Assembly: GCA_963793265.1 (NCBI GenBank)
Contig: CAWBZI010000004.1
Location: 352,001-416,000 of the forward strand
Direction of reading: 5' to 3'
Origin: an uncultured cyanobacterium
GTDB taxonomy: Bacteria > Cyanobacteriota > Cyanobacteriia > Phormidesmidales > Phormidesmidaceae
Length of the DNA stretch: 64,000 nt
Shown: one piece after another, positions 1 through 64,000 of the stretch
Position numbering within the stretch: the stretch's first letter is position 1
Layout of the letters: the number at the start of each line of letters is the position of its first letter
Notes under the pieces: model-generated
Database searches by the model: none
Told to the model about the DNA's origin: nothing
The model's input: the letters and a program-made list of their open reading frames with translations, nothing else
Translations under genes and position numbers: made by a program

Positions 1-99
1 TCGCCAGCTCAACAGTTTGACAATCTAGCAATATTAGTTATTGAGCTAAAGCAGCAGGTGAATGCGCTTGAAGCAAAGGTTGCAGAGCTATTGCCGTAA
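1..99 (+). CDS. 3' end of a gene entering the window (coiled-coil C-terminus ...LVIELKQQVNALEAKVAELLP)
   Basis: Open frame 1 from the window edge to TAA at 97-99; heptad-like pattern; product unknown. Confidence 0.4.
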   Translation, partial: SPAQQFDNLAILVIELKQQVNALEAKVAELLP

Positions 100-120
100 G
101 GATTGCTGTCACGGCGGTTT

Positions 121-1119
121 TTAGTGACGGTTAGAGGCCACAGATTCTTCTTTCTTAGTACCCTCTGGAGATGGCCGGAAGGCGTATTCTTTGCGGCTAC
201 CGCGGCTGTGGTACTTGTGAATGAGGGCGATCGCTACTCTATCCAACGGCGAACAAAGCGCGTAGTAGTCTTGAATCAGCGCTTCGTACTCAGGCTCTAT
301 CTCGTGATCTGCTTGGCTGGTGAGTGATTCGTAGGCGCAAAGGCCACGGGCAAATAGCCGATTGGCGTAGAGAGTCACCTCGGGCAGACGGGTTTTGAGG
401 AGGTAGGCGGTGACGAGCTGGCGCTCTAAAAGGAAGGGGCGATCGCGGCGAAGGGTGGCCGCGTTGCTGCCGTGAATGCCCTGAATGGTGAGGGTATCGG
501 TGAGGAAGTAGCCAGGCGAGAGGGCCATTGCCGCAGAGCGTAAGTAGCGATCGGCAGAGGTCTTAATAAAGGTTTCGGGCATGGGCAGAATTTGCGCGAG
601 TAGGGAGCGCTGAAAGCATAGCCCAGAGGTGGACATGGGGTAGAACGGGAGCCTGCCCCAGCGCATAGCCTGCCGGAAGTCGCAGGGCGTCGAAGCGTCG
701 CTGTCGGCTTTAGGGAAGGCGCGAGTTTTGCCTAAGTCTTTGCCAGTGTGGGTGTCTTTTAGCTGTAGGGCATGGAAGCACCAGCCTGCTTCGGGTGCTT
801 GGCTAAAGCAGTCGGCTATTTTTTGTAGTTTGTCAGGGGTGAATTCGTCGTCGGCGTCTAAAAAGCAGATAATCTCACCTTTACTCTGCTCAAAGCCTGC
901 GTTGAAAGCAGCATCTTGTCCACCATTCTCTTTTAAAACAGGTACTATCTCATCTTTATAACGTTGGATAATCTTTCTAGATTGATCTGTTGATCCATCG
1001 TCTACGACAATGACTTCTACGCTACGGTAAGTTTGATTGAGGACGCTATTGATAGCGGTACTCAGAAAACGACCATAGTTGTAGTTGTTGATGAGAACGC
1101 TGATTAGAGGAGGTTGCAT
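121..1119 (-). CDS. Glycosyltransferase family 2
   Basis: ISVLINNYNYGRFL, VVDDGSTD, NGGQ..AFNAG, FLDADD (DxD) motifs. Confidence 0.93.
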   Translation of the reverse strand: MQPPLISVLINNYNYGRFLSTAINSVLNQTYRSVEVIVVDDGSTDQSRKIIQRYKDEIVPVLKENGGQDAAFNAGFEQSKGEIICFLDADDEFTPDKLQKIADCFSQAPEAGWCFHALQLKDTHTGKDLGKTRAFPKADSDASTPCDFRQAMRWGRLPFYPMSTSGLCFQRSLLAQILPMPETFIKTSADRYLRSAAMALSPGYFLTDTLTIQGIHGSNAATLRRDRPFLLERQLVTAYLLKTRLPEVTLYANRLFARGLCAYESLTSQADHEIEPEYEALIQDYYALCSPLDRVAIALIHKYHSRGSRKEYAFRPSPEGTKKEESVASNRH

Positions 1120-1296
1120 GTATAAGGACTGTCGGTAAATGAAATGATTTTATTGGATTTTCTATCGGTTGAGTACAGGTACAGGCAAACGTGAATAGAT
1201 GCATGGGTGAAGCATATATCTAGAAATGTTGATGTAGAATCCGTAATTTTGATGAATGTCTAGTAAGTACTTTTTAGATTTCTACGGATCAGACCA

Positions 1297-2007
1297 CTAC
1301 ATATTAAGTCGCAGTGGCTCGGCTGGAAGATAGGCTGCGCGCGCAAGCTGAATGGCCACTTCTATAAAATAAGCTAGCCAGGCAAAGATAGCTATAAACT
1401 TCGCTCCGTCTTCTATCCAATTAGCGTTATATGAACTAAGTGGGGATACATCAATAGCTATTGATGTAAAGAAGAGAAGTATGCTGAGCACAAATAGCAA
1501 AGGCTGAGTTGAGAGCATCAGCTGTCGAAAATAGACGACAATCGCGACTAGAGCAATTACGTACGCTAAGAAGACTAAATTCTCAGAGATATAGAGCTTT
1601 TCGGGAAATAGCCATTCGTGTAGCATGAACAAATCGTCTAGGCACAGCACCGTGTTGAACAGGTCAAATACTGCCAAAAACCTTATGTGCTCTATTCTAG
1701 CGGATAGATGCTTGAGTAAGTATGCGCTAAATAGGCAAACGGCGGCACTGGCGCTCCAGAACAAAACGCCAATGTTGGAGAGTGCGCCGTAGTAAATGGG
1801 ATGAATGGCGATCGCAGCCGGATCTCGGTTGAGGTTGTCAAGCGAGACAAAGGGCTGCAATCGCAGTGATAAGAGCACTATCGCCCAAAACACGCAGCCA
1901 ATACCGACTATGGCTCGATAGGACAGTCTGCGACCAGATGGGTTTGGATTAGACGGTTTATTGTTAACAGGTTCATGCTCAGACGGTCTGAAAGTGGGCT
2001 GTGACAA
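1297..2007 (-). CDS. Multi-pass membrane protein of unknown function
   Basis: About 7 hydrophobic segments, LDDLFMLHE motif; start codon uncertain. Confidence 0.7.
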   Translation of the reverse strand: MSQPTFRPSEHEPVNNKPSNPNPSGRRLSYRAIVGIGCVFWAIVLLSLRLQPFVSLDNLNRDPAAIAIHPIYYGALSNIGVLFWSASAAVCLFSAYLLKHLSARIEHIRFLAVFDLFNTVLCLDDLFMLHEWLFPEKLYISENLVFLAYVIALVAIVVYFRQLMLSTQPLLFVLSILLFFTSIAIDVSPLSSYNANWIEDGAKFIAIFAWLAYFIEVAIQLARAAYLPAEPLRLNM

Positions 2008-2097
2008 TGCTTGGTTAAGACTCTATTAAGGTGTTATTAAGAGCATAAAGGATTGCGATGGCACCGTGGTTTCGACTAGCTTGGATTAATCGGTATT

Positions 2098-5000
2098 TTA
2101 TTGTGCGATCGCAACCACTTTACTAAAGCCCGCAATCGTCAGCACCCCTCCACCTGTAAGCGTTTGAGTGGTAATAGTGAGCTGTTCTTCACCTGTAATC
2201 GTGGCCCAGGGATCGCCTGTATAGATAGTAACTTCCCAAGTCTCTCCTTCGGGTAATATGAGTGTTTCAGTCGTCTCGTCAGCGTTCGTTGCCGAAATAC
2301 TCTTTGTACCGTTTGCTCTGCTACTCTCTCTTTCATTTCCTTCGTGATTCTCTACCTGCCAGGCAATGAAAGCACTGCCGCTTTGGAGTAGCGTGGCTGT
2401 CCCTTCGTCGAAGATATCAGCCGATTTTCCTAGCAATAAGCCCATTGCAGTTGGCTGGTAGGCTTCGCTAGCGTCAGTTTTGAAAGGCCGATCGGCACTG
2501 CCGCGCTGCTGACCGTCTATTTGCAGACCATTTTCGTCAGTTAGCCCCTGCCACTGAGCATTACCTGTAAGCAAATGGGCAGTAGACACCGCCGTGCGTT
2601 CATCCTTTAAGAATTCCTGAGTGTGCAGGTCAATCATCAGCGCTTGCAGCCAGCTACCGCCGAGGATAACCACAGCGTCTTCAATAATGTTGTGCTCTGT
2701 GATCCATAGCTCTTTGTCTTTAAGTTCTGACGTATGAAGGGCGGGATCTGCTAAAGTCTCACGCAGTATTTCAATGCCTGCTCTGGCGATTTCTCCTGCT
2801 CTGGTGCGATCGCCAACATCGCTTTTAGTCACACCTAAATCCTCTGTGGAGTAGTAAGGGTGAAGGGTAAAGGCATCTACAACATCTACCGCGCTGAGAT
2901 TGTCGGGGCCGGTTTTGGCGAGCAGGGCGGGCCACCATTCAGTGCCACGCTGTTCAGGTACGTGAATAGGAGAAACGCCTGTGACGGCGATAGTTGCGTC
3001 TTCTAATCCGGGGACTTTGCGAATCGCGATCGCCCATTCTTTAGCCTGTGCGGCATAGTCAGCCGCCGTTGGGGTGCCGCCAACTTGAGGCGCTTCGCCG
3101 CCAAAGTCAGGCCGCACGTAGTTTTGAATGCCAAAGTATAGCTCGTTGCCTAGCTCAATGCGATCGACGGTGAACCCGAGCGCTAGTGCTTCTGTGAGGT
3201 GGCGAATTTCTTTATCGAGGGTGGATGTGTTCATGTTTACCACCCAGATAGGTTCAGCGCCGCTTTCGGTGAAGAGTGGTTTTAAATTGCTGAGAGAGGC
3301 GGTGGTGCCGTATTCGTAGTTGAGCGCTAGGGGCAGAGACTCGGGAAGAAAGTAGGGATATGTCCAGGTTGGGCGAAAGTCGCCCGCTTCGTTGCGCCAC
3401 TGCACGACGCCGCCTAAGTCCCAGTCCCAGTAGTTCGCGGTGTCGCCGCCGGGGATGCGGAGGGTCTGGGCGTTGATGCCTCTGACGGCTTGAGCGAGCG
3501 CTTGTACTTGGGTGCGATCGCCCCAGTCGCTAATTTCAACGGCGTTGGCGTTGTAGCCGCTGTAGTTGTCAGGAACGATGCGAGAGAAGGCGTCGGCATA
3601 GATGGAATAAACATCCGGCTCGCCGTCGAGCACTGTGGGTAAGACGGTGGGCGGAACTTCTGTTGAGCCGTCAAGCTTAATTTCGATAATGCCTCGGAAC
3701 TGGCTATAGGCGTGTTCGTCGTCCCACTGTTTGCTGCTGCCAAAGTTGATGACGCCAAAGTCTTGAGTGCCCTGCCAGTCGTTAGGCTCGTTAGGTGCCC
3801 AGTTAGTGTAGGTGAGAGCCTCGCCACTGGCCCATGTGAAAGTGCCTTCTTGCTGGCGATCGCTCAAGCCCATCCAATATCTTTGTTCTTCACCGAAAGC
3901 TTCTTGAAGCCACCGATCTTCTGCCGCGTCGTTGATAGTGACCAAGTTGCCGCCAAGCTGTTGCGCTTCTGCCTGTGCAGCTTCCCAAGTGAGAGCGTCA
4001 TCAGTGAGAACGTATTGACTACCGTTGTACTGAAGCGGATCTTCAGTAGGCGTGGCGGGTTCTTCGACTGGCGTTGGTGTCTGAGGCGGTTCTGGTGTCG
4101 GCGTTGAGGGGGCTTCTACTTCTTCTGGGATAATAGGCGGTTCACTAGGATTGTTGTCTCCTACCTTAATTTCAACAACGCCCTGTAGCGTGGTGTAGCT
4201 GTGTTCGTCGTCCCACTGCCTGCTGCTGCCGAAGTTGATCAGGCCGAAGTCTTGAGTGCCCTGCCAGTCGTTAGGCTCATTGGGGGCCCAGTTAGTATAG
4301 GTGAGGGCTTCGCCGCTGGCCCATTTGAATACGCCTTCTTGTTCGCGATCGCTCAGATCCCATCCAAAACTTTTGGTTCTCTCCAAAGGTTTCCTGAAGC
4401 CACCTATCCTCTGCGGCATCGTTAATAGTGACAAGGTTGCCGCCAAGCTGTTGTGCTTTGGTTTGTGCAGCCTCCCAGGTCAGCGATTCATCCAGGAGTA
4501 GATATTGACTACCGTTATAGACGATGGCATTCTCTAGCGTGGGCGACGGGTTGCTATCTTCTGCGGTTAGTTGGTTAAGCTCAAGCTCGATAATGCCTTG
4601 CAGCATTGTGTAGGCATGTTGGTCATCCCATTGAATAGCGCCGCCGAAGTTGATCAGGCCAAAGTCTTGATCGCCCTGCCAGTCGTTAGGTTCGCCTGCT
4701 GCCCAGTTGGTGTAGGTGAGCGCTTCGCCGCTAGCCCATTGAAACGTGCCTTCTTGTAGGCGATCGCTCAGCCCCATCCAAAAGCCCTGATCTCGACCGA
4801 ACGTTTCAGCCAGCCAGGCATCTTCAGCAGCATCGGTGATAGTGACTAAATTGCCGCCGAGCTGTTCGGCTTCAGCCTGTGCGTCTTCCCAGGTTTTGAT
4901 GCCGTTGGTGAGTAGATAGGCTTTGCCGTTGTAGGTGATAGGGGTGCCGTAGTCAGTGAGAATGTCTCGCGTGGTTTGGGCGGTTGAAGCGGGTGCTTGT

Positions 5001-5194
5001 GGGGCGATCGCGCTTGCTTCTATCTCTGCAACCAAACTATCAACAATTGAATCTGAGTCGATTGAAAAGAGTTGATTCTGTTGATAGTTCGAGAGATTTT
5101 CTATAGCATCTGTAGAAGCGAAATCGACAATCGAATTTGAAAGATCTAGATTACCGCCCTCAGTGAGTTGAGGGTCAAGCGCGTTAGAAAACAT
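2098..5194 (-). pseudogene. Three C-type lectin domains plus a C-terminal clan GH-A glycoside hydrolase (GH79/44/51-like); one +1 frameshift at about 4357 (pseudogene or sequencing error)
   Basis: Three repeats of W..AQ..A..LGGNLVTI.DAAE..WL...W.GLSDR..EG.F.W.SGE...YTNW...EPND...WDD; TLRIPGG..ANYWDW, GNELY and WITEHN motifs; ORFs 4292-5194 and 2098-4446 join if one base is removed from ATG GGA T CTG AGC. Confidence 0.85.
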
Positions 5195-5750
5195 AAGTCT
5201 TGCGAGTTAGTAGTAGTTACTAAAACCGCAAGCAGCAAAACCTGTAGCCGCAATCAGCGCTGCTGTATGGACTACACGACTAGGAAATAAGAAAGTGTTA
5301 GCTGCTTGCTGGAGTGTTTTGTTGCTAAGAATCAGGCGCTCAGACAAGCTGCCGCTGACGGTTGTAAGGGCTAGATGCTAGAGAAAAGTCGTTAAGAGGA
5401 CTTCAACTATTGGATAGATGCGTCTTATGCCAACATTATGCTGCGTTCACAATTGAGCGACACTGTTGTTTATACCTTTATATTTACGCTGATCGAATAA
5501 GTGAATACGCCTATGCCGTATTCTTTGAACACGTAATACTACTCATCTTGCGGTTCGTTTTATGTCCCTACCCCTGTATGAGTAGGCTTTAAGCGTAAGC
5601 TAGTTGGCTTAGAAACGTGCTGTGTGTTCTCCCTGAGATGAAGTAATTTCGAATGTAAAGCAAATTTTTTACTGACATAAGCCTGGCTTAAGTCACTGTA
5701 ATGCCAGCCAAAGGTATGATAGCTTCCCTAAAACATTATGATTAGAGCAT

Positions 5751-6203
5751 ATGAATAGTGAAAAAATCCAGATCTTGCTGGCGGTATATACCACGACGCA
5801 AGAGAACGTCAAAGATATGAGGTCTAGAGTTATCAGTATCTCTAGTACGGCCATTACCTTTTTTACCGTATTTGTTGGATGGATTGTTCAAAAGCAGTCT
5901 AAGCCATCTTTCCAAGAAACTCTCTTATTCATATTTGTTGTTTTTGTTTTTTGGTTGTGTAACTTGAGGATTCTACTCGACATTAGGAAAGGTTTTGTCA
6001 ACACTATGAATATCTTGTTGAGAGTAGAAAAGTCCCTCAGACTTTATGAGCCCAACCACTTCAATGCCGATAACGAACCATTGCTTCCAATCAGCTATCA
6101 GAAGCCGAAGACAGGAAAGCACTTTAAGATGTTTGAACTCACACTTTCAATATCTGCAGTGGCAGCCAGCCTCATTTTGATTCTGAAATACGTCTTAGGT
6201 TAG
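5751..6203 (+). CDS. Small AT-rich membrane protein (about 3 TM), unknown function
   Basis: 150-aa ORF with ATG start and three hydrophobic segments; AT-rich relative to its neighbours. Confidence 0.7.
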   Translation: MNSEKIQILLAVYTTTQENVKDMRSRVISISSTAITFFTVFVGWIVQKQSKPSFQETLLFIFVVFVFWLCNLRILLDIRKGFVNTMNILLRVEKSLRLYEPNHFNADNEPLLPISYQKPKTGKHFKMFELTLSISAVAASLILILKYVLG

Positions 6204-6276
6204 CGACCTAACCATCCCATAAGTAGATCGCACCATCCTCCAACGTGAATTGAGTTTATCAAAACTAACTTAGGCT

Positions 6277-6789
6277 TTATCCCTTTATAACCAACGGTAG
6301 CAAGTGCTTCATATAATCTCGCTTCCCTATGGGTACTCCAACCATCCGAAGAATGTCGTAAGCCGTGACCATGTGGAAGTAAAAGTTTGAAATGAGAAAT
6401 TCGTTCACGTATTCACTGCCAAGCAGCTCAACGTAGAGACTTTCGCCTAAATCAATGCGTTTAACCTCGGTTAGCTTTTCATCTCCAGCTTTGATGTCCG
6501 AAAGAAGCTTATTAGTGTTTGCTATGTGTTCATGCGCCTGTGCAAGCGATGTAACCTCTGGATCTAGATTACTTGCCTGTTTTTCATTACACCAAAGGGC
6601 AAAGTTATGGGGTTGATTGCAAGTGAAAGCAACCTGTGTACCGAAGGGAAGCATGTCTGTTGCGATGCGCTCTTGAAGGAATGACTCGTCATTGCCAAAA
6701 TGAGTTTGCGCTGACTTCAAGAGATGCTCAAGAGTAAGTAAGCGGCTGTGGAAAAGGGATTGGATTGAGTCTATATTCTGGTTTTGCAT
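6277..6789 (-). CDS. DUF1993 family (DinB-like) protein
   Basis: DMLPF..QV, NFYFHMVTAYDILR..GVPIGKRDY signature. Confidence 0.88.
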   Translation of the reverse strand: MQNQNIDSIQSLFHSRLLTLEHLLKSAQTHFGNDESFLQERIATDMLPFGTQVAFTCNQPHNFALWCNEKQASNLDPEVTSLAQAHEHIANTNKLLSDIKAGDEKLTEVKRIDLGESLYVELLGSEYVNEFLISNFYFHMVTAYDILRMVGVPIGKRDYMKHLLPLVIKG

Positions 6790-6822
6790 TTTGTACTTCC
6801 TTGATGCTCAACGACGTGCTGT

Positions 6823-8103
6823 TTAATTTCGGGCGGCTACACTTTCGGCTGCTTTTCTGCGAGCAGAGGTGGTTGAGAAGAGAGAGAAGTAGATGGCTTG
6901 CGTTAGTGTTTTGAGGGGGAAGAGGAGATAGGTGAGGGGGTTGATGGTGACGATGATGTTGCGGATGTCGCGTTTGGCGAGAAAGAGAATGCCGCGTGCG
7001 ATCGCCTCTCCACTCATCACCCCAACCGGGTTCAAATTACTCTTAAAAGGCCCCAACACCAGCTTACGAATCACACATGGCGCATCAGTGCGGCGCAGGT
7101 TAATCAAGTCACCAATGAGCCGCTTGGAGATTTCATAAAGTGGGCTAAAAGCCGGGTTCACCTCAGCTTCAGAGGTATTCACCCACACTTCTTTAGTGGC
7201 GCGTCCCGTACGATTGTTCACGGTTTCTAAAAAAGTCTCCATCATGCGCCAGGCAGATAGCGCATTGACTTCGAGAGATTGTTCTATCGCGCGAGGAGAC
7301 TTTTCACCCATGACGTTGATGCCGTGGTTGATGATGAGAATGTCGATCTTTTGAAAGGCGTCGCGGAGGTCGGCTTCTTGCCCGGCTTGCCAGGCGATGA
7401 CTTTGGTCGCACCGGGAATTTCGGCGGCTGAGGTGCTAAGGGCAATTGGTTTTGTACCCTGCTTAGCGAGTTCTGTGATCAGGGCGCGGCCTAAGGTGCC
7501 TGAAGCGCCTGTGACGGCGACGGTTTTACCTTTAAGGGAGAGGGCAGTGCCTAGAATCTGATCGCTGATGGGGAAGAGGCCTGCGTAGTAGGCGTTGGTG
7601 TCGTCGAAGTGGTGACGCCAGTGGTAGGAGCGGTTTACTTTCCAGTGGCCGGGCGTAGTGGTGAGGGGGCCGGGCTCGTGGGTGAGGTCGGTGGCACTGA
7701 GGAGTCCGCGCGATCGCATAACAGCGGCAGCTAAAAACCCAGCGGCATACAAAACGCCCATCCACAGGCCGGGCGTATGCGTGAGGGTAGCAGCAAGCGC
7801 CATGACCACCATCATAAAAATAGATTCGGGCGCATCGTTATAGATCTGAGCTTTGCGATACACCTCTGTACTAATGGGGGAGAAGTCCTTTTTGTAGGCG
7901 CGGTGGTGCCAGCTATGGAGGCGCTGAAGGGGAGCCCACTGGTGGCTAAGAAAATGGTAGAAGTCGCGTACCATTTCGACGATCAGAATGGCGGCGATCG
8001 CCCAGAGGATCTGAGTGAAGTGCTGCGAAATCCAGCTGCCAGAATTTGATAGCGCGGTGGCTACCGAAAGTGCTAAGACCGGAAGTGCCAAAAGAGCCGT
8101 CAT
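6823..8103 (-). CDS. mgdE: Bifunctional sterol desaturase-like / short-chain dehydrogenase (monoglucosyldiacylglycerol epimerase MgdE)
   Basis: His boxes (HxxxH, HxxHH, HWRHH) fused to an SDR (VTGASGTLG, YEISK); ATG at 8103 preferred over the upstream alternative start. Confidence 0.8.
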   Translation of the reverse strand: MTALLALPVLALSVATALSNSGSWISQHFTQILWAIAAILIVEMVRDFYHFLSHQWAPLQRLHSWHHRAYKKDFSPISTEVYRKAQIYNDAPESIFMMVVMALAATLTHTPGLWMGVLYAAGFLAAAVMRSRGLLSATDLTHEPGPLTTTPGHWKVNRSYHWRHHFDDTNAYYAGLFPISDQILGTALSLKGKTVAVTGASGTLGRALITELAKQGTKPIALSTSAAEIPGATKVIAWQAGQEADLRDAFQKIDILIINHGINVMGEKSPRAIEQSLEVNALSAWRMMETFLETVNNRTGRATKEVWVNTSEAEVNPAFSPLYEISKRLIGDLINLRRTDAPCVIRKLVLGPFKSNLNPVGVMSGEAIARGILFLAKRDIRNIIVTINPLTYLLFPLKTLTQAIYFSLFSTTSARRKAAESVAARN

Positions 8104-8383
8104 CAAAACATCACCCGCAAAAAGTTCAAAGTTCTTAATTTCCCTTAAAAGTAATGGTAAACCGCTGACGCTCAAACGTCTTGAATTGTATAGCTATTCA
8201 TCGCTATGACTGACCAATAAGCGGTTTGTCACACAGAAGATTGCCCGTCGCTTGAGAATCCGGGTATTCTTTGTATCAAGTAATCTTGCTAGATTGCGCA
8301 GAGCTTGCGTAAGTCTTTCTGCTTTTTTGGAGAGTCTCATAAAGACCCTGCGCACCAGCAATATAAAAGGACTGTGTAAAATC

Positions 8384-10285
8384 ATGACAGCGGCGCTTCA
8401 CGAATTAGAAAGAAACAACTGGGCTCGGTCTATTCGCTATGACGAAGTGACCGCAATTCCTGAAGTGTGGCCGATTGTGGCAGGCAAGTATGGCAATGCT
8501 TTGGCGCTGCATGATCCGCATACGAGCCCCGAAACGAAATATACGTACGGCGAGCTAGCCGCCGATATTAAGCGCTTTGCGGCTGGATTGCAGGCGCTAG
8601 GGGTAGAGCCGGGGGAGACGATCGCCCTTTTCTCTGAAAACCGTCCGCGCTGGCTGGTGGCCGATCAGGGCGTGATGACAGCAGGTGCGATTGACGCAGT
8701 GCGCGGGGCGAATGCTGACAGCGCTGAGCTGCTGTTTATTTTGCAAAACAGCGACAGCATTGGGCTGATCGTGCAGGATATTACGACGCTAAATAAGCTG
8801 TCGAGCGATCTGAGCGGGGCCGGTCTGCGCTTTATTATTTTGCTGACGGATGAAGCGGCTGAGCTGGATGCTGATTTGGGCGGGGCGAAGCTGCTGAATT
8901 TTTCTGAGCTGATGGGGACGGGCGGCGAGCTGAAGCCAGTGAGGCTAGAACGCGATCGCACGGCAACCCTCATGTACACCTCGGGCACCTCTGGAATGCC
9001 AAAGGGCGTGATGCTCAGCCATAGCAATCTATTCTCTCAAATTTCGGGCGCTAGCAGCGTTGTGAGCGTCGGCCCAGAGCAAACGGTGATGAGCATTTTG
9101 CCGATTTGGCACTCCTATGAGCGATCTTTTGAATACTTCACGCTCTCGCAGGGCGTAACGCAAATTTATACAAATATCCGCTCTGTCAAAAAAGATCTCA
9201 AGGCGCATAGCCCGCAATATATGGTGGCGGTGCCGCGTCTGTGGGAGTCGATTTATGAAGGGGTGCAAAAGCAGTTTCGCGATCAGCCGGAGAGTAAGCA
9301 AAAGCTGGTTGCTTTCTTTTTGGCGAAAAGCCAGGAATACATTGAGGCCAGGCGCGTTTTGAGCGGGCTTAAGCTCGATCAGCTTGAGAGTTCGCCCGTG
9401 CAGAAAATAATCGCAGCGGCGAAGATGAGCTATTTGTGGCCGCTGCATCAGGTGGGCGATCGCCTGGTATACGGCAAAGTGCGCGATGCATTAGGCGGTA
9501 AAGTAGACTACCTCGTCAGCGGCGGTGGCTCTATCGCTGACTATCTCGAAGACTTTTACGAGATTGCTGGGATTGAAATCTTAGGCGGCTATGGTCTGAC
9601 TGAAACTTCGCCAATTACCCACGTGCGTCGCCCGTGGCGTAATCTGCGCGGGGCTGACGGCCAGGCGGTGCCGGGCGTTGAAACCTTGATTGTGAATCCT
9701 GAAACGCGCCAGCCTTTGCCAACCGGTACGCCTGGACTCGTGCTGCTGCGCGGCCCGCAGATTATGCAGGGCTATTACAAAAATCCTGAGGCGACGGCTA
9801 AGGCGATTGACGCTGAAGGTTGGTTTGATACGGGCGATTTGGGCCAGCTAACGCCAATGGGTGACTTGGTGATTACCGGGCGAGCTAAAGATACGATTGT
9901 GCTCACAAACGGCGAAAATATTGAGCCAACGCCGATTGAAAATGCCTGCTTGCGGAGCCCCTATGTGGATCAGATCATGCTGGTGGGACAGGATCAAAAG
10001 TTTATTGGGGCGCTGATTGTGCCGAGTGCGGAGGCCATGGAGAAGTGGGCAAACGGCAAGCCGGTGGATCTGAACGCTAAGGCTGTGCGTGATTTGTTTA
10101 AGCAGGAGCTAAAGCGTGAGGTGGCTAAGCGGCCTGGCTATCGGCCTGACGATCGGATTGGCGCTTTTGAGCTGCTGACGGAACCTTTTAGCGTAGAGAA
10201 CGGCCTATTGACCCAGACGCTGAAGGTGAAGCGGGCTCAGGTGAGCGATCGCTATCGTGAAGCTATCGACCGCCTATACGCATAA
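8384..10285 (+). CDS. aas: Acyl-ACP synthetase / long-chain fatty acid-CoA ligase
   Basis: YTSGTSGMPKG AMP-binding motif, GYGLTET, GRAKDTIVL.NGENIEP; cyanobacterial synteny with ylqD. Confidence 0.88.
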   Translation: MTAALHELERNNWARSIRYDEVTAIPEVWPIVAGKYGNALALHDPHTSPETKYTYGELAADIKRFAAGLQALGVEPGETIALFSENRPRWLVADQGVMTAGAIDAVRGANADSAELLFILQNSDSIGLIVQDITTLNKLSSDLSGAGLRFIILLTDEAAELDADLGGAKLLNFSELMGTGGELKPVRLERDRTATLMYTSGTSGMPKGVMLSHSNLFSQISGASSVVSVGPEQTVMSILPIWHSYERSFEYFTLSQGVTQIYTNIRSVKKDLKAHSPQYMVAVPRLWESIYEGVQKQFRDQPESKQKLVAFFLAKSQEYIEARRVLSGLKLDQLESSPVQKIIAAAKMSYLWPLHQVGDRLVYGKVRDALGGKVDYLVSGGGSIADYLEDFYEIAGIEILGGYGLTETSPITHVRRPWRNLRGADGQAVPGVETLIVNPETRQPLPTGTPGLVLLRGPQIMQGYYKNPEATAKAIDAEGWFDTGDLGQLTPMGDLVITGRAKDTIVLTNGENIEPTPIENACLRSPYVDQIMLVGQDQKFIGALIVPSAEAMEKWANGKPVDLNAKAVRDLFKQELKREVAKRPGYRPDDRIGAFELLTEPFSVENGLLTQTLKVKRAQVSDRYREAIDRLYA

Positions 10286-10461
10286 ACTGCGTTTGTGTCC
10301 TGATAGATGGGCACAATGTTGGCAAGCATATAAAGAAAAGTTGATATAAGGAAAAATGAACCCGCCTGTAGGGTCTGCGCTATGGCCTGATGTGGTGTTT
10401 CCTGATTCAATTGAAACCGTTCCGTTTTTTTAGTTGTCTATAACTCCCCCTTTACTTCGCC

Positions 10462-10911
10462 ATGGATGTTTCCCAGTCTCAACTACTGCTCAAGCGCGTT
10501 GTCAATATCAAAGCAGTGGTGACGCCGCTGTGGAAAGAAGAGGCTCAAAAGCAACTGCAAAGCCAGCTCAACCAGATTGACGGTCGCTTGCAGCAGCTCG
10601 AAATGCAGAGCCAGCGTATTTTGACTGAAATGCAAAAGCAAGGCTCTGACCCGGCTGATGCCGCGGTTGCCCAGCAAATTAGCAGCGTACAGGCCAAGCT
10701 TAACCAGGATAAAAGCCAGCTATTACAGCAAAAGAACCAGCTTCTTCAGCAGCTTCAGCAGGTGCAGACGCTAGAGCAAGAAAAGGAAGTCAGCCAAGGC
10801 CAGATTGACGGCTTTTTTAAGGTTGCCGTGGGCGATCATATGATTAAAAAAATGCAGGTCGAGATTTTGCTTCGCGATGGCGTCGTCGAAGACATTCGCG
10901 GCGAACTGTAG
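10462..10911 (+). CDS. YlqD family protein
   Basis: LLLKR.VNIKAVVTP.WKEE N-terminus, Q-rich coiled coil, MQVEILLRDG. Confidence 0.85.
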   Translation: MDVSQSQLLLKRVVNIKAVVTPLWKEEAQKQLQSQLNQIDGRLQQLEMQSQRILTEMQKQGSDPADAAVAQQISSVQAKLNQDKSQLLQQKNQLLQQLQQVQTLEQEKEVSQGQIDGFFKVAVGDHMIKKMQVEILLRDGVVEDIRGEL

Positions 10912-11089
10912 GCTCACATAGCTTGAAAAATCCTGTAGGGACGTGCGTTTGTGCGTCCTTTCTACTTTGCTGGCTGCTTTGGTGTGCTAACGATGTCCAA
11001 ACCCAACATCACCGGGCTCCCACAACGGGATACAATCAGTTGCTAGCAAAAACCTAGCGCCAAAGCTGTTGTCCATATAAGCTCCATCC

Positions 11090-12466
11090 ATGATTCGCGA
11101 AGTCTTTATGCCTGCTCTCAGCTCTACGATGACTGAGGGAAAAATCGTTTCCTGGGCCAAGTCTGCTGGTGACAAGGTAGAAAAGGGCGAAACCGTTGTT
11201 GTGGTTGAGTCTGATAAGGCCGATATGGACGTGGAGTCTTTTTATGAAGGCTACCTGGCGGTGATTGTGACTGAAGCGGGCGAGATGGCTCAGGTGAATG
11301 ACGCGATCGCATTCCTGGCTGAAACCCCCGAAGAGATTGAAGAGGCTAAGCAGAAAGCAGCCAGTATTAGCAATGGTTCAGGTGTGGCTCCAACCACCGC
11401 CCCAACAACAGTAAAAGCGGCGAGCCCTGAACCGGCTGCGGCTCAAACTGAAGAGGCGATCGCGGCCATTCCCCAAGCCGTCGCAGACACCACCACCGCC
11501 GCTTCTCAAAACGCCGCTTCCCAGAACGGCGGCGGCACCGTCTCAGGCCGAGTCATCGTTTCGCCTCGCGCCCGTAAGCTGGCCAAGCAGCTTAAAGTAG
11601 AACTCAACGGCCTACAAGGCTCCGGCCCGCACGGTCGAATCGTCGCTCAAGACATCGAAAAAGCCGCTGGCCAAACGCCGTCGCCAACCTCAGCCGCGAC
11701 TCAGCAGCTTGCGCCCCCAGCGCCTACGACTCCTGTTGTCGTTCCTGGTGCTTCTAGAGCTTCAGCAGCGCCCGCGCCCGTGCCTGCTGCCCCCGGCGAA
11801 CTCGTCGCCTTCAACTCGCTTCAGCAAGCCGTCGTCCGTAATATGGACGCTAGCCTCTCGGTGCCTGTTTTCCGCGTCGGCTATACCATCACAACTAACG
11901 CGCTAGACGCTTTATATAAGCAAATCAAGCCTAAAGGCGTCACCATGACGGCGCTATTGGCCAAGGCTGTTGCCGTCACGCTGCAAAAGCATCCGGTTGT
12001 AAACGCTAGCTTCTCGCCTACGGGCATTCAGTACAGCAATAGCATTAATATCGCTGTTGCCGTTGCCATGCCGGACGGTGGCTTGATTACGCCTGTGCTA
12101 CGCAGTGCGGATCAGATGGATATTTATTCGCTTTCTCGGACTTGGAAGGACTTGGTGGCGCGATCGCGCTCTAAGCAGCTCTCACCCGAAGAGTACAACA
12201 GCGGCACCTTCACGCTTTCTAATCTCGGCATGTTTGGCGTCGATAGCTTTGATGCGATTTTGCCGCCTGGGCAGGGGTCTATTTTGGCCATTGGCGGGGC
12301 GCTGCAAAAAGTGGTGGCTACGCCTGACGGTCTAATGGGCGTGCGTAAGCAGATGCGGGTGAATATGACCAGCGATCATCGCATTATCTATGGCGCAGAC
12401 GGCGCGGCCTTTTTGAAAGACCTGTGCGATTTGATTGAGAATAATGCGCAGTCTTTGACGCTGTAG
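11090..12466 (+). CDS. pdhC: Pyruvate dehydrogenase E2, dihydrolipoamide acetyltransferase
   Basis: MPALSSTMTEGKIVSW, ESDKADMDVE lipoyl motif, SPRARKLA E3-binding domain, DHRIIYGA catalytic motif. Confidence 0.97.
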   Translation: MIREVFMPALSSTMTEGKIVSWAKSAGDKVEKGETVVVVESDKADMDVESFYEGYLAVIVTEAGEMAQVNDAIAFLAETPEEIEEAKQKAASISNGSGVAPTTAPTTVKAASPEPAAAQTEEAIAAIPQAVADTTTAASQNAASQNGGGTVSGRVIVSPRARKLAKQLKVELNGLQGSGPHGRIVAQDIEKAAGQTPSPTSAATQQLAPPAPTTPVVVPGASRASAAPAPVPAAPGELVAFNSLQQAVVRNMDASLSVPVFRVGYTITTNALDALYKQIKPKGVTMTALLAKAVAVTLQKHPVVNASFSPTGIQYSNSINIAVAVAMPDGGLITPVLRSADQMDIYSLSRTWKDLVARSRSKQLSPEEYNSGTFTLSNLGMFGVDSFDAILPPGQGSILAIGGALQKVVATPDGLMGVRKQMRVNMTSDHRIIYGADGAAFLKDLCDLIENNAQSLTL

Positions 12467-12501
12467 GCTTAGAGAAGAGACAAGAGAATGGTGCGCGTTT
12501 A

Positions 12502-12568
12502 GGGTCGGCTGGTAGCTTAGGTTGCCGACCCACCCCGTCGCTGCGCGCCACCCCTCCCAAGAGGGGAA
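12502..12568. repeat. REP-like palindromic element / bidirectional terminator between convergent genes
   Basis: GGGTCGGC...GCCGACCC hairpin followed by CCCCTC-ccaa-GAGGGG hairpin. Confidence 0.5.
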
Positions 12569-12680
12569 CTTGGCTGTGTGTCTAGAGATCCGGGACTTGG
12601 TTCCCGGTGGGAACCGTAAGGGAGGGGTTTTCGATGTATAACGCTAAACGGATACCCTCCTCGACTTCAAAACCCTACGG

Positions 12681-12890
12681 CTACTTATTACGGCTGTCCA
12701 AATTGTCTAACCGCGTTTTTTGAATGGTGTTTGACTCATCCGGTAGCTGGCTTACCGTCTGATTGTCTATTTCACCAAGATGGCTCTTCGGAACGTTTTT
12801 ACCGCCGCTAACCTCCGTGAGCTTTTCATCTTCTAATTTCTTGTCGGCCTCAACAGCTTCATTTGGATTATTCTGTTTGTTCTCTGACAT
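12681..12890 (-). CDS. Double-glycine-leader peptide (RiPP/bacteriocin-type precursor candidate 2)
   Basis: Leader ends LEDEKLTEVSGG; core contains IQKTRLDNLDSR; GAGGT RBS 7 nt before ATG. Confidence 0.75.
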   Translation of the reverse strand: MSENKQNNPNEAVEADKKLEDEKLTEVSGGKNVPKSHLGEIDNQTVSQLPDESNTIQKTRLDNLDSRNK

Positions 12891-12935
12891 TGTAAATACC
12901 TCAATGTATGTTGTAGAAACGTTTAATAATGAATG

Positions 12936-12965
12936 AAAAAAGTTCCAGACTTTGTAGTCTGGAAC
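12936..12965 (-). terminator. Intrinsic terminator after peptide gene 13001-13192
   Basis: GTTCCAGACT-4-AGTCTGGAAC perfect stem followed by T6 on the minus strand. Confidence 0.75.
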
Positions 12966-13000
12966 GTGGGTGTGTGAGGAGCTAAAACAAATCGATGAAC

Positions 13001-13192
13001 TTACTTGCTAGAATCGCGGTTTTCTAGAGCATCTAAGCGAGTCTTTTGGATGTCTTCAACGCTCTTGCTAGAGTCGCGAGAATCTAAAGCCTCTAGACGT
13101 GTCTTTTGGATTTTGTTGCCGCCTGCTACGTCTTTGAGCTGTTCGTCTGAAATCTGGCCTTCTGCTGGGTTAGTCTTCTTATCGTCTGACAT
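13001..13192 (-). CDS. Double-glycine-leader peptide with duplicated core (RiPP/bacteriocin-type precursor candidate 1)
   Basis: Leader ends ISDEQLKDVAGG; two cores IQKTRLEALDSRDSSK and IQKTRLDALENRDSSK; GAGGT RBS. Confidence 0.8.
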   Translation of the reverse strand: MSDDKKTNPAEGQISDEQLKDVAGGNKIQKTRLEALDSRDSSKSVEDIQKTRLDALENRDSSK

Positions 13193-13317
13193 GTGTCTTA
13201 CCTCGTGGTGTGTTGTTTAGTTGACAGTTCTACTTTAGCCAGCCTGCTTCGCGATCGCCTGAGCGGTTGATGAGAAGTGGGTAAATGTTTCTTCAGCTAG
13301 TTTTCAGGGAAAATCAT

Positions 13318-14724
13318 TCAAGCTTTTTGTTCTATCTGACGGGCGATCGCAACCAGATCATCCAAAAAAGCCTCAATGTCTTCCATTTCCGTTTGGTTGT
13401 TGCAAATCACCAAACGAAAGAACACCTGGCCGTTTAGCTGAGCATAGTTCACCATCGCCAATCCCTTATTCATCAAAATCTCGCGCACTTTCAGCGTCAT
13501 CTCGCTGGCGTTCTCTTTCACTTTGGGCACGTATTGAAAGCACACGTTAACCGCAGTTCTTGGAAAAACCATCCTTAGCGACTCATGAGCGTTAATGAGC
13601 GCTTCTGTTTTTGCCGCCAGCGTGAAATAGCGATCAATCATCGTTTCCCAGCCGCGATCGCCCAAGTGCTGCCAAGCCAACCACAGCTTTAGCGCATCTA
13701 CGCGTCTGCCGCAATGAATCGTGCTAGGGCCTAAGTCAGTCGGCTCCTGCTCGGATGAATGGAATAGATAATCCATATCATCAGCCGAAAAAGCGCTCAT
13801 CATCATGCCGCGCTGCTTTACAACCAGCATGGAACACATCAGCGTCATGCCCATCATTTTATGCGCGTCCCAAACAACTGAATCCGCCAGGTGTGCGCCC
13901 TGCATCAGGTGCCGGTGCGTTTGGCTCAGCAGTACGCTAGCGCCCCAGGCCCCGTCTATGTGGAACCAGAGGTTTTCTCTTTGCGCGATCGCTGCAATCT
14001 CTACAAACGGATCGTAAGCGCCTCGCACAGTCGTTCCTGCCGTCCCTGAGATGAAGAAGGGCCGTGCGCCTTGAGCGATCGCTGAGGCAATCAACGATTC
14101 TAGCGCCGCTGGTATCATCGCTCCCTGCTCATCTACCGGCACTCGCCAGAGCTGCTCGGTGCCTATCCCTAGTAGCTGAGCGGCTTTGGTGAAAGAGTAG
14201 TGCGCGTCTTTAGAGACAAAAGCCACAAGCTTCGGCGCTCCTGATGTGCCCGTTTTCTTTAGCTCAGGCAGGGCGCGGTGCCGGGCGATCACCATTGCCA
14301 TTAAGTTGCCATTGCTGCCGCCCGTTGTGAACTGTCCTTCTGGCTGCTTATAGCCAATCAGCTCGCCTGCTTTAGCAATGAGCGTTTTCTCTATTAAGGT
14401 TGCGACCGGCGCGACCTCATGGGTGTACATAGAGGTATTAGTGGCGCTAGAGAGCACGTCGCCCATAAAGCAGGCCGCGCTAAAGCCGCCCCATAGCTGG
14501 TTGAAGTAGGCGGGATGGGCTGTTTTTACAGCGTGAGATAGGTAGCTGGCGATGTCGGTGTTGAGTTTGCTTAGGGGTTTGCCTTCGGTGGGGAGGGCTA
14601 GGGAGAGGCGATCGCGCAAAACTTCTGGACTGACAGGTTCAGCCACGGTTGACCGTCGCGTTGAATCAGCAAAAAAGTTTTCTAGCTGCTGTAGCAAACT
14701 GAGATAGTCGGAAGCTTGAAACAT
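13318..14724 (-). CDS. Group II PLP-dependent amino acid decarboxylase, cysteine sulfinic acid decarboxylase-type motif
   Basis: HPAYFNQLW, NTSMYT.EVAP, HYSFTK, HIDGAWG, DAHKMM (PLP lysine). Confidence 0.9.
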   Translation of the reverse strand: MFQASDYLSLLQQLENFFADSTRRSTVAEPVSPEVLRDRLSLALPTEGKPLSKLNTDIASYLSHAVKTAHPAYFNQLWGGFSAACFMGDVLSSATNTSMYTHEVAPVATLIEKTLIAKAGELIGYKQPEGQFTTGGSNGNLMAMVIARHRALPELKKTGTSGAPKLVAFVSKDAHYSFTKAAQLLGIGTEQLWRVPVDEQGAMIPAALESLIASAIAQGARPFFISGTAGTTVRGAYDPFVEIAAIAQRENLWFHIDGAWGASVLLSQTHRHLMQGAHLADSVVWDAHKMMGMTLMCSMLVVKQRGMMMSAFSADDMDYLFHSSEQEPTDLGPSTIHCGRRVDALKLWLAWQHLGDRGWETMIDRYFTLAAKTEALINAHESLRMVFPRTAVNVCFQYVPKVKENASEMTLKVREILMNKGLAMVNYAQLNGQVFFRLVICNNQTEMEDIEAFLDDLVAIARQIEQKA

Positions 14725-14825
14725 AGATAGTGCGCTCTTTTAATTTCATGGGTCAATCGTATTGAACCGTACCAAAATGAGAAAAGCCCAGAACGATTCG
14801 CAGTTCTCAGCGCTTTTGACGCCGT

Positions 14826-14931
14826 TTACACCAAGCCCGAATCGCATACCCCTAAGCCGTACCCTTCGTAGGGGCGTAAGACCTTACGCCCTCCGATCAT
14901 CTAAGGTCTGAGCAGTCAGGATTTGGTATTA
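14826..14931. mobile_element. Small non-autonomous MITE/REPIN-like element with an internal GTAG-type REP
   Basis: Imperfect terminal inverted repeats TTACACCAAGCCC / GGATTTGGTATTA; internal GTAG-GGGCGTAAG..CTTACGCCC hairpin at 14868-14891. Confidence 0.5.
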
Positions 14932-14966
14932 GTTAAAGAATCGTTATGCCATATAAACGTTATTTA

Positions 14967-15000
14967 TATAGTTTTTGCTATTTGATTTGCAAAAACTATA
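14967..15000. promoter_or_regulatory. Operator-like 12-bp inverted repeat upstream of the psiE-family gene
   Basis: TATAGTTTTTGC-N10-GCAAAAACTATA. Confidence 0.5.
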
Positions 15001-15067
15001 GATAAGCTGTTAAAGCATGGACATTTAGCTACAGGCAACGTTCCTTTGAACTTATCAGGTCATATTC

Positions 15068-15601
15068 ATGGATGCTCACAAACAACCCTCTCTTCCCTGG
15101 TATCGCTGGCTCAATAGTGAGAAAGTCATCCGACTATTAGAGACAGTTCAGGACTTTATTGTTATTTGCTTGTGTATTGGGCTGTTTAGCTTTATGGTTC
15201 TTCAGCTAAGAGAGATGGCGCTATCGCTACTGCCGCCGCTAGATTTTCAGCCTGTTACCTCAGATATTTTATTCCTACTAATTCTAGTAGAGCTGTTCCG
15301 GCTGCTGATCATTTACCTGCAAGAACATCGCGTTTCGATTGGGGTTGCGGTCGAAGTTTCAATTGTTTCTGTACTCAGAGAGATTATTGTAAGGGGCGTG
15401 CTAGAAACGCCTTGGGCTCAAGTCCTAGTTGCCTGCGTGTTTTTGCTGGTGCTGGGTGCTTTGCTTGTGATCCGAGTTTGGATACCGCCTACTTTTGACG
15501 GCATCGACCCGGAACAGTTGGTATCAGAACGTCACCGTACGCGGGTAGTAGAAGAGAAAGTGAGTCCGTATCCGGCTCGAAGCGCATCAAAACATCTGTA
15601 G
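15068..15601 (+). CDS. Phosphate-starvation-inducible PsiE family membrane protein
   Basis: ILFLLILVELFRLLIIYL...VEVSIVSVLREII signature. Confidence 0.85.
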   Translation: MDAHKQPSLPWYRWLNSEKVIRLLETVQDFIVICLCIGLFSFMVLQLREMALSLLPPLDFQPVTSDILFLLILVELFRLLIIYLQEHRVSIGVAVEVSIVSVLREIIVRGVLETPWAQVLVACVFLLVLGALLVIRVWIPPTFDGIDPEQLVSERHRTRVVEEKVSPYPARSASKHL

Positions 15602-15663
15602 AATTCCCGTGATTGTGTATGCTTGGGCAGTTGCTCAAAAGCCTAACGCGGATACACAACTGC

Positions 15664-16083
15664 ATGACGCCATCTCGCAAACCCGACCGCCAGAGAGAAC
15701 ATCAGGCCAACGAGCGAACGTTTTTAGCCTGGCTGCGTACGTCAATTGCGCTGATCGGCTTCGGATTTGCGATCGCCCGCTTTGGCCTTTTTCTCCAGCA
15801 GCTTCAGGCGCTAGAATTTCCTGCTGAAGCGGCGACCTTAAATTCTCAAACTTTGGGCATTGGCTTAGTAGTGCTAGGCATTGCTGTGATTGTCTTAGCT
15901 GCCTGGCGCTACAATCAGGTGTTTTTGCAAATTGAACGAGGAGCCTATCGCCCTAATCGCTGGGCAATTTGGCTATTGACGGGCGTTGTTACTGTCTTGG
16001 GATTGATGAGCCTGCCGCTGCTGACTAGACAACAGATTTCGGGTGAGCGATCGCCTACTCCTGATTCTGTTCATACGAGATAG
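15664..16083 (+). CDS. DUF202 / YidH family membrane protein
   Basis: REHQANERTFLAWLRTSIALIGFGF. Confidence 0.9.
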   Translation: MTPSRKPDRQREHQANERTFLAWLRTSIALIGFGFAIARFGLFLQQLQALEFPAEAATLNSQTLGIGLVVLGIAVIVLAAWRYNQVFLQIERGAYRPNRWAIWLLTGVVTVLGLMSLPLLTRQQISGERSPTPDSVHTR

Positions 16084-16120
16084 TCCTTCTATATGTATGT
16101 CCTTATTAACGTGCTTGCAG

Positions 16121-18016
16121 TTAGAAAGGGTAGATCAAAGGCGCGATCATGACAGTCACCACCCCATACAGCAAATTCAAAGGCACGCCCACCCGTAGAA
16201 AGTCAGAGAATTTATAGCCGCCCGGCCCGCACACCATCAGGTTGGTTTGGTAGCCGATGGGGGTTGCAAAGCTAGCAGACGCGGCCACCATAATGCTAAT
16301 AACAAAAGGTGTGCTGCTGACGCCAAGCTGAGTGGCTAAAGAAAGTGAAATCGGAAAAATCAGCGCAGCAGCAGCGTTATTAGTGATGATTTCGGTGAGT
16401 ACAGTGGTGATGGCATATACAGCGGCCAGAGCCAGCCAGGGATTGTTACCGGCTGCGCCTACAACAGTCGTGGCGATCGCCTCAGCCGCCCCGGTAGAAT
16501 CCAGAGCCTGCCCTAATGCCAGCGCGGCAGCAATTACCAGCAGTACCGACCAGTCAATACTGCGCATAGCCTGAGCTGGAGAACAACAGCCCAGCGCGAT
16601 CATCCCGACTGCCGCGAGCACTGCCGCCTGTAGCATACTCAACCAGCCGACAGCAGCGAAAACCACCATGATTACAGTTAGCGCAAAGGCGATGCGCGAT
16701 CGCTCATGTCGCATCGGTTCAGAATTAGGCACGCCGCTAATTAAATAGAAGTCGCGCGAGATTCTCCGCTTGTTGACAAAATCACTAGAGGCTTCAAGCA
16801 GCAGCGTGTCGCCCGGCTGAAGGCGAATGTCACCAATTTTGCCCGTGATGCGATCCCCATTACGAGCCGCTGCCACTACCACCGCATTGTACTGTGTGCG
16901 AAACTGACTTTCCCGAATGGTCTTGCCGACTAGAGGGCACGTATTAGACACTACCGCCTCAATTAAACTACGCTCAGCCGGTGAACCCTCTAGCTTCGCG
17001 CCCTGATTAGTGGCTACTTGAAGCCCACGAATGCGCTGCAAATCTAAAATAGAATCGATCATGCCAACAAATAGCAACAGATCGCCCTCTTGCAGTCTCT
17101 CTAAGGGGCCAACTGCTGAGAGCACCTGCGAGTCTCGACGGATTTCGGCTAAGTAAAGGTTCGGCAAATGCCGCAGCCCAGCTTTCTCAACGGTTTTACC
17201 TACTAAAGAACTGCCCACCACCTTCATCTCTACCGTGTACTCTCGCAAATCGTCCGTGCTACTCAACACGGCCTGGCGGTCGGGCAGCAGCCAGCTTTGC
17301 GTCGAGTACAAGAATAAGAATCCAGCCAGCGCGCAGGGCAATCCGACCCAGGCAATATCAAAGAGTTTCAGCCCGCTACCTGTAGCATCTATCAGCAGAC
17401 CGTTGACAACTAGGTTTGTGCTGGTGCCAATTAAAGAACAGAGCCCGCCAAAAATAGCCGCGTAGCTCAGTGGAATCATGAGCTTAGAGGGACTAAAGCG
17501 CAGCTTGCGGCACCAGTCATTCACGACCGGGATAAACATTGCCACCACAGGCGTGTTGTTGAGAAAGGCGCTTGCGCCCATCACTGGTAGCATGAGGCGA
17601 ACAAGGGCTCGGCTCGGGGTTTTTGGCATTCCTAAAACCTGCTGCGATACCCACTGCAGAGCGCCCGTTTGCTGCAAGCCCGCGACCACAATGTAGAGGA
17701 CGCCAACGGTAATCATGCCAGCGTTGCTGAAGCCTGCGAGTGCTGCTTTCTCGTCTAAAACGCCGCTTAAGAACAAGACGGCGGCTGCGCCTAGAAAAAC
17801 GATATCGGCAGGGAGCGGGGTGAAGGCGTTACCGCAAAAGGCGGCGATGGTGGTGGCGATCGCGAGCCAGGCTTGCCATGAAAGCGTGCTGGTTGCTAGG
17901 CCCTGATGTAGAAAGGTGAACCCCAGGCTTAGCGTGAGTCCGAGTACGATAGAAGCTGTGAAAATTAAACGCTTTTGACCTTGCGATCGCCCGTTAAACA
18001 GCCGCTGTGTGCCCAT
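16121..18016 (-). CDS. SLC13 family (Na+/sulfate or dicarboxylate) permease with TrkA-C domains
   Basis: SAFLNNTPVV, IGTSTNL, EIITNNAAA, TPIGYQTNLMV motifs; two central RCK-C domains. Confidence 0.92.
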   Translation of the reverse strand: MGTQRLFNGRSQGQKRLIFTASIVLGLTLSLGFTFLHQGLATSTLSWQAWLAIATTIAAFCGNAFTPLPADIVFLGAAAVLFLSGVLDEKAALAGFSNAGMITVGVLYIVVAGLQQTGALQWVSQQVLGMPKTPSRALVRLMLPVMGASAFLNNTPVVAMFIPVVNDWCRKLRFSPSKLMIPLSYAAIFGGLCSLIGTSTNLVVNGLLIDATGSGLKLFDIAWVGLPCALAGFLFLYSTQSWLLPDRQAVLSSTDDLREYTVEMKVVGSSLVGKTVEKAGLRHLPNLYLAEIRRDSQVLSAVGPLERLQEGDLLLFVGMIDSILDLQRIRGLQVATNQGAKLEGSPAERSLIEAVVSNTCPLVGKTIRESQFRTQYNAVVVAAARNGDRITGKIGDIRLQPGDTLLLEASSDFVNKRRISRDFYLISGVPNSEPMRHERSRIAFALTVIMVVFAAVGWLSMLQAAVLAAVGMIALGCCSPAQAMRSIDWSVLLVIAAALALGQALDSTGAAEAIATTVVGAAGNNPWLALAAVYAITTVLTEIITNNAAAALIFPISLSLATQLGVSSTPFVISIMVAASASFATPIGYQTNLMVCGPGGYKFSDFLRVGVPLNLLYGVVTVMIAPLIYPF

Positions 18017-18145
18017 AACTTAACCGCATTTAGGGATGGATGAATAATGCTCCGCTCAAAATAATAGTGCATAATTCTGATAAGTGGAACAAAAGATATA
18101 GCCTTCTAAAAGCCCTGAAGCTACTGTGTTACATCCCGCTTTTGA

Positions 18146-18676
18146 TTAGAGTTCGTCTAGTGCCTCCATCACGTCATCGCACCAGGCCAACCACGAAGTC
18201 TCGTATGCAATACCTCGCTTGAGCGTGAGATACATAAATTGCGTTTCAACATTGCTGCGATCGCTCATGTGTTCCGCTTCTATCTCACGATAGTGAGCAA
18301 GCTTATCTTGATGTAATGTTTGCCGGTGTTTCAGCTCTCTAGTGAGCAACTCGCGAGGCATCTTATGACCAATCAGCACCTTCACCAGCAAATCTTCGCG
18401 AATGGCTGTGGGCTCTGTGGGCTCTGCGTACCAGCGGGTGAGTTCTGCCCAGCCCGAATCGGTAATGTGATACAGCTTTTTATCGGGCTTACCGGCCTGC
18501 GGAATCACTTCAAAGCTAACCAGATTCTGAGTCGTTAGCTTGCTGAGTTCTCGATATACCTGCTGCTGAGTCGCCTTCCAGTAGCAGCCCAGCTCTTCGT
18601 CAAAGTGCTTGCTGATATCGTATCCGCTGCCGGGATGCTTCGAGAGCAGGGCCAAAATAGTATGCGCTAGCGCCAT
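18146..18676 (-). CDS. PadR family transcriptional regulator
   Basis: LAHTILALL...SGYDI..QQVYREL..KPDKKLY.IT..G; C-terminal virulence-activator-type helices. Confidence 0.93.
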   Translation of the reverse strand: MALAHTILALLSKHPGSGYDISKHFDEELGCYWKATQQQVYRELSKLTTQNLVSFEVIPQAGKPDKKLYHITDSGWAELTRWYAEPTEPTAIREDLLVKVLIGHKMPRELLTRELKHRQTLHQDKLAHYREIEAEHMSDRSNVETQFMYLTLKRGIAYETSWLAWCDDVMEALDEL

Positions 18677-18694
18677 GTAAAATCAAAAATTGAC

Positions 18695-18748
18695 ATATCC
18701 AACATGTTGAGTATAGTTTGGAAAAGTACTATACAACATGTTGGATAT
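18695..18748. promoter_or_regulatory. Two palindromic operators (CAACATGTTG) in the padR / RND divergent promoter
   Basis: ATATCCAACATGTTG (18695-18709) and its exact reverse complement (18734-18748). Confidence 0.75.
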
Positions 18749-18761
18749 CAACTAATTGCGT

Positions 18762-20072
18762 ATGGCTGTCTCACTTCGGACAGGGAATTTTCCCAAGGGC
18801 TTATGGAAGGGATTGCTGCTGCTACCGCTGTTGTTGCTGCCGGTGGTTTGGGTGGCTAGAGGGAGCGGCGATTCGGCTGAAGTGGCTGAGGTGAGTCAGG
18901 TTTTGCCGGTGGAGACGGTGAGGCTAGAGGCGGTAGATAGCTATAGGACGCGGCGGACTTATAGCGGTGAGGTGGTGGCCCGGCGGCGCAGCGATTTAGG
19001 GTTTGAGCGGTCGGGGATGGTGACGGTATTGCTGGCTGATGACGGGGATGTGGTAGCGGCGGGGGCGGCTTTGGCGAGGCTGGATGTGCGGGATTTAGAG
19101 GCGCAGCGATCGCAGCTTGAAGCTGAAAAGAAGCAGGCGCTGGCCCAGCTTCAAGAGCTAGAAACGGGGCCGCGGCGAGAGGATATTGCGGCAGCAACAG
19201 GGGCGGTGAGCGATCTGCAAAATCAGCTATCGCTGGCGCAGTTACAGGCTGACCGGCGGGCCGAGCTGTATGCCAAGGGGGCAATTTCTCAGGAGGAGCT
19301 AGATGAACGTCAGTTTGGGGCGCGGGCGATCGCTGATCGACTGCAACAGGCCCAAAGCCAGCTTGACGAACTGCGTAACGGCACCCGGCAAGAACAGCTT
19401 GTGGCGCAAGGAGCGCAGGTAGAACAAATAGACGCGCGAATTAGAGCGATTGATGTGTCGCTAGATAAAAGCACTTTGTATGCGCCGTTTGCGGGGAAAG
19501 TGGCCGCGCGGGCGGTGGATGAGGGGGCGGTGGTCGGCAGCGGTCAGGCGGTGATGACGCTAGTGGAGAATGCGGCAGTAGAAGCAAGGATCGGGGTGCC
19601 GCAGGCGATGGCGCAACGGCTAGCGGTGGGCGAAGCTGAATCGGTCACTATCGGCCAAAGAACCTATCCGGCTGTGGTGACCGCTCAGCTTCCTGAAGTC
19701 GACGAAGCGAGTCAGACGGTGACAGTTGTGTTGCAGCTAGCGGCTGACGATGATATTACGATGGGGGCCACGGCTCGAATGACTGTGGCAGAACAACAGT
19801 CTGCTGAGGGCTATTGGCTACCGAGTACGGCGCTGATTGCGGGCGATCGCGGCCTGTGGTCTGTGTATGTTCTTAACGAGGAAGGTGAAACCTATCGGGC
19901 AAGGCGGCGAGATGTGGAGGTTTTGCATACGGATCAGTCCGGCGTAGGTGGGCGCGCGTTTGTCAGAGGGTTGTTGGCGCAGGGCGATCGCGTCATCACC
20001 AGCGGTACCCATCGAATTGTGGCCGATCAGCTTGTGACGCCAAGTGATAATCCCGGTGAGGTTAACGAATGA
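18762..20072 (+). CDS. RND efflux periplasmic adaptor subunit
   Basis: N-terminal TM, lipoyl-like G..V..G..LA.LD, long alpha-hairpin, APFAG.V. Confidence 0.92.
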   Translation: MAVSLRTGNFPKGLWKGLLLLPLLLLPVVWVARGSGDSAEVAEVSQVLPVETVRLEAVDSYRTRRTYSGEVVARRRSDLGFERSGMVTVLLADDGDVVAAGAALARLDVRDLEAQRSQLEAEKKQALAQLQELETGPRREDIAAATGAVSDLQNQLSLAQLQADRRAELYAKGAISQEELDERQFGARAIADRLQQAQSQLDELRNGTRQEQLVAQGAQVEQIDARIRAIDVSLDKSTLYAPFAGKVAARAVDEGAVVGSGQAVMTLVENAAVEARIGVPQAMAQRLAVGEAESVTIGQRTYPAVVTAQLPEVDEASQTVTVVLQLAADDDITMGATARMTVAEQQSAEGYWLPSTALIAGDRGLWSVYVLNEEGETYRARRRDVEVLHTDQSGVGGRAFVRGLLAQGDRVITSGTHRIVADQLVTPSDNPGEVNE

Positions 20073-23000
20073 ATTTGTTCTACCGCAACCGGCAGCTCCT
20101 CTTTCTCACCATGACGCTGATTGTTGTCTGGGGCGTTTCTGCATTCCTCACGCTGCCACGACTAGAAGATCCTGAAATTGTTCAGCGCGTTTCCACGATT
20201 ACCACCGTTTTCCCCGGTGCAAGTGCTGAACGGATTGAGTCTCTGGTGACTGATAAAATAGAAGAAGAATTCTCAGATGTTGAAGAGATAGATAATATTG
20301 AATCGACTTCGAGTCCGAACATTTCTGTTGTTACCATAGAACTTAAGGACACGGTTTCTGACGTTTCACAGGTGTGGGCTAGAGTTCGCAGTCAGTTAGA
20401 AGACGTGACGCCAGAGCTACCCGCAGGCGCGCAAGATCCCATTTATGAAGATGCCGACGTGGCGGCGAATGCGCTAATTGTTGGGCTGACGTGGGATTTG
20501 GATTCGCCTGTGAATATGGCCCTGTTGCAGCGGATTGCAGAAGGGTTAGAAGATGAGCTAGACGCGATTCCGGGTACCGATAAGGTAGAGGCTTTTGGGG
20601 CAAGCGACGAGGAAATTCAGGTCACAATCGATCAGCTAGCGGCAGCGAAGTTGGGGCTAACGGCTGAGGCGATCGCCCAACAAATACAGGCAAGCGATGC
20701 CAAGCTTTCGGCAGGCAGACTGCAAAGCGAGGCCGACGAACTGCTGCTAGAAGTAGACAGTGCTCTAGAGTCTTTAGAGAGAATTAGACAAATCCCGATT
20801 CGGATAGGAGAAGCCGGACAGGTGAGGCTGCTTGGGGATGTTGCCACCGTAACTAAAGCCGTGCGCGAACCTGCTGAAGAACTGGCGCTAGTGAACGGAA
20901 AACCCGCGATTGTGATTTCGGCGCAGGTGGAATCTAGCTTTCGAGTAGATAGCTGGGCGCAAGACGCCAGGCAGGTGCTTGTCACTTTTGAAGAGAGTCT
21001 TTCAGACGGGCTTAGCCTGACAACAGTGTTGGATCAAAGTCAGTATGTGCAACAGCGGCTTAACGGCGTCATTGGCAATCTGTTGATGAGTTCGGGGCTG
21101 GTGATTTTAGTCTCGCTGTTTATGTTGGGCTGGCGCTCGGCAATGATTGTAGGGCTGGCTTTGCCACTGGCGACGCTGATGGTGTTTGGCTGTATGAAGG
21201 CGCTAAACATTCCACTGCATCAGATGTCGGTGACAGGATTGATCATTGCGTTAGGGCTACTGATTGACAACGCGATTGTGGTGGTGGACGAGGTGCAAAT
21301 TCGGCTGAAGGCCGGAATGCGTCCGGCGATCGCAGTGGGTGAAACGGTGAAGCATCTAACCGTCCCTTTGGTGGCTTCTACATTAACAACGGTGCTAGCA
21401 TTTGTGCCGATTGCTATTTCTCCTGGCGGCACAGGAGAGTTTATTGGCACGATTGGCACGACCGTTATTTTGGCGCTGCTCAGCTCTTTAGCGCTTTCTT
21501 TGACAGTGATTGCCTCTTTGGTGGGTTTGATTCATCGACGCTGGCCTCGCAGAGAAAATGAGGCTCAAGCAAGCTGGTGGCAAGACGGCTTTGCTAATCG
21601 TCATTTGAGCCGCTGGTATGCTAGCAGCTTAAGAACAATGTTTCGCCGTCCGATTTTAGGCATTGGGTTAGCGCTAATTTTGCCCGCTGTTGGATTTGTA
21701 CAGTTCGCTAGCTTGCCACAGCAGTTTTTCCCACCGACGAACCGAGATCAGTTTCAAATTGAGTTTGAGCTACCGGCCCAAAGTGCGATGACGCTTACAG
21801 CGTCTCAGGTGCTTGCGGCCAGAGAGCTAATTCGTCAGCATCCCGCTGTTTCAGACGTGCACTGGTTTGTAGGTAAAAGTGCGCCTTCTTTCTTTTACAA
21901 CGTAGTGGCAGCGAAGGAGAACGCGCCTGATTATGCGCAGGGTTTGGTCAAACTCAGCAATACCGACGACCTGCGCGGCACGATTATCACCTTGCAACAG
22001 CAGCTTGACGCGGCCTTTCCGCAGGCGCAAATATTAGTCAGACAGCTAGAACAGGGGCCTCCGTTTCCGGCCCCGATTGAGCTGCGGCTATATGGCTCTG
22101 AGCTGCCTCGCCTGCGGGCTTTGGGCAATCAGCTCCGCGGCCAGCTTGCTCAAATTTCAGATGTGATTCATACGCGAGCCGCCCTTACTGAAGTTCAGCC
22201 TAAGCTAGCGCTGACGGTTGATGAAATAGCCGCGCGGCGAACGGGGCTGGATAATGGCGCGATCGCCTCCCAGCTCGATTCAACCTTGCAAGGCGCTGTC
22301 GGCGGCTCACTACTCGAAGACACCGAAGACATTCCGGTGCGGGTGCGCGTAGGCGATTCGACCCGAGGAGACTTGGGCGCGATCGCCTCCACCAATCTCC
22401 TTACAAACAACAGCAGCGTCCCGCTTTCGTCTGTCGCTGACATTAGCCTAGTCCCCGATATCGCCTCCATTGCCCACTACAACGGCCAGCGCATCAACAC
22501 CGTACAAGCCTTTCTCACCGCAGGAGCCCTCCCAGACGCGGTACTTTCTCGCTTTCAGCAAACGCTAGCAGACAGTGATTTTGACTTGCCGACCGGCTAT
22601 CGCATTGAGTACGGCGGCGAGGCCGATGCGAGAGGAAGTGCGGTAGGTAATCTGCTGGCTTCAATTGGCGTCCTGCTGGTTTTAATGGTGGCGACGCTGG
22701 TACTTTCGTTTAATTCGTTTGCGATCGCGGCTCTTTTAGCGGTAGTTGCTATTTGCGCAGTCGGCTTAGCTGCCATGGCGCTATGGCTATTCAACTCTAT
22801 TTTTGGTTTCACGGCCATCCTTGGCACGTTAGGACTCATTGGCCTCGCGATTAACGACTCGATTGTTGTCCTTGCCGCGCTCAGAGAAGATCCGCTGGCG
22901 AAGGCGGGTGATGTAAAAGCGACGGTGGAAGTTGTGCTGAAAGCAACCAGGCACGTGGCTGCCACGACAGTGACGACAATTATTGGATTTGTGCCACTTA

Positions 23001-23152
23001 TGCTCGATACCACTGGGTTCTGGCCACCTTTGGCAATTGCGATCGCAGGCGGACTCGGCGGTGCAACCTTACTGGCCCTCTATTTCATCCCGGCTGCCTA
23101 CCTGCTGATCTTTGGCCGTAATCGGCAAAGCCCTCGCGAAGCTGCTAGATAG
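20069..23152 (+). CDS. RND efflux permease (AcrB/AcrD/AcrF family)
   Basis: LPRLEDP, GLLIDNAIVV, PLAIAIAGGL; 1027 aa; 4-nt overlap with the adaptor gene. Confidence 0.95.
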   Translation: MNLFYRNRQLLFLTMTLIVVWGVSAFLTLPRLEDPEIVQRVSTITTVFPGASAERIESLVTDKIEEEFSDVEEIDNIESTSSPNISVVTIELKDTVSDVSQVWARVRSQLEDVTPELPAGAQDPIYEDADVAANALIVGLTWDLDSPVNMALLQRIAEGLEDELDAIPGTDKVEAFGASDEEIQVTIDQLAAAKLGLTAEAIAQQIQASDAKLSAGRLQSEADELLLEVDSALESLERIRQIPIRIGEAGQVRLLGDVATVTKAVREPAEELALVNGKPAIVISAQVESSFRVDSWAQDARQVLVTFEESLSDGLSLTTVLDQSQYVQQRLNGVIGNLLMSSGLVILVSLFMLGWRSAMIVGLALPLATLMVFGCMKALNIPLHQMSVTGLIIALGLLIDNAIVVVDEVQIRLKAGMRPAIAVGETVKHLTVPLVASTLTTVLAFVPIAISPGGTGEFIGTIGTTVILALLSSLALSLTVIASLVGLIHRRWPRRENEAQASWWQDGFANRHLSRWYASSLRTMFRRPILGIGLALILPAVGFVQFASLPQQFFPPTNRDQFQIEFELPAQSAMTLTASQVLAARELIRQHPAVSDVHWFVGKSAPSFFYNVVAAKENAPDYAQGLVKLSNTDDLRGTIITLQQQLDAAFPQAQILVRQLEQGPPFPAPIELRLYGSELPRLRALGNQLRGQLAQISDVIHTRAALTEVQPKLALTVDEIAARRTGLDNGAIASQLDSTLQGAVGGSLLEDTEDIPVRVRVGDSTRGDLGAIASTNLLTNNSSVPLSSVADISLVPDIASIAHYNGQRINTVQAFLTAGALPDAVLSRFQQTLADSDFDLPTGYRIEYGGEADARGSAVGNLLASIGVLLVLMVATLVLSFNSFAIAALLAVVAICAVGLAAMALWLFNSIFGFTAILGTLGLIGLAINDSIVVLAALREDPLAKAGDVKATVEVVLKATRHVAATTVTTIIGFVPLMLDTTGFWPPLAIAIAGGLGGATLLALYFIPAAYLLIFGRNRQSPREAAR

Positions 23153-23164
23153 CGTTTCAATTGT

Positions 23165-24226
23165 TTAGAATTTTTGCTTTTGTTTTTGATATTGAAGATA
23201 ACGTATGGACTCTATGCTAGATGGATCATAAGCAACTTCTTGAGCTGCCATATGTACATTTCCCCACAGATCGAGAGCAGATAAAGGAAGGTTATTTTTG
23301 GCTTTGTAAGGACGCGTTAGCAAAAAATGAAAGTGACTGGCTTTAGCGTTTCTGTCTTGTGCTTTTTCACGCAAGAAGATTTCTTTGTCAATCTGTTTAG
23401 GCGTTTTTGCTGTAGCACTTTCGGCTTCACTCTTTATCTTTTCCTTACTGGTCTTTGTTTTTGACCATTCAGGAAAGAATTCAAAAGGATCAGAGGCTTC
23501 AGGTGTATGAGAGAATGACACGTGTTGAGGTGTAGAAAACCCCTGAATTAGGCTGAAAATTGCGGTCGTTACGAGCAAGCCTAAAACTCTAGCATAGGTC
23601 AAAAAGCTACCTGCCCGGCGAGCCGATGCTTGTTGTTGAACGGCAAGCTGGTTGATGCGGTCATTCTGGATTTTGAAAGTAATATCGCGAATTTCATTGC
23701 GAGAATCTACTTTGTTCGGCACGCTGGTCGTTGAAACACCGCGCTGCGATTCAATCGCGGCACTACTTTCTAAATCGGTCTTTAACAGATTGAGTTGAAC
23801 ATCAGCAGGTGTAATTTGAAGCAGCTCAGCAATTCTGTTGATATCAAGATTGGAGAGATGCTGCTGCCTCGAAAGCTGGTAGTAGTCCAGCAGTGTTTGG
23901 GTTTGCGCCACCGATGTCTTACATGCATTAACCTGCTGAGTCCCTTTCAGCGTAGGCATATTTAGTACAGGCGCTAGCGTTTCTCTTAAAACAAACTCCT
24001 TGACAATTGCTGTTTGGTCGTCTGCGTAAGCTTTAGCGCGATCGCCATCAAGATCTATATCAGAAAAAAGTGCCTCATCAATTTCATTTGTCAGCACAGC
24101 AAATGTTAGATCTCGGCAAGCGAAATCTAACAGTTGGCCCATGCGGTCGGCTTGTTGATCGGAGAGTTCGATTGCACTTGTCAGCGCGAGATATTCCCGC
24201 GTAAGTGCAGCGTAGTCGGCGTCCAT
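23165..24226 (-). CDS. Putative membrane-anchored anti-sigma factor (two N-terminal helical repeats, one TM, C-terminal tail)
   Basis: Directly downstream of a sigma gene; repeats EY..L.....LS....DR...LL shared with ORF 25171; TM YARVLGLLVTTAIFSLI; function inferred. Confidence 0.55.
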   Translation of the reverse strand: MDADYAALTREYLALTSAIELSDQQADRMGQLLDFACRDLTFAVLTNEIDEALFSDIDLDGDRAKAYADDQTAIVKEFVLRETLAPVLNMPTLKGTQQVNACKTSVAQTQTLLDYYQLSRQQHLSNLDINRIAELLQITPADVQLNLLKTDLESSAAIESQRGVSTTSVPNKVDSRNEIRDITFKIQNDRINQLAVQQQASARRAGSFLTYARVLGLLVTTAIFSLIQGFSTPQHVSFSHTPEASDPFEFFPEWSKTKTSKEKIKSEAESATAKTPKQIDKEIFLREKAQDRNAKASHFHFLLTRPYKAKNNLPLSALDLWGNVHMAAQEVAYDPSSIESIRYLQYQKQKQKF

Positions 24227-24299
24227 GATCGTATCCTACAGTATTAGCAAAAGTTCGTTTGTCCTATGCATTGCTCTATGCTTCTTTTTATGTGCCTTG

Positions 24300-24968
24300 C
24301 TATGGGCTATCAAAAGCCCGGCGAAGTCGATGCAAGGCGCGTTCTCCCTGCTTCCGAAGCGTCGATTCTGAGATGTCAATCTGTTGCGTTTTGGATAATC
24401 TATCTTTTACTTCGCGCCATTTTAGGCCCATACCCACTCGGAGATTTAAGATCTCTCGGTCGCGCTCGCTCATACTATTCATTGTTAAAACCAACTTATT
24501 GATCATGCTCTCGTTAATGTAGGCAGGCGATGTCATCTCACCGCTAAACGTTGCAATCTCCTTAGTATTCTTCTTGAGAATATTGGTATTTCTTTTAGAG
24601 CGTCTGCTGTATTCGTGAATAATATTATACGAAACACTATTCATCCACGACAGCAAGTTATCAATCTCCCTGCCTTCCTCAAGCTGAAGATGAGTCCGAA
24701 GATAGGCTTCGATCAGCACTTCATCAGCGCTGTGATAAGACTCTAAATGAAACTGACGCAGCCTTTTCTGTACAGAAAAAAACATTTTACGAAAGCTACT
24801 GTCCGATTGGGTGTCGAGCAAGGCATCCATAAGGGTGTTCAGCGACTGCAGCCTTTCGGCAATTTCGGCGCTATGGGTGGGTATTTCATCAGGATAAAAG
24901 GCAGGCCCGTCCTGAGGCCCGTTGGTAGACAGATGCATTGGCGTTTTGTCAGGGGTTGGCATGAGCAT
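24300..24968 (-). CDS. ECF-like sigma-70 family factor
   Basis: Region 2 (DEVLIEAYLR...IDNLLSWMNSVSYNIIHEYSR) and region 4 (MSERDREILNLRVGMGLKWREV...TLRKQGERALHRLR); start uncertain (24968, 24962 or 24938). Confidence 0.8.
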   Translation of the reverse strand: MLMPTPDKTPMHLSTNGPQDGPAFYPDEIPTHSAEIAERLQSLNTLMDALLDTQSDSSFRKMFFSVQKRLRQFHLESYHSADEVLIEAYLRTHLQLEEGREIDNLLSWMNSVSYNIIHEYSRRSKRNTNILKKNTKEIATFSGEMTSPAYINESMINKLVLTMNSMSERDREILNLRVGMGLKWREVKDRLSKTQQIDISESTLRKQGERALHRLRRAFDSP

Positions 24969-25170
24969 TCCTGCGCGCGTCCGAGTATAAGTGACATAGA
25001 CCTGCAAAAATGTGACACCTTTGCAGGTAAAGGTATATATGGGTTGTTTTTCAAGGGTAACGAAGATGTTATGAATGTTTACCAAGCGGCGATCGCTTAG
25101 CTTATTAGCAGATAAGCGATCGCCCAGCAGTCGGATAAGTCGGCACGAACGAGACTTAACAGATTAGCCG

Positions 25171-25659
25171 CTACAAATGCGCTTCTGTCGAGATTTTCTC
25201 AATGGCCTTTTTGCGAGCAGCTCTGATCTGTTGAAGCAAGTTGCTTTCGACTGTAGAGGCCAGTGGCGCGTCAAGGTCAAGGCGCTCGCGCAGTACAGCG
25301 CGCTGGTTTTCATAGTCGTGCAGGGCCGCAGGGCTAAGTAAGCCAATATCAGCACCTTTGTGATAGGCCGCGCGCGATATCCAAAAGTCGATGTTGCCGT
25401 GAACAGTCGCCATGACTAAGATCGCTTCGATCCTATCTTCCTGCGCTTCAGAGAGAGTCGGCAAAATCATCAGTTCGCCGTATTCATCTCCTATCTTTTT
25501 GGCATCTTCAAGAGAGATTGTAGTGCCGGGCTTCCCTTCTTTGGGGTTGTTGAGCGAGTTCGTGATGTCGGGTACAGTTTCCAATTTCTTATCGTCCAAA
25601 ACGGAGTGCGGTATCGTATTTTTTGAATGGCCTGCTGGAAATATAGTCCAGCGGCTCAT
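25171..25659 (-). CDS. Soluble protein with one copy of the helical domain found in ORF 23165
   Basis: DEYGELMILPTLSEAQEDRIEAILVMA...YENQRAVLRE aligns by eye with REYLALTSAIELSDQQADRMGQLLDFA...YADDQTAIVKE; start uncertain. Confidence 0.65.
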   Translation of the reverse strand: MSRWTIFPAGHSKNTIPHSVLDDKKLETVPDITNSLNNPKEGKPGTTISLEDAKKIGDEYGELMILPTLSEAQEDRIEAILVMATVHGNIDFWISRAAYHKGADIGLLSPAALHDYENQRAVLRERLDLDAPLASTVESNLLQQIRAARKKAIEKISTEAHL

Positions 25660-25829
25660 TTCTCTATGAATAAGCAGAGAAAGTGTGACAGACGAATCGA
25701 AAAATAATTGCAAGTCCTTGCTGAGTATTGCTTTTGGCAGTTTGCTCTGTCATAAACCGGGGGCCATAGGAAAGGGAAAGCCGCTGTGGGCCTTCCCCTA
25801 TTTATCGTCTAGCGACTATGACCTACCCG

Positions 25830-26132
25830 CTAACAATCATGCGTTAATTCCCTGATAATTCTGTAGCTCTCAAGCCGCAGCCAAGCCATAGGGTTGCCAA
25901 TAGGCTCTCCCTGCTCTAAAGCGGCTAGACCTTGCTGATAGCCCTGTAGCAGTATGTACTCTACAGTCGGCTTGGGCGATATGGGCGATCGCGCCAAAGC
26001 CTGCGATACAGATATCCATATACTCAAGGTGCTTTGATTGCCCTGACGACAGATATCTTTCATTGCGTCTTTAAGCTGCTTATGCTTAGGATTATTAGGG
26101 TCGTAGGCAACGACCGTCTGGGGCTTAGTCAT
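25830..26132 (-). CDS. Stand-alone sigma region-2-like protein (no region 4)
   Basis: SVSQAL...TVEYILLQGYQQGLAALEQGEPIGNPMAWLRLESYRIIREL aligns with region 2 of both flanking sigma factors; GGAG RBS. Confidence 0.7.
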   Translation of the reverse strand: MTKPQTVVAYDPNNPKHKQLKDAMKDICRQGNQSTLSIWISVSQALARSPISPKPTVEYILLQGYQQGLAALEQGEPIGNPMAWLRLESYRIIRELTHDC

Positions 26133-26222
26133 TAAAAATACTCCAAAAAAGGTTCCTCAGTTCTATATGGCGTACATATGTAAAGCGGTTGTTGCCAAAA
26201 AACAGCTCGTCTTAAAAGCTGG

Positions 26223-26861
26223 TCAATCTAAAGACAGATCTGCTTTTAACTGCTGTATCGCTCGGTGTTTTCGCTGCCTGAGCGCCCCCAAAGAACACTG
26301 TTGATAGCCCATAGCAACCAATCGGTCTTGAACGATCTTCCACTGCAACCCTTCCACAATATTCAGGGTCAAGATGTCTTGATCTAAGCGTGAAAGCTGC
26401 TGAAAAGACTGCTGGATCTGCTGGTGCTTTGGACTTAGCTCATCATCAGATAGCCATTCTGGCTCAGTCCACGAATCGGGTATCCGCTCAATTATCTCTG
26501 TCTGTGCTTCTTGCACTCTTCTACGCCGCTTCTCCCGACTTTCTTCTTTAATAATGTAGCGACAGGTTAGCCTTATCCAGGCAATAGGGACAGGAATGCT
26601 TTTGCCCTTATTAATTGCCGCAATGCCGCGTACAACGGCCTCGTTAATAACTGACGCCGTTGTGCAGGATCTACCCAGGTCGTACCGTCGTAGCTCGGCG
26701 GCCACTGATACCATGAGGCTAATCATGTCTTGATTTTTGGGCTCGTATATGGTCATAATCGCCTGGTAAAAAGCCTCGTGCTCGGGCGTTAGGCTTGCCT
26801 GAGCTGCTCGATCGGTACCTCGAAGTGAGCGTGTTTTATTACGCTTAGCATGATGAGTCAT
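26223..26861 (-). CDS. ECF-like sigma-70 family factor
   Basis: VINEAVVRG...IPVPIAWIRLTCRYIIKEESR (region 2); LSRLDQDILTLNIVEGLQWKIV...ALRQRKHRAIQQLK (region 4). Confidence 0.82.
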   Translation of the reverse strand: MTHHAKRNKTRSLRGTDRAAQASLTPEHEAFYQAIMTIYEPKNQDMISLMVSVAAELRRYDLGRSCTTASVINEAVVRGIAAINKGKSIPVPIAWIRLTCRYIIKEESREKRRRRVQEAQTEIIERIPDSWTEPEWLSDDELSPKHQQIQQSFQQLSRLDQDILTLNIVEGLQWKIVQDRLVAMGYQQCSLGALRQRKHRAIQQLKADLSLD

Positions 26862-27375
26862 GTTTTTTTCCTAGAGAATGGCAAACATGTGTATGAGTAA
26901 GAAGAAAGCCCTATTAAAACGGGGCGGCGGGATTAAAGAAACTTTCTTGGATGTATGAATGACGAGTGCAGATAAGAATCTATTTAGGCCCGCACAACGG
27001 TTGTTAAAATAGGGTTTGGCTCGATACCACAACCTTCTATGTGAAAACTGATGAAAGTGTGACAGAGGTAGTTGACGGTGGCTGTTAGCGGTGATACCTA
27101 GCTATTGTTCTAACGTCTTAATGAGGCGGTATGCTAGCTCGTTGTCCTACATAGTGGCTTATTTCTGTACTGATAAACCCGCTGAAACCCTTGCTATAAG
27201 GGAACCTGCAATTCATGCATTTTCTTGTACGAACATTTCTTTTATACTAATGAAAATTAATGTGGGGATAGGTATACGTTTTTTAGTGACCAGGCGTTGA
27301 TGCGGCGATCGCATCACAACCTGTAGCCACCGCGAAAAAAAGATAAACAAAAGGTAGTGCAATCAGGAAAAATCT

Positions 27376-28683
27376 ATGCCTTCATTGGATAAGGACGAGA
27401 ATAGGAAAAATCGACAGCAGCAGAAAGCGTGGCGGGACAAGGTGATCGCTCGGCTAGGTTTTAAAGACATGGCAGCGCTAGCAAGAGCAGCAGGCGTTAA
27501 CGATGGTGATCTATCAGGTATTTCGAGAGGAACCCGCAAGCCTAGTAACGCAGTAGCTCATAAGCTGATCCTGGCAATTCGAGACTGTAATTATCAAAAA
27601 GGATGGAACTATGCTGAAGCTGCCCTATATTTTCAAGACACTTTCAACTACCTGCGGGGTTACTATGCTCAGCAGCGCGGTGAGAAGGCTGTCTTTATCG
27701 ACGAAGAAGACATTCTAAAGTGGTACGACAGCTACCTGTATTGCACATCTCAGCAGCAGGAAGACTTTGCTGAACCGCTGAGCATTATTGCAGCAAGTAC
27801 TTCTGTAGGAGAGTCTCTATCCTATTTATTAGAATCTCTCAAGAACTGGAAGATGAAGCATGACTTTGATCTGCTAGGAAAGAAAAAGTATCGATTTCAA
27901 CACAATAAAGCGTTTATTATTAAGCCGACTTTATATAGAGCTATGAAGGAGGAACAGTATTATGAGCAAATCAAGGCTATATATACGGAGATAAGACATA
28001 TCGCGTACCTTTGCGGTGCCTTTGAGTTAGTGCAATCAATGTCTTACTGGCTTCGCGATCAGGCCAAGCAGCGCCACGATATTCAAACAGAAGTAAAAAC
28101 TAAGGTAACGATTGCATGGATGCAAACGTCATTTAACAGTACACAGAGCCTTCAAGATGCTAAACAACTTGTTCAAGCGGTTAACGGCATTGTTAGCGCT
28201 AGTAGCTTTCTTGCAGAGGTAAGCGCTGAAGATATGGATGTTATTGCAACGCTAGCAGAGCTACGCATGAGGCTAGAAATTCGGTTGGCTCAAAAGTGCT
28301 ATCTGCCATTGAGCCTCGAAAGGTTCAACAAGCTCTCAGAAGAATCTGAGGTGCTGTTATGTTCCCCAGCTAGTTTCCATGCGCTGCCTACTCGATTGCA
28401 GTCTCGATATACTATTCCACTTGACTATCAATACGGTGTATATTTGCATAGTCTGAGAGACTATGAGGGTGCGCAGCTAAAGTTTGAGTCGATTGTTGCT
28501 AGAGCTAACCGCATCGGCTGGATTAGGATAGAACAAGCTGCCTATAGCTGGCTGGCTGAGTCTTTTGAAAAGATGGGCGACAGAGAAAATTGCTGTGCCA
28601 TGCTAGAGAAAATGACGGTTCCTTATCTACCCAAACGACAGCTAATTAGGGCAAACATTCGAGCGAATATTGCAGAAGTCTGA
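27376..28683 (+). CDS. XRE-type HTH protein with a C-terminal TPR-like helical domain
   Basis: MAALARAAGVNDGDLSGISRGTRKPS HTH; C-terminal helical repeats (YQYGVYLHSLRDYEGAQLKFE..., IGWIR..AAYSWLA). Confidence 0.7.
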   Translation: MPSLDKDENRKNRQQQKAWRDKVIARLGFKDMAALARAAGVNDGDLSGISRGTRKPSNAVAHKLILAIRDCNYQKGWNYAEAALYFQDTFNYLRGYYAQQRGEKAVFIDEEDILKWYDSYLYCTSQQQEDFAEPLSIIAASTSVGESLSYLLESLKNWKMKHDFDLLGKKKYRFQHNKAFIIKPTLYRAMKEEQYYEQIKAIYTEIRHIAYLCGAFELVQSMSYWLRDQAKQRHDIQTEVKTKVTIAWMQTSFNSTQSLQDAKQLVQAVNGIVSASSFLAEVSAEDMDVIATLAELRMRLEIRLAQKCYLPLSLERFNKLSEESEVLLCSPASFHALPTRLQSRYTIPLDYQYGVYLHSLRDYEGAQLKFESIVARANRIGWIRIEQAAYSWLAESFEKMGDRENCCAMLEKMTVPYLPKRQLIRANIRANIAEV

Positions 28684-28750
28684 GCCCGTAAAGACCTGCT
28701 AATAAAAATAGTACGCAATAAGAAAAGCCAAGAGAGCTTGAGAGGTTACT

Positions 28751-29932
28751 ATGACCGATAACACCCACGTTAAAGTGCCAGCAGATAAGCTGCTGAGCGA
28801 TCTGATCGAGAGCGAAGATGTTGATAAAAAAGTGAGCGAGAAGCTTGAGCAGCAGGCCGCTATTCGGTTTGAGTCTCTAAGCTTTAAAGCTTTAAACAAC
28901 GAGTGCAACAAACTTAAAGAAAGGCTAGAGAAATACTACAGATACTTGAAAGGTTGGGAGCTGCACCATGATTTTGAACTATGGGAGCACGCTGAAAGTC
29001 ATGTCGGCAGCGTTTGGCTAAAGCTGAGAAGCGCCCTGCATTTGGCGATGGAGTATGGGCTATACGAAGAGGTGAAGGCGATCTTTTTAGAGCTGAAGCT
29101 GCTGCTGCAAACGGCAGGCTTTGTTAAAGACCGTATCTACTTAGCGGCCTGGTTAAAATCAGAAGCCGAACGCCGCCAGGACTGGATTAGTATGCACCTG
29201 ATGACCGCTTCGTTGGTTTGGTCGTATACGTCTTTTGGCTGTAATCAAAATATTGCAAAGGCAGATGAGCTTTGGAGCGACCTGATCCCGTTTTTACTCA
29301 GCGTTGGTGATACGACAGATTGTAACGAATGCAGAAAGTATTTTCGCGATAGAGAAGATATTTATCCTTACACCGAGATGCTGGTAGATATTTACGAGAC
29401 GGGTACTCGAATAGCGATACGATGTTCAAGATTTGATGATGTAAAAGAGTATATTCGTAGGGGCCGCGCGGAGATTTCACTGCTCTCTCAAAGCGGATTT
29501 TTGTCAATACGGCTAAAGGAGCGCTTTGATATCGCTTTTAGCTATCATGAGGCGATCGCCTGCTACTTAACCAGCCAATATGAGCGTGCGCAGGCTTTGT
29601 TTAACGATGCCGTTGAGCGTGGTGAAATGATCGCCTGGAACCGGCTAGTGCGTGGGGCTAAGAGCTGGCTAGCTACGATTGCAATTGAGCTGGAAAATTA
29701 TGTTGAATGCGAGCAAATCTTGTCTGAGATTGTAGAAGATTGTGAGCTAAATAAGAGCAAGCGAGACGTGATGTGCCATTTGGTTAAGGCCCGGCTGTTG
29801 CACGAACAGGGACAGCCAAGCGAGCAGGTCATGAGTGAGAAAAAGGCGATCGCGGCGCTAGAAAAGTTTTTTGAAGAAAGTTCTGGCACCTACGATCTCG
29901 ATTCATTCAGGCTCAAGCCTTGCCCTGTGTAA
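28751..29932 (+). CDS. TPR-like protein, paralog of the C-terminal domain of ORF 27376, no HTH
   Basis: LKGWELHHDFEL vs LKNWKMKHDFDL; AME..LYEEVKAIFLEL vs AMKEEQYYEQIKAIYTEI; IAWNRL..GAKSWLA vs IGWIRI..AAYSWLA. Confidence 0.7.
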   Translation: MTDNTHVKVPADKLLSDLIESEDVDKKVSEKLEQQAAIRFESLSFKALNNECNKLKERLEKYYRYLKGWELHHDFELWEHAESHVGSVWLKLRSALHLAMEYGLYEEVKAIFLELKLLLQTAGFVKDRIYLAAWLKSEAERRQDWISMHLMTASLVWSYTSFGCNQNIAKADELWSDLIPFLLSVGDTTDCNECRKYFRDREDIYPYTEMLVDIYETGTRIAIRCSRFDDVKEYIRRGRAEISLLSQSGFLSIRLKERFDIAFSYHEAIACYLTSQYERAQALFNDAVERGEMIAWNRLVRGAKSWLATIAIELENYVECEQILSEIVEDCELNKSKRDVMCHLVKARLLHEQGQPSEQVMSEKKAIAALEKFFEESSGTYDLDSFRLKPCPV

Positions 29933-29958
29933 AAGGCATTCGCTAAAATCCATAGACT

Positions 29959-31818
29959 ATGGATAATGTGAATTTGCCTGAAGCTGACTCGAATTTGTCA
30001 CCGACTAAGCGAGCCTTACTTGCCCTGAAACATCTTCAGGGCAAGCTGGATAAACAGCATGAGCCAATTGCGATCACTGGCATGAGCTGTCGGTTTCCAG
30101 GAGTCGCGGACACACCAGCGGCTTATTGGCAACTGCTAAAGAACAAAAAAGATGCGATCGCCCCCATTCCCCAAGACCGCTGGCCTGCTACCTATCACAG
30201 CACTGAACCTGATGAGCCCGGTAAAGTGATCGCTCATCAAGGCGGTTTCATCCCTCACCTGTACGACTTCGATGCCGCCTTCTTTCGCATTTCTCCCCGT
30301 GAAGCCCTGACCCTCGATCCGCAGCAGCGCCTTGCTTTAGAACTGGGTTGGGAAGCGTTAGAGAATGCCGGAATCTCACCCGAAATGCTTGATAATCAGC
30401 CAGTCGGTGTATTTTTAGGCATTAGCAGCATTGACTACTGGCAACAGGTTTTAGCACAGTCTTCTGAGGCCATTGATGCTTACCTTGCCACGGGTAACAG
30501 TCATAGCGTTGCGGCCGGGCGACTCTCCTTTTTATTAGGACTCAACGGCCCTAGTCTGGCCGTTGATACCGCCTGTTCTTCTTCTTTAGTCGCTGTTCAT
30601 TTAGCCTGCCAAAGCCTCCGACAGCAGGAATGCAGCATCGCGCTGGTCGGCGGTGTAAATCGCATTATCACACCCGCTGCCAGTATTAATTTCTCTAAGG
30701 CCAAAATGCTCTCTGCCGATGGCCGCTGTCGTACTTTTGACGCGGCGGCAAGTGGCTTTGGTCGAGCTGAAGGCGGCGGAATGATTGTACTTAAGCGGCT
30801 AAGTGATGCTGAAGCTCAGGGCGATCGCATCCACGCCGTCATCCTGGGTAGCGCAACCAACCACAACGGACGAACCAATGGCCTTACCGCTCCAAGCACC
30901 ACCGCGCAGCAGACCGTTATTCGTCAGGCTTTAGCTGCTAGCCGCATTGAGCCGAGTCAGGTTAGCTACGTCGAAACGCACGGTACTGGCACCGCACTGG
31001 GCGATCCGATTGAAGTGGCTGCGTTAGGAAAAGCGTATGGGGATAAGCGTGATCGCCCGCTAATCCTGGGCGCTGTTAAAACAAACGTGGGTCATACTGA
31101 AGCCGCTGCCGGTATGGCGGGTTTGATTAAAGCAGTGCTGGCGCTAGAGCAGGCTCAGGTTCCTGCTAATTTGCATTTAAAGCAACCGAATCCTGATATC
31201 AACTGGGATTCTTTGCCGGTTAAACTTCCTCAAGATTCGATGCCCCTACCTTCAGCCGACAGACCTCATACTGCTGGCGTTAGTGCCTTTGGTTTTAACG
31301 GCACGAATGCTCATTTGATTATTCAAGCCTCGCCTGCACGGGCTAAAGGTTCTAACGTTGAACGATCTCAACGGCTTTTGCCACTGTCCGCGCGATCGCC
31401 TGCCGCTCTCAATCAGCTTGTTGCCCGCTATGCCCAACACCTAGCCACCCATCCCGACCTTGATTTGGCTGATTTGTGTTTTACCGCTAGCGTGGGGCGA
31501 TCGCACTTCTCCCATCGCCTAGCGATTGTCGCAGACTCTACTGTAGATCTGCGAAAAATCTTGGTGAGCGTTCTAGCAGGTCGCCCCCACCCTGACTGCT
31601 GGAAAAGCGATCCGGAAACGCCCAGCGCAGACCTGAAGATACTCGCTGAGCCAAACTCTCTTTCATACTGGGCGCAATGCTATGCTCAAGGCCAAACAAT
31701 TGACTGGGAAAGCTTATACTCATCTAGCGATCGCCTATCAGGCCATCGTCAAAAGCTCGTTCTACCGACTTATCCATTTCAGCGCCAGCATTACAGCATC
31801 CATTCGATTTCGGATTAA
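29959..31818 (+). CDS. Stand-alone type I PKS ketosynthase (docking domain, KS, linker; no AT or ACP)
   Basis: EPIAITGMSCRFPG, DPQQRL, DTACSSS, HGTGT, KTNVGH, SAFGFNGTNAH, C-terminal LPTYPFQR; no GHSxG AT motif. Confidence 0.9.
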   Translation: MDNVNLPEADSNLSPTKRALLALKHLQGKLDKQHEPIAITGMSCRFPGVADTPAAYWQLLKNKKDAIAPIPQDRWPATYHSTEPDEPGKVIAHQGGFIPHLYDFDAAFFRISPREALTLDPQQRLALELGWEALENAGISPEMLDNQPVGVFLGISSIDYWQQVLAQSSEAIDAYLATGNSHSVAAGRLSFLLGLNGPSLAVDTACSSSLVAVHLACQSLRQQECSIALVGGVNRIITPAASINFSKAKMLSADGRCRTFDAAASGFGRAEGGGMIVLKRLSDAEAQGDRIHAVILGSATNHNGRTNGLTAPSTTAQQTVIRQALAASRIEPSQVSYVETHGTGTALGDPIEVAALGKAYGDKRDRPLILGAVKTNVGHTEAAAGMAGLIKAVLALEQAQVPANLHLKQPNPDINWDSLPVKLPQDSMPLPSADRPHTAGVSAFGFNGTNAHLIIQASPARAKGSNVERSQRLLPLSARSPAALNQLVARYAQHLATHPDLDLADLCFTASVGRSHFSHRLAIVADSTVDLRKILVSVLAGRPHPDCWKSDPETPSADLKILAEPNSLSYWAQCYAQGQTIDWESLYSSSDRLSGHRQKLVLPTYPFQRQHYSIHSISD

Positions 31819-31870
31819 TTTCAGTGCTATATTCATCTGCAAGTATAAAAAAGTGTGAGGTACGCAGTTT

Positions 31871-32569
31871 ATGACTTCTCCTAACGTTGCTCAGGCTACG
31901 CGTTCAGTGGCCCGACGATCGTCGCTTAAGCTCACTGGTAAACTAAGTGCGATCGCCCTTCTTCTCGCCGTTCCCGCTGCCTTTGTGTCTAACGCCAACC
32001 CCTCAACCGCTGCGTCTGCTACTGCTGCCTCACTTCACTCCATGAAAAGCACCCTCGACGACTTATCTGCTCAAGACAAAGCAATTTTAGAGAGCGGTCA
32101 GGTGACAATTGAGAGTGATGACAACGGTCAGTTCACGGGGCGGGTGCTTGTCAATGCCTCTATGCCGGAAGCCTGGCAGGTGCTTACGGACTACGACAAC
32201 TTCGAGCAGTTTTTGCCTCATATCGAAAATAGCCGCCTGCTAGAAACGAATGGCGATCGCAATCAGTTCGAGCAGATTAACGTTGTTCCGATTCTTCCTT
32301 TTGTGACTAGCCGTAGCACTATTGTGATCGAGTCTACCGAGCACTATCCACAGCGGGTTGACTTTAACTTAGTAGAAGGTGACTTAGACGCGCTTCAGGG
32401 CGTATGGTCGCTTGAACCCATTGGCGATCAGGTATTGGTAACGCACCAAGTCTCTATTGATCCTGGCAGTGGCTCGCCTAAAGGCATCTTTTTTAGCACC
32501 TATCGCAATGTGTTAGAAGATTCTCTTGGCGCTGCGAAAGTAGAAGCTGAAAGGCGCGCTGGCGAGTAA
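31871..32569 (+). CDS. SRPBCC / START (polyketide cyclase-like) lipid-binding protein with a signal-peptide-like N-terminus
   Basis: AWQVLTDYDNFEQFLPHI, F.LVEGD....QGVW.LEP. Confidence 0.85.
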   Translation: MTSPNVAQATRSVARRSSLKLTGKLSAIALLLAVPAAFVSNANPSTAASATAASLHSMKSTLDDLSAQDKAILESGQVTIESDDNGQFTGRVLVNASMPEAWQVLTDYDNFEQFLPHIENSRLLETNGDRNQFEQINVVPILPFVTSRSTIVIESTEHYPQRVDFNLVEGDLDALQGVWSLEPIGDQVLVTHQVSIDPGSGSPKGIFFSTYRNVLEDSLGAAKVEAERRAGE

Positions 32570-32591
32570 ACATAATCTGGCTATTAGCCTC

Positions 32592-33404
32592 ATGAAAAAA
32601 GAGAATCAGCACGCCATTATCACGGGCGGGTCGAGCGGTATTGGTAAGGCGATCGCGCTTCAGCTTGCTCGGCAGGGAGCTTCTGTTTCCATCATCGCTC
32701 GCGATTTGCAAAAGCTAAAGTTCGCCCAAGCTGAGATAGAACAGGCGTGTTGTTCTCCTTTGCAAAAAGTGTTAGCGCTGTCAGCAGATGTGAGCGATCG
32801 CCCACAAGCCGAACAGGCTATCAACTCTGTAATCAATCAGCTCGGCCCGCCGAGTCTAATCATCACTAGCGCCGGTATTGCCTACCCTGGACACTTTCAA
32901 GATATTCCCATCGAAATATTTGAACAAACGATGGCGACTAACTATTTTGGTACGCTCTATTGCATTCGAGCCGCTTTGCCGGTAATGGAACAACAGGGTC
33001 AGGGGCAGCTTGTCATCATTTCTTCGGGTGCAGGACTTATTGGTCTGTATGGCTATAGTGCGTATGGCCCTAGCAAGTTTGCAGTGCGGGGGCTAGCTGA
33101 GTCTTTGCGCGCTGAGCTGAAGCCGGTTGGGATTGGAGTTGCGATCGCCTACCCGCCCGATACAGACACCCCTCAGCTCATAGAAGAAAGTAAAACAAAG
33201 CCACCTGCCACCAAAGAGATCACTGCTACTGCAAAGCTATGGACAGCAGATGATGTCGCCAGCGTTATCTTACAAGGAACAGAAAAAGGAAAGTTCGAGA
33301 TTTCTCCTGGAACAGAAATTGGCGTTTTAACCAGAATGCACAGTCTGATTGCCCCTATCCTAAACCAGTATTTTGATCGTATCGTCGCCCGCCATCCTCG
33401 CTAG
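32592..33404 (+). CDS. SDR oxidoreductase, 3-ketodihydrosphingosine reductase (KDSR)-like
   Basis: ITGGSSGIG, YGPSK (YxxxK), AVRGLAESLRAEL, AYPPDTDTP. Confidence 0.85.
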   Translation: MKKENQHAIITGGSSGIGKAIALQLARQGASVSIIARDLQKLKFAQAEIEQACCSPLQKVLALSADVSDRPQAEQAINSVINQLGPPSLIITSAGIAYPGHFQDIPIEIFEQTMATNYFGTLYCIRAALPVMEQQGQGQLVIISSGAGLIGLYGYSAYGPSKFAVRGLAESLRAELKPVGIGVAIAYPPDTDTPQLIEESKTKPPATKEITATAKLWTADDVASVILQGTEKGKFEISPGTEIGVLTRMHSLIAPILNQYFDRIVARHPR

Positions 33405-33413
33405 GTATCACTG

Positions 33414-34055
33414 CTACTGTCTTTCAGCCCCTTGTATAACCTTCTGCCGAATTGTCCTAAGCACACTCAGCACCTGAAAAAGCTCGTCATCTCGTTCGAC
33501 AGACAACGCATAAGAGCGGGAATAAACGCGCTTAGGGTGGTGAACAAGCTTGATGAAAACAAACTCACGTCCGTTCACTAACAATCCATAAACAGGTTGC
33601 TTTGACTCAGGAGCATCTAGCATATAAGTCAAAGCCTGCGGCAAAGCCGTTAAAACATCAAAACGAGTGCTTTTAGACTCTATAACCAGCACCCAAAACT
33701 TTTGCTGAGCCACTAAAACATCAATGCTACCTTTGACTTTTAGCCCTTCATCCTCCGAGGTTATTTCAATAGATTCCTCAGTCGAGAGTTCAAAAGGTGC
33801 TTGATAAAACTCCGCTAAATCCAACAGAGGAGAAAGCACCACCATTTTGACAGCCTCTTCTGAAAAACTCTTCTGGCTCGCCAAATGCTGATAGTTTCGT
33901 TGAATCCTATTCAAACAAGCATGGTCAAACTCTGAGAGTGCGGGAGACACTTGCTGCCACTCGTCAAAAAAGTCTTGATTCGAGACTGACCGCAAGCCAA
34001 ACTTACTTTTCAGCTCATCTAAGCTGATGTCTCTAGCTTGGAAAGTTTGTACCAT
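33414..34055 (-). CDS. Stand-alone HsdR N-terminal-like PD-(D/E)XK nuclease-domain protein
   Basis: EEAVKMVVLSPLL, G.IDVLV...LVIESK, PQALTYM, GLLVNG..F.FIKL. Confidence 0.8.
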   Translation of the reverse strand: MVQTFQARDISLDELKSKFGLRSVSNQDFFDEWQQVSPALSEFDHACLNRIQRNYQHLASQKSFSEEAVKMVVLSPLLDLAEFYQAPFELSTEESIEITSEDEGLKVKGSIDVLVAQQKFWVLVIESKSTRFDVLTALPQALTYMLDAPESKQPVYGLLVNGREFVFIKLVHHPKRVYSRSYALSVERDDELFQVLSVLRTIRQKVIQGAERQ

Positions 34056-34121
34056 GCGTTCAACCGGTGCTCATTCTTATAGAATATAGCATCCTACACC
34101 CGTAGCTTTAGTCACTATCGA

Positions 34122-36839
34122 CTATTCCACAGCCGCAGCGACTGCTTCCTCTTCTTCCGTCCCTTCTTCTAGCAGCACTTTTTCAGGTACTTCTGCAACC
34201 GGCTCCGGTTCAGCCGCTTTCACCTTAAAGTTCAACTGTCCAGCCTTCAACCCGATCTTCACCGTACTCCCTTCCGTAAAGCTATTCTCCAAAATTAGCG
34301 TCGCTAGCGGATTCTCTAACTCGCGCTGAATCGCCCGCTTCAATGGACGCGCACCATAAGCCGGATCGTAGCCCGCCTCAGCAACATGATCAATCGCCGC
34401 CTCAGACATTTGCAGCGTAATTTTTTGGTCGCCAAGCAAGCGATGAATACGCTGCAACTGAATAGTAATAATGCTACGCAACTCCTTTTTACTCAGCGCG
34501 TGGAAGAGAATTGTATCGTCAATGCGATTGAGAAACTCTGGGCGAAAGTGCGACCTTAGCGCACCTAAAACCAGCCCTTCCATTTCCTCATACTTAGAAT
34601 CATCGCCCGATACATCTAAAATATGCTCGCTACCAATATTACTGGTCATCACAATTACAGTATTGCGAAAGTCTACCGTACGCCCCTGAGAGTCGGTAAT
34701 GCGGCCATCGTCTAACACCTGCAACAGAATATTAAACACATCTGCATGAGCCTTTTCTACCTCGTCAAGCAACACAACAGAATAAGGTCTGCGCCGTACC
34801 GCTTCAGAAAGCTGACCGCCTTCTTCGTAGCCCACATAGCCAGGAGGGGCACCCACTAAACGAGAAACAGAATTCTTCTCCATGTATTCAGACATATCGA
34901 GGCGAACCAAAGCCTCTTCAGTGTCAAACAAAAAGGCCGCTAACGCGCGAGCTAGCTCAGTCTTGCCGACGCCCGTTGGCCCCATGAACAAGAAAGAACC
35001 AATCGGACGACCAGGGTCTTTCATGCCTGCTCGGGCTCGACGAATGGCCGCAGATACGGCGGTGACCGCTTCTGATTGACCAATTACGCGCTCGTGCAAA
35101 TGGCTCTCTAACTGCAACAGCTTTTGCCGTTCAGAAGCCATCAGCCGGTTTACCGGAATGCCCGTCCACCTTGCTACAATCTCGGCAATATCAGACTCAG
35201 TAACCTGCTCTTTGAGCATGGTGGTGCCTTCCGCCTGCATCGCCTGAAGTTTCGTGTCCTGTTCTTCTAGCTCGCGCTGAATCTCTTCTAAACGACCGTA
35301 TTTAAGCTTCGCGGCTCGCTCCAAATCGTCCGCTCGCTCGGCTTTGTCCATTCGCAGCCGCGTACGCTCTTCTTCTTCTTTAAGCTCATTAATCGTGGTC
35401 AGCGTTTCTTTTTCGCTCTGCCACTGCTCGTTAAGCATCTTTTGTTCTTTCGAGAGACTTTCTATCTCTTCTTTGAGCTTAGCCAAACGCTGTTTAGAGG
35501 TACGATTTGCGGAGCCCGCGTCTTCTTCACTCTCTAGAGAAAGTTTCTCCATCTCAAGCTGCTTTAGCCGTCGATCGATAATTTCAAGATCTTCGGGCTT
35601 AGAGTCGATCTCCATTTTGAGCTTGGCAGCGGCTTCGTCAATGAGATCGATGGCTTTGTCAGGGAGGAAGCGATCGCTAATATACCGATCCGACAAAGCC
35701 GCCGCTGCGACTAGCGCCGAGTCCAAAATCGTTACCCCATGGTGAACCTCATAGCGCTCCTTAAGCCCGCGCAAAATTGAAACCGCATCTTCCACGCTCG
35801 GCTGATCGACATACACCTGCTGAAAGCGCCGCTCTAAGGCCGTGTCTTTCTCAATATGCTTACGATACTCGTCTAACGTACTTGCCCCAATGCAGCGCAG
35901 CCCGCCCCGAGCCAGCACTGGCTTAAGCAAATTCCCCGCGTCCACATTGTTCTGACCGGCTCCGGCTCCTACAACCGTATGCAGCTCGTCAATAAACAGC
36001 ACGACCTGACCGCCGGATTCAGTCACTTCCTTAAGCACAGAACGCAGCCGGTCTTCAAATTCACCGCGATATTTAGCACCTGCAATTAAGCTGCCGACAT
36101 CTAGTGAAATTAAGGTGCGGTTCTTCAGCGATTCGGGCACGTCGCCATTGATAATTCGCTGGGCTAAGGCTTCTGCGATCGCGGTCTTCCCCACCCCCGG
36201 TTCGCCAATCAGCACCGGATTATTCTTCGTTCGCCGTGAGAGCACATGAATTACCCGGCGAATCTCCTCATCGCGCCCAATCACCGGGTCAAGCTTGCCC
36301 CCACGCGCTTCTTCTGTCAGATCGCGCCCATACTTATGCAGCGCCGGATACTCCTCCTCGCTATCCACCGTCTGCGCAACCGCCGCTTCGCTCTCGCCGC
36401 GCAGCGCCTGAACCGCCTTCATAATATGCGACGTATCTACATCAAACCCGCGCAGCAAGCGCCGCCCAATCCGCTCATCTTCCACAAAGCCAATCATCAA
36501 ATGATCAACCGAGATCAGCTCATCCTGCAAGTTCAGCCTAGCCCCATCTGCCGCATCCAGCATCCGATCCAGGCTTTGGCCCAGGTACAAATTATTGTCA
36601 ACGGCAACCCGCACCCGCGCCTGCCGCTTGGCGAACACCTCTAGCTCCTGCAAAATTTGCTCAGGTGAGAGCCCTGCCTTTACCAAAATGGCATCAGCCT
36701 GTCCTGCCTGCTCCAGCGCCGCGAGGGTCACATGTTCTACCTCCAGGTATTGCTGGCGAAACCGGCGGGCCACGTCTTGGGCCTCCACGATGGCGTCCCA
36801 GGCTTTGGCGGTAAACTTATCGGGATCAGTTGGCTGCAT
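34122..36839 (-). CDS. clpB: ATP-dependent chaperone ClpB (ClpB2 type)
   Basis: [10 protein letters not shown] start, GEPGVGKT, middle coiled coil, [15 protein letters not shown]. Confidence 0.97.
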
Positions 36840-37008
36840 AGAGAAGGAAAAGGGGGGCTGTAAACGCAGAATACGTGCAATTTCTCAGTATAGCAACGGA
36901 AGGGGTTATGTATCTTCTGAGGGTCAGTAGATGGCGCAGCGGCGCGCTCGCTGAGACTAAACCTATACTGAACAGTATTCGTTTAGTGCTCAGTGAAACA
37001 TCGTCCTT

Positions 37009-37956
37009 ATGAATATAGATAGTTTGCGAATAGTTTCTTTGATTCCAAGTGCAACTGAGATTGTGGCGAAGCTGGGCTATGGTTCGTGTTTGGTGGGGCG
37101 ATCGCACGAATGCGACTATCCTCCATCGGTTCGATCTCTACCCGTCTGTACGGAGCCCAAGTTTGACCCCAAGGGCACGAGCGGCGAAATTCACGAACGT
37201 GTGACTGACCTACTCACCTCTGCACTGAGCGTTTATCGGGTGAAGACGGAAGTCTTAGCAGCGCTGAAGCCGACGCACATTATCACGCAAGCGCAGTGTG
37301 AGGTCTGTGCGGTGAGCCTGAGCGACGTAGAGCAGGCCGTATCAGAGCTAGTGTCAGCCGGTGAAAGTGAGGCGAGGGCAATTCAGGTGGTGTCTTTGCA
37401 GCCTGAGCGGCTAGCCGATGTATGGACGGATATGGCGAGAGTGGCAGCGGCTTTGGATGGTTCAAAGTCGGGGGCCGCAGACACTATTATTCAACAGTTA
37501 AAGGGGCGTATTCAGCCTGTGGCGGTGGAAGGCGATCGCCCCAAAGTCGCCTGTATTGAATGGACTGATCCGCTAATGGCCGCAGGCAACTGGATCCCTG
37601 AGCTGGTGACGATGGCAGGCGGTGATGATTGCTTTGGTAAGGCGGGCGCGCATTCTGACTGGATGAGCTGGGCGGAGCTGACTGCTGCTGATCCTGATGT
37701 GATTGTGGTGCTGCCCTGTGGCTATGACATGGCCCAAACCCAGCAGGCGACTGAGGAGATGGCGAGTCATGCAGAATGGGGGCAGCTCAAGGCGGTGAAA
37801 AACAATCGGGTTTATTTAACCGATGGGAATCAGTTTTTTAATCGCCCTGGGCCAAGGCTGGTAGAGTCTTGGGAGATCTTGACGGAGATTATTCGGGGCC
37901 AGCCAGTGAATGAAGACAGAGCGCTAGTGGGTTGGACACTTTGGCATTCAAATTGA
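37009..37956 (+). CDS. BtuF-like cobalamin / ABC substrate-binding protein
   Basis: RIVSLIPSATEI, VGRSHECDYP, DGNQFFNRPGPRL. Confidence 0.85.
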   Translation: MNIDSLRIVSLIPSATEIVAKLGYGSCLVGRSHECDYPPSVRSLPVCTEPKFDPKGTSGEIHERVTDLLTSALSVYRVKTEVLAALKPTHIITQAQCEVCAVSLSDVEQAVSELVSAGESEARAIQVVSLQPERLADVWTDMARVAAALDGSKSGAADTIIQQLKGRIQPVAVEGDRPKVACIEWTDPLMAAGNWIPELVTMAGGDDCFGKAGAHSDWMSWAELTAADPDVIVVLPCGYDMAQTQQATEEMASHAEWGQLKAVKNNRVYLTDGNQFFNRPGPRLVESWEILTEIIRGQPVNEDRALVGWTLWHSN

Positions 37957-38988
37957 CTTCAAGATTGTTAAAACTGTTTTCTCAGAATTGTCTAACCACG
38001 TGTCGGGGTCAGCTAGCACCTGCTTTTGCACTTCGCTAAGCTGTGCAATCAGCGCGCCTGCTATGTAATTTTCAGGCACAACCGGATGTACATAGTACTT
38101 ACGACAGGTGGCAGGGCGATTGCCGAGCCGAGCAGCAGCGGCTTTGATAGCTGCAACAACATTCTTTTTGGCTTCTGTTTCTTCGGCCCAGTCACCAAGC
38201 TGATTAAGCGTGTCTGTTGCAACTGTTGTTCCGGCCCAAGTTCTAAAGTCTTTGGCCGTAAACTCCTCGCCAGTGATGCTTTTAAGGTAGTCGTTCACAT
38301 CGCCAGAATCTACCGTTTGGCGATCGCTGTCCTCGTCGTAATACTGAAATAGCTCATAGCCGGGAATGTCCTGGCACTGCTTAATCACCTTTGCAAGCTT
38401 AGGATCGTTTACCTCAACTTCGTGCTTAACGCCGCTTTTGCCGACAAAGTGAAACATCGCCTTGCCTTTCTCAAAATCCACGTGGCGATCGCGCAAAGTC
38501 GTCAGTCCAAAAGACTTATTCCGCTGAGCATACTGCGCATTCCCCACCCGAATCAGCGTTCTATCTAGTAGCTGCACAACGGTCGCAATCACTTTTTCAC
38601 GAGAGAGCTTTCTTTGCCGCATATGCGCCTCGGTCTGCTCACGCAAGATCGGTAGCGTTAGCCCAAAAGGCACCATTCGGTCGAACTTTTGCAGATTGCG
38701 AAACTTGTTCCACTCAGGATGATAGCGATACTGCTTGCGGCCCTTATCGTCGCGCCCGGTCGCCTGCAAATGCCCGTCGGGATTCGGGCAGATCCAAACC
38801 TCGTCCCAGTTGGGCGGAATTGCCAGCGCTTCGATGCGATCGCGCTCTACTCCAGGCTGCAACCTTTCACCGTCCGGCAAAATATAGCTAAAGCCTTTCC
38901 CCCTACGCTCACGGCTAATACCGGGCGCAGTGTCCTGAACATAGCGTAGACCCGCTGCTACTGCCGCCTTTTTGGGCTCAACTTTCAT
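37948..38988 (-). CDS. Bacterial DNA topoisomerase IB
   Basis: IPPNW..VWIC, GRKQYRYHP, RVGN..Y, GKSG, AKDFRTW, LGN.PATCRKYYVHP. Confidence 0.93.
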   Translation of the reverse strand: MKVEPKKAAVAAGLRYVQDTAPGISRERRGKGFSYILPDGERLQPGVERDRIEALAIPPNWDEVWICPNPDGHLQATGRDDKGRKQYRYHPEWNKFRNLQKFDRMVPFGLTLPILREQTEAHMRQRKLSREKVIATVVQLLDRTLIRVGNAQYAQRNKSFGLTTLRDRHVDFEKGKAMFHFVGKSGVKHEVEVNDPKLAKVIKQCQDIPGYELFQYYDEDSDRQTVDSGDVNDYLKSITGEEFTAKDFRTWAGTTVATDTLNQLGDWAEETEAKKNVVAAIKAAAARLGNRPATCRKYYVHPVVPENYIAGALIAQLSEVQKQVLADPDTWLDNSEKTVLTILKSI

Positions 38989-39060
38989 CGCTTGGCCGAG
39001 CGAGATCCGCTAGCTGGTATGGTTAAAAGCATAGTATTTTCGACGGGATAGAGCCTAAGC

Positions 39061-39249
39061 ATGTATTTACTCGCGCAAGAAGCAGCCGTTCCTTACTCTT
39101 TGGTTTTGACTATCGTTGGCGTCGTTGGATTTGCCGCCGCTGTTGGCCTGGGCTCTATCGCCTGGTACAACTCCAAACGCCCTGCGGGCTGGGAAGGCAA
39201 AGAGCGGCCTGATGTCGTGCCCAAAATTGATAAAAACTCAGATTCTTAA
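39061..39249 (+). CDS. psb35: Photosystem II assembly protein Psb35
   Basis: Single TM followed by GSIAWYNSKRP.GWE.KERP. Confidence 0.75.
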   Translation: MYLLAQEAAVPYSLVLTIVGVVGFAAAVGLGSIAWYNSKRPAGWEGKERPDVVPKIDKNSDS

Positions 39250-39345
39250 GCACAGCTTCTAGTCTGACTTGGCACAACGGGCAAGCTCACCTGAAAATAA
39301 TAGCGGTACGGTAGATACCTGAAGATCTGGCTAACGGAGGAAATT

Positions 39346-40347
39346 GTGCTAGAGAGCAATGTTCAATGCCGGAGATGGCAAGCGGGTGTGATAGCCGCAT
39401 TTGTGTCTTTAGGGCTATCGGGCTGTCGTAGCGGTTCTGTTGAGCCAAAGGTATTGCTGCGCCCGGCCTATGCAAACTTAGAAGAACTTTTTCAAACAGA
39501 GATCATTAATATCGGTTTAGAAGAACTTGGCTATGAAGTGCTCTCTGGTTCAGAAGTAGAGTACGACATTATTCACAAGGCGATCGCTAACCGCTATCTA
39601 GACTTTACAACAGTGCACTGGAATCCTTTGCACAATGACTTTTTTGAGGGAAATGGCGGCGAAGAAACCATGGCGCGAGTCGGCACCTTAATTGAAGATG
39701 CAACTCAGGGCTATTCGATTGATCAAAAGACGGCTAGACAGTACCAGATCACTAATTTGGAGCAGTTGAAAGGGGCTATAATTGCAGCTCAGTTTGATAC
39801 CGATGGTGACGGTAGAGCAAATCTGATCGGATGTCCGCCTGGCTGGGCCTGCCGCGATGTCATTGAGCATCATCTGGATGCTTATGGGCTAAGAGAAACC
39901 GTTGAGCATGACAACGACAACTATTTTGCTCAAATATCAGCTGCGATTAGGGCTCAGGCGGCGGGCGAATCCGTCCTTTATTACTCGTGGACGCCGCTAT
40001 GGGTCAGCAACGTGCTTGTCCCTGGTGAGCAGGTGGAGTGGCTAGAAGTCCCCTATACAGCGCTTCCTGATAGCTACGCAGATGAGACAAGCACAATAAT
40101 CGATGGCAAAAACTTAGGTTTTGCCATCAATCAAATTGAAGTATTAGCAAACAGAGAATTTCTCGAGGAGAATCCTACCGCAAGAGAATTTTTTGAAGCT
40201 GCCCAAATTCCTATCGAAGCGGTTAGTCTGCAAAACCAAAGAATGCACAGTGGCGAAAATACGCCTGCCGATATTAGGCGTCATGCTGAAGAATGGATTG
40301 CTGACAACCAGGATACATTTGATAGCTGGGTAGCCCGCTCGCGGTAG
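39346..40347 (+). CDS. proX: Glycine betaine/proline ABC transporter substrate-binding protein (orphan)
   Basis: Lipobox LSGC, EELFQT.I...GLEELGY, FDTDGDGRANL.GC.PGW.C, YSWTP.W. Confidence 0.85.
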   Translation: MLESNVQCRRWQAGVIAAFVSLGLSGCRSGSVEPKVLLRPAYANLEELFQTEIINIGLEELGYEVLSGSEVEYDIIHKAIANRYLDFTTVHWNPLHNDFFEGNGGEETMARVGTLIEDATQGYSIDQKTARQYQITNLEQLKGAIIAAQFDTDGDGRANLIGCPPGWACRDVIEHHLDAYGLRETVEHDNDNYFAQISAAIRAQAAGESVLYYSWTPLWVSNVLVPGEQVEWLEVPYTALPDSYADETSTIIDGKNLGFAINQIEVLANREFLEENPTAREFFEAAQIPIEAVSLQNQRMHSGENTPADIRRHAEEWIADNQDTFDSWVARSR

Positions 40348-40365
40348 GGGCACCCAAAAGATCGC

Positions 40366-41241
40366 CTAGTTAGACATCTGCCCGCCTGTCACATCAACCA
40401 GCGCGCCTGTCATAAAGCTGCTGTCTTCTGCCGCTAAAAAGACGTAGGCCGGAGCCAGTTCTTCTGGCTGACCTGCCCGGCTCATTGCGTTGTCGCTGTC
40501 GTACTCAGCAACTTTCTCTTCAGGCATCGTCGCTGGAATATTAGGCGTCCATACGGGGCCAGGCACCACCGCGTTCACGCGAATCTTTTTATCGGCCAAA
40601 TTTTGCGCCAAAGACTTTGTAAATGTATGTACCGCGCCCTTGCTCGAAGAGTAGTCCAGCAGCATTCCCTTACCAATTTTGCCGACAATAGAGCCTGTGT
40701 TGATAATCACGTTGCCTTCCTTGAGATGAGGATAGGCAGCCTTGAACATATGAAAGTAGCCGAAAATATTGGTTTCAAATGTCTCGTGAAACTGTTTGAT
40801 TGTGAGATCGGCCAGGTCTTTTTGAACCATCTGAAAGGCCGCGTTGTTCACTAAAATGTCGAGCTTGCCAAATTCATCAATTGTCTGCTGAACGGCGTTT
40901 TCACACTCTTCAGGCTTGCGCACGTCCATTTTGATTGGCAGACACTTACCGCCGCGCTCTTCGACCATGCTTTTGGTCTTTTGCGCGTCGTCATCGCTGG
41001 CGTTATACAAGATAGAGACATTCGCGCCTTCCATGGCATAGGCAATCGCAACTGCCCGGCCAATGCCCGAGTCTCCGCCCGTAATAATCGCCACTTTATC
41101 GGTCAGCTTACCAGCGGGCTTGTAGTTAGACAAATCGCTATCTGGCGCGATATTCATGTCTTCCTGGCTAGCGGGGTAGGCCAGCGTTTGGCCGTCCATA
41201 TCTTCAGGCTTGGGTCTGCGTTCTTGCTTACTTGCGGTCAT
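40366..41241 (-). CDS. SDR oxidoreductase, general-stress YdaD/YghA-like
   Basis: YKPAGKL, ITGGDSGIGRAVA, NNAAFQ, YSSSK, PGPVWTP, RAGQPEELAP. Confidence 0.9.
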   Translation of the reverse strand: MTASKQERRPKPEDMDGQTLAYPASQEDMNIAPDSDLSNYKPAGKLTDKVAIITGGDSGIGRAVAIAYAMEGANVSILYNASDDDAQKTKSMVEERGGKCLPIKMDVRKPEECENAVQQTIDEFGKLDILVNNAAFQMVQKDLADLTIKQFHETFETNIFGYFHMFKAAYPHLKEGNVIINTGSIVGKIGKGMLLDYSSSKGAVHTFTKSLAQNLADKKIRVNAVVPGPVWTPNIPATMPEEKVAEYDSDNAMSRAGQPEELAPAYVFLAAEDSSFMTGALVDVTGGQMSN

Positions 41242-41309
41242 TACAATTCACGGGGTTATCGTTTGTGCAAAGGGGTTTACCCCGAGCTTTGTGAAGCAAA
41301 AAGTGGGGC

Positions 41310-41352
41310 AAAAAAGAAGCCAAACAAACCCCTGGTGACAGGTTTGTTTGGC
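41310..41352 (-). terminator. Intrinsic terminator after ORF 41406
   Basis: GCCAAACAAACC-10-GGTTTGTTTGGC followed by TTCTTTTTT on the minus strand. Confidence 0.75.
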
Positions 41353-41405
41353 CGTTGCTCTAATTGGGCTAAAACTTTGGGGGTTAGAACCCTAAGAGCA
41401 AAACT

Positions 41406-41603
41406 CTAGCGAGCTTCGGTACCTTGATTTGGGCTACCTGCAACCGTGCCATCGTTGCCGGGTGCTTCTGGAGCCGCGCCGTCTCTAACGTCTGTGTTAG
41501 AGCCCTGACCCGTTTTACGCGTCTTAGGGTTAACGGTCGTTTGCTTACCGCTAACGTCAAGATCAACGTCTTTGTTCTCTTTGTTTTCTGCTTTTTCAGC
41601 CAT
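41406..41603 (-). CDS. Small hydrophilic, probably disordered protein
   Basis: GAGGA RBS, 65 aa rich in G/D/E/K/N, own terminator. Confidence 0.65.
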   Translation of the reverse strand: MAEKAENKENKDVDLDVSGKQTTVNPKTRKTGQGSNTDVRDGAAPEAPGNDGTVAGSPNQGTEAR

Positions 41604-41812
41604 GTGAGGAGTCCTCTTAATTTACCAAACGGCGATCGCACCTTAAAAAATAAAGTTCGAGGCGAATCACCGACCTCAATACAGTAGAAAAAATGTAGAA
41701 CAACAGATTCCTCCTACGGTCACAAACTGCAACCGTAGCATCCACGCCCAAAGAATGACTTTACGCAAATTACGCACACCAACTAAGCCCCGATAGCGCG
41801 CCCCGATTGCGA

Positions 41813-43009
41813 CTAGCCTGAACAGCGTTGATTGCCAGGTTCTGCCAAACCCCAAGTTCTCACCGTGCCGTCAAAGCCGCCGCTCACGACAGAGGAGCCG
41901 CGATCGGTGAAATCTACGCTGTAGACGAAGCCTGAATGACCGCTAAGCGTGCAGAGTTCGCGTCCACCTGCTCTGTTCCAAAGCTTGATCGTTTCGTCGT
42001 AGCTGCCGCTGGCAAGCGTTTTGCCATCCGGGCTAAAGGCCACATCAGCGACGACAAAGTTATGACCTGAAAGCGTTTGCTCGGGCTTGCCGGTTTCTAG
42101 ATTCCAAATGCGAATGAGGTTGTCGTAGCTGCCGCTGGCAACGTATTGTCCATCTGGACTAATGGCGATGCTGGCAATACGGTCGGAGTCGCTAGTGAGC
42201 GTCAGCGTAGGCTCGTTTCTTTCAAGATCCCAGACTTGAATGGTGCCGTCATGATCGCCGCTAATCAGGAGGTTGCTATTCGTAGGATGGAAAGCTAAAG
42301 CATCAACTTGAGGGCCTATCTCAGCGAGCAGTGTGCCCCTGAGGCTGGTTTGGCTTTGCTGCGCTGCAACCTCTGCGACGGGCCAAATTTTGATCGAACC
42401 GTTGCTGCTACCGCTGGCAAAATAAGCGCCGTCTGGGCTGGCCGCTATGCTCATGATTCGGCCTGCATTATCGGCAATCGTGGTGATGACCTCGCCCGAG
42501 ACGGCATTCCACAGCTTAATTTCGCCTGAGCCACTGCCGGTCACTAACTGTTGCTCAGCGCTGCTGTTAGCAATATCTGTATCAGTCTCAGAATTAGGAA
42601 TAAAGGCAAGGCTATTAACACGACCGCTGTGAGGGAGCGATCGCACCTCAAATCTCATACCGCCTGCGCGATCGCCCGTGCTCCAAACCTTTACCGTATT
42701 GTCATAGCTACCGCTGGCAATTAGCGAGCTGTTGGGTGACTTGGTGGGGGCTGACACGCTCAGAACGGTGGCATTGTGAACCCCTAAAACGGTTGATGAT
42801 GAAGGGCCAGTTGACTGCTTAGGCGGTGCGTCAGATGCGATCGCAGCTCTGCTGCTAATTTCTAGCTCTCGACCCGTTGAACCATCGGCAAAATTAGGCT
42901 CTCTACCCATGCGATCGGAAGCGAGAAGAATAGCACTACAGACGCCGACGATAATACCGGCGGTTGCCAGTACTGCTGCGATAGGAAAAAGGTTTCTATT
43001 ATTTTGCAT
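41813..43009 (-). CDS. WD40 repeat protein with N-terminal membrane anchor
   Basis: About 7 repeats such as ASGSYDNTVKVW, GH...V..VAFSPDG; N-terminal hydrophobic segment. Confidence 0.92.
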   Translation of the reverse strand: MQNNRNLFPIAAVLATAGIIVGVCSAILLASDRMGREPNFADGSTGRELEISSRAAIASDAPPKQSTGPSSSTVLGVHNATVLSVSAPTKSPNSSLIASGSYDNTVKVWSTGDRAGGMRFEVRSLPHSGRVNSLAFIPNSETDTDIANSSAEQQLVTGSGSGEIKLWNAVSGEVITTIADNAGRIMSIAASPDGAYFASGSSNGSIKIWPVAEVAAQQSQTSLRGTLLAEIGPQVDALAFHPTNSNLLISGDHDGTIQVWDLERNEPTLTLTSDSDRIASIAISPDGQYVASGSYDNLIRIWNLETGKPEQTLSGHNFVVADVAFSPDGKTLASGSYDETIKLWNRAGGRELCTLSGHSGFVYSVDFTDRGSSVVSGGFDGTVRTWGLAEPGNQRCSG

Positions 43010-43471
43010 TGTCAATGCCAGGTGCAAAAAGCAGCGCTGGGTGCTCCCGATGTATTTACTTAAGCTATTTATTTAGGCCATTAATTTAATTCATGGCTCA
43101 CAGTTGGCTCACAGTCCTAAAGCCTCTGAATCTAAAGACTCTGCTCCGACTCGGAAAGTGCCGCAGGCCCAAGCAAACCTACCTATACTTAAGCTACACC
43201 TCAATTCAGTAGAAGCCCTGACTTTCATTGCTGTAATTCGTAAAAAGATTACCAAAAGTTATGAAGAGTTTGTAGGGTGCTAGGTAATATCCCCATGAAA
43301 GTACTTGGTTCGTGCTTAGCCAACGGCTTCAGTGCTGGCTTCAAGTCTTTACTCGTGCCGAAATGAAGCCGCTGGCATGTGATCGGTAGACGGATGAAAT
43401 CTATCAACATTTGCTGCTAAGGTTTCAGGTAATAGAGATGTTCTTACTACGAAATACCCACCAAATAACCT

Positions 43472-45106
43472 ATGAGGCTTGTTAGCGATCCGGCGATCGC
43501 CACTAAAATTGCTCGGATGAAACAGCGGGTTCGCTGGCGACATCCCCTGGTCACTCAGCGAAATATTGACCAGACGCGACTCGTGCTGCCCTCTGAAGGC
43601 AACAGCCAGAGTGAAACTCAGAAGGGTGGTCAGGACTTTTCTTTTTTGGTGATTGGTGATAGCGGTACGAGCCGTCATCTGCGCGATCGCCCCCAAAGGC
43701 GGGTAACTAAGCGGTTGCTAGAGCACGAGCAAGACTGTGACTTTGTTTTGCACACGGGCGACGTTGTATACCTCAGCGGATCGAGCGAGCAGTATCCTGA
43801 TAATTTCATTCGGCCCTACCGCGAATTTTTGGTGAACGGCGATCGCCCTGACAAAATTCGATACGACAAAATGACGTTTAACAAGCCGTTTTTGCCGGTG
43901 CTAGGCAATCACGACTACTACGATCTGTCGCTAGCGGCAGGCACGTTGAGCAAGGTTTTGACACCGCTGCGTCGGCTGCTGCACAAGCGAATTAACTTAG
44001 ACATTGGTTGGCACGGCTCTTTTCAGGGCGAAGGGTTTGCTAAAGCGTTTCTAGACTGCTTAGAGTTTGTGGGCTCTGCGCAAATTGCCGGACATTTAGA
44101 CCGGCACTATACGGCTGAGACTAAAACGGGGCGATCGCTAGCCTACCAGCCCGGCAAATTCACTCGTTTGCCCAATCGCTACTACACCTATCGCAGAGCA
44201 GGCGTTGATTTTTTTGCGCTCGATAGCAATACGTTCAATGAACCTCAGCCTTTGCCTAATACCGAAGCAGGCCGAGAGCAGCGTAAGCGAATTAAGGAAT
44301 ATAAAGAGAAGCTAGAAGAGAGAATTCAGTCGCTTCAGCTAGAGTCGGCAACGCTGGATATGGCAATTTCTGACCAGGCTGAGCGTGCTACTAGCATCTA
44401 CGCCAAAGTAGAGCAGCTTGAAGAGCAAATTAACGATATTGACAAGCAGCTTAACGCCTCACCGCAAGGGGTCACTGTCGATACTGAGCAGCTAAACTGG
44501 CTACGCGATCGCCTGATTGCCTCCTGGCAAGACCCCACCGCCAAAGGCCGCGTCCTCTACTTTCATCATCCGCCCTACGTCACTGAAAAAACCAAGTGGT
44601 TCCAGGCGCAGACCCTTGCGGTTAGATTTCATATTCGCCGGGTGCTAGATGATGTGCAGGCGGCAGTAGGAGAAATCGCAGGCGATCGCCCGCTGGTGAA
44701 CTTGGTGCTGAGCGGTCATGCCCATTGCTTTGAGTATTTGACGACGCAAGAGACGGGGCATGGCGATCGCAATATTCCCTGGATTGTGTGCGGCGGCAGT
44801 GGCTTTAGCCTGCGCAGGCAGCGGAAGGAAGGGGCCGTGCTAGAGGAATTTGGTGAGGCGATCGCTAAATGTCATCTCTTTTTAGGTCGCTCTGGCAGTG
44901 GCAGCAAAAAGCGTCGTCCTTACTCTGCGCTGCGTGTTGATGTGAAGTACACAGACGGGGCCGCGCTCCCTGAGTTTGTGCTGCGACCTCTGGTGGCCGA
45001 GCGCTATCAGGGCGACTGGACGAATTACGACATCGATCCGATTGTGGCAGGCTCGGAAGACGTGCCTGCCGACGCGCAGCCCGTTGTTGCAGAGCTGAGT
45101 TCTTAA
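43472..45106 (+). CDS. Calcineurin-like metallophosphoesterase with a coiled-coil insert
   Basis: GDSG, HTGDVVY, GNHDYY, HHPP, SGHAH motifs. Confidence 0.9.
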   Translation: MRLVSDPAIATKIARMKQRVRWRHPLVTQRNIDQTRLVLPSEGNSQSETQKGGQDFSFLVIGDSGTSRHLRDRPQRRVTKRLLEHEQDCDFVLHTGDVVYLSGSSEQYPDNFIRPYREFLVNGDRPDKIRYDKMTFNKPFLPVLGNHDYYDLSLAAGTLSKVLTPLRRLLHKRINLDIGWHGSFQGEGFAKAFLDCLEFVGSAQIAGHLDRHYTAETKTGRSLAYQPGKFTRLPNRYYTYRRAGVDFFALDSNTFNEPQPLPNTEAGREQRKRIKEYKEKLEERIQSLQLESATLDMAISDQAERATSIYAKVEQLEEQINDIDKQLNASPQGVTVDTEQLNWLRDRLIASWQDPTAKGRVLYFHHPPYVTEKTKWFQAQTLAVRFHIRRVLDDVQAAVGEIAGDRPLVNLVLSGHAHCFEYLTTQETGHGDRNIPWIVCGGSGFSLRRQRKEGAVLEEFGEAIAKCHLFLGRSGSGSKKRRPYSALRVDVKYTDGAALPEFVLRPLVAERYQGDWTNYDIDPIVAGSEDVPADAQPVVAELSS

Positions 45107-46248
45107 CTCTCAGACGTAGACCGGTGGCGGGTTCGCGAAAATGCGATCGCCGCGCCGCTCAGTGCCAGCATTCCCAGTACGCCAGTGGGCTCAGGGACGC
45201 TGACGCCATCAGGAGGTGTGGGTGCCTCTGGCGACTCATCTAACGCGGCTAAAGCTGCTTGGGCGATCGCCGCATGACCTGCTGTGGTGGGGTGAACGTT
45301 GTCCCAAAAGAAAAATTCGTTCGGGTTGTCGCAGATGCCCGTGAAGGTTCCATCTGGCTGAAAGTCAGTGAGGCAGGGATCGTCTATATTGGCGAATCCA
45401 AAGCTGTCTGGATCGGCTGCGATCTCTGCTACGGCAGCGGCTAAGTCGAACTGAATAATTTCAGTGCCAGAGGCCGCTGCTAAAGCTGTTAGCTTTTGGT
45501 CGAGTAGTTGATTATGCTGAGCAGCAAGCCTAGTAAGAATCGTAGCGCTCTGGGTGTTTACCTGGGGGTTTAGCTGATTGAGCTGGTCGGCAAAAGGCTG
45601 AAATCCTAGATCAGGCAGGTTGCTGACCAAAAAACTATCGGCCCCGGTGCTGATAAGCGCGGCTACTGCGCTAACGATGTTGTCGGTGACCTGATCGGGC
45701 AGCGTTTGAATATAAGCTGCTACGCTGGGTCTGATAATGGCTTCGTTATAGTCGTTGCCACCCGCCAAAAGTACGTTGAGCGCATTAGGACTCGAACTGG
45801 TACTCGGAGGCACAACGGCAGATAGCGCGCCGAATGTTTCGATTTGCTGCTGAAGTCCGGGTAGGGGAGGGCCGCCCACGTTTTGGTCGGAGCTAAAGCT
45901 GCCGCCGACTGCGAAGTTGATCCCGCCTGCCGGGGGCGAGGTTACGCCTGCAAATATTCCTGGCACGACAGCCGTCGATAGTTCGCTGGTAATGCCTAGC
46001 TCTGCGCCGACCTGCTCTACCCAAACGGGGCCGTTTGAGAGCCTTTGCGCGTAGGGTGGTGAAGGGGGAAATGCGCCGCTTGTGAGGTTGAAGATGTTGC
46101 CCGCATCGACTAGGCTATCGCCGAAAACGTTGATTTGTTCGTAGTTTTGAGCGATCGCACTCAAAGGCAGCAGAACGCTAACTGCCAAACTACCTGCTAG
46201 CATTCCAACGGCTGAAAACGTCCGCCTTGTAAAACCTGATCCACGCAT
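45103..46248 (-). CDS. SGNH/GDSL hydrolase with PEP-CTERM sorting signal
   Basis: FGDSL, SNGPVW, GGNDY, WDNVHPT; C-terminal VPEP, TM and basic tail. Confidence 0.92.
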   Translation of the reverse strand: MRGSGFTRRTFSAVGMLAGSLAVSVLLPLSAIAQNYEQINVFGDSLVDAGNIFNLTSGAFPPSPPYAQRLSNGPVWVEQVGAELGITSELSTAVVPGIFAGVTSPPAGGINFAVGGSFSSDQNVGGPPLPGLQQQIETFGALSAVVPPSTSSSPNALNVLLAGGNDYNEAIIRPSVAAYIQTLPDQVTDNIVSAVAALISTGADSFLVSNLPDLGFQPFADQLNQLNPQVNTQSATILTRLAAQHNQLLDQKLTALAAASGTEIIQFDLAAAVAEIAADPDSFGFANIDDPCLTDFQPDGTFTGICDNPNEFFFWDNVHPTTAGHAAIAQAALAALDESPEAPTPPDGVSVPEPTGVLGMLALSGAAIAFSRTRHRSTSES

Positions 46249-46442
46249 AAAAATACCTTATATGTAAATTCTATTTTCTTAGCAAAGCGTCCTATATGAC
46301 CCATACGCATAACTCGCGCATGATTTGCTAAAAATATGCACCGACCCAGGAGGGTATGGCCCACTTATAGAATTGATTAGGTACTGTGTTCAACTAAGTT
46401 TCCGTAATTACCGCAAACCTTCACATAAACTTGCTTTAAAGC

Positions 46443-46486
46443 AAAAATGCTGGCGAAAGCAGCGCCTTACGCCACTCTCACCAGCA
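46443..46486 (-). terminator. Intrinsic terminator of the giant surface protein gene
   Basis: Minus strand TGCTGGTGAGAGTGGCG-taagg-CGCTGCTTTCGCCAGCA followed by TTTTT. Confidence 0.65.
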
Positions 46487-46510
46487 GTCCGTTTGTCCTA
46501 GAATTTTTTC

Positions 46511-49500
46511 TTAGACAGTTGTCAATGCAGCTAAATCCCCTCTAAACCCAGTAATTTCAATCAAACCATCCTGACTAGCTAGGTAGCCATCTTGGCTGTC
46601 GTTAATTGCTAGGAATGTGCGCTGACCCAAGGTGAAGGTCGCAGCTTCATCAGCGGCGAAAGCGGTTTCTGTGAGTAGCGCCTGTAGGTCAAATTCGGTC
46701 AGGTCACTGACCTCGCCTAGCTGACTAATCTCCTCGGCAGATAGTGCATTTTGAGTATCAAGGCGGTCTTTGCCAATATATAGATCGGTGATGACATCAA
46801 AGCCTGTGAGCTGAGAATCCGTCAGTTCTGTAATCCTAAAGGTATCGCTGCCAATCCCACCCGTCATGGTGTCAGCCCCGCCCCGACCATCCAGAACGTC
46901 GTTGCCTTTGCGACCGTCTATTGTGTCATCACCCTCAAAGCCGATCAAGATGTTTCTAGCATCGTTGCCATAAAGCCCATCGTCAAATTGGGAGCCCAGC
47001 ACTTTTTCAATACTAACGAGGGTGTCGTTACTCCCCTGACTATCGAAAGCAAAACCATTAGCTAAGTCAACGACAACCCCGCCAGCAGCCCGAGAATAGT
47101 TAACAGCATCTACGCCGCCAGCCCCATCTATAAAGTCATTGCCAGATAGGCCAATCAGCATATTGTTGTGCTCGTCGCCGATCAGGGTGTCATCAAAGTT
47201 TGAGCCGGTAAGGCGCTCAATACTGATAAGCCGATCGCCTTGAGCCTCGCCACCCGATCCGACTGCAAATCCATCTTCTAAGGTAATAGAAACGCCTTCA
47301 CTAGAGCTGGCGTAGCTCGCCATATCCTTGCCCTCGCCACCATCAATCACATCTGCACCCTGCCCACCGAAGAATCGATCGTTCCCTTCGCTGCCTTCTA
47401 GGTAGTCGTCACCAAAGTTACCTCTGAGTACATCGTTACCTTCTCTTCCTATAATCAAATCCGCTTGCCCTTTGCCCTTTAAGATGTCGTTACTAGCAGT
47501 ACCTTCTATCGTGTTGAAGTTTGGCGCTTCAGGAACATCTGTCACGTTGATATTGACGGATCGGACGGCTGAAGTGTCTTCGCCGTCTGAAACGATGAGG
47601 TCTAGTCTGTACTCCTGCTGAGTTTCGTAGTCTAGTAGGGTTTCGTTGGTCAGCGCGATCGCACCTGTCGCCGCATCAATCGAAAACACCGACTGGCCGC
47701 TACCGCCAATAATTTCCCAAGCTTGCAAATTATCGTACTCAGCATCTTCAGCATAAGCTAAGCCGATAACCGTTCCATTCAAGCTATCCTCAGCAATTTC
47801 AAACGTCTGATAGTCATAAATCTCAGGCGCATCGTTAACTGCGACAACCTTAATCAACACCTGATCGGTGTCTATAAGTGGCGGTGCGCTGCCGTTGTAG
47901 CTGCTTGATATGATAGTTAGCGTGTCAGTACCGCTAAACTCAGGGTTTCCTTGATAGGTAAGCGTAGCTAACGTTTCATTAATAGCGTCCTGACTACCAC
48001 CTAAGACCATACTGCTAGTATTATTTTCGCCATGATAAAGAAAAGTGTCACCGACTAAATCCACTGAGAGCGTACCATTCTCAACCCAAATTTCTGTTCC
48101 TTCTAAATCACCGTCAGCATCACTTACGCCGATGCCTTCAAGCAAGAGTTCAGTATCCTCCTCTACTGTCAGCGGCTTGAATAGAACAAGATCATCAAAC
48201 GAAGTATATCTGCTTGTAAACTCAAGGCTGCTGAGGTTTGTAAATCCATCTAACACCACTAGCTCTTTCTCAAAAGCCCTAGATGTTGTGTAGCTTTGAG
48301 TAATTCTACTGCCATCAGCAAACATGCCTGTAAAAGTTAGCGTTTGAGAATCAACATCCTCATAATCTTCTGAGACATAGATCGAGGCGGCATCAAAGCT
48401 ACTACCATCTATTGCCTCTACATATACAACAGAAGGTTCATATGGTTGAGTGTTGCTCACCATATTGAATGCAGGTGATTCACTAAAAGATCCCCAACGC
48501 GTCTCGAAGTAAAAACCACTTTCTTCGTAGATGTAACCGTCACTAGCGCCGCTGAAGCTAATTAACGTAGGATTAGATGGCAGCGTATTGACTGGTGCTG
48601 TATCTACAAAGCGAGACACGTCAATGAGGAGTTCGTCGGTATCGGTAAGCTGTAGTCCTGAACTATCTGTAGAGGCAATTATGAGCCTTTCTGTACCCTC
48701 GAAGCCTAAGTCACTACGATAGGTAAGCGTAGCTAGGGCAGCATTAATTTCACTTTGACTGCCGCCTAGAGCAAAGCCGCGGGAGTTATTTTCGCCATCG
48801 ATAATAGTTGCGCCCCCTGACAAATCGACCCCGAGCGTACCGTGCTGAACCGAGAGTTCGGTGCGCTCTAGGTCACCGTCTATATCGCTAACGCTAATGC
48901 CTTCAATGACAGCTTCAGCGTTTTCTTTCACCTTTAGCGGTGCAACTAAAACGAGATCGTCAAACGCAGTAGAATCGGTTGTAAACTCAAGCTCTCTTAA
49001 GTCAGTAAATCCGTTCAGCGTTACCAGCTCTTTTTCAAAGTTTTCAGGCGTCGTATAGTTTCCAGGTGCCGTGTTGTTCTCAGTGGTCGTATAGGTTTGG
49101 GAAACAATATCGCCATTAGCGCGTATCCCTCTAAATTCCATCGTTCGAGGCCAACTATAGGCATCTAGCTCTGAGACAAAAATAGAGGCGGCATCGAAGC
49201 TACTACCGTCCATCGCACTTACTCGTACGTTAGAGTACGTGCTGTCAGTACTGACCATATTGAACGCGCTAGCTCTAACAAAGCCGTTCCAGTTTGTCTC
49301 AAAGAGAAAGCCATTTTCTGCGTACACATTAGTGCCGATGGCATTGCTAAAGTCAATGAGCGTGGCTGTAGACGGCAGCGTATTGACGGGCGCTGTTTCT
49401 GTTAGGTAAGACACGTCAATGAAGCGTTCGTCTGTATCAATAAACCGTGATTCTGAACTATCTTCGGAGAAGACAGTAAGCCTCTCTGTGCCCAAAAAGC

Positions 49501-50917
49501 CCGGATCGCTGCGATAGGTAAGCGTAGATAAGGCAGCATTAATTTCCGCTTGAGTACCCTCTAAAGCAAAGTCGCGAGAGTTGTTTTCGCCATACATAAT
49601 AGTCGCTCCTCCCGATAGTTTGACCCCAATGGTGCCAAACTGAACTGAGAGGTGAGTGCGCGCTAAGTTGCCGTCAAGATCCCTAACGCTAATACCTTCA
49701 ATGGCAACTTCAGTGTCGTTTTTCACCTTTAGCGGCGAACTCAAAACGAGATCGTCAAATGCAATAGAGTCAGCAACAAACTCAAGCTCTCTTATCTCTG
49801 TAAATCCGTCGAGCGTCACTCGCTCTTTTTCAAATGCTCCAGACGTTGTGTAGAACTGAGAGACTGTGCCACCGTCAGCGAGCCTACCTATAAATTCTAT
49901 TGTTTGAGGGCCAGCAGCCTCGTCTATTTCTGAGATAACAATAGACGAGGCGTCAAATCTATTATTATCCATCGCTTTCACATGTACGCGAGAAAACGTA
50001 CTGCCGACGGCCACCATATCTAGCTCAAATGGCCTGATAAAATCACGTCCGCCTGCCTGTACGAGGAAGCCATCTTCCGCGTACATGTCGGTGCCGATAG
50101 CATTATCAAAGTCAATCAGCGTTGATGTAGGCAGCGTATTTGCGGGTGCGCGCTCGGTTAGGTAAGACACATCGATGAAAAGCTCGTCTGTATTGGTGGC
50201 TGGTACGCCCGTGCTATCTGTAGAGAAAATAGCGAGCTTGTCTGTACCCAAAAAGTTCGGGTCACTGCGATAGGTAAGCGTAGATAACGCCGCGTTGATC
50301 TCGTTCTGTGTGCCCCCCAAAGCGAAGCCGCGGGAGTTGTTTTCACCATTGAGAATTGTCGCGCCTCCTGATAGATCTACCTTGATTGTGCCGAACATCA
50401 CTGAGAGTTCAGTGCGTTCTAGATCGCCGTCCGCATCGTTGACGCTGATGCCTTCGATTGGAGTTTCGGTATCGTCCTTTGTTTTCAACGGTGCCATTAA
50501 AACAAGATCGTCAAACGAGGCAAAATCGGTTGTAAATCTAAGATCTGTTAGGTCTGTAAAGCCTTCTAGAGTCACCAGTTCTTTTTCAAAACTGCCAGTC
50601 GTTGTATAGCTTTGAGAGACAATGCCACCGTCAGCGAGCGTGCCTATAAATTCCAGCATACGGGGGGTAGAAGCGCCATCTATGTTTGCAACTTGAATAG
50701 AAGAGGCGTCAAAGCTGTTGCCATCCATTGCCCTGACATACACCTGAGAGTCCCAAGAATGGGTGCCTACCATGTCGAGGTCGGATGATCTGCTGAACGG
50801 GCTCGAATTTGTTGTGAATAGGAAGCCGTCTTCTGCGTATTCGTATGTGCCAATAGCGTTATCAAAGTCGATTAGGGTAGCGTCAGAAGGCAGTGTATTG
50901 ACAGGATCGTTGGACAT
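46511..50917 (-). CDS. Giant repetitive surface protein: four ~255-aa Ig-like repeats, cadherin domain, RTX Ca-binding repeats, C-terminal bluetail-like domain
   Basis: P(V/A)NTLP...INAAL.TLTY repeats; VNDAP...LDYETQQEY.L...VSDG cadherin; GxxGND nonapeptides; C-terminal FDVITD...RTFLAIND...DGLIEITG. Confidence 0.88.
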   Translation of the reverse strand: MSNDPVNTLPSDATLIDFDNAIGTYEYAEDGFLFTTNSSPFSRSSDLDMVGTHSWDSQVYVRAMDGNSFDASSIQVANIDGASTPRMLEFIGTLADGGIVSQSYTTTGSFEKELVTLEGFTDLTDLRFTTDFASFDDLVLMAPLKTKDDTETPIEGISVNDADGDLERTELSVMFGTIKVDLSGGATILNGENNSRGFALGGTQNEINAALSTLTYRSDPNFLGTDKLAIFSTDSTGVPATNTDELFIDVSYLTERAPANTLPTSTLIDFDNAIGTDMYAEDGFLVQAGGRDFIRPFELDMVAVGSTFSRVHVKAMDNNRFDASSIVISEIDEAAGPQTIEFIGRLADGGTVSQFYTTSGAFEKERVTLDGFTEIRELEFVADSIAFDDLVLSSPLKVKNDTEVAIEGISVRDLDGNLARTHLSVQFGTIGVKLSGGATIMYGENNSRDFALEGTQAEINAALSTLTYRSDPGFLGTERLTVFSEDSSESRFIDTDERFIDVSYLTETAPVNTLPSTATLIDFSNAIGTNVYAENGFLFETNWNGFVRASAFNMVSTDSTYSNVRVSAMDGSSFDAASIFVSELDAYSWPRTMEFRGIRANGDIVSQTYTTTENNTAPGNYTTPENFEKELVTLNGFTDLRELEFTTDSTAFDDLVLVAPLKVKENAEAVIEGISVSDIDGDLERTELSVQHGTLGVDLSGGATIIDGENNSRGFALGGSQSEINAALATLTYRSDLGFEGTERLIIASTDSSGLQLTDTDELLIDVSRFVDTAPVNTLPSNPTLISFSGASDGYIYEESGFYFETRWGSFSESPAFNMVSNTQPYEPSVVYVEAIDGSSFDAASIYVSEDYEDVDSQTLTFTGMFADGSRITQSYTTSRAFEKELVVLDGFTNLSSLEFTSRYTSFDDLVLFKPLTVEEDTELLLEGIGVSDADGDLEGTEIWVENGTLSVDLVGDTFLYHGENNTSSMVLGGSQDAINETLATLTYQGNPEFSGTDTLTIISSSYNGSAPPLIDTDQVLIKVVAVNDAPEIYDYQTFEIAEDSLNGTVIGLAYAEDAEYDNLQAWEIIGGSGQSVFSIDAATGAIALTNETLLDYETQQEYRLDLIVSDGEDTSAVRSVNINVTDVPEAPNFNTIEGTASNDILKGKGQADLIIGREGNDVLRGNFGDDYLEGSEGNDRFFGGQGADVIDGGEGKDMASYASSSEGVSITLEDGFAVGSGGEAQGDRLISIERLTGSNFDDTLIGDEHNNMLIGLSGNDFIDGAGGVDAVNYSRAAGGVVVDLANGFAFDSQGSNDTLVSIEKVLGSQFDDGLYGNDARNILIGFEGDDTIDGRKGNDVLDGRGGADTMTGGIGSDTFRITELTDSQLTGFDVITDLYIGKDRLDTQNALSAEEISQLGEVSDLTEFDLQALLTETAFAADEAATFTLGQRTFLAINDSQDGYLASQDGLIEITGFRGDLAALTTV

Positions 50918-51173
50918 AAATTTAAACGGTGAACGTTTTCGTATATGTCAAAAGTGCCCAGTTTGTTGCCTGCCAAAAGCGCTGAATGACGCGTTTTTGC
51001 AAAGCTATCGTGGTGATTTGTACCCGTTAGAAGATATTACTTATGCGGAGATTACGCGATCGCATTCCCCACTCTATTGTTCCTTAATGCCTTCTCTTTC
51101 GTTCCATAACAAATCTAGCTGTGCCCTCAACAGAACATAGCTAGACAGCTTCAAACAAATTTGAGATAGTTGC

Positions 51174-51626
51174 TTAAGCGTTATTGAGCTTGTCCATTTG
51201 CCAGGTTGTAAGCGTGCCGATGGGGCTCCAGGCAAAATAGGGTAGCAGCAGCACCGCTGCCCACCCCGAGATTCTTAAAACGCTAAAGGTCAGCAGCAAA
51301 CAAACAACAAAGCCTGCACCGCCTATAAATGATGCGAGCTTGAGAGAGTGCGTCCAAAACAACAGTGGCGTAAACGCAATCGTTACCAGCTCTAACACAA
51401 TGTATGCCGCCATCCAGCCCCAAGACTGAGTTTGTTCCCACACGATGTAGGCCGACCAGGCTCCACAGATGAAAACAACCGTCCAAATGACGGGGATGAG
51501 CTTTTCAAAGGTGAGCCAGTCGGGGCGCTCTAGCCTGCGGAACCACTTTACGTCTTTGGGTCTGATGATGTTTGAAAGGAGGGCGATCGCAAACGTGACA
51601 ATCCCAATGACCAACCAAGATTTCAT
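51174..51626 (-). CDS. TspO/MBR family tryptophan-rich sensory protein
   Basis: WF..L.RPDW, IPVIWT, LLLPYFAW; about 5 TM. Confidence 0.88.
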   Translation of the reverse strand: MKSWLVIGIVTFAIALLSNIIRPKDVKWFRRLERPDWLTFEKLIPVIWTVVFICGAWSAYIVWEQTQSWGWMAAYIVLELVTIAFTPLLFWTHSLKLASFIGGAGFVVCLLLTFSVLRISGWAAVLLLPYFAWSPIGTLTTWQMDKLNNA

Positions 51627-51643
51627 AATTCAACCTGCCAAAA

Positions 51644-52450
51644 TTAACCTGTCCAAGGCGTACGGAAAGAAGGAAACAGCGTCAGGCCGCCGTCAATAAA
51701 GAGCGTTTGCCCGGTGATATAGGCCGCATCATCGCTGGCTAAAAAAGCCGCGACTGCCGCCATTTCTTCTGCTGTGCCCGAGCGCCCCATAGGAATATGG
51801 CTTTCAATATCGGCCTTGCGCTCCGGGTCATCTTTCCAAGGATTGATCGGTGTGAGCGTAGCACCAGGGGCAAAAGAGTTAATTCTAATATTGTCGCGAG
51901 CATATTCTAGGGCCAGGGTACGGGTCATTCCCCGCATCCCAGATTTACTCATGGTGTAGCCCACGTACTGAGGCCGCGGAATCAGCTCGTGAACGCTCGA
52001 GTCGTTCACAATCACGCCGCCGCCGCTGTCTAAAAAGTGCTTAATCGCCTTGCGCGCACACAAGAACGCACCGCGCATGTTGATATCGATCATTTTGTCG
52101 AACTGATCGAGCGGGATTTCATGAGAAGCGCCTTGAATTTGCATTCCAGCATTGTTGATCAAAATGTCAAGTCCACCAAAGGTAGAAATTACCTTTTCAA
52201 ACATGGCGGTAACGTCTTCTTCTTTGGATACGTCAGCCTGTACGGTCATATCCTTAAGCCTGCCGGGCTCAACACCTGCTTCCTTGCTGGCCGCGTGCAT
52301 TTGTTCGATAGTGGCGTCGGCTTCTTCTTCGCCTTTGTAGTAGTTCACCGCGACATGGGCCCCTTCTTGCGCAAATCGGATTGCGATCGCCTGCCCAATC
52401 CCGCTACTTGCCCCAGTCACCAGCACGTTTTTACCTTTCAGCCCACGCAT
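51644..52450 (-). CDS. Glucose 1-dehydrogenase-like SDR
   Basis: VTGASSGIG, NNAGMQ, SSVHE.IP.P, Y..SK, TLALEYA, ITGQTLFIDGG. Confidence 0.88.
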   Translation of the reverse strand: MRGLKGKNVLVTGASSGIGQAIAIRFAQEGAHVAVNYYKGEEEADATIEQMHAASKEAGVEPGRLKDMTVQADVSKEEDVTAMFEKVISTFGGLDILINNAGMQIQGASHEIPLDQFDKMIDINMRGAFLCARKAIKHFLDSGGGVIVNDSSVHELIPRPQYVGYTMSKSGMRGMTRTLALEYARDNIRINSFAPGATLTPINPWKDDPERKADIESHIPMGRSGTAEEMAAVAAFLASDDAAYITGQTLFIDGGLTLFPSFRTPWTG

Positions 52451-52848
52451 ACAGAGTCCTAACTAAACCAACAATCAAACAAAGGAATTTATAGCAGTAT
52501 AGGGGCTTACTTCGCTACTTTGCGTGTAGCAGGCTATTAAGTTTTTGTCGCATAGCTCCATAACAAAATAGAGGGACTCGCCCTAGACGTAATCCTTAAG
52601 GTACAAACGTCTTCTTTAAAAGGGAGCTTTGCTTATGTCTCTTTGTAGAGGTATGCAAAACCGGGTCGATGTAAATTGTTAACGAATGCAACACCTGCCT
52701 CTTGAGCGTCTGCGCTTGAATGCTTATTTTCCCTCACGAAAATAGCCTTTTTCCCCAGCGCTTTTGTGTAGGTGAGATGCACTTGCTACTGAAAGCTTGC
52801 TAAAAGCTTTGTGGTAAGAAGGTTGTTTTAGAGACTTTACTATACGCG

Positions 52849-53091
52849 ATGGAAAATACAGACACTCAAGCGAAGCAAGCTGCATTGGACAATAAAAGCG
52901 CCTATGCAGGCAACGTGATGCCCGAGTCGGAAATAGGCGTCGATCAGATGGGCGAGCGTGCTGGTCTAGATCCTGAGCCTGAAGCCCCTCTGGCTGTTGA
53001 AGAAACGCTTGAGGAGCGCGATCGCAATCGGTACGAATTAGACCCCGATTCAGCGGCTGACCATTCCTCGCTCAATCAACCTGCATCTTAG
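52849..53091 (+). CDS. Small acidic protein of unknown function
   Basis: 80 aa; ERAGL....E.PLAV.E.LEERDRNRYELDPDSA resembles the end of cyanobacterial acidic stress proteins (DUF6335-like, unverified). Confidence 0.65.
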   Translation: MENTDTQAKQAALDNKSAYAGNVMPESEIGVDQMGERAGLDPEPEAPLAVEETLEERDRNRYELDPDSAADHSSLNQPAS

Positions 53092-53174
53092 TCGCAGGCG
53101 TACTTTATACAGCGCCTGCACCTGTCGCATAACGACACAGCCCAACCACTCAAAAAGAGGACTATTTAAAAACT

Positions 53175-53714
53175 ATGGCAGAAACAAGCGGAACAGCCTT
53201 TGAAAAGGCAAAAGACGGCGCAGATACGGTCATTGAAAAGGCTAAAGATGCTGAGCATGGCGCGCTAGATGCTCTGAAAGACGCGCAGCAGACTATTGGT
53301 AAGGCAACGCCTGTTCCTACCGAGTTCAAAGAATTCTCTACGCCTTCAGAGGTTAACGACCGCCTGAAGTGGGGTGAGCCTGCGCTGACGATTTTGGACG
53401 TGCGTGATCGCGAATCATTTAACGATGAGCGCATCATGGGTGCGGTCTACCTGCCTAAAGACGACTTCATCAGCATGGCAAAGCAGTCCATGGCCCCTGA
53501 GCGCAGCATCTATGTTTACGGTGCTGACGATTCAGAAGCTCAATCTGCTGCGGCTGAGCTAAGTGGCGCTGGCTACAAAAAAGTCAGCATCCTAAAAGGT
53601 GGCCTAGCTGCCTGGAAAGCGATTAACGGCGCAACTGAAGGAAGAACTCAGGAGCCTGGCCTGCTCGACAAAGGCAAAGGCGCTACTTTGATTAACCAGA
53701 ACTCGACGCCCTAG
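53175..53714 (+). CDS. Rhodanese-like domain protein with LEA-like N-terminus
   Basis: LKWGEPALTILDVR...RIMGA...LKGGLAAWK; EKAKD repeats at the N-terminus. Confidence 0.88.
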   Translation: MAETSGTAFEKAKDGADTVIEKAKDAEHGALDALKDAQQTIGKATPVPTEFKEFSTPSEVNDRLKWGEPALTILDVRDRESFNDERIMGAVYLPKDDFISMAKQSMAPERSIYVYGADDSEAQSAAAELSGAGYKKVSILKGGLAAWKAINGATEGRTQEPGLLDKGKGATLINQNSTP

Positions 53715-53748
53715 TCAATTAAGGCATTAGCTGCTCTAGCTGACTATG

Positions 53749-53797
53749 AACCCCCTAGCACTCTCATAATGAGGCCATGTGCTAGGGGGTTTATTAT
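53749..53797 (+). terminator. Intrinsic terminator after the rhodanese gene
   Basis: AACCCCCTAGCAC...GTGCTAGGGGGTT followed by TATTATT. Confidence 0.7.
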
Positions 53798-53814
53798 TTA
53801 CTGGTTTTCAAAAG

Positions 53815-53830
53815 GATCGGTTATCGCGAC
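53815..53830 (+). promoter_or_regulatory. Probable K-box upstream of groEL2
   Basis: GATCGG-TTAT-CGCGAC vs consensus GTTCGG-NNAN-CCNNAC (2 mismatches), 40 bp upstream of CIRCE. Confidence 0.5.
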
Positions 53831-53870
53831 TTTTACATCAGCAGATGTCCATATAAATTGATATTTATTG

Positions 53871-53897
53871 TTAGCACTCCATAGCAGAGAGTGCTAA
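53871..53897 (+). promoter_or_regulatory. CIRCE element (HrcA operator)
   Basis: Perfect TTAGCACTC-N9-GAGTGCTAA. Confidence 0.97.
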
Positions 53898-55610
<1,713 letters not shown>

Positions 55611-55666
55611 CCCACTGCTTGAGCCCTTTCGCTCTTGCTTAACGACCTGATCTTATAGATCGAAAG

Positions 55667-55702
55667 AAAGGAGCGTGGCTGTAATGGCTGTGCTCCTTTT
55701 TT
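55667..55702 (+). terminator. groEL2 intrinsic terminator
   Basis: AAAGGAGC...GCTCCTTTTTT. Confidence 0.8.
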
Positions 55703-55796
55703 GATGCTCCAAACACTAGAAGCATCCGCAGGAGGGATGAATTACAGCAGCTCTGGCGCTATGCTAAGTAATGTAAAGTTAACTCGGTGGCTAGTT

Positions 55797-55916
55797 ATGA
55801 GCGAATCTGATAAGAACAAATACTCTTGGAAAGGCAGTTGGGATGCGGGCACCGCTCTTATGGTTTTAGTGGGTGTGCTCACTGTCGTGCTGTTTGCCTC
55901 TGGTTTTGTGTATTGA
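55797..55916 (+). CDS. Putative 39-aa single-TM small protein
   Basis: MSESDKNKYSWKGSWDAGTALMVLVGVLTVVLFASGFVY; fills the gap after the groEL terminator. Confidence 0.5.
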   Translation: MSESDKNKYSWKGSWDAGTALMVLVGVLTVVLFASGFVY

Positions 55917-55998
55917 TAGCGCTTACCAGTAGGTTGCATTGAGCAGGCGAAAAGCCTATTCTGCAAAAGGAATTTCGCCTGTTTGCAACACGTATCGA

Positions 55999-56403
55999 AT
56001 GCGCTTACCTGAAGACCCAGATATTCAAAAAAATAGCGTTAATATTCTGCCAATGATCGACGTAATTTTTGCGATCTTGGCATTTTTTATACTCTCTACG
56101 CTCTACCTTACTAAGGCGGAAGGACTGCCTGTAAGTTTGCCGCAGGCCGTGACGGCGACGCCTCAAAATCAGATAGATGTCACGCTGACGATTGCGGCAA
56201 ATGGTGATTTGTTTTTGGGCGATCGCGCCATCCCCCTATCAGATTTAGCCAACGAAGTCACCGACTTATCAACCCCCAATCAACCAATTGTCGTAACTAT
56301 CCGCGCTGATGAAGCGACCCCTCACGGGCAAGTCGTGGCTGCCATGGATCAACTTCGCAAAGTTGAAGACGTAAAACTAGGCATCGCAACGACTCAGCCA
56401 TAA
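55999..56403 (+). CDS. exbD: ExbD/TolR family protein
   Basis: NILPMIDVIFAILAFFI, V.LP.A, IRADE..PHGQVV..MD. Confidence 0.88.
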   Translation: MRLPEDPDIQKNSVNILPMIDVIFAILAFFILSTLYLTKAEGLPVSLPQAVTATPQNQIDVTLTIAANGDLFLGDRAIPLSDLANEVTDLSTPNQPIVVTIRADEATPHGQVVAAMDQLRKVEDVKLGIATTQP

Positions 56404-56512
56404 TCTAGCCACGATTGGAAGTTGAATAAGCTGTAGCAAGCGACTCCCCATATCCACGATACAATTGCCAAAAGCTCCTGTAGAGTCAGTCAATCTACAC
56501 AAAACAAGCGCA

Positions 56513-57070
56513 ATGGTTCAAGCTCCGCCTTTAACACTGCATGATTTTTTACAATTAGCAGAAACCCAGCCTGCGCACGAATACATCAACCATAGGGTTA
56601 GCCAAAAGCCAATGCCGCAAGGTGAACACAGCTTACTTCAGGTTGCTCTGTGCAAAGCGATTGACTTAGCCGCAGAGCCCCAGCGGATTGCTAAAGCGTT
56701 TTCTGAACTACGCTGTGTCTTTGGAGGCGCTGTGCTCGTCCCTGACGTATCTGTCTTTCGCTGGCAGCGTATTCCCCGCAAACTTAATGGTCGGATTGCC
56801 AATCGGTTTGAGAGCTATCCAGACTGGGCTATTGAAATTTTATCGCCCGACCAAGCCCAGACAAGACCTTTAGAAAAGTTGTTGCACTGTGCTGAACACG
56901 GTACAGAGTTGGGATGGCTAGTAGACCCAAGCGCTGATACTATACTGACGCTCTCCTCAGAGTCGCAGCTAAAGCTGTACAGAGGCAGTGAACCATTACC
57001 CGTTTTATCTAGCGTGGCACTAGAGCTATCTGCAAATGATGTGTTTGGCTGGCTGAGCTTACCTGAATAA
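56513..57070 (+). CDS. Uma2 family endonuclease-domain protein
   Basis: KPMPQGEHS, ELRC.FGG...VPD, PDWAIEILSP, GWLVDP. Confidence 0.9.
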   Translation: MVQAPPLTLHDFLQLAETQPAHEYINHRVSQKPMPQGEHSLLQVALCKAIDLAAEPQRIAKAFSELRCVFGGAVLVPDVSVFRWQRIPRKLNGRIANRFESYPDWAIEILSPDQAQTRPLEKLLHCAEHGTELGWLVDPSADTILTLSSESQLKLYRGSEPLPVLSSVALELSANDVFGWLSLPE

Positions 57071-57086
57071 AGTCTGTGAAACTGTC

Positions 57087-58094
57087 ATGACGCTGATAAA
57101 CCAAATTCAACAGGGTGAGAGCAAGATGCTAGAGCTAAAGAAGCAGCTCCCTCAGCGCGATCAGATTGCAAAGACGGTGGTGGCGTTTGCTAATATCAGC
57201 AGGTAAAAATGACGGGACCTATCTGCGGGTAGGGGCGACTAATCGTAAGGCAGATTTTGAGCATATTCTAGAGCTGGAACGACAGAAGCGAAATCAAAGC
57301 TTCGATGAGGAGATTTGCCGGGAGCAGGCGCTGGGTGATCTGGATTTGACGCCGTTAGAGGCGCGATTTGCAGCGCAGGGGAAGCCGCTGACCGAAGAGA
57401 AGCTAAAGAATTTGAAGCTGATTGCGCTGGAACAGGGGACGCTGTGGCCGACTCAGGGGCTAATGGTGTTGCTGGGGGCTTTGCCTCATGTGGTGGTGAA
57501 GTGTACGCGGTTTAAGGGGACGGATATGAGTGCCTTTTTGGATTAGTGCATCGGGACTATACGAATCAGGGCCGCGATATTAAGGTAGGCGTGTATGACG
57601 ATGTGGTGAATGTGGTGTCGCCGGGAGGGTTGCCGAGCACGTTGACGGCTGAGACGCTTTTGGATGGGCGTTCGGAGATTCGGAATCGGGTAATCGCGCG
57701 GGTGTTTAAGGAATTGGGATATATCGAGCAGTGGGGTAGTGGGATTCAGCGGATTCGAGCGGCTTGTTTGGATTGGGGATTGGCGGAGCCGAGGATTCGG
57801 GAGAAGGGAGATTTTGTGGATGTGGAGTTTTATCGGCCTGGGGTTGAAGCTAGTAAGACTGACGTAGAAAGTATCGGAAGAGTATCGGAAAGTATCGGAA
57901 AAGTATCGGAAAATGAGCAGCGGATTTTGGCTTATTTGGAGGCGCAGCAGATGGTTATTTCTAAAGTTGTTGAAAGTTTAGTAGGTGTGAAGGAGGCAAG
58001 GGCGAGACGAATATTGAAAGAAATGGTGAGTAAAGGATTGATTGAAAAACGTGGTAGTGGACGAAGTACTCACTACGTAATAGCTAGAACCTAG
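57087..58094 (+). pseudogene. Disrupted AlbA_2/Schlafen-like, HATPase_c_4 and HTH protein
   Basis: Fragment 1 MTLINQIQQGESKMLELK...KTVVAFANISR* (57087-57206); fragment 2 YLRVGATNR...RFKG* in another frame; fragment 3 HRDY...SPGGLP...RNRVIA...IEQWGSG...GSGRST. Confidence 0.8.
57870..57911 (+). repeat. Four AGTATCGGAA units (21-bp period) in the linker before the HTH
   Basis: Units at 57870, 57881, 57891 and 57902; encode ESIGRVS-ESIGKVS. Confidence 0.8.
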
Positions 58095-58159
58095 ATGGAT
58101 AAGCGATTGTGCCTACGAACATCAATCCGAGCAGTATCCCAGCAATATTAGCCAAAGCT

Positions 58160-59095
58160 TTAGCCATTCTCTTTTTCTGCCCCGCTGAGTTTGATGCTAG
58201 TGTCATACAGCTCTTGTTGCCAATCTTTACGGTGTGAGTCAGCAGATGTTTGAGTTAAGCGTAGTTCATAGTCAAAGTGTTGTCCGGTGTGTGTGTCAAT
58301 GAATGGTCTTGTCAGCAATTGAGCAAGCGCCCTAGCTGACCCTTGAGAGCGACTGACGCCTGGAATGAACCAACTTAGGAGTGGCAATACGTAGTTCCAG
58401 GCAAAGCGTTCAATACTATCGCGATCACGAGCCAGCTTTGTTCCTGGCATCAGGCCCGGATCAAAAGCGGTAAATCTTGCTTGGTGTGCTGGCACACGAC
58501 GCGCCATTTCGTAAGTAAAGAGGATTAGGCAAAGCTTAGAGGTTGCGTAGCGATCTAGGCACTGTTGTTTATCGCTAACTGACTCATCTAAAATGCCTTG
58601 GGCAATTGCCTCAACGCCAGGAAATAGTCCACCTCGAAAGCCAAATTTCCCAGAGATAAAGTCTTGAGGATCGTGGGTACCACTAGCAGTAGAAACGACT
58701 ACCGCATTCTTGGCTAGCACTGGTAGAAGTAGATGGACGAGTAAGAAGTGGCCTAAGTAGTTGCTGACAAAGGTACGCTCATAACCTTCTTTTGTTCTTT
58801 CCAACCCTGTCGTAATTTGAATGCCAGCATTTAATCCAACTGATGTAAGGCGTTGATTCCTAAGTAGCGCTTTCACTGCTGATACAAAATGGCGTACTGA
58901 GTCTAGTGAGGCTAGATCAAGCGGTAAAACCCTTATTCTATTGTTATGAGCTACTGCTTCTAACTGTCGAGCTTTTTCAGGATTACGAGCACCGATGATG
59001 ATTTTAGTATTAGGCTGCTTGCTAAGTTGTGTTATGGTGTCAAGCCCAAGTCCTGACGTAGCACCTGTCATCAATATAGTTTGTAGGTCAGTCAT
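58160..59095 (-). CDS. SDR oxidoreductase (retinol dehydrogenase / POR-like)
   Basis: MTGATSGLG, LDLASL.SV, NYLGHFLL, YATSK, DPGLMPGT. Confidence 0.88.
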   Translation of the reverse strand: MTDLQTILMTGATSGLGLDTITQLSKQPNTKIIIGARNPEKARQLEAVAHNNRIRVLPLDLASLDSVRHFVSAVKALLRNQRLTSVGLNAGIQITTGLERTKEGYERTFVSNYLGHFLLVHLLLPVLAKNAVVVSTASGTHDPQDFISGKFGFRGGLFPGVEAIAQGILDESVSDKQQCLDRYATSKLCLILFTYEMARRVPAHQARFTAFDPGLMPGTKLARDRDSIERFAWNYVLPLLSWFIPGVSRSQGSARALAQLLTRPFIDTHTGQHFDYELRLTQTSADSHRKDWQQELYDTSIKLSGAEKENG

Positions 59096-59128
59096 ACAGT
59101 AATTTTGGAAGGTTTTTGTATCAACCTG

Positions 59129-59160
59129 ACTGTAAACTATAGACTATACTCCAAGGTCAA
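59129..59160 (-). promoter_or_regulatory. MerR-type promoter/operator for the SDR gene
   Basis: -35 TTGACC, 20-bp spacer with imperfect dyad (TTGGAGTATAGTCTATAGTT), -10 TACAGT. Confidence 0.75.
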
Positions 59161-59170
59161 GAGGCTACCC

Positions 59171-59515
59171 GTGAAAATTAGCGTACTCTCTAAAAAGTCG
59201 GGACTAACAACCGATACCATTCGGTTTTATGAGAAGAAAGGACTCATTGATGCTGATTTTATTTCTCGACAGACGAATAACTATAGGGACTATTCTGAAA
59301 AGGTTTTAGAACGCCTAAAGCTAATCCAGCAAGCAAAGCGTTTGGGCTTTACACTAGCTGAGATTCAGCAATGGATTAGGCATTTTGAAAGTGAACAATT
59401 GAGCATTTTAGAAAGGCAGTGTATTTTGAAAGGCAAACTTGAAGAGATTGACCTGAGAATAGAAGAGCTGAAACAAATGAAGATGTATCTGTCTATGAAG
59501 ATCGAGAACCTGTAG
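59171..59515 (+). CDS. MerR family transcriptional regulator
   Basis: GTG start; KIS.LSKKSGL..DTIRFYEKKGL, NNYRDY, AKRLGFTLAEI. Confidence 0.92.
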   Translation: MKISVLSKKSGLTTDTIRFYEKKGLIDADFISRQTNNYRDYSEKVLERLKLIQQAKRLGFTLAEIQQWIRHFESEQLSILERQCILKGKLEEIDLRIEELKQMKMYLSMKIENL

Positions 59516-59813
59516 TTGTTCCCCTTGTTCTGTTTTTGAGACTATTCAAGATTTAATCGTTGATTTGTCTGCGTCAACCAGTGCGATCACCTCCCTTCAC
59601 ATATCCCAATCCGTTTCTATCCCGTCATCCTCTACTATCTCCACCATACGGTATCCCGGCTCTACATAGCTTCCGCCGCCTGTCAGGGTTTTTCCCATCT
59701 TCAAAGCTCACCTCTAGCTGATAGCTGCCTTCGCTCTTTAGGTCGTCAATGGTCAAGGTTTCGCGATCGCCCACCGCAATCCCCATCGCCGTCGGTGATA
59801 GCAAGGCGATCAC

Positions 59814-62800
59814 TTAAAAATCAATGTTGTACTCTAGGCTGAAGTCGCTTTCGTCTAAGTTAGAGGAGCCTCGTAGCTCTAGATTGTCAGTGAAGCGATA
59901 TTCTATGCCTAGCTGAGGAGGGGTGCTGTTGTTGAGAATTTCTAAAACGCTGATGTCGAAGCGATTGCCGATGCCAGCGGTGGCCTCTACGCCGATGCCG
60001 ATGCCGACTGAGCTGCCAGGAGAGGTGTCTGTTGTGGGGAATACGCTGAAGGACTTTAACCCCACAACGTCGCCAATGGTGTTGCCGATGTTAGCTAGGG
60101 TGCCTGCGCCTAAGAAGCCGGTGAGCTGAGATAAGGAGCCGGAAGCCACGTCAGAGAATGCGCCTCTGCCGAGTAGGGCTAGTAGCTCGTTTTGGGAGCG
60201 AGAGTCATTGCTGGTAAGAACAATGTTGTCGATGATGTCACTGGCTGGCCCCTGAGCGATCGCCTCCACCCTGATAAATTCGACTTCGCCAATCGTATCA
60301 ACATTGGCGCTGATCTCGGTTTCGGCAGTCGCAAAGCCATTAACAGAAGGTGGTGCGGGGGTCGTTTGGCGATTGCGTACCCGAGCTTTTAACGCCACAT
60401 CCAGAATAGGGTCAAGGCCGTTCTCAGGAATAAACGTTGCTGTGTTAGGTGCATTTTTATCTAATCGAAACCGAGTAGAGAACAGATTGATGAGTCCTGA
60501 CTGTAGCTCGATTGTGCCCTCGGGCCGTAAATCGCTTAGAGTGCCGTTAACTGTGAGGCTTCCGAGCGCAGTGATGCTGTAAAAGGGTTGTCCGGTAATG
60601 TTGAGGCGATCGCCAAACGCCAGCTCTAGATTCTGCAACACCACATCATCAGCAAATCCTGCGGGCTTTTCTTCTGCTAAGTCCGAGGCTTCTAATCCTA
60701 AGTATTCAATTCGGTAGGGGCTGACCTCTTCTATCTCTTCTTCGGTGGGCAGTGCGATTGCGCCAAACTCACCCAGCAGCCTGTTCGCCTGCACCTGACC
60801 ATCATCAATTTCGATATTGCCGCTGATAACAGGCGTCAGCGCTGCGCCCGCAATTAAGAGCTGACCCATCAGTACAGCTTCTACCTTATCTTCGTAGTCC
60901 ACCGGAAAATCATTGAGAGAAATTGCAATTCCGTTTGCATTGCTTATGGGTAGGCCCGTCGCCTGTGGGTTTGTGCCCGTCAAAATCGACTGGCCTGAAG
61001 CTAAAAGCGGTAGCTGGCCGCTTATGCTCACCTGACCATCGCCCATAGTTGCCTGCAATTGCTGAATGCCTACCTGAGTCAGGTCAAACTGAACGTTGCC
61101 ATTGATATTAGCAAGGTCGTCTTCTAGCAAAGTACTGCTAACAAGACCTTCTCTGATGCTGGCCTGACCGACAACAACCGGATTTTGCAAACTGCCGTCT
61201 ACTTGAACAACAATCTCGCCCGCGCCACTCTCCCAACGAACCCGGTCTTCTGTAAGGAGATTGATGAAATCGAAGCTGTCACTCGGGACGGTTGCGATCG
61301 CCCTCACCTGCTCAACAGGTGGCTGCACCTCCATAAAAGGCAAGCCATAGAGTAAATTACCGCTTACTGTAATCGGCTCATCTGTCGGCTCAAGCGCCGC
61401 CTCACCGGTCAAGGCCAGCTCAGCATTGCGATAGCTAAAGTCGGCGTTTACTCTATCTAAAGGATATTCTCCCACTTGGGCACTCGCGATCGTTACTTCC
61501 CCGTCGACTGCTGGATTTGCCAAGCTCCCGTTAAACGTAGTGACCACATCCAAATCACCATCCACGTCAACTGGCAGAGGATAGAACAGTTCTGCTAGCT
61601 CTACTGGCAAATTATCTGCTACAAGCCTACCTTCTAGCCGGTTAATGCTAGCTGTTGCTGTCGCATCAACCACCGTTTCGCCTGCGTCAATTTTGAAAGT
61701 ATCCAGTGAGAGCGTTTGTTGTTGAACATCGCCGCTAATTACAAATTGATTAGGTGGTGTATAGGTGCCCCACGCCCAGCTATTACCCTGAAGGTCAAAG
61801 TCAGCGGTGAGATCGGCGGGGGAAAGTGATGAACCCGCGACTTTAATGGCACCCGTAAATTCGCCGTCTAAATCTTCTAAAGGCGGTATGACTAACGAGC
61901 CAGTGTTATCGGTGTCTTCTGGCTGATTTTCTACAAAGGCAACAAAGCTATCTAGCCGGTTTAAAAAAGTGGTTTCTGGAAGTCCTACAGGGGTTGTTGC
62001 TAAGTCTGCTGCTGAGCCTGTAGCTGTTGTATCTACTGGCCCGAACGCGCTCAGGTCTAGACTTTCAACAATAGCTACTAAGTCTTCTATTTGTCCTCGC
62101 GGAATGGTTAGCTCGCCCTCGTATTGAATCTCAGGTGCTAACGTTGCGCTTCCGTTGAGTAGATACTGACTGTCGTCTAGTAAAAGCTCTCCTTGATTTA
62201 GAGTGGCGGTGTTGTTTGCATAGCGAAACGCCGCAAAAGCCTTCTCTGCTGCAATAGGATTGATTGTGGGGTCAATGACAGTTACCTCACCCTCGACAAT
62301 CGGATTAGAAAAATCTTTTAAATCAGCATCCAGGCTTGCGTTTAGAAGTCCTCTTAGTTCTCCAAAGCTTGCTCTTAGGCTACTGCCCGCAGGCGGCTGA
62401 ATATCTAAAGCGCCTAGCGGTAGCTGAAGGATGTCAGCATGAAGTCGTCGGCCTGCCTCCCCGTATCCTTTCGCTACAAACTCCTGATTGCGCACCTCAA
62501 AGGAAATCGGCCAGGCTTCTTCATCTACGGCTAGCTGAATTTGATCCTGTGGCCCTTGCAAATCTACGCTGCCGCCGTCTGATAAAGACAGCGCGACTGG
62601 GCCTGAAAGTGGTTCAAACAACAGTTCGTTCAAGGCGAGATTGTTTAGCTGCGCGCTACCGGCTACTCGCGGATCTTGCAGTGTTCCAGTAATTCTTCCA
62701 TCAAAACTTGTGAGCCCTGCGACCTGAACATATTCTTGAACAGTCGGTGGCGCGAATCTGTTTAGTGGCTCAAGCTCGAATGAACGGAGATCCACGTTTA

Positions 62801-64000
62801 GCGCTAGTTCGCCGATGGGAATAGATTGGTTGAAATCTACGCCGATGGTGCCGTTGGCGTCTATGCCGGGTGCGCTAAAGGAGTCAATGACGACGCGATC
62901 GCCCTGAAAGTCAAAAGCAGTCGTCCAAGTCCCTGGATCTATAACCGGCTCCTGAGAACCATTGACGTATACCTGCGCGTTCGCGATCGCCGCTGTTCCT
63001 TCTGCCTGAATCTCTTCTAAATCAAACCGACCTGACCGATTAACCAGATTCACATCAGCATTGAGCAAACCGGCAACCTCTACAGTTTCTTGAGCTGCGG
63101 GCGAAGCAAATCTATTCAGTGGGGCCAGATCAAATGAACGCAGTGCCACATTAAGATCAAAATTGCCAATAGGGATATCGTTGTCGAAGTCTACGCCGAC
63201 GATGCCATTAGCGCTGACACCAGGGGCGGTGAATGAGTTTACGGCAATGCGATCACCCTCCCATTCAAACGCCGTTCGCCAGGTTCCCGGCTCTATGACA
63301 GATTGGCGAGTGTCGTTGATATAGACTTCTGCATTAGCGATCGCTGCCGACCCCCTCGCCTCAATCTGTTCTAAATCCAGCTCATCAAACCGACCTGCCG
63401 CAAACAGATCCGCGCTCAACAAGCCCCTTGCCTGAGTCGTAAACTGATCAATCGGCACGCTATCAGTCGCCGCCGTTGCCTGCCAGATGCCCTCTTCTAA
63501 CCGGGCTACAGCCTCAGCCGTAATTGTGCCATCTGCGACCCGCAAACGAGTGTTGTCTAGCACCGCAACATTATCCGCAAACGTCAGCTCGCCGCGTCCT
63601 GGAAACGTAGACTCCGATAGCTGCCACTCAGCCGAAGCAATTGGAGACGCTAGCGTACCGTTTGCTTCTACATCAGCAGTTAAAAATCCAACAACAACAT
63701 CTTTTGGCAAACTAATTCCAAACGTTCCAACAACAGGATCAACGTCTAAATCAGCCTGCGCGGTTAGCTGAAAGCTAGGATTCTGCAAATCAGTCAGATT
63801 TGCCTCGCCGCTTGCTGTAACAGTGCCACCTTCCTGCGTCACCAGGCGAAGCTGCGTCAGATCAAACAGAAGCGGAATTTCGTCTGGATTCTCAGATAGT
63901 GCTTCAAATAAGGGCTGAGATGAGGAAAGGAGAAAGTCAGCAACCGCTGTTTCAATACCGACTCTATCAACTTGCAAAGGCTGCAAGTTTGCTAGCCGCC
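59814..64000 (-). CDS. tamB: TamB (translocation and assembly module, DUF490) family protein, 5' end outside the window
   Basis: Over 1390 aa of amphipathic beta repeats; C-terminal LDPILDV, I...A.GPA, L.S...SQNELLALLG; terminal Phe. Confidence 0.85.
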   Translation of the reverse strand, partial: RLANLQPLQVDRVGIETAVADFLLSSSQPLFEALSENPDEIPLLFDLTQLRLVTQEGGTVTASGEANLTDLQNPSFQLTAQADLDVDPVVGTFGISLPKDVVVGFLTADVEANGTLASPIASAEWQLSESTFPGRGELTFADNVAVLDNTRLRVADGTITAEAVARLEEGIWQATAATDSVPIDQFTTQARGLLSADLFAAGRFDELDLEQIEARGSAAIANAEVYINDTRQSVIEPGTWRTAFEWEGDRIAVNSFTAPGVSANGIVGVDFDNDIPIGNFDLNVALRSFDLAPLNRFASPAAQETVEVAGLLNADVNLVNRSGRFDLEEIQAEGTAAIANAQVYVNGSQEPVIDPGTWTTAFDFQGDRVVIDSFSAPGIDANGTIGVDFNQSIPIGELALNVDLRSFELEPLNRFAPPTVQEYVQVAGLTSFDGRITGTLQDPRVAGSAQLNNLALNELLFEPLSGPVALSLSDGGSVDLQGPQDQIQLAVDEEAWPISFEVRNQEFVAKGYGEAGRRLHADILQLPLGALDIQPPAGSSLRASFGELRGLLNASLDADLKDFSNPIVEGEVTVIDPTINPIAAEKAFAAFRYANNTATLNQGELLLDDSQYLLNGSATLAPEIQYEGELTIPRGQIEDLVAIVESLDLSAFGPVDTTATGSAADLATTPVGLPETTFLNRLDSFVAFVENQPEDTDNTGSLVIPPLEDLDGEFTGAIKVAGSSLSPADLTADFDLQGNSWAWGTYTPPNQFVISGDVQQQTLSLDTFKIDAGETVVDATATASINRLEGRLVADNLPVELAELFYPLPVDVDGDLDVVTTFNGSLANPAVDGEVTIASAQVGEYPLDRVNADFSYRNAELALTGEAALEPTDEPITVSGNLLYGLPFMEVQPPVEQVRAIATVPSDSFDFINLLTEDRVRWESGAGEIVVQVDGSLQNPVVVGQASIREGLVSSTLLEDDLANINGNVQFDLTQVGIQQLQATMGDGQVSISGQLPLLASGQSILTGTNPQATGLPISNANGIAISLNDFPVDYEDKVEAVLMGQLLIAGAALTPVISGNIEIDDGQVQANRLLGEFGAIALPTEEEIEEVSPYRIEYLGLEASDLAEEKPAGFADDVVLQNLELAFGDRLNITGQPFYSITALGSLTVNGTLSDLRPEGTIELQSGLINLFSTRFRLDKNAPNTATFIPENGLDPILDVALKARVRNRQTTPAPPSVNGFATAETEISANVDTIGEVEFIRVEAIAQGPASDIIDNIVLTSNDSRSQNELLALLGRGAFSDVASGSLSQLTGFLGAGTLANIGNTIGDVVGLKSFSVFPTTDTSPGSSVGIGIGVEATAGIGNRFDISVLEILNNSTPPQLGIEYRFTDNLELRGSSNLDESDFSLEYNIDF

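Follow-up and report, generated by a model that had tools for sequence, protein, structure and literature searches.

A low-GC island with three divergent sigma genes and a shared helical domain points to a cyanobacterial sigma-regulator family that appears uncharacterised

A low-GC accessory island of a cyanobacterial genome points to a sigma-regulator family that appears to be without prior characterisation, as it brings together three sigma genes, a shared helical domain (here domain X) and two repeat proteins that form an extremely rare pair. The island covers approximately 6.8 kb (positions 23165-29932) of the window, by which we mean the whole 64-kb stretch of DNA that was analysed, and comprises seven ORFs, all at the coordinates given by a sequence-only reading that preceded this work. 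Its left neighbour is an MFP/RND pump and its right neighbour a stand-alone ketosynthase (KS) gene, and the GC content is 0.43-0.47 in the island, 0.51-0.56 in the pump and 0.54 in the KS gene. ORF coordinates and profile comparisons upheld the initial description of seven ORFs between an RND pump and a KS gene that are built from three paralogous domain types, namely an ECF-type sigma of divergent sequence, present twice in full and once as sigma2 only, domain X of approximately 90 aa, which A180 contains once and the membrane protein A353 one and a half times, and a TPR solenoid. Literature searches returned no paper describing such an architecture, in agreement with the initial view that this is not a characterised cyanobacterial system. 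Our preferred reading, to which we assign a probability of about one half, is that the island represents a sigma/partner module which has been duplicated and belongs to a cyanobacterial ECF-type clade. On this reading, the domain-X proteins are likely to be anti-sigmas, and the sigma is likely to drive its own TGTCACA-N15/16-CATAG promoters.

The two full-length sigma genes were assigned using TIGR02937 and a family profile, and are located on the minus strand: S212, the founding member of the clade studied here, at 26223..26861, and S261 at 24300..25085, with its true start probably near 24968. The products, of approximately 212 and 220 aa, respectively, exhibit sigma2 and sigma4 homology, without sigma3 or sigma1.1, and the TIGR02937 alignment spans both regions (positions 22-163 for S212 and 18-164 for S261, of 165). 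Neither reaches the curated TIGR02937 cut-off of 42.9 bits (S212, 22.5; S261, 38.3, E 1e-9), both are below the cut-off of 25.7 for Pfam Sigma70_r4_2 (17.5 and 18.2), and Pfam Sigma70_r2 did not match either protein. S261 matches the family profile with an E value of 1e-43 and S212 by BLASTP with 2e-13, while 39 of 40 family members match TIGR02937 at E<=1e-3 (the best at 4e-12), so that the two proposed ECF-like sigmas can be retained as divergent ECF-type sigmas. A terminator-like hairpin followed by a T-run, detected by consensus scan only, is situated directly 3' of the S212 stop (26203..26221, minus strand). The third gene, s100 (25830..26132, minus strand), specifies a stand-alone sigma region 2 protein which covers just positions 9-100 of the 198 in the family profile and is similar to the N-terminal halves of S212 (BLASTP E 2e-10) and S261 (E 2e-7), and is a genuine sigma2-only paralogue, as had been suspected. 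The family profile finds exactly these three matches in the 64-kb window, and likewise in the whole genome, which confirms the three copies of sigma region 2 noted at the outset; the same profile revealed no sigma4-only ORF in the window. An extra sigma2 domain is fused N-terminally in 6 of the 15 longer family members that were scanned, and s100 is the free form of this domain.

It is hardly credible that the array is decaying duplicate DNA, in which s100 would be a truncated pseudogene and the extra copies functionless. While s100 is half a sigma, S261 forms a very long branch without placement inside the family in our tree and just one relative of A353 (53% identity) was found among 5.8 billion proteins, every frame is intact. 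Furthermore, the s100 orthologue of the one orthologous island that was found, at the 21-kb locus L007, is likewise intact, 48% identical and preceded by its own promoter-like site, a second sigma2-only gene is present at that locus, and it can be seen from the fused forms that the extra sigma2 domain has been maintained.

The proposed partners of the sigmas are also encoded on the minus strand. A180 (25171..25713) is a soluble domain-X protein with a conserved core at residues ~64-154 of the long ORF, its protein-database form being 162 aa long with a start at 25659. A353 (23165..24226) is a membrane protein with domain X at residues 3-79 and half of an X at residues 104-148, beyond which it comprises one hydrophobic helix (~208-230) and a C-terminal part of ~120 aa. 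BLASTP showed no similarity between A353 and A180, whereas hhalign related the two with a probability of 76.6% (E 2e-5), and a profile of 18 domain-X copies from other proteins matched A353 twice, at residues 3-79 (iE 5e-12) and 104-148 (iE 1e-7), thereby upholding the claim of three helical domains in two proteins, albeit that the second match covers only the first half of the domain. The AF2 model of A353 places four helices in residues 2-88, at a pLDDT of 38 which makes the model unusable. Pfam, NCBIfam and PDB sequence searches with A180, A353 and a 19-copy X profile gave no match, to known anti-sigma families or otherwise, and a comparison of domain X with the sigma profile showed no relationship (probability 0.2%).

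Gene-neighbourhood conservation, which had been put forward as a check, was established across cyanobacteria: at least 48 of 72 full-length sigma matches have a domain-X match within 2 kb, and at least 46 of 62 domain-X matches have a sigma within that distance. These counts are lower bounds, X having been taken from the best of the matches listed, among which 24 of the 72 sigma genes are without an X within 2 kb. Of the 20 sigma loci fetched, 14 contain a domain-X ORF, which at one of them (L115) is 4.3 kb away from the sigma gene, and six contain none. The X proteins share a constant N-terminal helical domain of ~90 aa and have variable C-termini, A180 carrying no C-terminal addition. Peptidoglycan-binding repeats are present in 11 of 16 relatives (E<=0.01; nine exceed the Pfam cut-off), and an X-X-TM-tail layout is seen in A353 and in L113:10515-12080, each of which is encoded directly downstream of a sigma gene. 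This arrangement is typical of anti-sigmas, and from gene linkage and architecture domain X appears to fit a previously undescribed anti-sigma-like partner. The early designation of two anti-sigma-like proteins can accordingly be kept for a shared domain that is tightly linked to the sigma clade, but not for a resemblance to any known anti-sigma family. Peptidoglycan-binding repeats without an obvious export signal are an odd attribute for a cytoplasmic sequestering protein.

The X proteins could also be no inhibitors at all, and instead represent the main, cell-wall-directed output of the sigma or positive co-factors for its activity, a reading which we consider improbable. The repeats on most relatives suggest a cell-wall task, the promoter-like motif discussed below precedes X genes in both islands, as for members of a regulon, and similarity to known anti-sigma domains was not found in the above libraries. 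However, the constant part of these proteins is the N-terminal X and not the peptidoglycan-binding part, A180 consists of X alone, A353 has a membrane helix in place of the repeats, and most X proteins, as judged by hydropathy only, have no obvious signal peptide or membrane segment by which to reach the wall. In addition, the tight one-to-one pairing, with three sigma-X pairs on one contig, is a pattern expected of cognate regulators.

A TGTCACA motif had been noted upstream of three minus-strand genes, and the island indeed accounts for three of the six such words in the window, each on the same strand as the genes, with one upstream of each of S212, A180 and S261; the heptamer on its own is not enriched, as 6 were observed against 5.4 expected. 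A promoter-like TGTCACA-N16-CATAG is located ~175-200 nt upstream of S212 (27037..27064, minus strand) and a TGTCACA-N15-CATAG just upstream of the A180 ATG (25664..25690, minus strand), and these two sites have in common TCTGTCACACTTTC (14 identical bases) and a downstream CATAGA. The latter site stops only 3 nt before the annotated ATG. Upstream of S261, TGTCACA (25011..25017, minus strand) is followed by a second TGTCAC-like word and by no CATAG at the usual spacing, and no TGTCACA-N15/16-CATAG site precedes s100 in the window. At L007, TGTCACA-N15-CATAGG precedes the s100 and A180 orthologues and TGTCACG-N15-CATGAG the S212 orthologue, and all three TGTCACA words of that locus fall in the module, in the same direction as its genes. 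Across the genome, TGTCAC-N15-17-CATRG yielded seven matches, two of which are in the island, and the motif was not found beside the sigma genes of the 19 other loci. The recurrence of a bipartite promoter-like motif in the orthologous island would fit autoregulation.

Proteins of the island are 43-51% identical to their L007 counterparts, and the two islands have different flanks. The nearby PadR-MFP-RND block is 77-84% identical to that of a genome from the same genus (G174), which bears an L007-type island at its locus L098. We regard it as very unlikely that the island serves specifically to regulate the genes beside it, be it the RND pump or the KS-SRPBCC-SDR genes, since nothing other than physical adjacency in its own genome favours such a role. 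Twenty same-genus loci with RND orthologues are without island or KS genes in the 1.5 kb downstream, 11 KS-SRPBCC-SDR loci are without an island gene in the 1.5 kb upstream, the L007 flanks are, as stated, different, and no TGTCACA precedes the KS, RND or TPR genes.

The remaining two genes are on the plus strand. T435 (27376..28683) combines an HTH-like N-terminus (residues ~30-71) with a TPR solenoid (residues ~124-435), the latter seen in a predicted model with a pLDDT of 88 as starting from about residue 124, and T393 (28751..29932) is a paralogue of this solenoid without the HTH-like part. The relatedness of the pair (BLASTP E 4e-18; hhalign 99.7%) bears out the two TPR-like copies recorded in the sequence-only reading. 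Its further claim, that one copy is fused to an XRE HTH, holds for the solenoid, while the HTH has weak sequence matches of E 0.01-1 (LacI/FruR-type HTH E 0.04 and C.BclI E 1 among PDB profiles; PHROG repressors E 0.01-0.07). The spacer upstream of T435 contains only a 69-aa ORF (27091-27300), and a palindrome with 14-nt arms and the centre GCGATCGC (27291..27323), 53-85 nt upstream of T435, could be an operator or a HIP1 site that arose by chance. The family of the TPR pair numbers 10 proteins in 5.8 billion and accompanies this sigma array at only one other locus. At L009 the pair occurs without any sigma or domain-X gene, at L008 (DNA 99.8% identical to L010) a T435 homologue is alone, again without either gene, and the pair is absent from 19 of the 20 sigma loci examined. 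As it is very rare and also occurs without sigmas, the suggestion of sensing through the TPR proteins receives no support, and T435/T393 looks less like the sensor of the sigma array than like a separate module that accompanies the array in this lineage.

According to our preferred reading of a duplicated sigma/partner module, A180 would hold S212 in the cytoplasm and A353 would use its N-terminal X copies to hold S261 at the membrane, with its extracytoplasmic C-terminus acting as the sensor. Upon a signal the sigma would be set free to transcribe its own gene and the s100 and A180 genes, resulting in a positive feedback that would be kept in check by newly made partner protein. The s100 protein may act on this loop in trans, e.g. 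as a decoy of A180 or RNA polymerase, while the fused extra sigma2 domain of other members may do in cis what s100 does in trans, and T435 may be a ligand- or peptide-binding DNA-binding regulator which acts with T393. No component of the partner-switching cascades mentioned at the outset (STAS, kinase or phosphatase) is present.

The distribution of the sigma clade is patchy: a sample of 401 genomes from the class contained it in 53, and 34 of 169 genera are represented. A fusion survey of 24 of the 150 listed S212 matches (the best eleven and 13 of the longer ones) showed that an S212-like C-terminal domain is combined with a STAND-type ATPase, CHAT and DUF2325 in P0020 (38% identity, E 4.5e-30), with CHAT and TRADD-N in P0048 and P0063, with TRADD-N in P0138, and with PIN in P0109, P0122 and P0160; the sequence-only reading had overlooked such fusions. 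They link the clade to the conflict-system sigmas of Kaur et al. 2021 (PMC8195603), by whose account ECF-like HTH domains and ECF sigma genes occur in such systems. The island may possibly be tied to conflict systems, as the regulatory part of an anti-phage or programmed-death system in which an invader signal would act through the sigma on a defensive or suicidal programme, with X and TPR proteins as sensors, and although we consider this doubtful, several observations are consistent with it. About 8 of the 19 other sigma loci adjoin restriction-modification, Mrr, NACHT, Cas1, AAA_15, HicB or transposase genes, the L009 TPR pair is found amid genes judged from their translations to be relaxase-like, Roc/COR-type LRR GTPase and patatin-like, distribution is patchy and GC low, and the identity to L007 proteins contrasts with the higher identity of the PadR-MFP-RND block in G174. 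On the other hand, the island contains no effector gene (protease, nuclease, NTPase or pore), no PADLOC family match was obtained and nothing was found in viral contigs, many sigma-X pairs sit amid housekeeping genes such as psbV, plastocyanin, DXS and SMC, and the sigmas of the sigma-DUF1822-CHAT triads in the same genome belong to a clearly separate clade (support 100/99). Such a role in conflict would involve the same sigma/partner mechanism as the preferred reading, with another purpose and other targets. A more speculative and equally doubtful elaboration is that domain X is an undescribed anti-sigma which, through the cytoplasmic peptidoglycan-binding repeats of most members, would read cell-wall fragments (e.g. 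from phage or lytic attack) and switch on a sigma whose relatives are wired to death or immunity modules of the caspase-like, TRADD-N and STAND kinds. The island would then be an enlarged form of this switch, comprising a membrane-anchored sensor with two X copies, a decoy made of sigma2 only and a rare pair of HTH-TPR receptors.

Bacterial signalling has three main schemes, of which sigma/anti-sigma pairs are one. Cyanobacteria possess few ECF sigmas, about 2.7 per genome by the figures of Casas-Pastor et al. 2021 (PMC7826278), whose work provides the classification of these factors, and the present clade, being below standard model cut-offs, is probably under-counted. The analysis adds a partner domain without a name in any library which is linked to a sigma clade in dozens of genomes, and provides a concrete pair to test, either S212/A180 or a relative bearing peptidoglycan-binding repeats. 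The extra sigma2 domain, in its free and in its fused form, suggests a way of tuning sigma activity that is unexplored, and the CHAT, TRADD-N, PIN and STAND fusions of close relatives suggest a transcriptional arm of cyanobacterial conflict systems. For synthetic biology in cyanobacteria, the orthogonal promoter motif and the small sigma could be of use as parts.

RpoE-RseA and SigW-RsiW are the familiar examples of an ECF (group 4) sigma with a co-encoded anti-sigma factor. The island resembles these in having two-domain sigmas of ~200 aa, an adjacent and co-conserved partner gene, a partner whose N-terminal helical domain is constant while the C-terminus varies, one form being a single-pass membrane protein, and a promoter-like motif ahead of its own genes. 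It differs in that its partner domain is outside known anti-sigma families and its sigmas are below Pfam/NCBIfam cut-offs, in the extra sigma2-only gene, or fused extra sigma2 domain in relatives, and in the many X partners with peptidoglycan-binding repeats and no evident export signal. SigO-RsoA of Bacillus subtilis is a two-subunit sigma, and s100 likewise is a stand-alone sigma region 2 protein; here, however, no sigma4-only partner is present in the window, domain X being unrelated to sigma, and full-length sigmas occur alongside s100. Relatives carry the extra sigma2 in fusion, ahead of a complete sigma. In its predicted model T435, with an HTH-like N-terminus and a subsequent TPR solenoid, is reminiscent of RRNPP receptors (PlcR, NprR, Rap, AimR), VIA-align giving Z 18.1 for the phage Phi105 Rap (rmsd 4.2, 258 aligned), 17.3 for PlcR (3.5, 215) and 16.4 for NprR (6.5, 268). 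As the generic TPR proteins APPBP2 (18.4) and LGN (18.1) score similarly, T435 has only the fold class in common with RRNPP receptors, from which it differs in being cyanobacterial and in having no sequence similarity and an HTH-less paralogue. The 69-aa ORF noted above is the only one in the upstream spacer, and no peptide gene was identified.

Kaur, Iyer, Burroughs and Aravind (eLife 2021, PMC8195603) describe neighbourhoods of an ECF sigma, a DUF1822 TPR protein and an EACC2-caspase (CHAT), as well as ECF-like HTH domains fused to TRADD-N proteins, and their main text makes no mention of peptidoglycan or anti-sigma. As those systems are portrayed there, the island shares with them a divergent cyanobacterial ECF-like sigma adjoining TPR-type proteins, and S212 relatives with CHAT, TRADD-N and STAND fusions; unlike them it has neither a CHAT/caspase gene nor DUF1822. 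CHAT was not matched in the seven island proteins or in the 24 flanking window ORFs scanned, DUF1822 (PF08852) is above its cut-off at eight places in the genome, none of them in the window, and T435 and T393 are unrelated to DUF1822 (hhalign probability for T435, 0.15%). The ECF sigma/transmembrane anti-sigma pair DdvS-DdvA of Myxococcus xanthus, as described in PMC11506125, controls a CBASS-CRISPR island, and while no defence genes adjoin the island studied here, the two can be likened, by description, in the concept of an ECF/anti-sigma pair placed over defence genes.

The island (window positions 23165-29932) is occupied by seven ORFs. On the minus strand S212 (26223-26861), s100 (25830-26132), A180 (25171-25713), S261 (24300-25085) and A353 (23165-24226) follow one another in this order; T435 (27376-28683) and T393 (28751-29932) are on the plus strand, and a divergent spacer of 514 nt (26862-27375) lies between them and S212. 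A PadR-MFP-RND block lies to the left of the island, and to its right come a stand-alone ketosynthase, an SRPBCC protein and an SDR, in that order; the GC content of the island is 0.43-0.47 as compared to 0.51-0.56 and 0.54 for the flanks. ORF, profile and paralogue comparisons bear out the sequence-only reading of a seven-ORF island made from three paralogous domain types, and the regulatory cascade which it proposed is partly supported, namely by the identity of the sigma proteins and by their gene linkage to domain X, the ~90-aa helical domain common to A180 and A353. The most likely interpretation is that the island comprises two sigma/domain-X regulatory pairs together with autoregulatory promoters and a modulator of the sigma2-only kind, and that a rare HTH-TPR pair travels with these. 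Here s100 would act as the sigma2-only modulator of the sigma/X pairs, and the candidate TGTCACA promoters would be autoregulatory for the module.

S212 and S261 are paralogues (BLASTP E 2e-13), and both match the ECF superfamily model TIGR02937 over their full length at scores below its cut-off of 42.9 bits (22.5 bits, E 7e-5 for S212; 38.3 bits, E 1e-9 for S261); this model is matched at E<=1e-3 by 39 of the 40 members of the sigma family. The profile of this 40-member family identified S212, S261 and s100 as its sole matches, in the window and the whole genome alike, exactly the three copies of sigma region 2 that had been claimed. An exhaustive search with S212 yielded 409 clusters at E<=1e-3, of which 143 reached E<=1e-10, and the S212 clade was found in 53 of 401 sampled genomes of the class, representing 34 of 169 genera. 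Domains were scanned in 24 of the 150 listed S212 matches (the best eleven and 13 longer ones), and in several of these the sigma is a C-terminal domain preceded by others: a STAND-type ATPase, CHAT and DUF2325 in P0020 (the fifth-best match), CHAT and TRADD-N in P0048 and P0063, TRADD-N in P0138, PIN in P0109, P0122 and P0160, and TPR repeats in P0052.

The third paralogue, s100, aligns with the N-terminal halves of S212 and S261 only. The orthologous island at locus L007 possesses two sigma2-only genes, one being 48% identical to s100, and 6 of the 15 longer family members scanned have an additional sigma2-like domain fused ahead of a complete sigma; s100 is therefore a maintained accessory and not debris. 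The sigma2'-sigma2-sigma4 arrangement, with its additional N-terminal sigma2-like domain, is encoded at L109:7992-8819, L113:7989-8786 and L108:11465-12319, and is present in P0023, P0044, P0069 and P0134, the last of which may contain a third partial sigma2-like copy. The notion that s100 and A180 represent a split sigma, with domain X as a sigma4 remnant, was ruled out by hhalign (0.2% probability).

BLASTP detected no similarity between A353 and A180, and hhalign aligned residues 55-147 of A180 with 7-101 of A353 (76.6% probability, E 2e-5). A domain-X profile based on 18 domain copies, all from proteins other than A353, matched A353 at 3-79 (iE 5e-12) and, for the first half of the domain, at 104-148 (iE 1e-7), and the same two-match pattern was observed for P0015, the sole relative of A353. 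The profile and hhalign results agree with the earlier count of three helical-domain copies in two proteins, the second copy in A353 being a half. A180 carries nothing beyond domain X. A353 has a single strongly hydrophobic stretch (about 208-230), and its structure model (pLDDT 38) was too low in confidence for fold comparison; its X-X-TM-tail organisation recurs at L113:10515-12080, each gene being immediately downstream of a sigma gene.

A domain-X ORF is present in 14 of the 20 fetched sigma loci, nearly always adjoining the sigma gene. Conservation of the gene neighbourhood across cyanobacteria, which the sequence-only reading had named as a check, was evident in that, among the matches listed, an X match is located within 2 kb of 48 of 72 sigma matches and a sigma within 2 kb of 46 of 62 X matches. 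These counts employ the best matches of the X search, which had 1837 further ones beyond those listed, and omit seven partial sigma2-only matches and those to the peptidoglycan-binding part only. In X proteins the N-terminal domain is constant and the C-termini are variable, PG_binding_1 repeats being found in 11 of 16 X relatives at E<=0.01, with nine of these above cut-off. Owing to this constant N-terminus with variable C-termini and to the linkage with sigma, the domain-X proteins are, judged by sequence, most simply viewed as cognate sigma regulators, putatively anti-sigma factors. No match to domain X was obtained in Pfam, NCBIfam or PDB sequences, nor a usable one to A180 in the ESM Atlas, where the nearest cluster to a relative combining X and peptidoglycan-binding parts is cyanobacterial, without name, and contains PG_binding_1. 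Our literature search found no description of a cyanobacterial ECF sigma whose anti-sigma binds peptidoglycan. The X proteins of L099, L102, L106, L108, L109, L112 and L113 carry peptidoglycan-binding repeats; neither a signal peptide nor a membrane helix is evident in these proteins, and the wall-binding domain would therefore be cytoplasmic. The richest array seen, L113 (G378:C231:8183-25262), has three sigma-X pairs clustered on one contig, one with an X-X-TM protein, and has as neighbours a restriction enzyme of type I and an Mrr-like nuclease.

By itself, the heptamer TGTCACA shows no enrichment in the window (6 observed, 5.4 expected), and three of the six words fall in the island, on the strand of the genes. 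The sites ahead of S212 and A180, at 27037-27064 and 25664-25690, have TCTGTCACACTTTC in common, followed by CATAGA 15-16 nt downstream. The three TGTCACA sites noted earlier before minus-strand genes are present, the one at S261 (position 25011) lacking the downstream half of the motif. No motif site was found upstream of s100 in the window, this gene being preceded by a terminator-like hairpin. In L007 all three TGTCACA words are inside the module, two of them, ahead of the s100 and A180 orthologues, being followed by N15-CATAGG, and the S212 orthologue is preceded by TGTCACG-N15-CATGAG. Genome-wide, TGTCAC-N15-17-CATRG gave 7 matches, two of them in the island, as compared to control counts of 1 and 3. 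The TGTCACA-N15/16-CATAG motif is specific to this subclade, as TGTCACA-N-CATAG was absent beside the sigma genes of 19 other loci; L110 has one match downstream of its X gene, besides which there were a few unrelated ones at other places. The only other match to TGTCACA-N16-CATAG in the window's own genome (G000:C1:1184061-1184088; locus L013) is ~119 nt upstream of a minus-strand ORF (L013, 3-1382), by eye a large P-loop, STAND-like ATPase; this gene may belong to the regulon, or the match may be due to chance.

By hhalign (99.7%) T435 is a paralogue of T393, and in the AlphaFold model of T435 (pLDDT 88.4) a TPR solenoid starts near residue 124, so the TPR pair of the earlier description was confirmed; the HTH said to be fused to one of them gave weak signals in the N-terminal helices 32-71. 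The best Foldseek match of the model was to LGN (E 1.7e-3), and VIA-align Z scores of 16-18 against Rap, PlcR, NprR and MalT domain III were likewise reached by generic TPR proteins. Diverged DUF1822 as an identity for the pair was ruled out by profile comparison. T435 has 10 relatives, itself included, in 5.8 billion proteins, and at E<=0.001 was detected in one of 24 same-genus genomes and in none of 16 other families. The full island arrangement occurs at only one further locus, encountered both as L007 and as L098, the latter in G174, a genome of the same genus. L009 harbours a T435/T393-type pair by itself and L008 a T435 homologue alone (the DNA of L008 and L010 is 99.8% identical), with no sigma or X gene within 10 kb of either, and T435/T393 are therefore treated as a separate module travelling with the sigma array. 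By translation, the neighbours of the pair in the L009 region 2283-17493 are a relaxase-like gene, a patatin-like gene and an LRR/Roc-COR-like GTPase of 849 aa whose N-terminus carries an HTH, and the region has the look of a mobile or defence island. Just upstream of T435 is an imperfect palindrome with 14-nt arms (27291-27323) centred on GCGATCGC, which we take to be the cyanobacterial HIP1 word.

Elsewhere in the genus, no island gene was found within 1.5 kb downstream of 20 RND orthologues or within 1.5 kb upstream of 11 KS trios. The PadR-MFP-RND block of G174 is 77-84% identical, and the island there is ~16 kb from the block, on the opposite side of it; the island proteins are just 43-51% identical to those of the window, which suggests that the island has either diverged fast or been exchanged for a distant allele. 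The neighbouring trio (29959-33404), comprising the KS (619 aa; KS-AT linker, without AT), SRPBCC and SDR genes, is kept in 11 same-genus loci (L049-L059), in several of which a PKS gene of 2,500-2,900 aa lies ~6 kb away. A phage origin was rejected, a search of viral contigs showing no relative; PHROGs matches were limited to generic sigma and repressor families.

SigG is widespread and the S212 clade occurs in 13% of sampled genomes, making it unlikely that the two are the same. S212 and S261 may fall in an ECF group already described by Casas-Pastor et al. (PMC7826278), the main text of which mentions neither PG_binding nor DUF1822. PADLOC gave no match to a known defence system in the island below E 0.01. 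A link of the island to conflict systems is plausible. Kaur et al. 2021 (PMC8195603) noted ECF-like HTH domains on TRADD-N proteins, as well as ECF sigma and DUF1822 genes beside EACC2-caspase genes. Several sigma-DUF1822-CHAT-like triads of this type are present on contigs C2, C3 and C6 of the window's own genome (L060-L065), and their sigmas form a clade separate from that of S212 and S261 (100/99 support).

Follow-up and report, generated by a model that had tools for sequence, protein, structure and literature searches.

The window, that is, the whole stretch of 64,000 nucleotides analysed here, contains a group of genes around a small open reading frame that we call mini (P0001; 25830..26132, minus strand). 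This frame encodes 100 aa from an ATG codon and is preceded, 8 nt 5' of the start, by the ribosome-binding site GGAG (26141..26144, minus strand), the spacing being identical in G164, a genome from the same genus. Upstream lies the gene for a full-length ECF-like sigma factor of 212 aa, the presumed cognate sigma (P0005; 26223..26861, minus strand). Downstream are encoded a soluble protein resembling anti-sigma domains (ASD-like; P0048; 25171..25659, minus strand; 162 aa from the first ATG, the true start being uncertain), a second full-length sigma of the same family (P0006, 220 aa; 24300..24962, minus strand), and a second anti-sigma-like protein of 353 aa (23165..24226, minus strand), which has the same N-terminal domain and one predicted membrane helix and probably serves the second sigma. 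The two full-length factors are called here sigma-U and sigma-D, respectively; these labels were made for this study and are distinct from the cyanobacterial SigA and SigB. No transmembrane helix, peptidoglycan-binding domain, zinc motif or recognised sensor domain was found in the soluble ASD-like protein. Encoded divergently are an HTH-TPR-like protein, a candidate input regulator (27376..28683, plus strand), and its TPR-like paralog (28751..29932, plus strand). These two are 25% identical, the first has an N-terminal HTH according to the Atlas features, and both are candidate signal receivers. The 353-aa protein seems to contain the N-terminal helical domain twice before its membrane helix (HMM matches at about 7-85 and, weakly, at 103-151 of the open frame), and a stand-alone ketosynthase-like frame, recognised by eye, follows the TPR pair at 29959-31818 (plus strand) in the genome under study, G000, and not in G164.

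The initial annotation had read mini as a stand-alone sigma region-2 protein of 100 aa with a GGAG site, aligning with region 2 of both neighbouring sigmas. This description was confirmed by the frame itself, by BLASTP, by the predicted fold and by profile alignment to sigmaE, and the three peptides quoted there are present in the translations. In a seven-protein BLASTP database mini matched sigma-U with 30% identity over 80 aa (E 6e-11) and sigma-D with 29% identity over 76 aa (E 2e-8), in both cases along the N-terminal half alone. Each neighbour joins sigma2 and sigma4 in one chain, the criterion for group 4 (ECF) factors, whereas mini does not. Mini has zero matches in Pfam or NCBIfam, and both sigma-U and sigma-D score below the cut-offs of these collections. 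The predicted structure is a single domain of four helices (pLDDT 87), and seven of its top eight structural matches among 48,161 chains searched are sigma2 domains, with modest Z-scores of 5.2-6.3; Foldseek against the PDB gave no match to the model at E<=0.001. An Atlas search returned mostly unnamed clusters, one of which, at 0.89, has Sigma70_r2 on 26% of its members. The mixed family alignment, used as a profile, matches E. coli sigmaE with 89% probability (E 2.3e-6); a profile of the short proteins only gives no alignment (probability 0.5%), so that the residue mapping used below depends on the mixed alignment. Mini consists of sigma domain 2 only.

The frame was also said to stop right after region 2 without a region-4 remnant, and this was borne out by a family sigma4 HMM, which scores 69-95 bits on full-length members and does not exceed -0.4 bits on any of 12 frames translated from the DNA on either side of mini in G000 and G164. 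On mini itself, which ends 16 residues past Trp84, the HMM gives -1.6 bits, and no sigma4-only frame of the family was found in the six-frame translation of the G000 genome. The stop codon was confirmed without differences in contigs from two runs of an independent study (X3, covering 25775-25949, and X4, covering 25749-26097). Read variants at the locus fall at four sites, none of them in mini, which is too few for a polymorphism test. As for the hairpin reported at about 25765-25800, an 11-bp stem with a 6-nt loop is indeed present 3' of the mini stop (25772..25799, minus strand), but it is weak: it beats chance only modestly (z -2.16; 6 of 200 shuffles are equally good) and, having no T-run, was passed over by the terminator scan.

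The search for homologs of the same length, suggested at the outset, was run as three homology searches which, together with one genome locus, yielded 13 non-redundant short relatives of 98-111 aa, referred to below as minis. Every one of them ends 15-27 residues past the invariant Trp84, and their pairwise identity is 24-71% with a median of 38% (12 minis, a second G164 copy being left out). Several lie on long contigs (268,970, 120,395 and 85,890 bases), hence contig ends cannot account for the short length; three are on contigs of less than 1.5 kb and could be cut. Excluded before counting were P0010 and P0027 (multi-stretch matches in long proteins), P0015 (133 aa, probably a fragment, since it retains the full-length E-A-Y-x-R motif), the near copies P0040 and cluster members P0003, P0004, P0032-P0035 and P0046, the N-terminal piece of L053, which is not a domain, and 14 of 42 full-length rows with identity above 75%. 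A scan of JGI metagenomes with P0002 gave a single match, L005, which was rejected as spurious; nothing was found by tBLASTn against plasmids or by a scan of viral contigs with the ASD alignment.

The sigma family as a whole has matches in 92 of the 173 genomes from this cyanobacterial family. Among the matches listed from these genomes, a list that leaves out four weak ones, a closed short frame is present in G000 and G164 only, short open frames in G085, G115, G123 and G126 having been excluded as contig-edge cuts (checked for G085, judged from coordinates for the rest). No further genome with the short form was found at E<=1e-15 among 401 genomes sampled from the class, and within the genus mini and the 25171 subtype of the ASD-like protein occur in the same two of 46 genomes. 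A patchy distribution of this kind, and the fact that mini in G000 has no promoter motif where G164 has one (see below), would fit a copy of the adjacent sigma that was truncated not long ago and is decaying. Other results speak against this. Against its syntenic ortholog in G164, mini has pN 0.37 and pS 0.77, values used in place of the proposed dN/dS since dS is saturated at this distance; sigma-U is equal in this respect (pN 0.37, pS 0.80), and three other syntenic genes are close. A tree built from 46 sigma2 domains separates the minis from the rest by a single branch, which is weakly supported (74/89). A constrained topology in which mini and its nearest relative join their respective sigma-U proteins was rejected (p-AU 0.0115). 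The short relatives, diverged down to 24% identity, the pN far below pS, and the rejected grouping with its own sigma-U show mini to be an old gene under selection, not a recent truncation. With the sigma4 HMM result added, recent decay is largely refuted, and we regard it as extremely improbable; full-length orthologs with a degraded region 4 downstream, named in advance as the sign of such a truncation, were looked for and not found.

The order of genes in G164 is identical: TPR-like, HTH-TPR-like and, divergently, a second mini, sigma-U, mini and the 25171 ortholog, the syntenic HTH-TPR-like and TPR-like proteins being 49% and 51% identical to those in the window. The G164 locus is without sigma-D and the 23165 gene, its flanking genes differ, and the genomic surroundings of the module as a whole differ between the two genomes. 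The second sigma2-only frame of G164 (L036:8310-8639, plus strand; 109 aa) is directly upstream of sigma-U, so that one sigma is flanked by two minis; it is 22% identical to mini and has none of the seven hallmark residues considered below, and in G000 no trace of this second frame was found. Four more clusters of minis are tied to sigma-U and/or ASD orthologs by equal longest-contig sizes, an indirect form of linkage (3998, for all three genes, and 1736 in one cluster; 6878, 268970 and 8435 in the others). A domain related to 25171 also adjoins most other sigmas of the family. It is followed by PG_binding_1 in 8 of 9 distant family ASDs versus 0 of 10 ASD orthologs of the mini type, and none of the latter has a hydrophobic 19-mer above KD 1.16 or a membrane helix.

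Conservation was compared between the 13 minis and 28 non-redundant full-length relatives by residue counts; the p-values of the losses are overstated, as the compared sequences share ancestry. The buried core residues L61, G68, G75, I78, P81 and W84 are each present in 13/13 minis, and the buried-core score is 0.93 in minis versus 0.84 in full-length proteins. On the surface, E63 is found in 3/13 minis versus 22/28 full-length relatives, A64 in 1/13 versus 22/28, R67 in 1/13 versus 26/28, N91 in 0/13 versus 21/28, E95 in 2/13 versus 26/28, and R98 in 2/13 versus 28/28. The corresponding scores are 0.08 versus 0.62 for the -10 face and 0.08 versus 0.37 for the polar part of region 2.2. The family profile maps positions 62/63 to Q51/E52 of sigmaE in region 2.2, 84 to W73, 91 to N80 and 95 to N84. 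The Gln/Glu pair of region 2.2 is a main core contact. In the text of PMC6648896 available in part, sigmaE N80 is described as an unwinding wedge that aids promoter unwinding, and sigma2 meets the RNAP clamp helices through a conserved polar surface. At the level of sequence, the minis have kept the core of the fold and lost surface residues for core binding and for the -10 face. The region most clearly conserved in the minis in particular is centred on residues 8-35 (V8 in 11/13, P15 in 13/13, H17, K21, D22, M24 and T35): the N-terminal arm and first helix, P12 included, are newly conserved, and so is L69.

A negative regulator, which would occupy core RNA polymerase or bind region 4 of sigma-U and damp the regulon, could make use of the retained sigma2 fold, of the hydrophobic residues kept in region 2.2 (Y65 in 12/13 minis, L/I69 in 13/13) and of the net positive charge of 11/13 minis. 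However, the surface by which sigma2 meets the clamp helices is polar and conserved (PMC6648896, as above), and the polar positions of region 2.2 are those that vary in the minis, as does the -10 face; a competitor for the core would have no need of linkage to one ASD subtype. Competition for core RNAP had been among the roles considered initially; the loss of the polar region-2.2 residues disfavours it, and a damping role in general seems to us quite unlikely.

Seven family hallmark residues allow the two neighbours to be compared directly. The minis keep 0-4 of them, this mini one, the four sigma-U proteins 5-6, the local sigma-U six, and the 28 full-length relatives 6.1 on average; as judged by this count, mini and not the neighbouring sigma-U is the degenerate copy, the reverse of what a split sigma requires. 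A sigma2 subunit of a two-subunit sigma, pairing with region 4 of sigma-U to provide a second -10 specificity, would have the size and adjacency seen here, and the Tyr found at the N80-equivalent position throughout the sigma-U clade (4/4) would make the melting wedge of sigma-U itself atypical. Yet apart from the hallmark counts, the residues for -10 recognition and melting (N91, E95, R98) are lost from the minis, no sigma4-only family gene was found in the six-frame translation of G000, and terminator-like hairpins part sigma-U from mini in both genomes. One of these, with a T-run, was found by consensus scan at 26203..26221 (minus strand), and G164 also has one there; in addition, G164 has such a hairpin 3' of mini, the totals of these scans being not above those in shuffles. 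The suggestion that mini complements another sigma subunit is disfavoured on these grounds, and we hold it to be very unlikely.

Promoter-like motifs, all on the minus strand, precede three genes of the locus: TGTCACA-N16-CATAG upstream of sigma-U (27037..27064), TGTCACA-N15-CATAG upstream of the ASD-like gene (25664..25690), ending 4 nt before its first ATG, and TGTCACA-N16-TCACTT upstream of sigma-D (24989..25017), which has the -10 variant of most other family loci. The bipartite motif TGTCACA-N14/16-(TCAC or CATAG) is found upstream of 12 of 18 family genes versus 0.24 expected, an enrichment that is overstated, as the pattern was derived from the same regions and related loci were included. 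The strict CATAG form has three sites genome-wide versus 0.46 expected, two of them in this locus; the third, TGTCACA-N16-CATAG at G000:C1:1184088 (minus strand), lies outside it and marks a possible regulon target. The motif stands before sigma-U and the anti-sigma gene in G000, mini having none there; in G164 both mini and the anti-sigma gene have it upstream, and a one-base variant is located before sigma-U. The -35 element TGTCACA is identical to that of ECF41 promoters, and the spacer of about 16 nt is similar (PMC3426412, available in part). From these motifs upstream of family genes we infer that the full-length proteins are working, autoregulated ECF-type sigmas. They differ from ECF41 in that the -10 element is TCAC or CATAG in place of CGTC/TGTT and that the proteins, of about 200-220 aa, are without the C-terminal extension. 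In the sigma-U clade, Tyr at the N80 position goes with motifs whose -10 is CATAG, whereas in members with Asn there, sigma-D among them, it is mostly TCAC(T/C); a one-residue switch of promoter specificity at this position is possible.

A complex of mini with residues 42-162 of the 25171 product was modelled with a score of 0.90 in three runs, the best of three controls reaching 0.00. Among solved complexes 116 of 157 attain the mark, as do 2 of 215 mismatched pairs; these counts are approximate with the alignments used, and the pass may reflect likeness to solved sigma/anti-sigma complexes. The runs share at least 88% of contacts, and the pLDDT of the partner is at least 88. In the model, the ASD-like protein wraps mini on regions 2.1/2.2 and 2.3/2.4, and the interface on mini comprises 33-48, 56-65, 78-94 and a few residues in 9-29. 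Eight of nine mappable contact positions of class I ASDs fall inside it (P 0.0013; positions from Table 2 of PMC7406223), and six of the eight most clearly lost positions fall outside. Among the minis, conservation at the interface is not higher than at other positions (0.37 versus 0.35), nor are the minis closer to the cognate sigma there (permutation p 0.39). The model of 25171 is helical, with a weak match to the PupR fold (Z 5.6, rmsd 2.6, 55 aligned), and its sequence has no profile match to RseA. We infer the anti-sigma identity of this protein from its linkage, the complex model and the weak PupR fold match.

Most of the conserved N-terminal arm (V8, P12, P15, H17) is left free by the modelled interface, and therefore another partner besides the ASD-like protein may matter. 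Mini could bind the anti-sigma non-competitively, as a co-factor, scaffold or stabiliser of the sigma/anti-sigma complex, or serve as an adaptor that connects this complex to another protein, such as the TPR pair or a protease, via its N-terminal arm, for which the mini-specific conservation in residues 8-35, the synteny of the TPR genes in G164, and the retention there of two divergent minis around one sigma may be adduced. The modelled surface of the ASD-like protein is nonetheless the one needed by a full sigma2, as the class I contacts indicate, which implies mutual exclusion of mini and sigma, and we consider non-competitive binding unlikely.

The reading that we prefer, with slightly more confidence than doubt, is that mini is a proposed decoy: a PhyR-like anti-anti-sigma reduced to sigma2 alone, which titrates the soluble anti-sigma and so frees sigma-U. 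Titration of anti-sigmas, already considered in the initial annotation, is supported by the conserved linkage to the ASD-like gene and by the predicted complex, with its margin over the controls. Full-length sigma-U, mini and the soluble ASD-like protein would form a three-gene switch, in which mini would sequester the ASD-like protein by the predicted binding, and sigma-U, thereby freed, would transcribe from the TGTCACA-N15/16-CATAG promoters. As no recognised sensor is present in either mini or the ASD-like protein, the state of the switch would depend on how much of each protein is made, with a threshold defined by titration. In G164, the motifs on both the mini gene and the anti-sigma gene would create positive and negative feedback, and the input might, speculatively, come from the divergent HTH-TPR/TPR pair. 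Among the points against titration is that class I ASDs hold sigma2 as well as sigma4, a single mutation on the sigma4 side being enough to abolish RseA activity, according to PMC7406223 in the part available; the binding of a decoy with sigma2 alone may therefore be too weak for competition. As to origin, a minimal partner switch could have arisen by duplication and truncation, a sensor-less anti-sigma being titrated by one or two sigma2 decoys within the sigma's own regulon, with a threshold or bistable response obtained without a kinase, receiver or protease; this we find conceivable but somewhat doubtful.

The closest known parallel is the PhyR/NepR/sigma-EcfG system of Alphaproteobacteria, where the degenerate sigma-like domain of PhyR titrates NepR, and where such a domain is likewise encoded next to a sigma and a small soluble anti-sigma, the promoters being autoregulated (PMC8103513, PMC4598750; both in part). 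The promoter- and core-binding regions of PhyR are degenerate in the same way as those of the minis (PMC8103513, in part). PhyR, however, has sigma2- and sigma4-like subdomains, a phosphorylated receiver and kinase input, whereas mini has sigma2 only and no receiver; mini arose in a different, cyanobacterial sigma family, and the partner modelled for it is built of five helices, with contacts of the class I kind. In SigO-RsoA of Bacillus subtilis and Sig7-Sig8 of Tn916, a small one-domain sigma protein also stands beside a larger sigma-like gene (PMC8103513 and bioRxiv 10.64898/2026.10.01.756105, as far as their text was available). There, two subunits jointly supply regions 2 and 4, whereas the neighbour of mini has both, with the hallmark residues intact, and mini has lost them; the assignment of domains to SigO and RsoA in a table of PMC10141391 is opposite to that in PMC8103513. 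The class I ASD systems (RseA, ChrR, RskA, RsiW) resemble the present one in the eight of nine sigma2 contacts mapped to the modelled interface, but the mini-linked ASD is without RseA profile similarity, zinc motif, membrane anchor or recognised sensor.

Proteins of cyanobacteria in which Pfam recognises r2 or r4 alone have been noted, in the accessible part of PMC11119718, without a function. That survey would probably miss the mini family, which has no Pfam r2 match, and the parent sigma family itself is poorly visible to annotation despite its wide occurrence. Among the literature covered, mainly titles and abstract openings with few subscription papers or supplements, no description of a sigma2-only anti-anti-sigma or of this sigma family was found. 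Release of an ECF sigma by sigma mimicry is known from PhyR, and a receiver-less, single-domain cyanobacterial version would be an independent one. If the decoy reading is true, regulators can occur among the truncated sigma paralogs that are usually dismissed as fragments or pseudogenes, and a lone sigma2 is able to win an anti-sigma from a sigma with two domains. Synthetic biology might also gain an orthogonal titration switch from these components, the three proteins being small and soluble and a promoter being predicted.

In five genomes a sigma of the family carries, fused to its N-terminus, a further sigma2 that is degenerate (sigma2'-sigma2-sigma4, 265-288 aa; L037:5653-6471, L052:1198-1995, L056:1252-2079, L058:1117-1983, L059:1261-2061), the upstream promoter motif being absent in all five. 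In the tree these additional domains form a group of their own (100/99) close to the sigma2 of the same proteins, which suggests a separate internal duplication. A single origin with the minis is neither shown nor rejected (p-AU 0.058), and the free tree sets them apart; a degenerate sigma2 placed before an intact sigma could be a cis version of the decoy. Other arrangements include P0024 (1338 aa), where the family sigma domain is at the C-terminus of a long multi-domain protein, and P0031 (326 aa), where it is also C-terminal and the N-terminus looks PIN-like by eye. Finally, a 20-nt inverted repeat, 95% complementary, links the end of sigma-D (24297-24316) with the region-4 coding part of sigma-U (26298-26317), 1981 nt apart.
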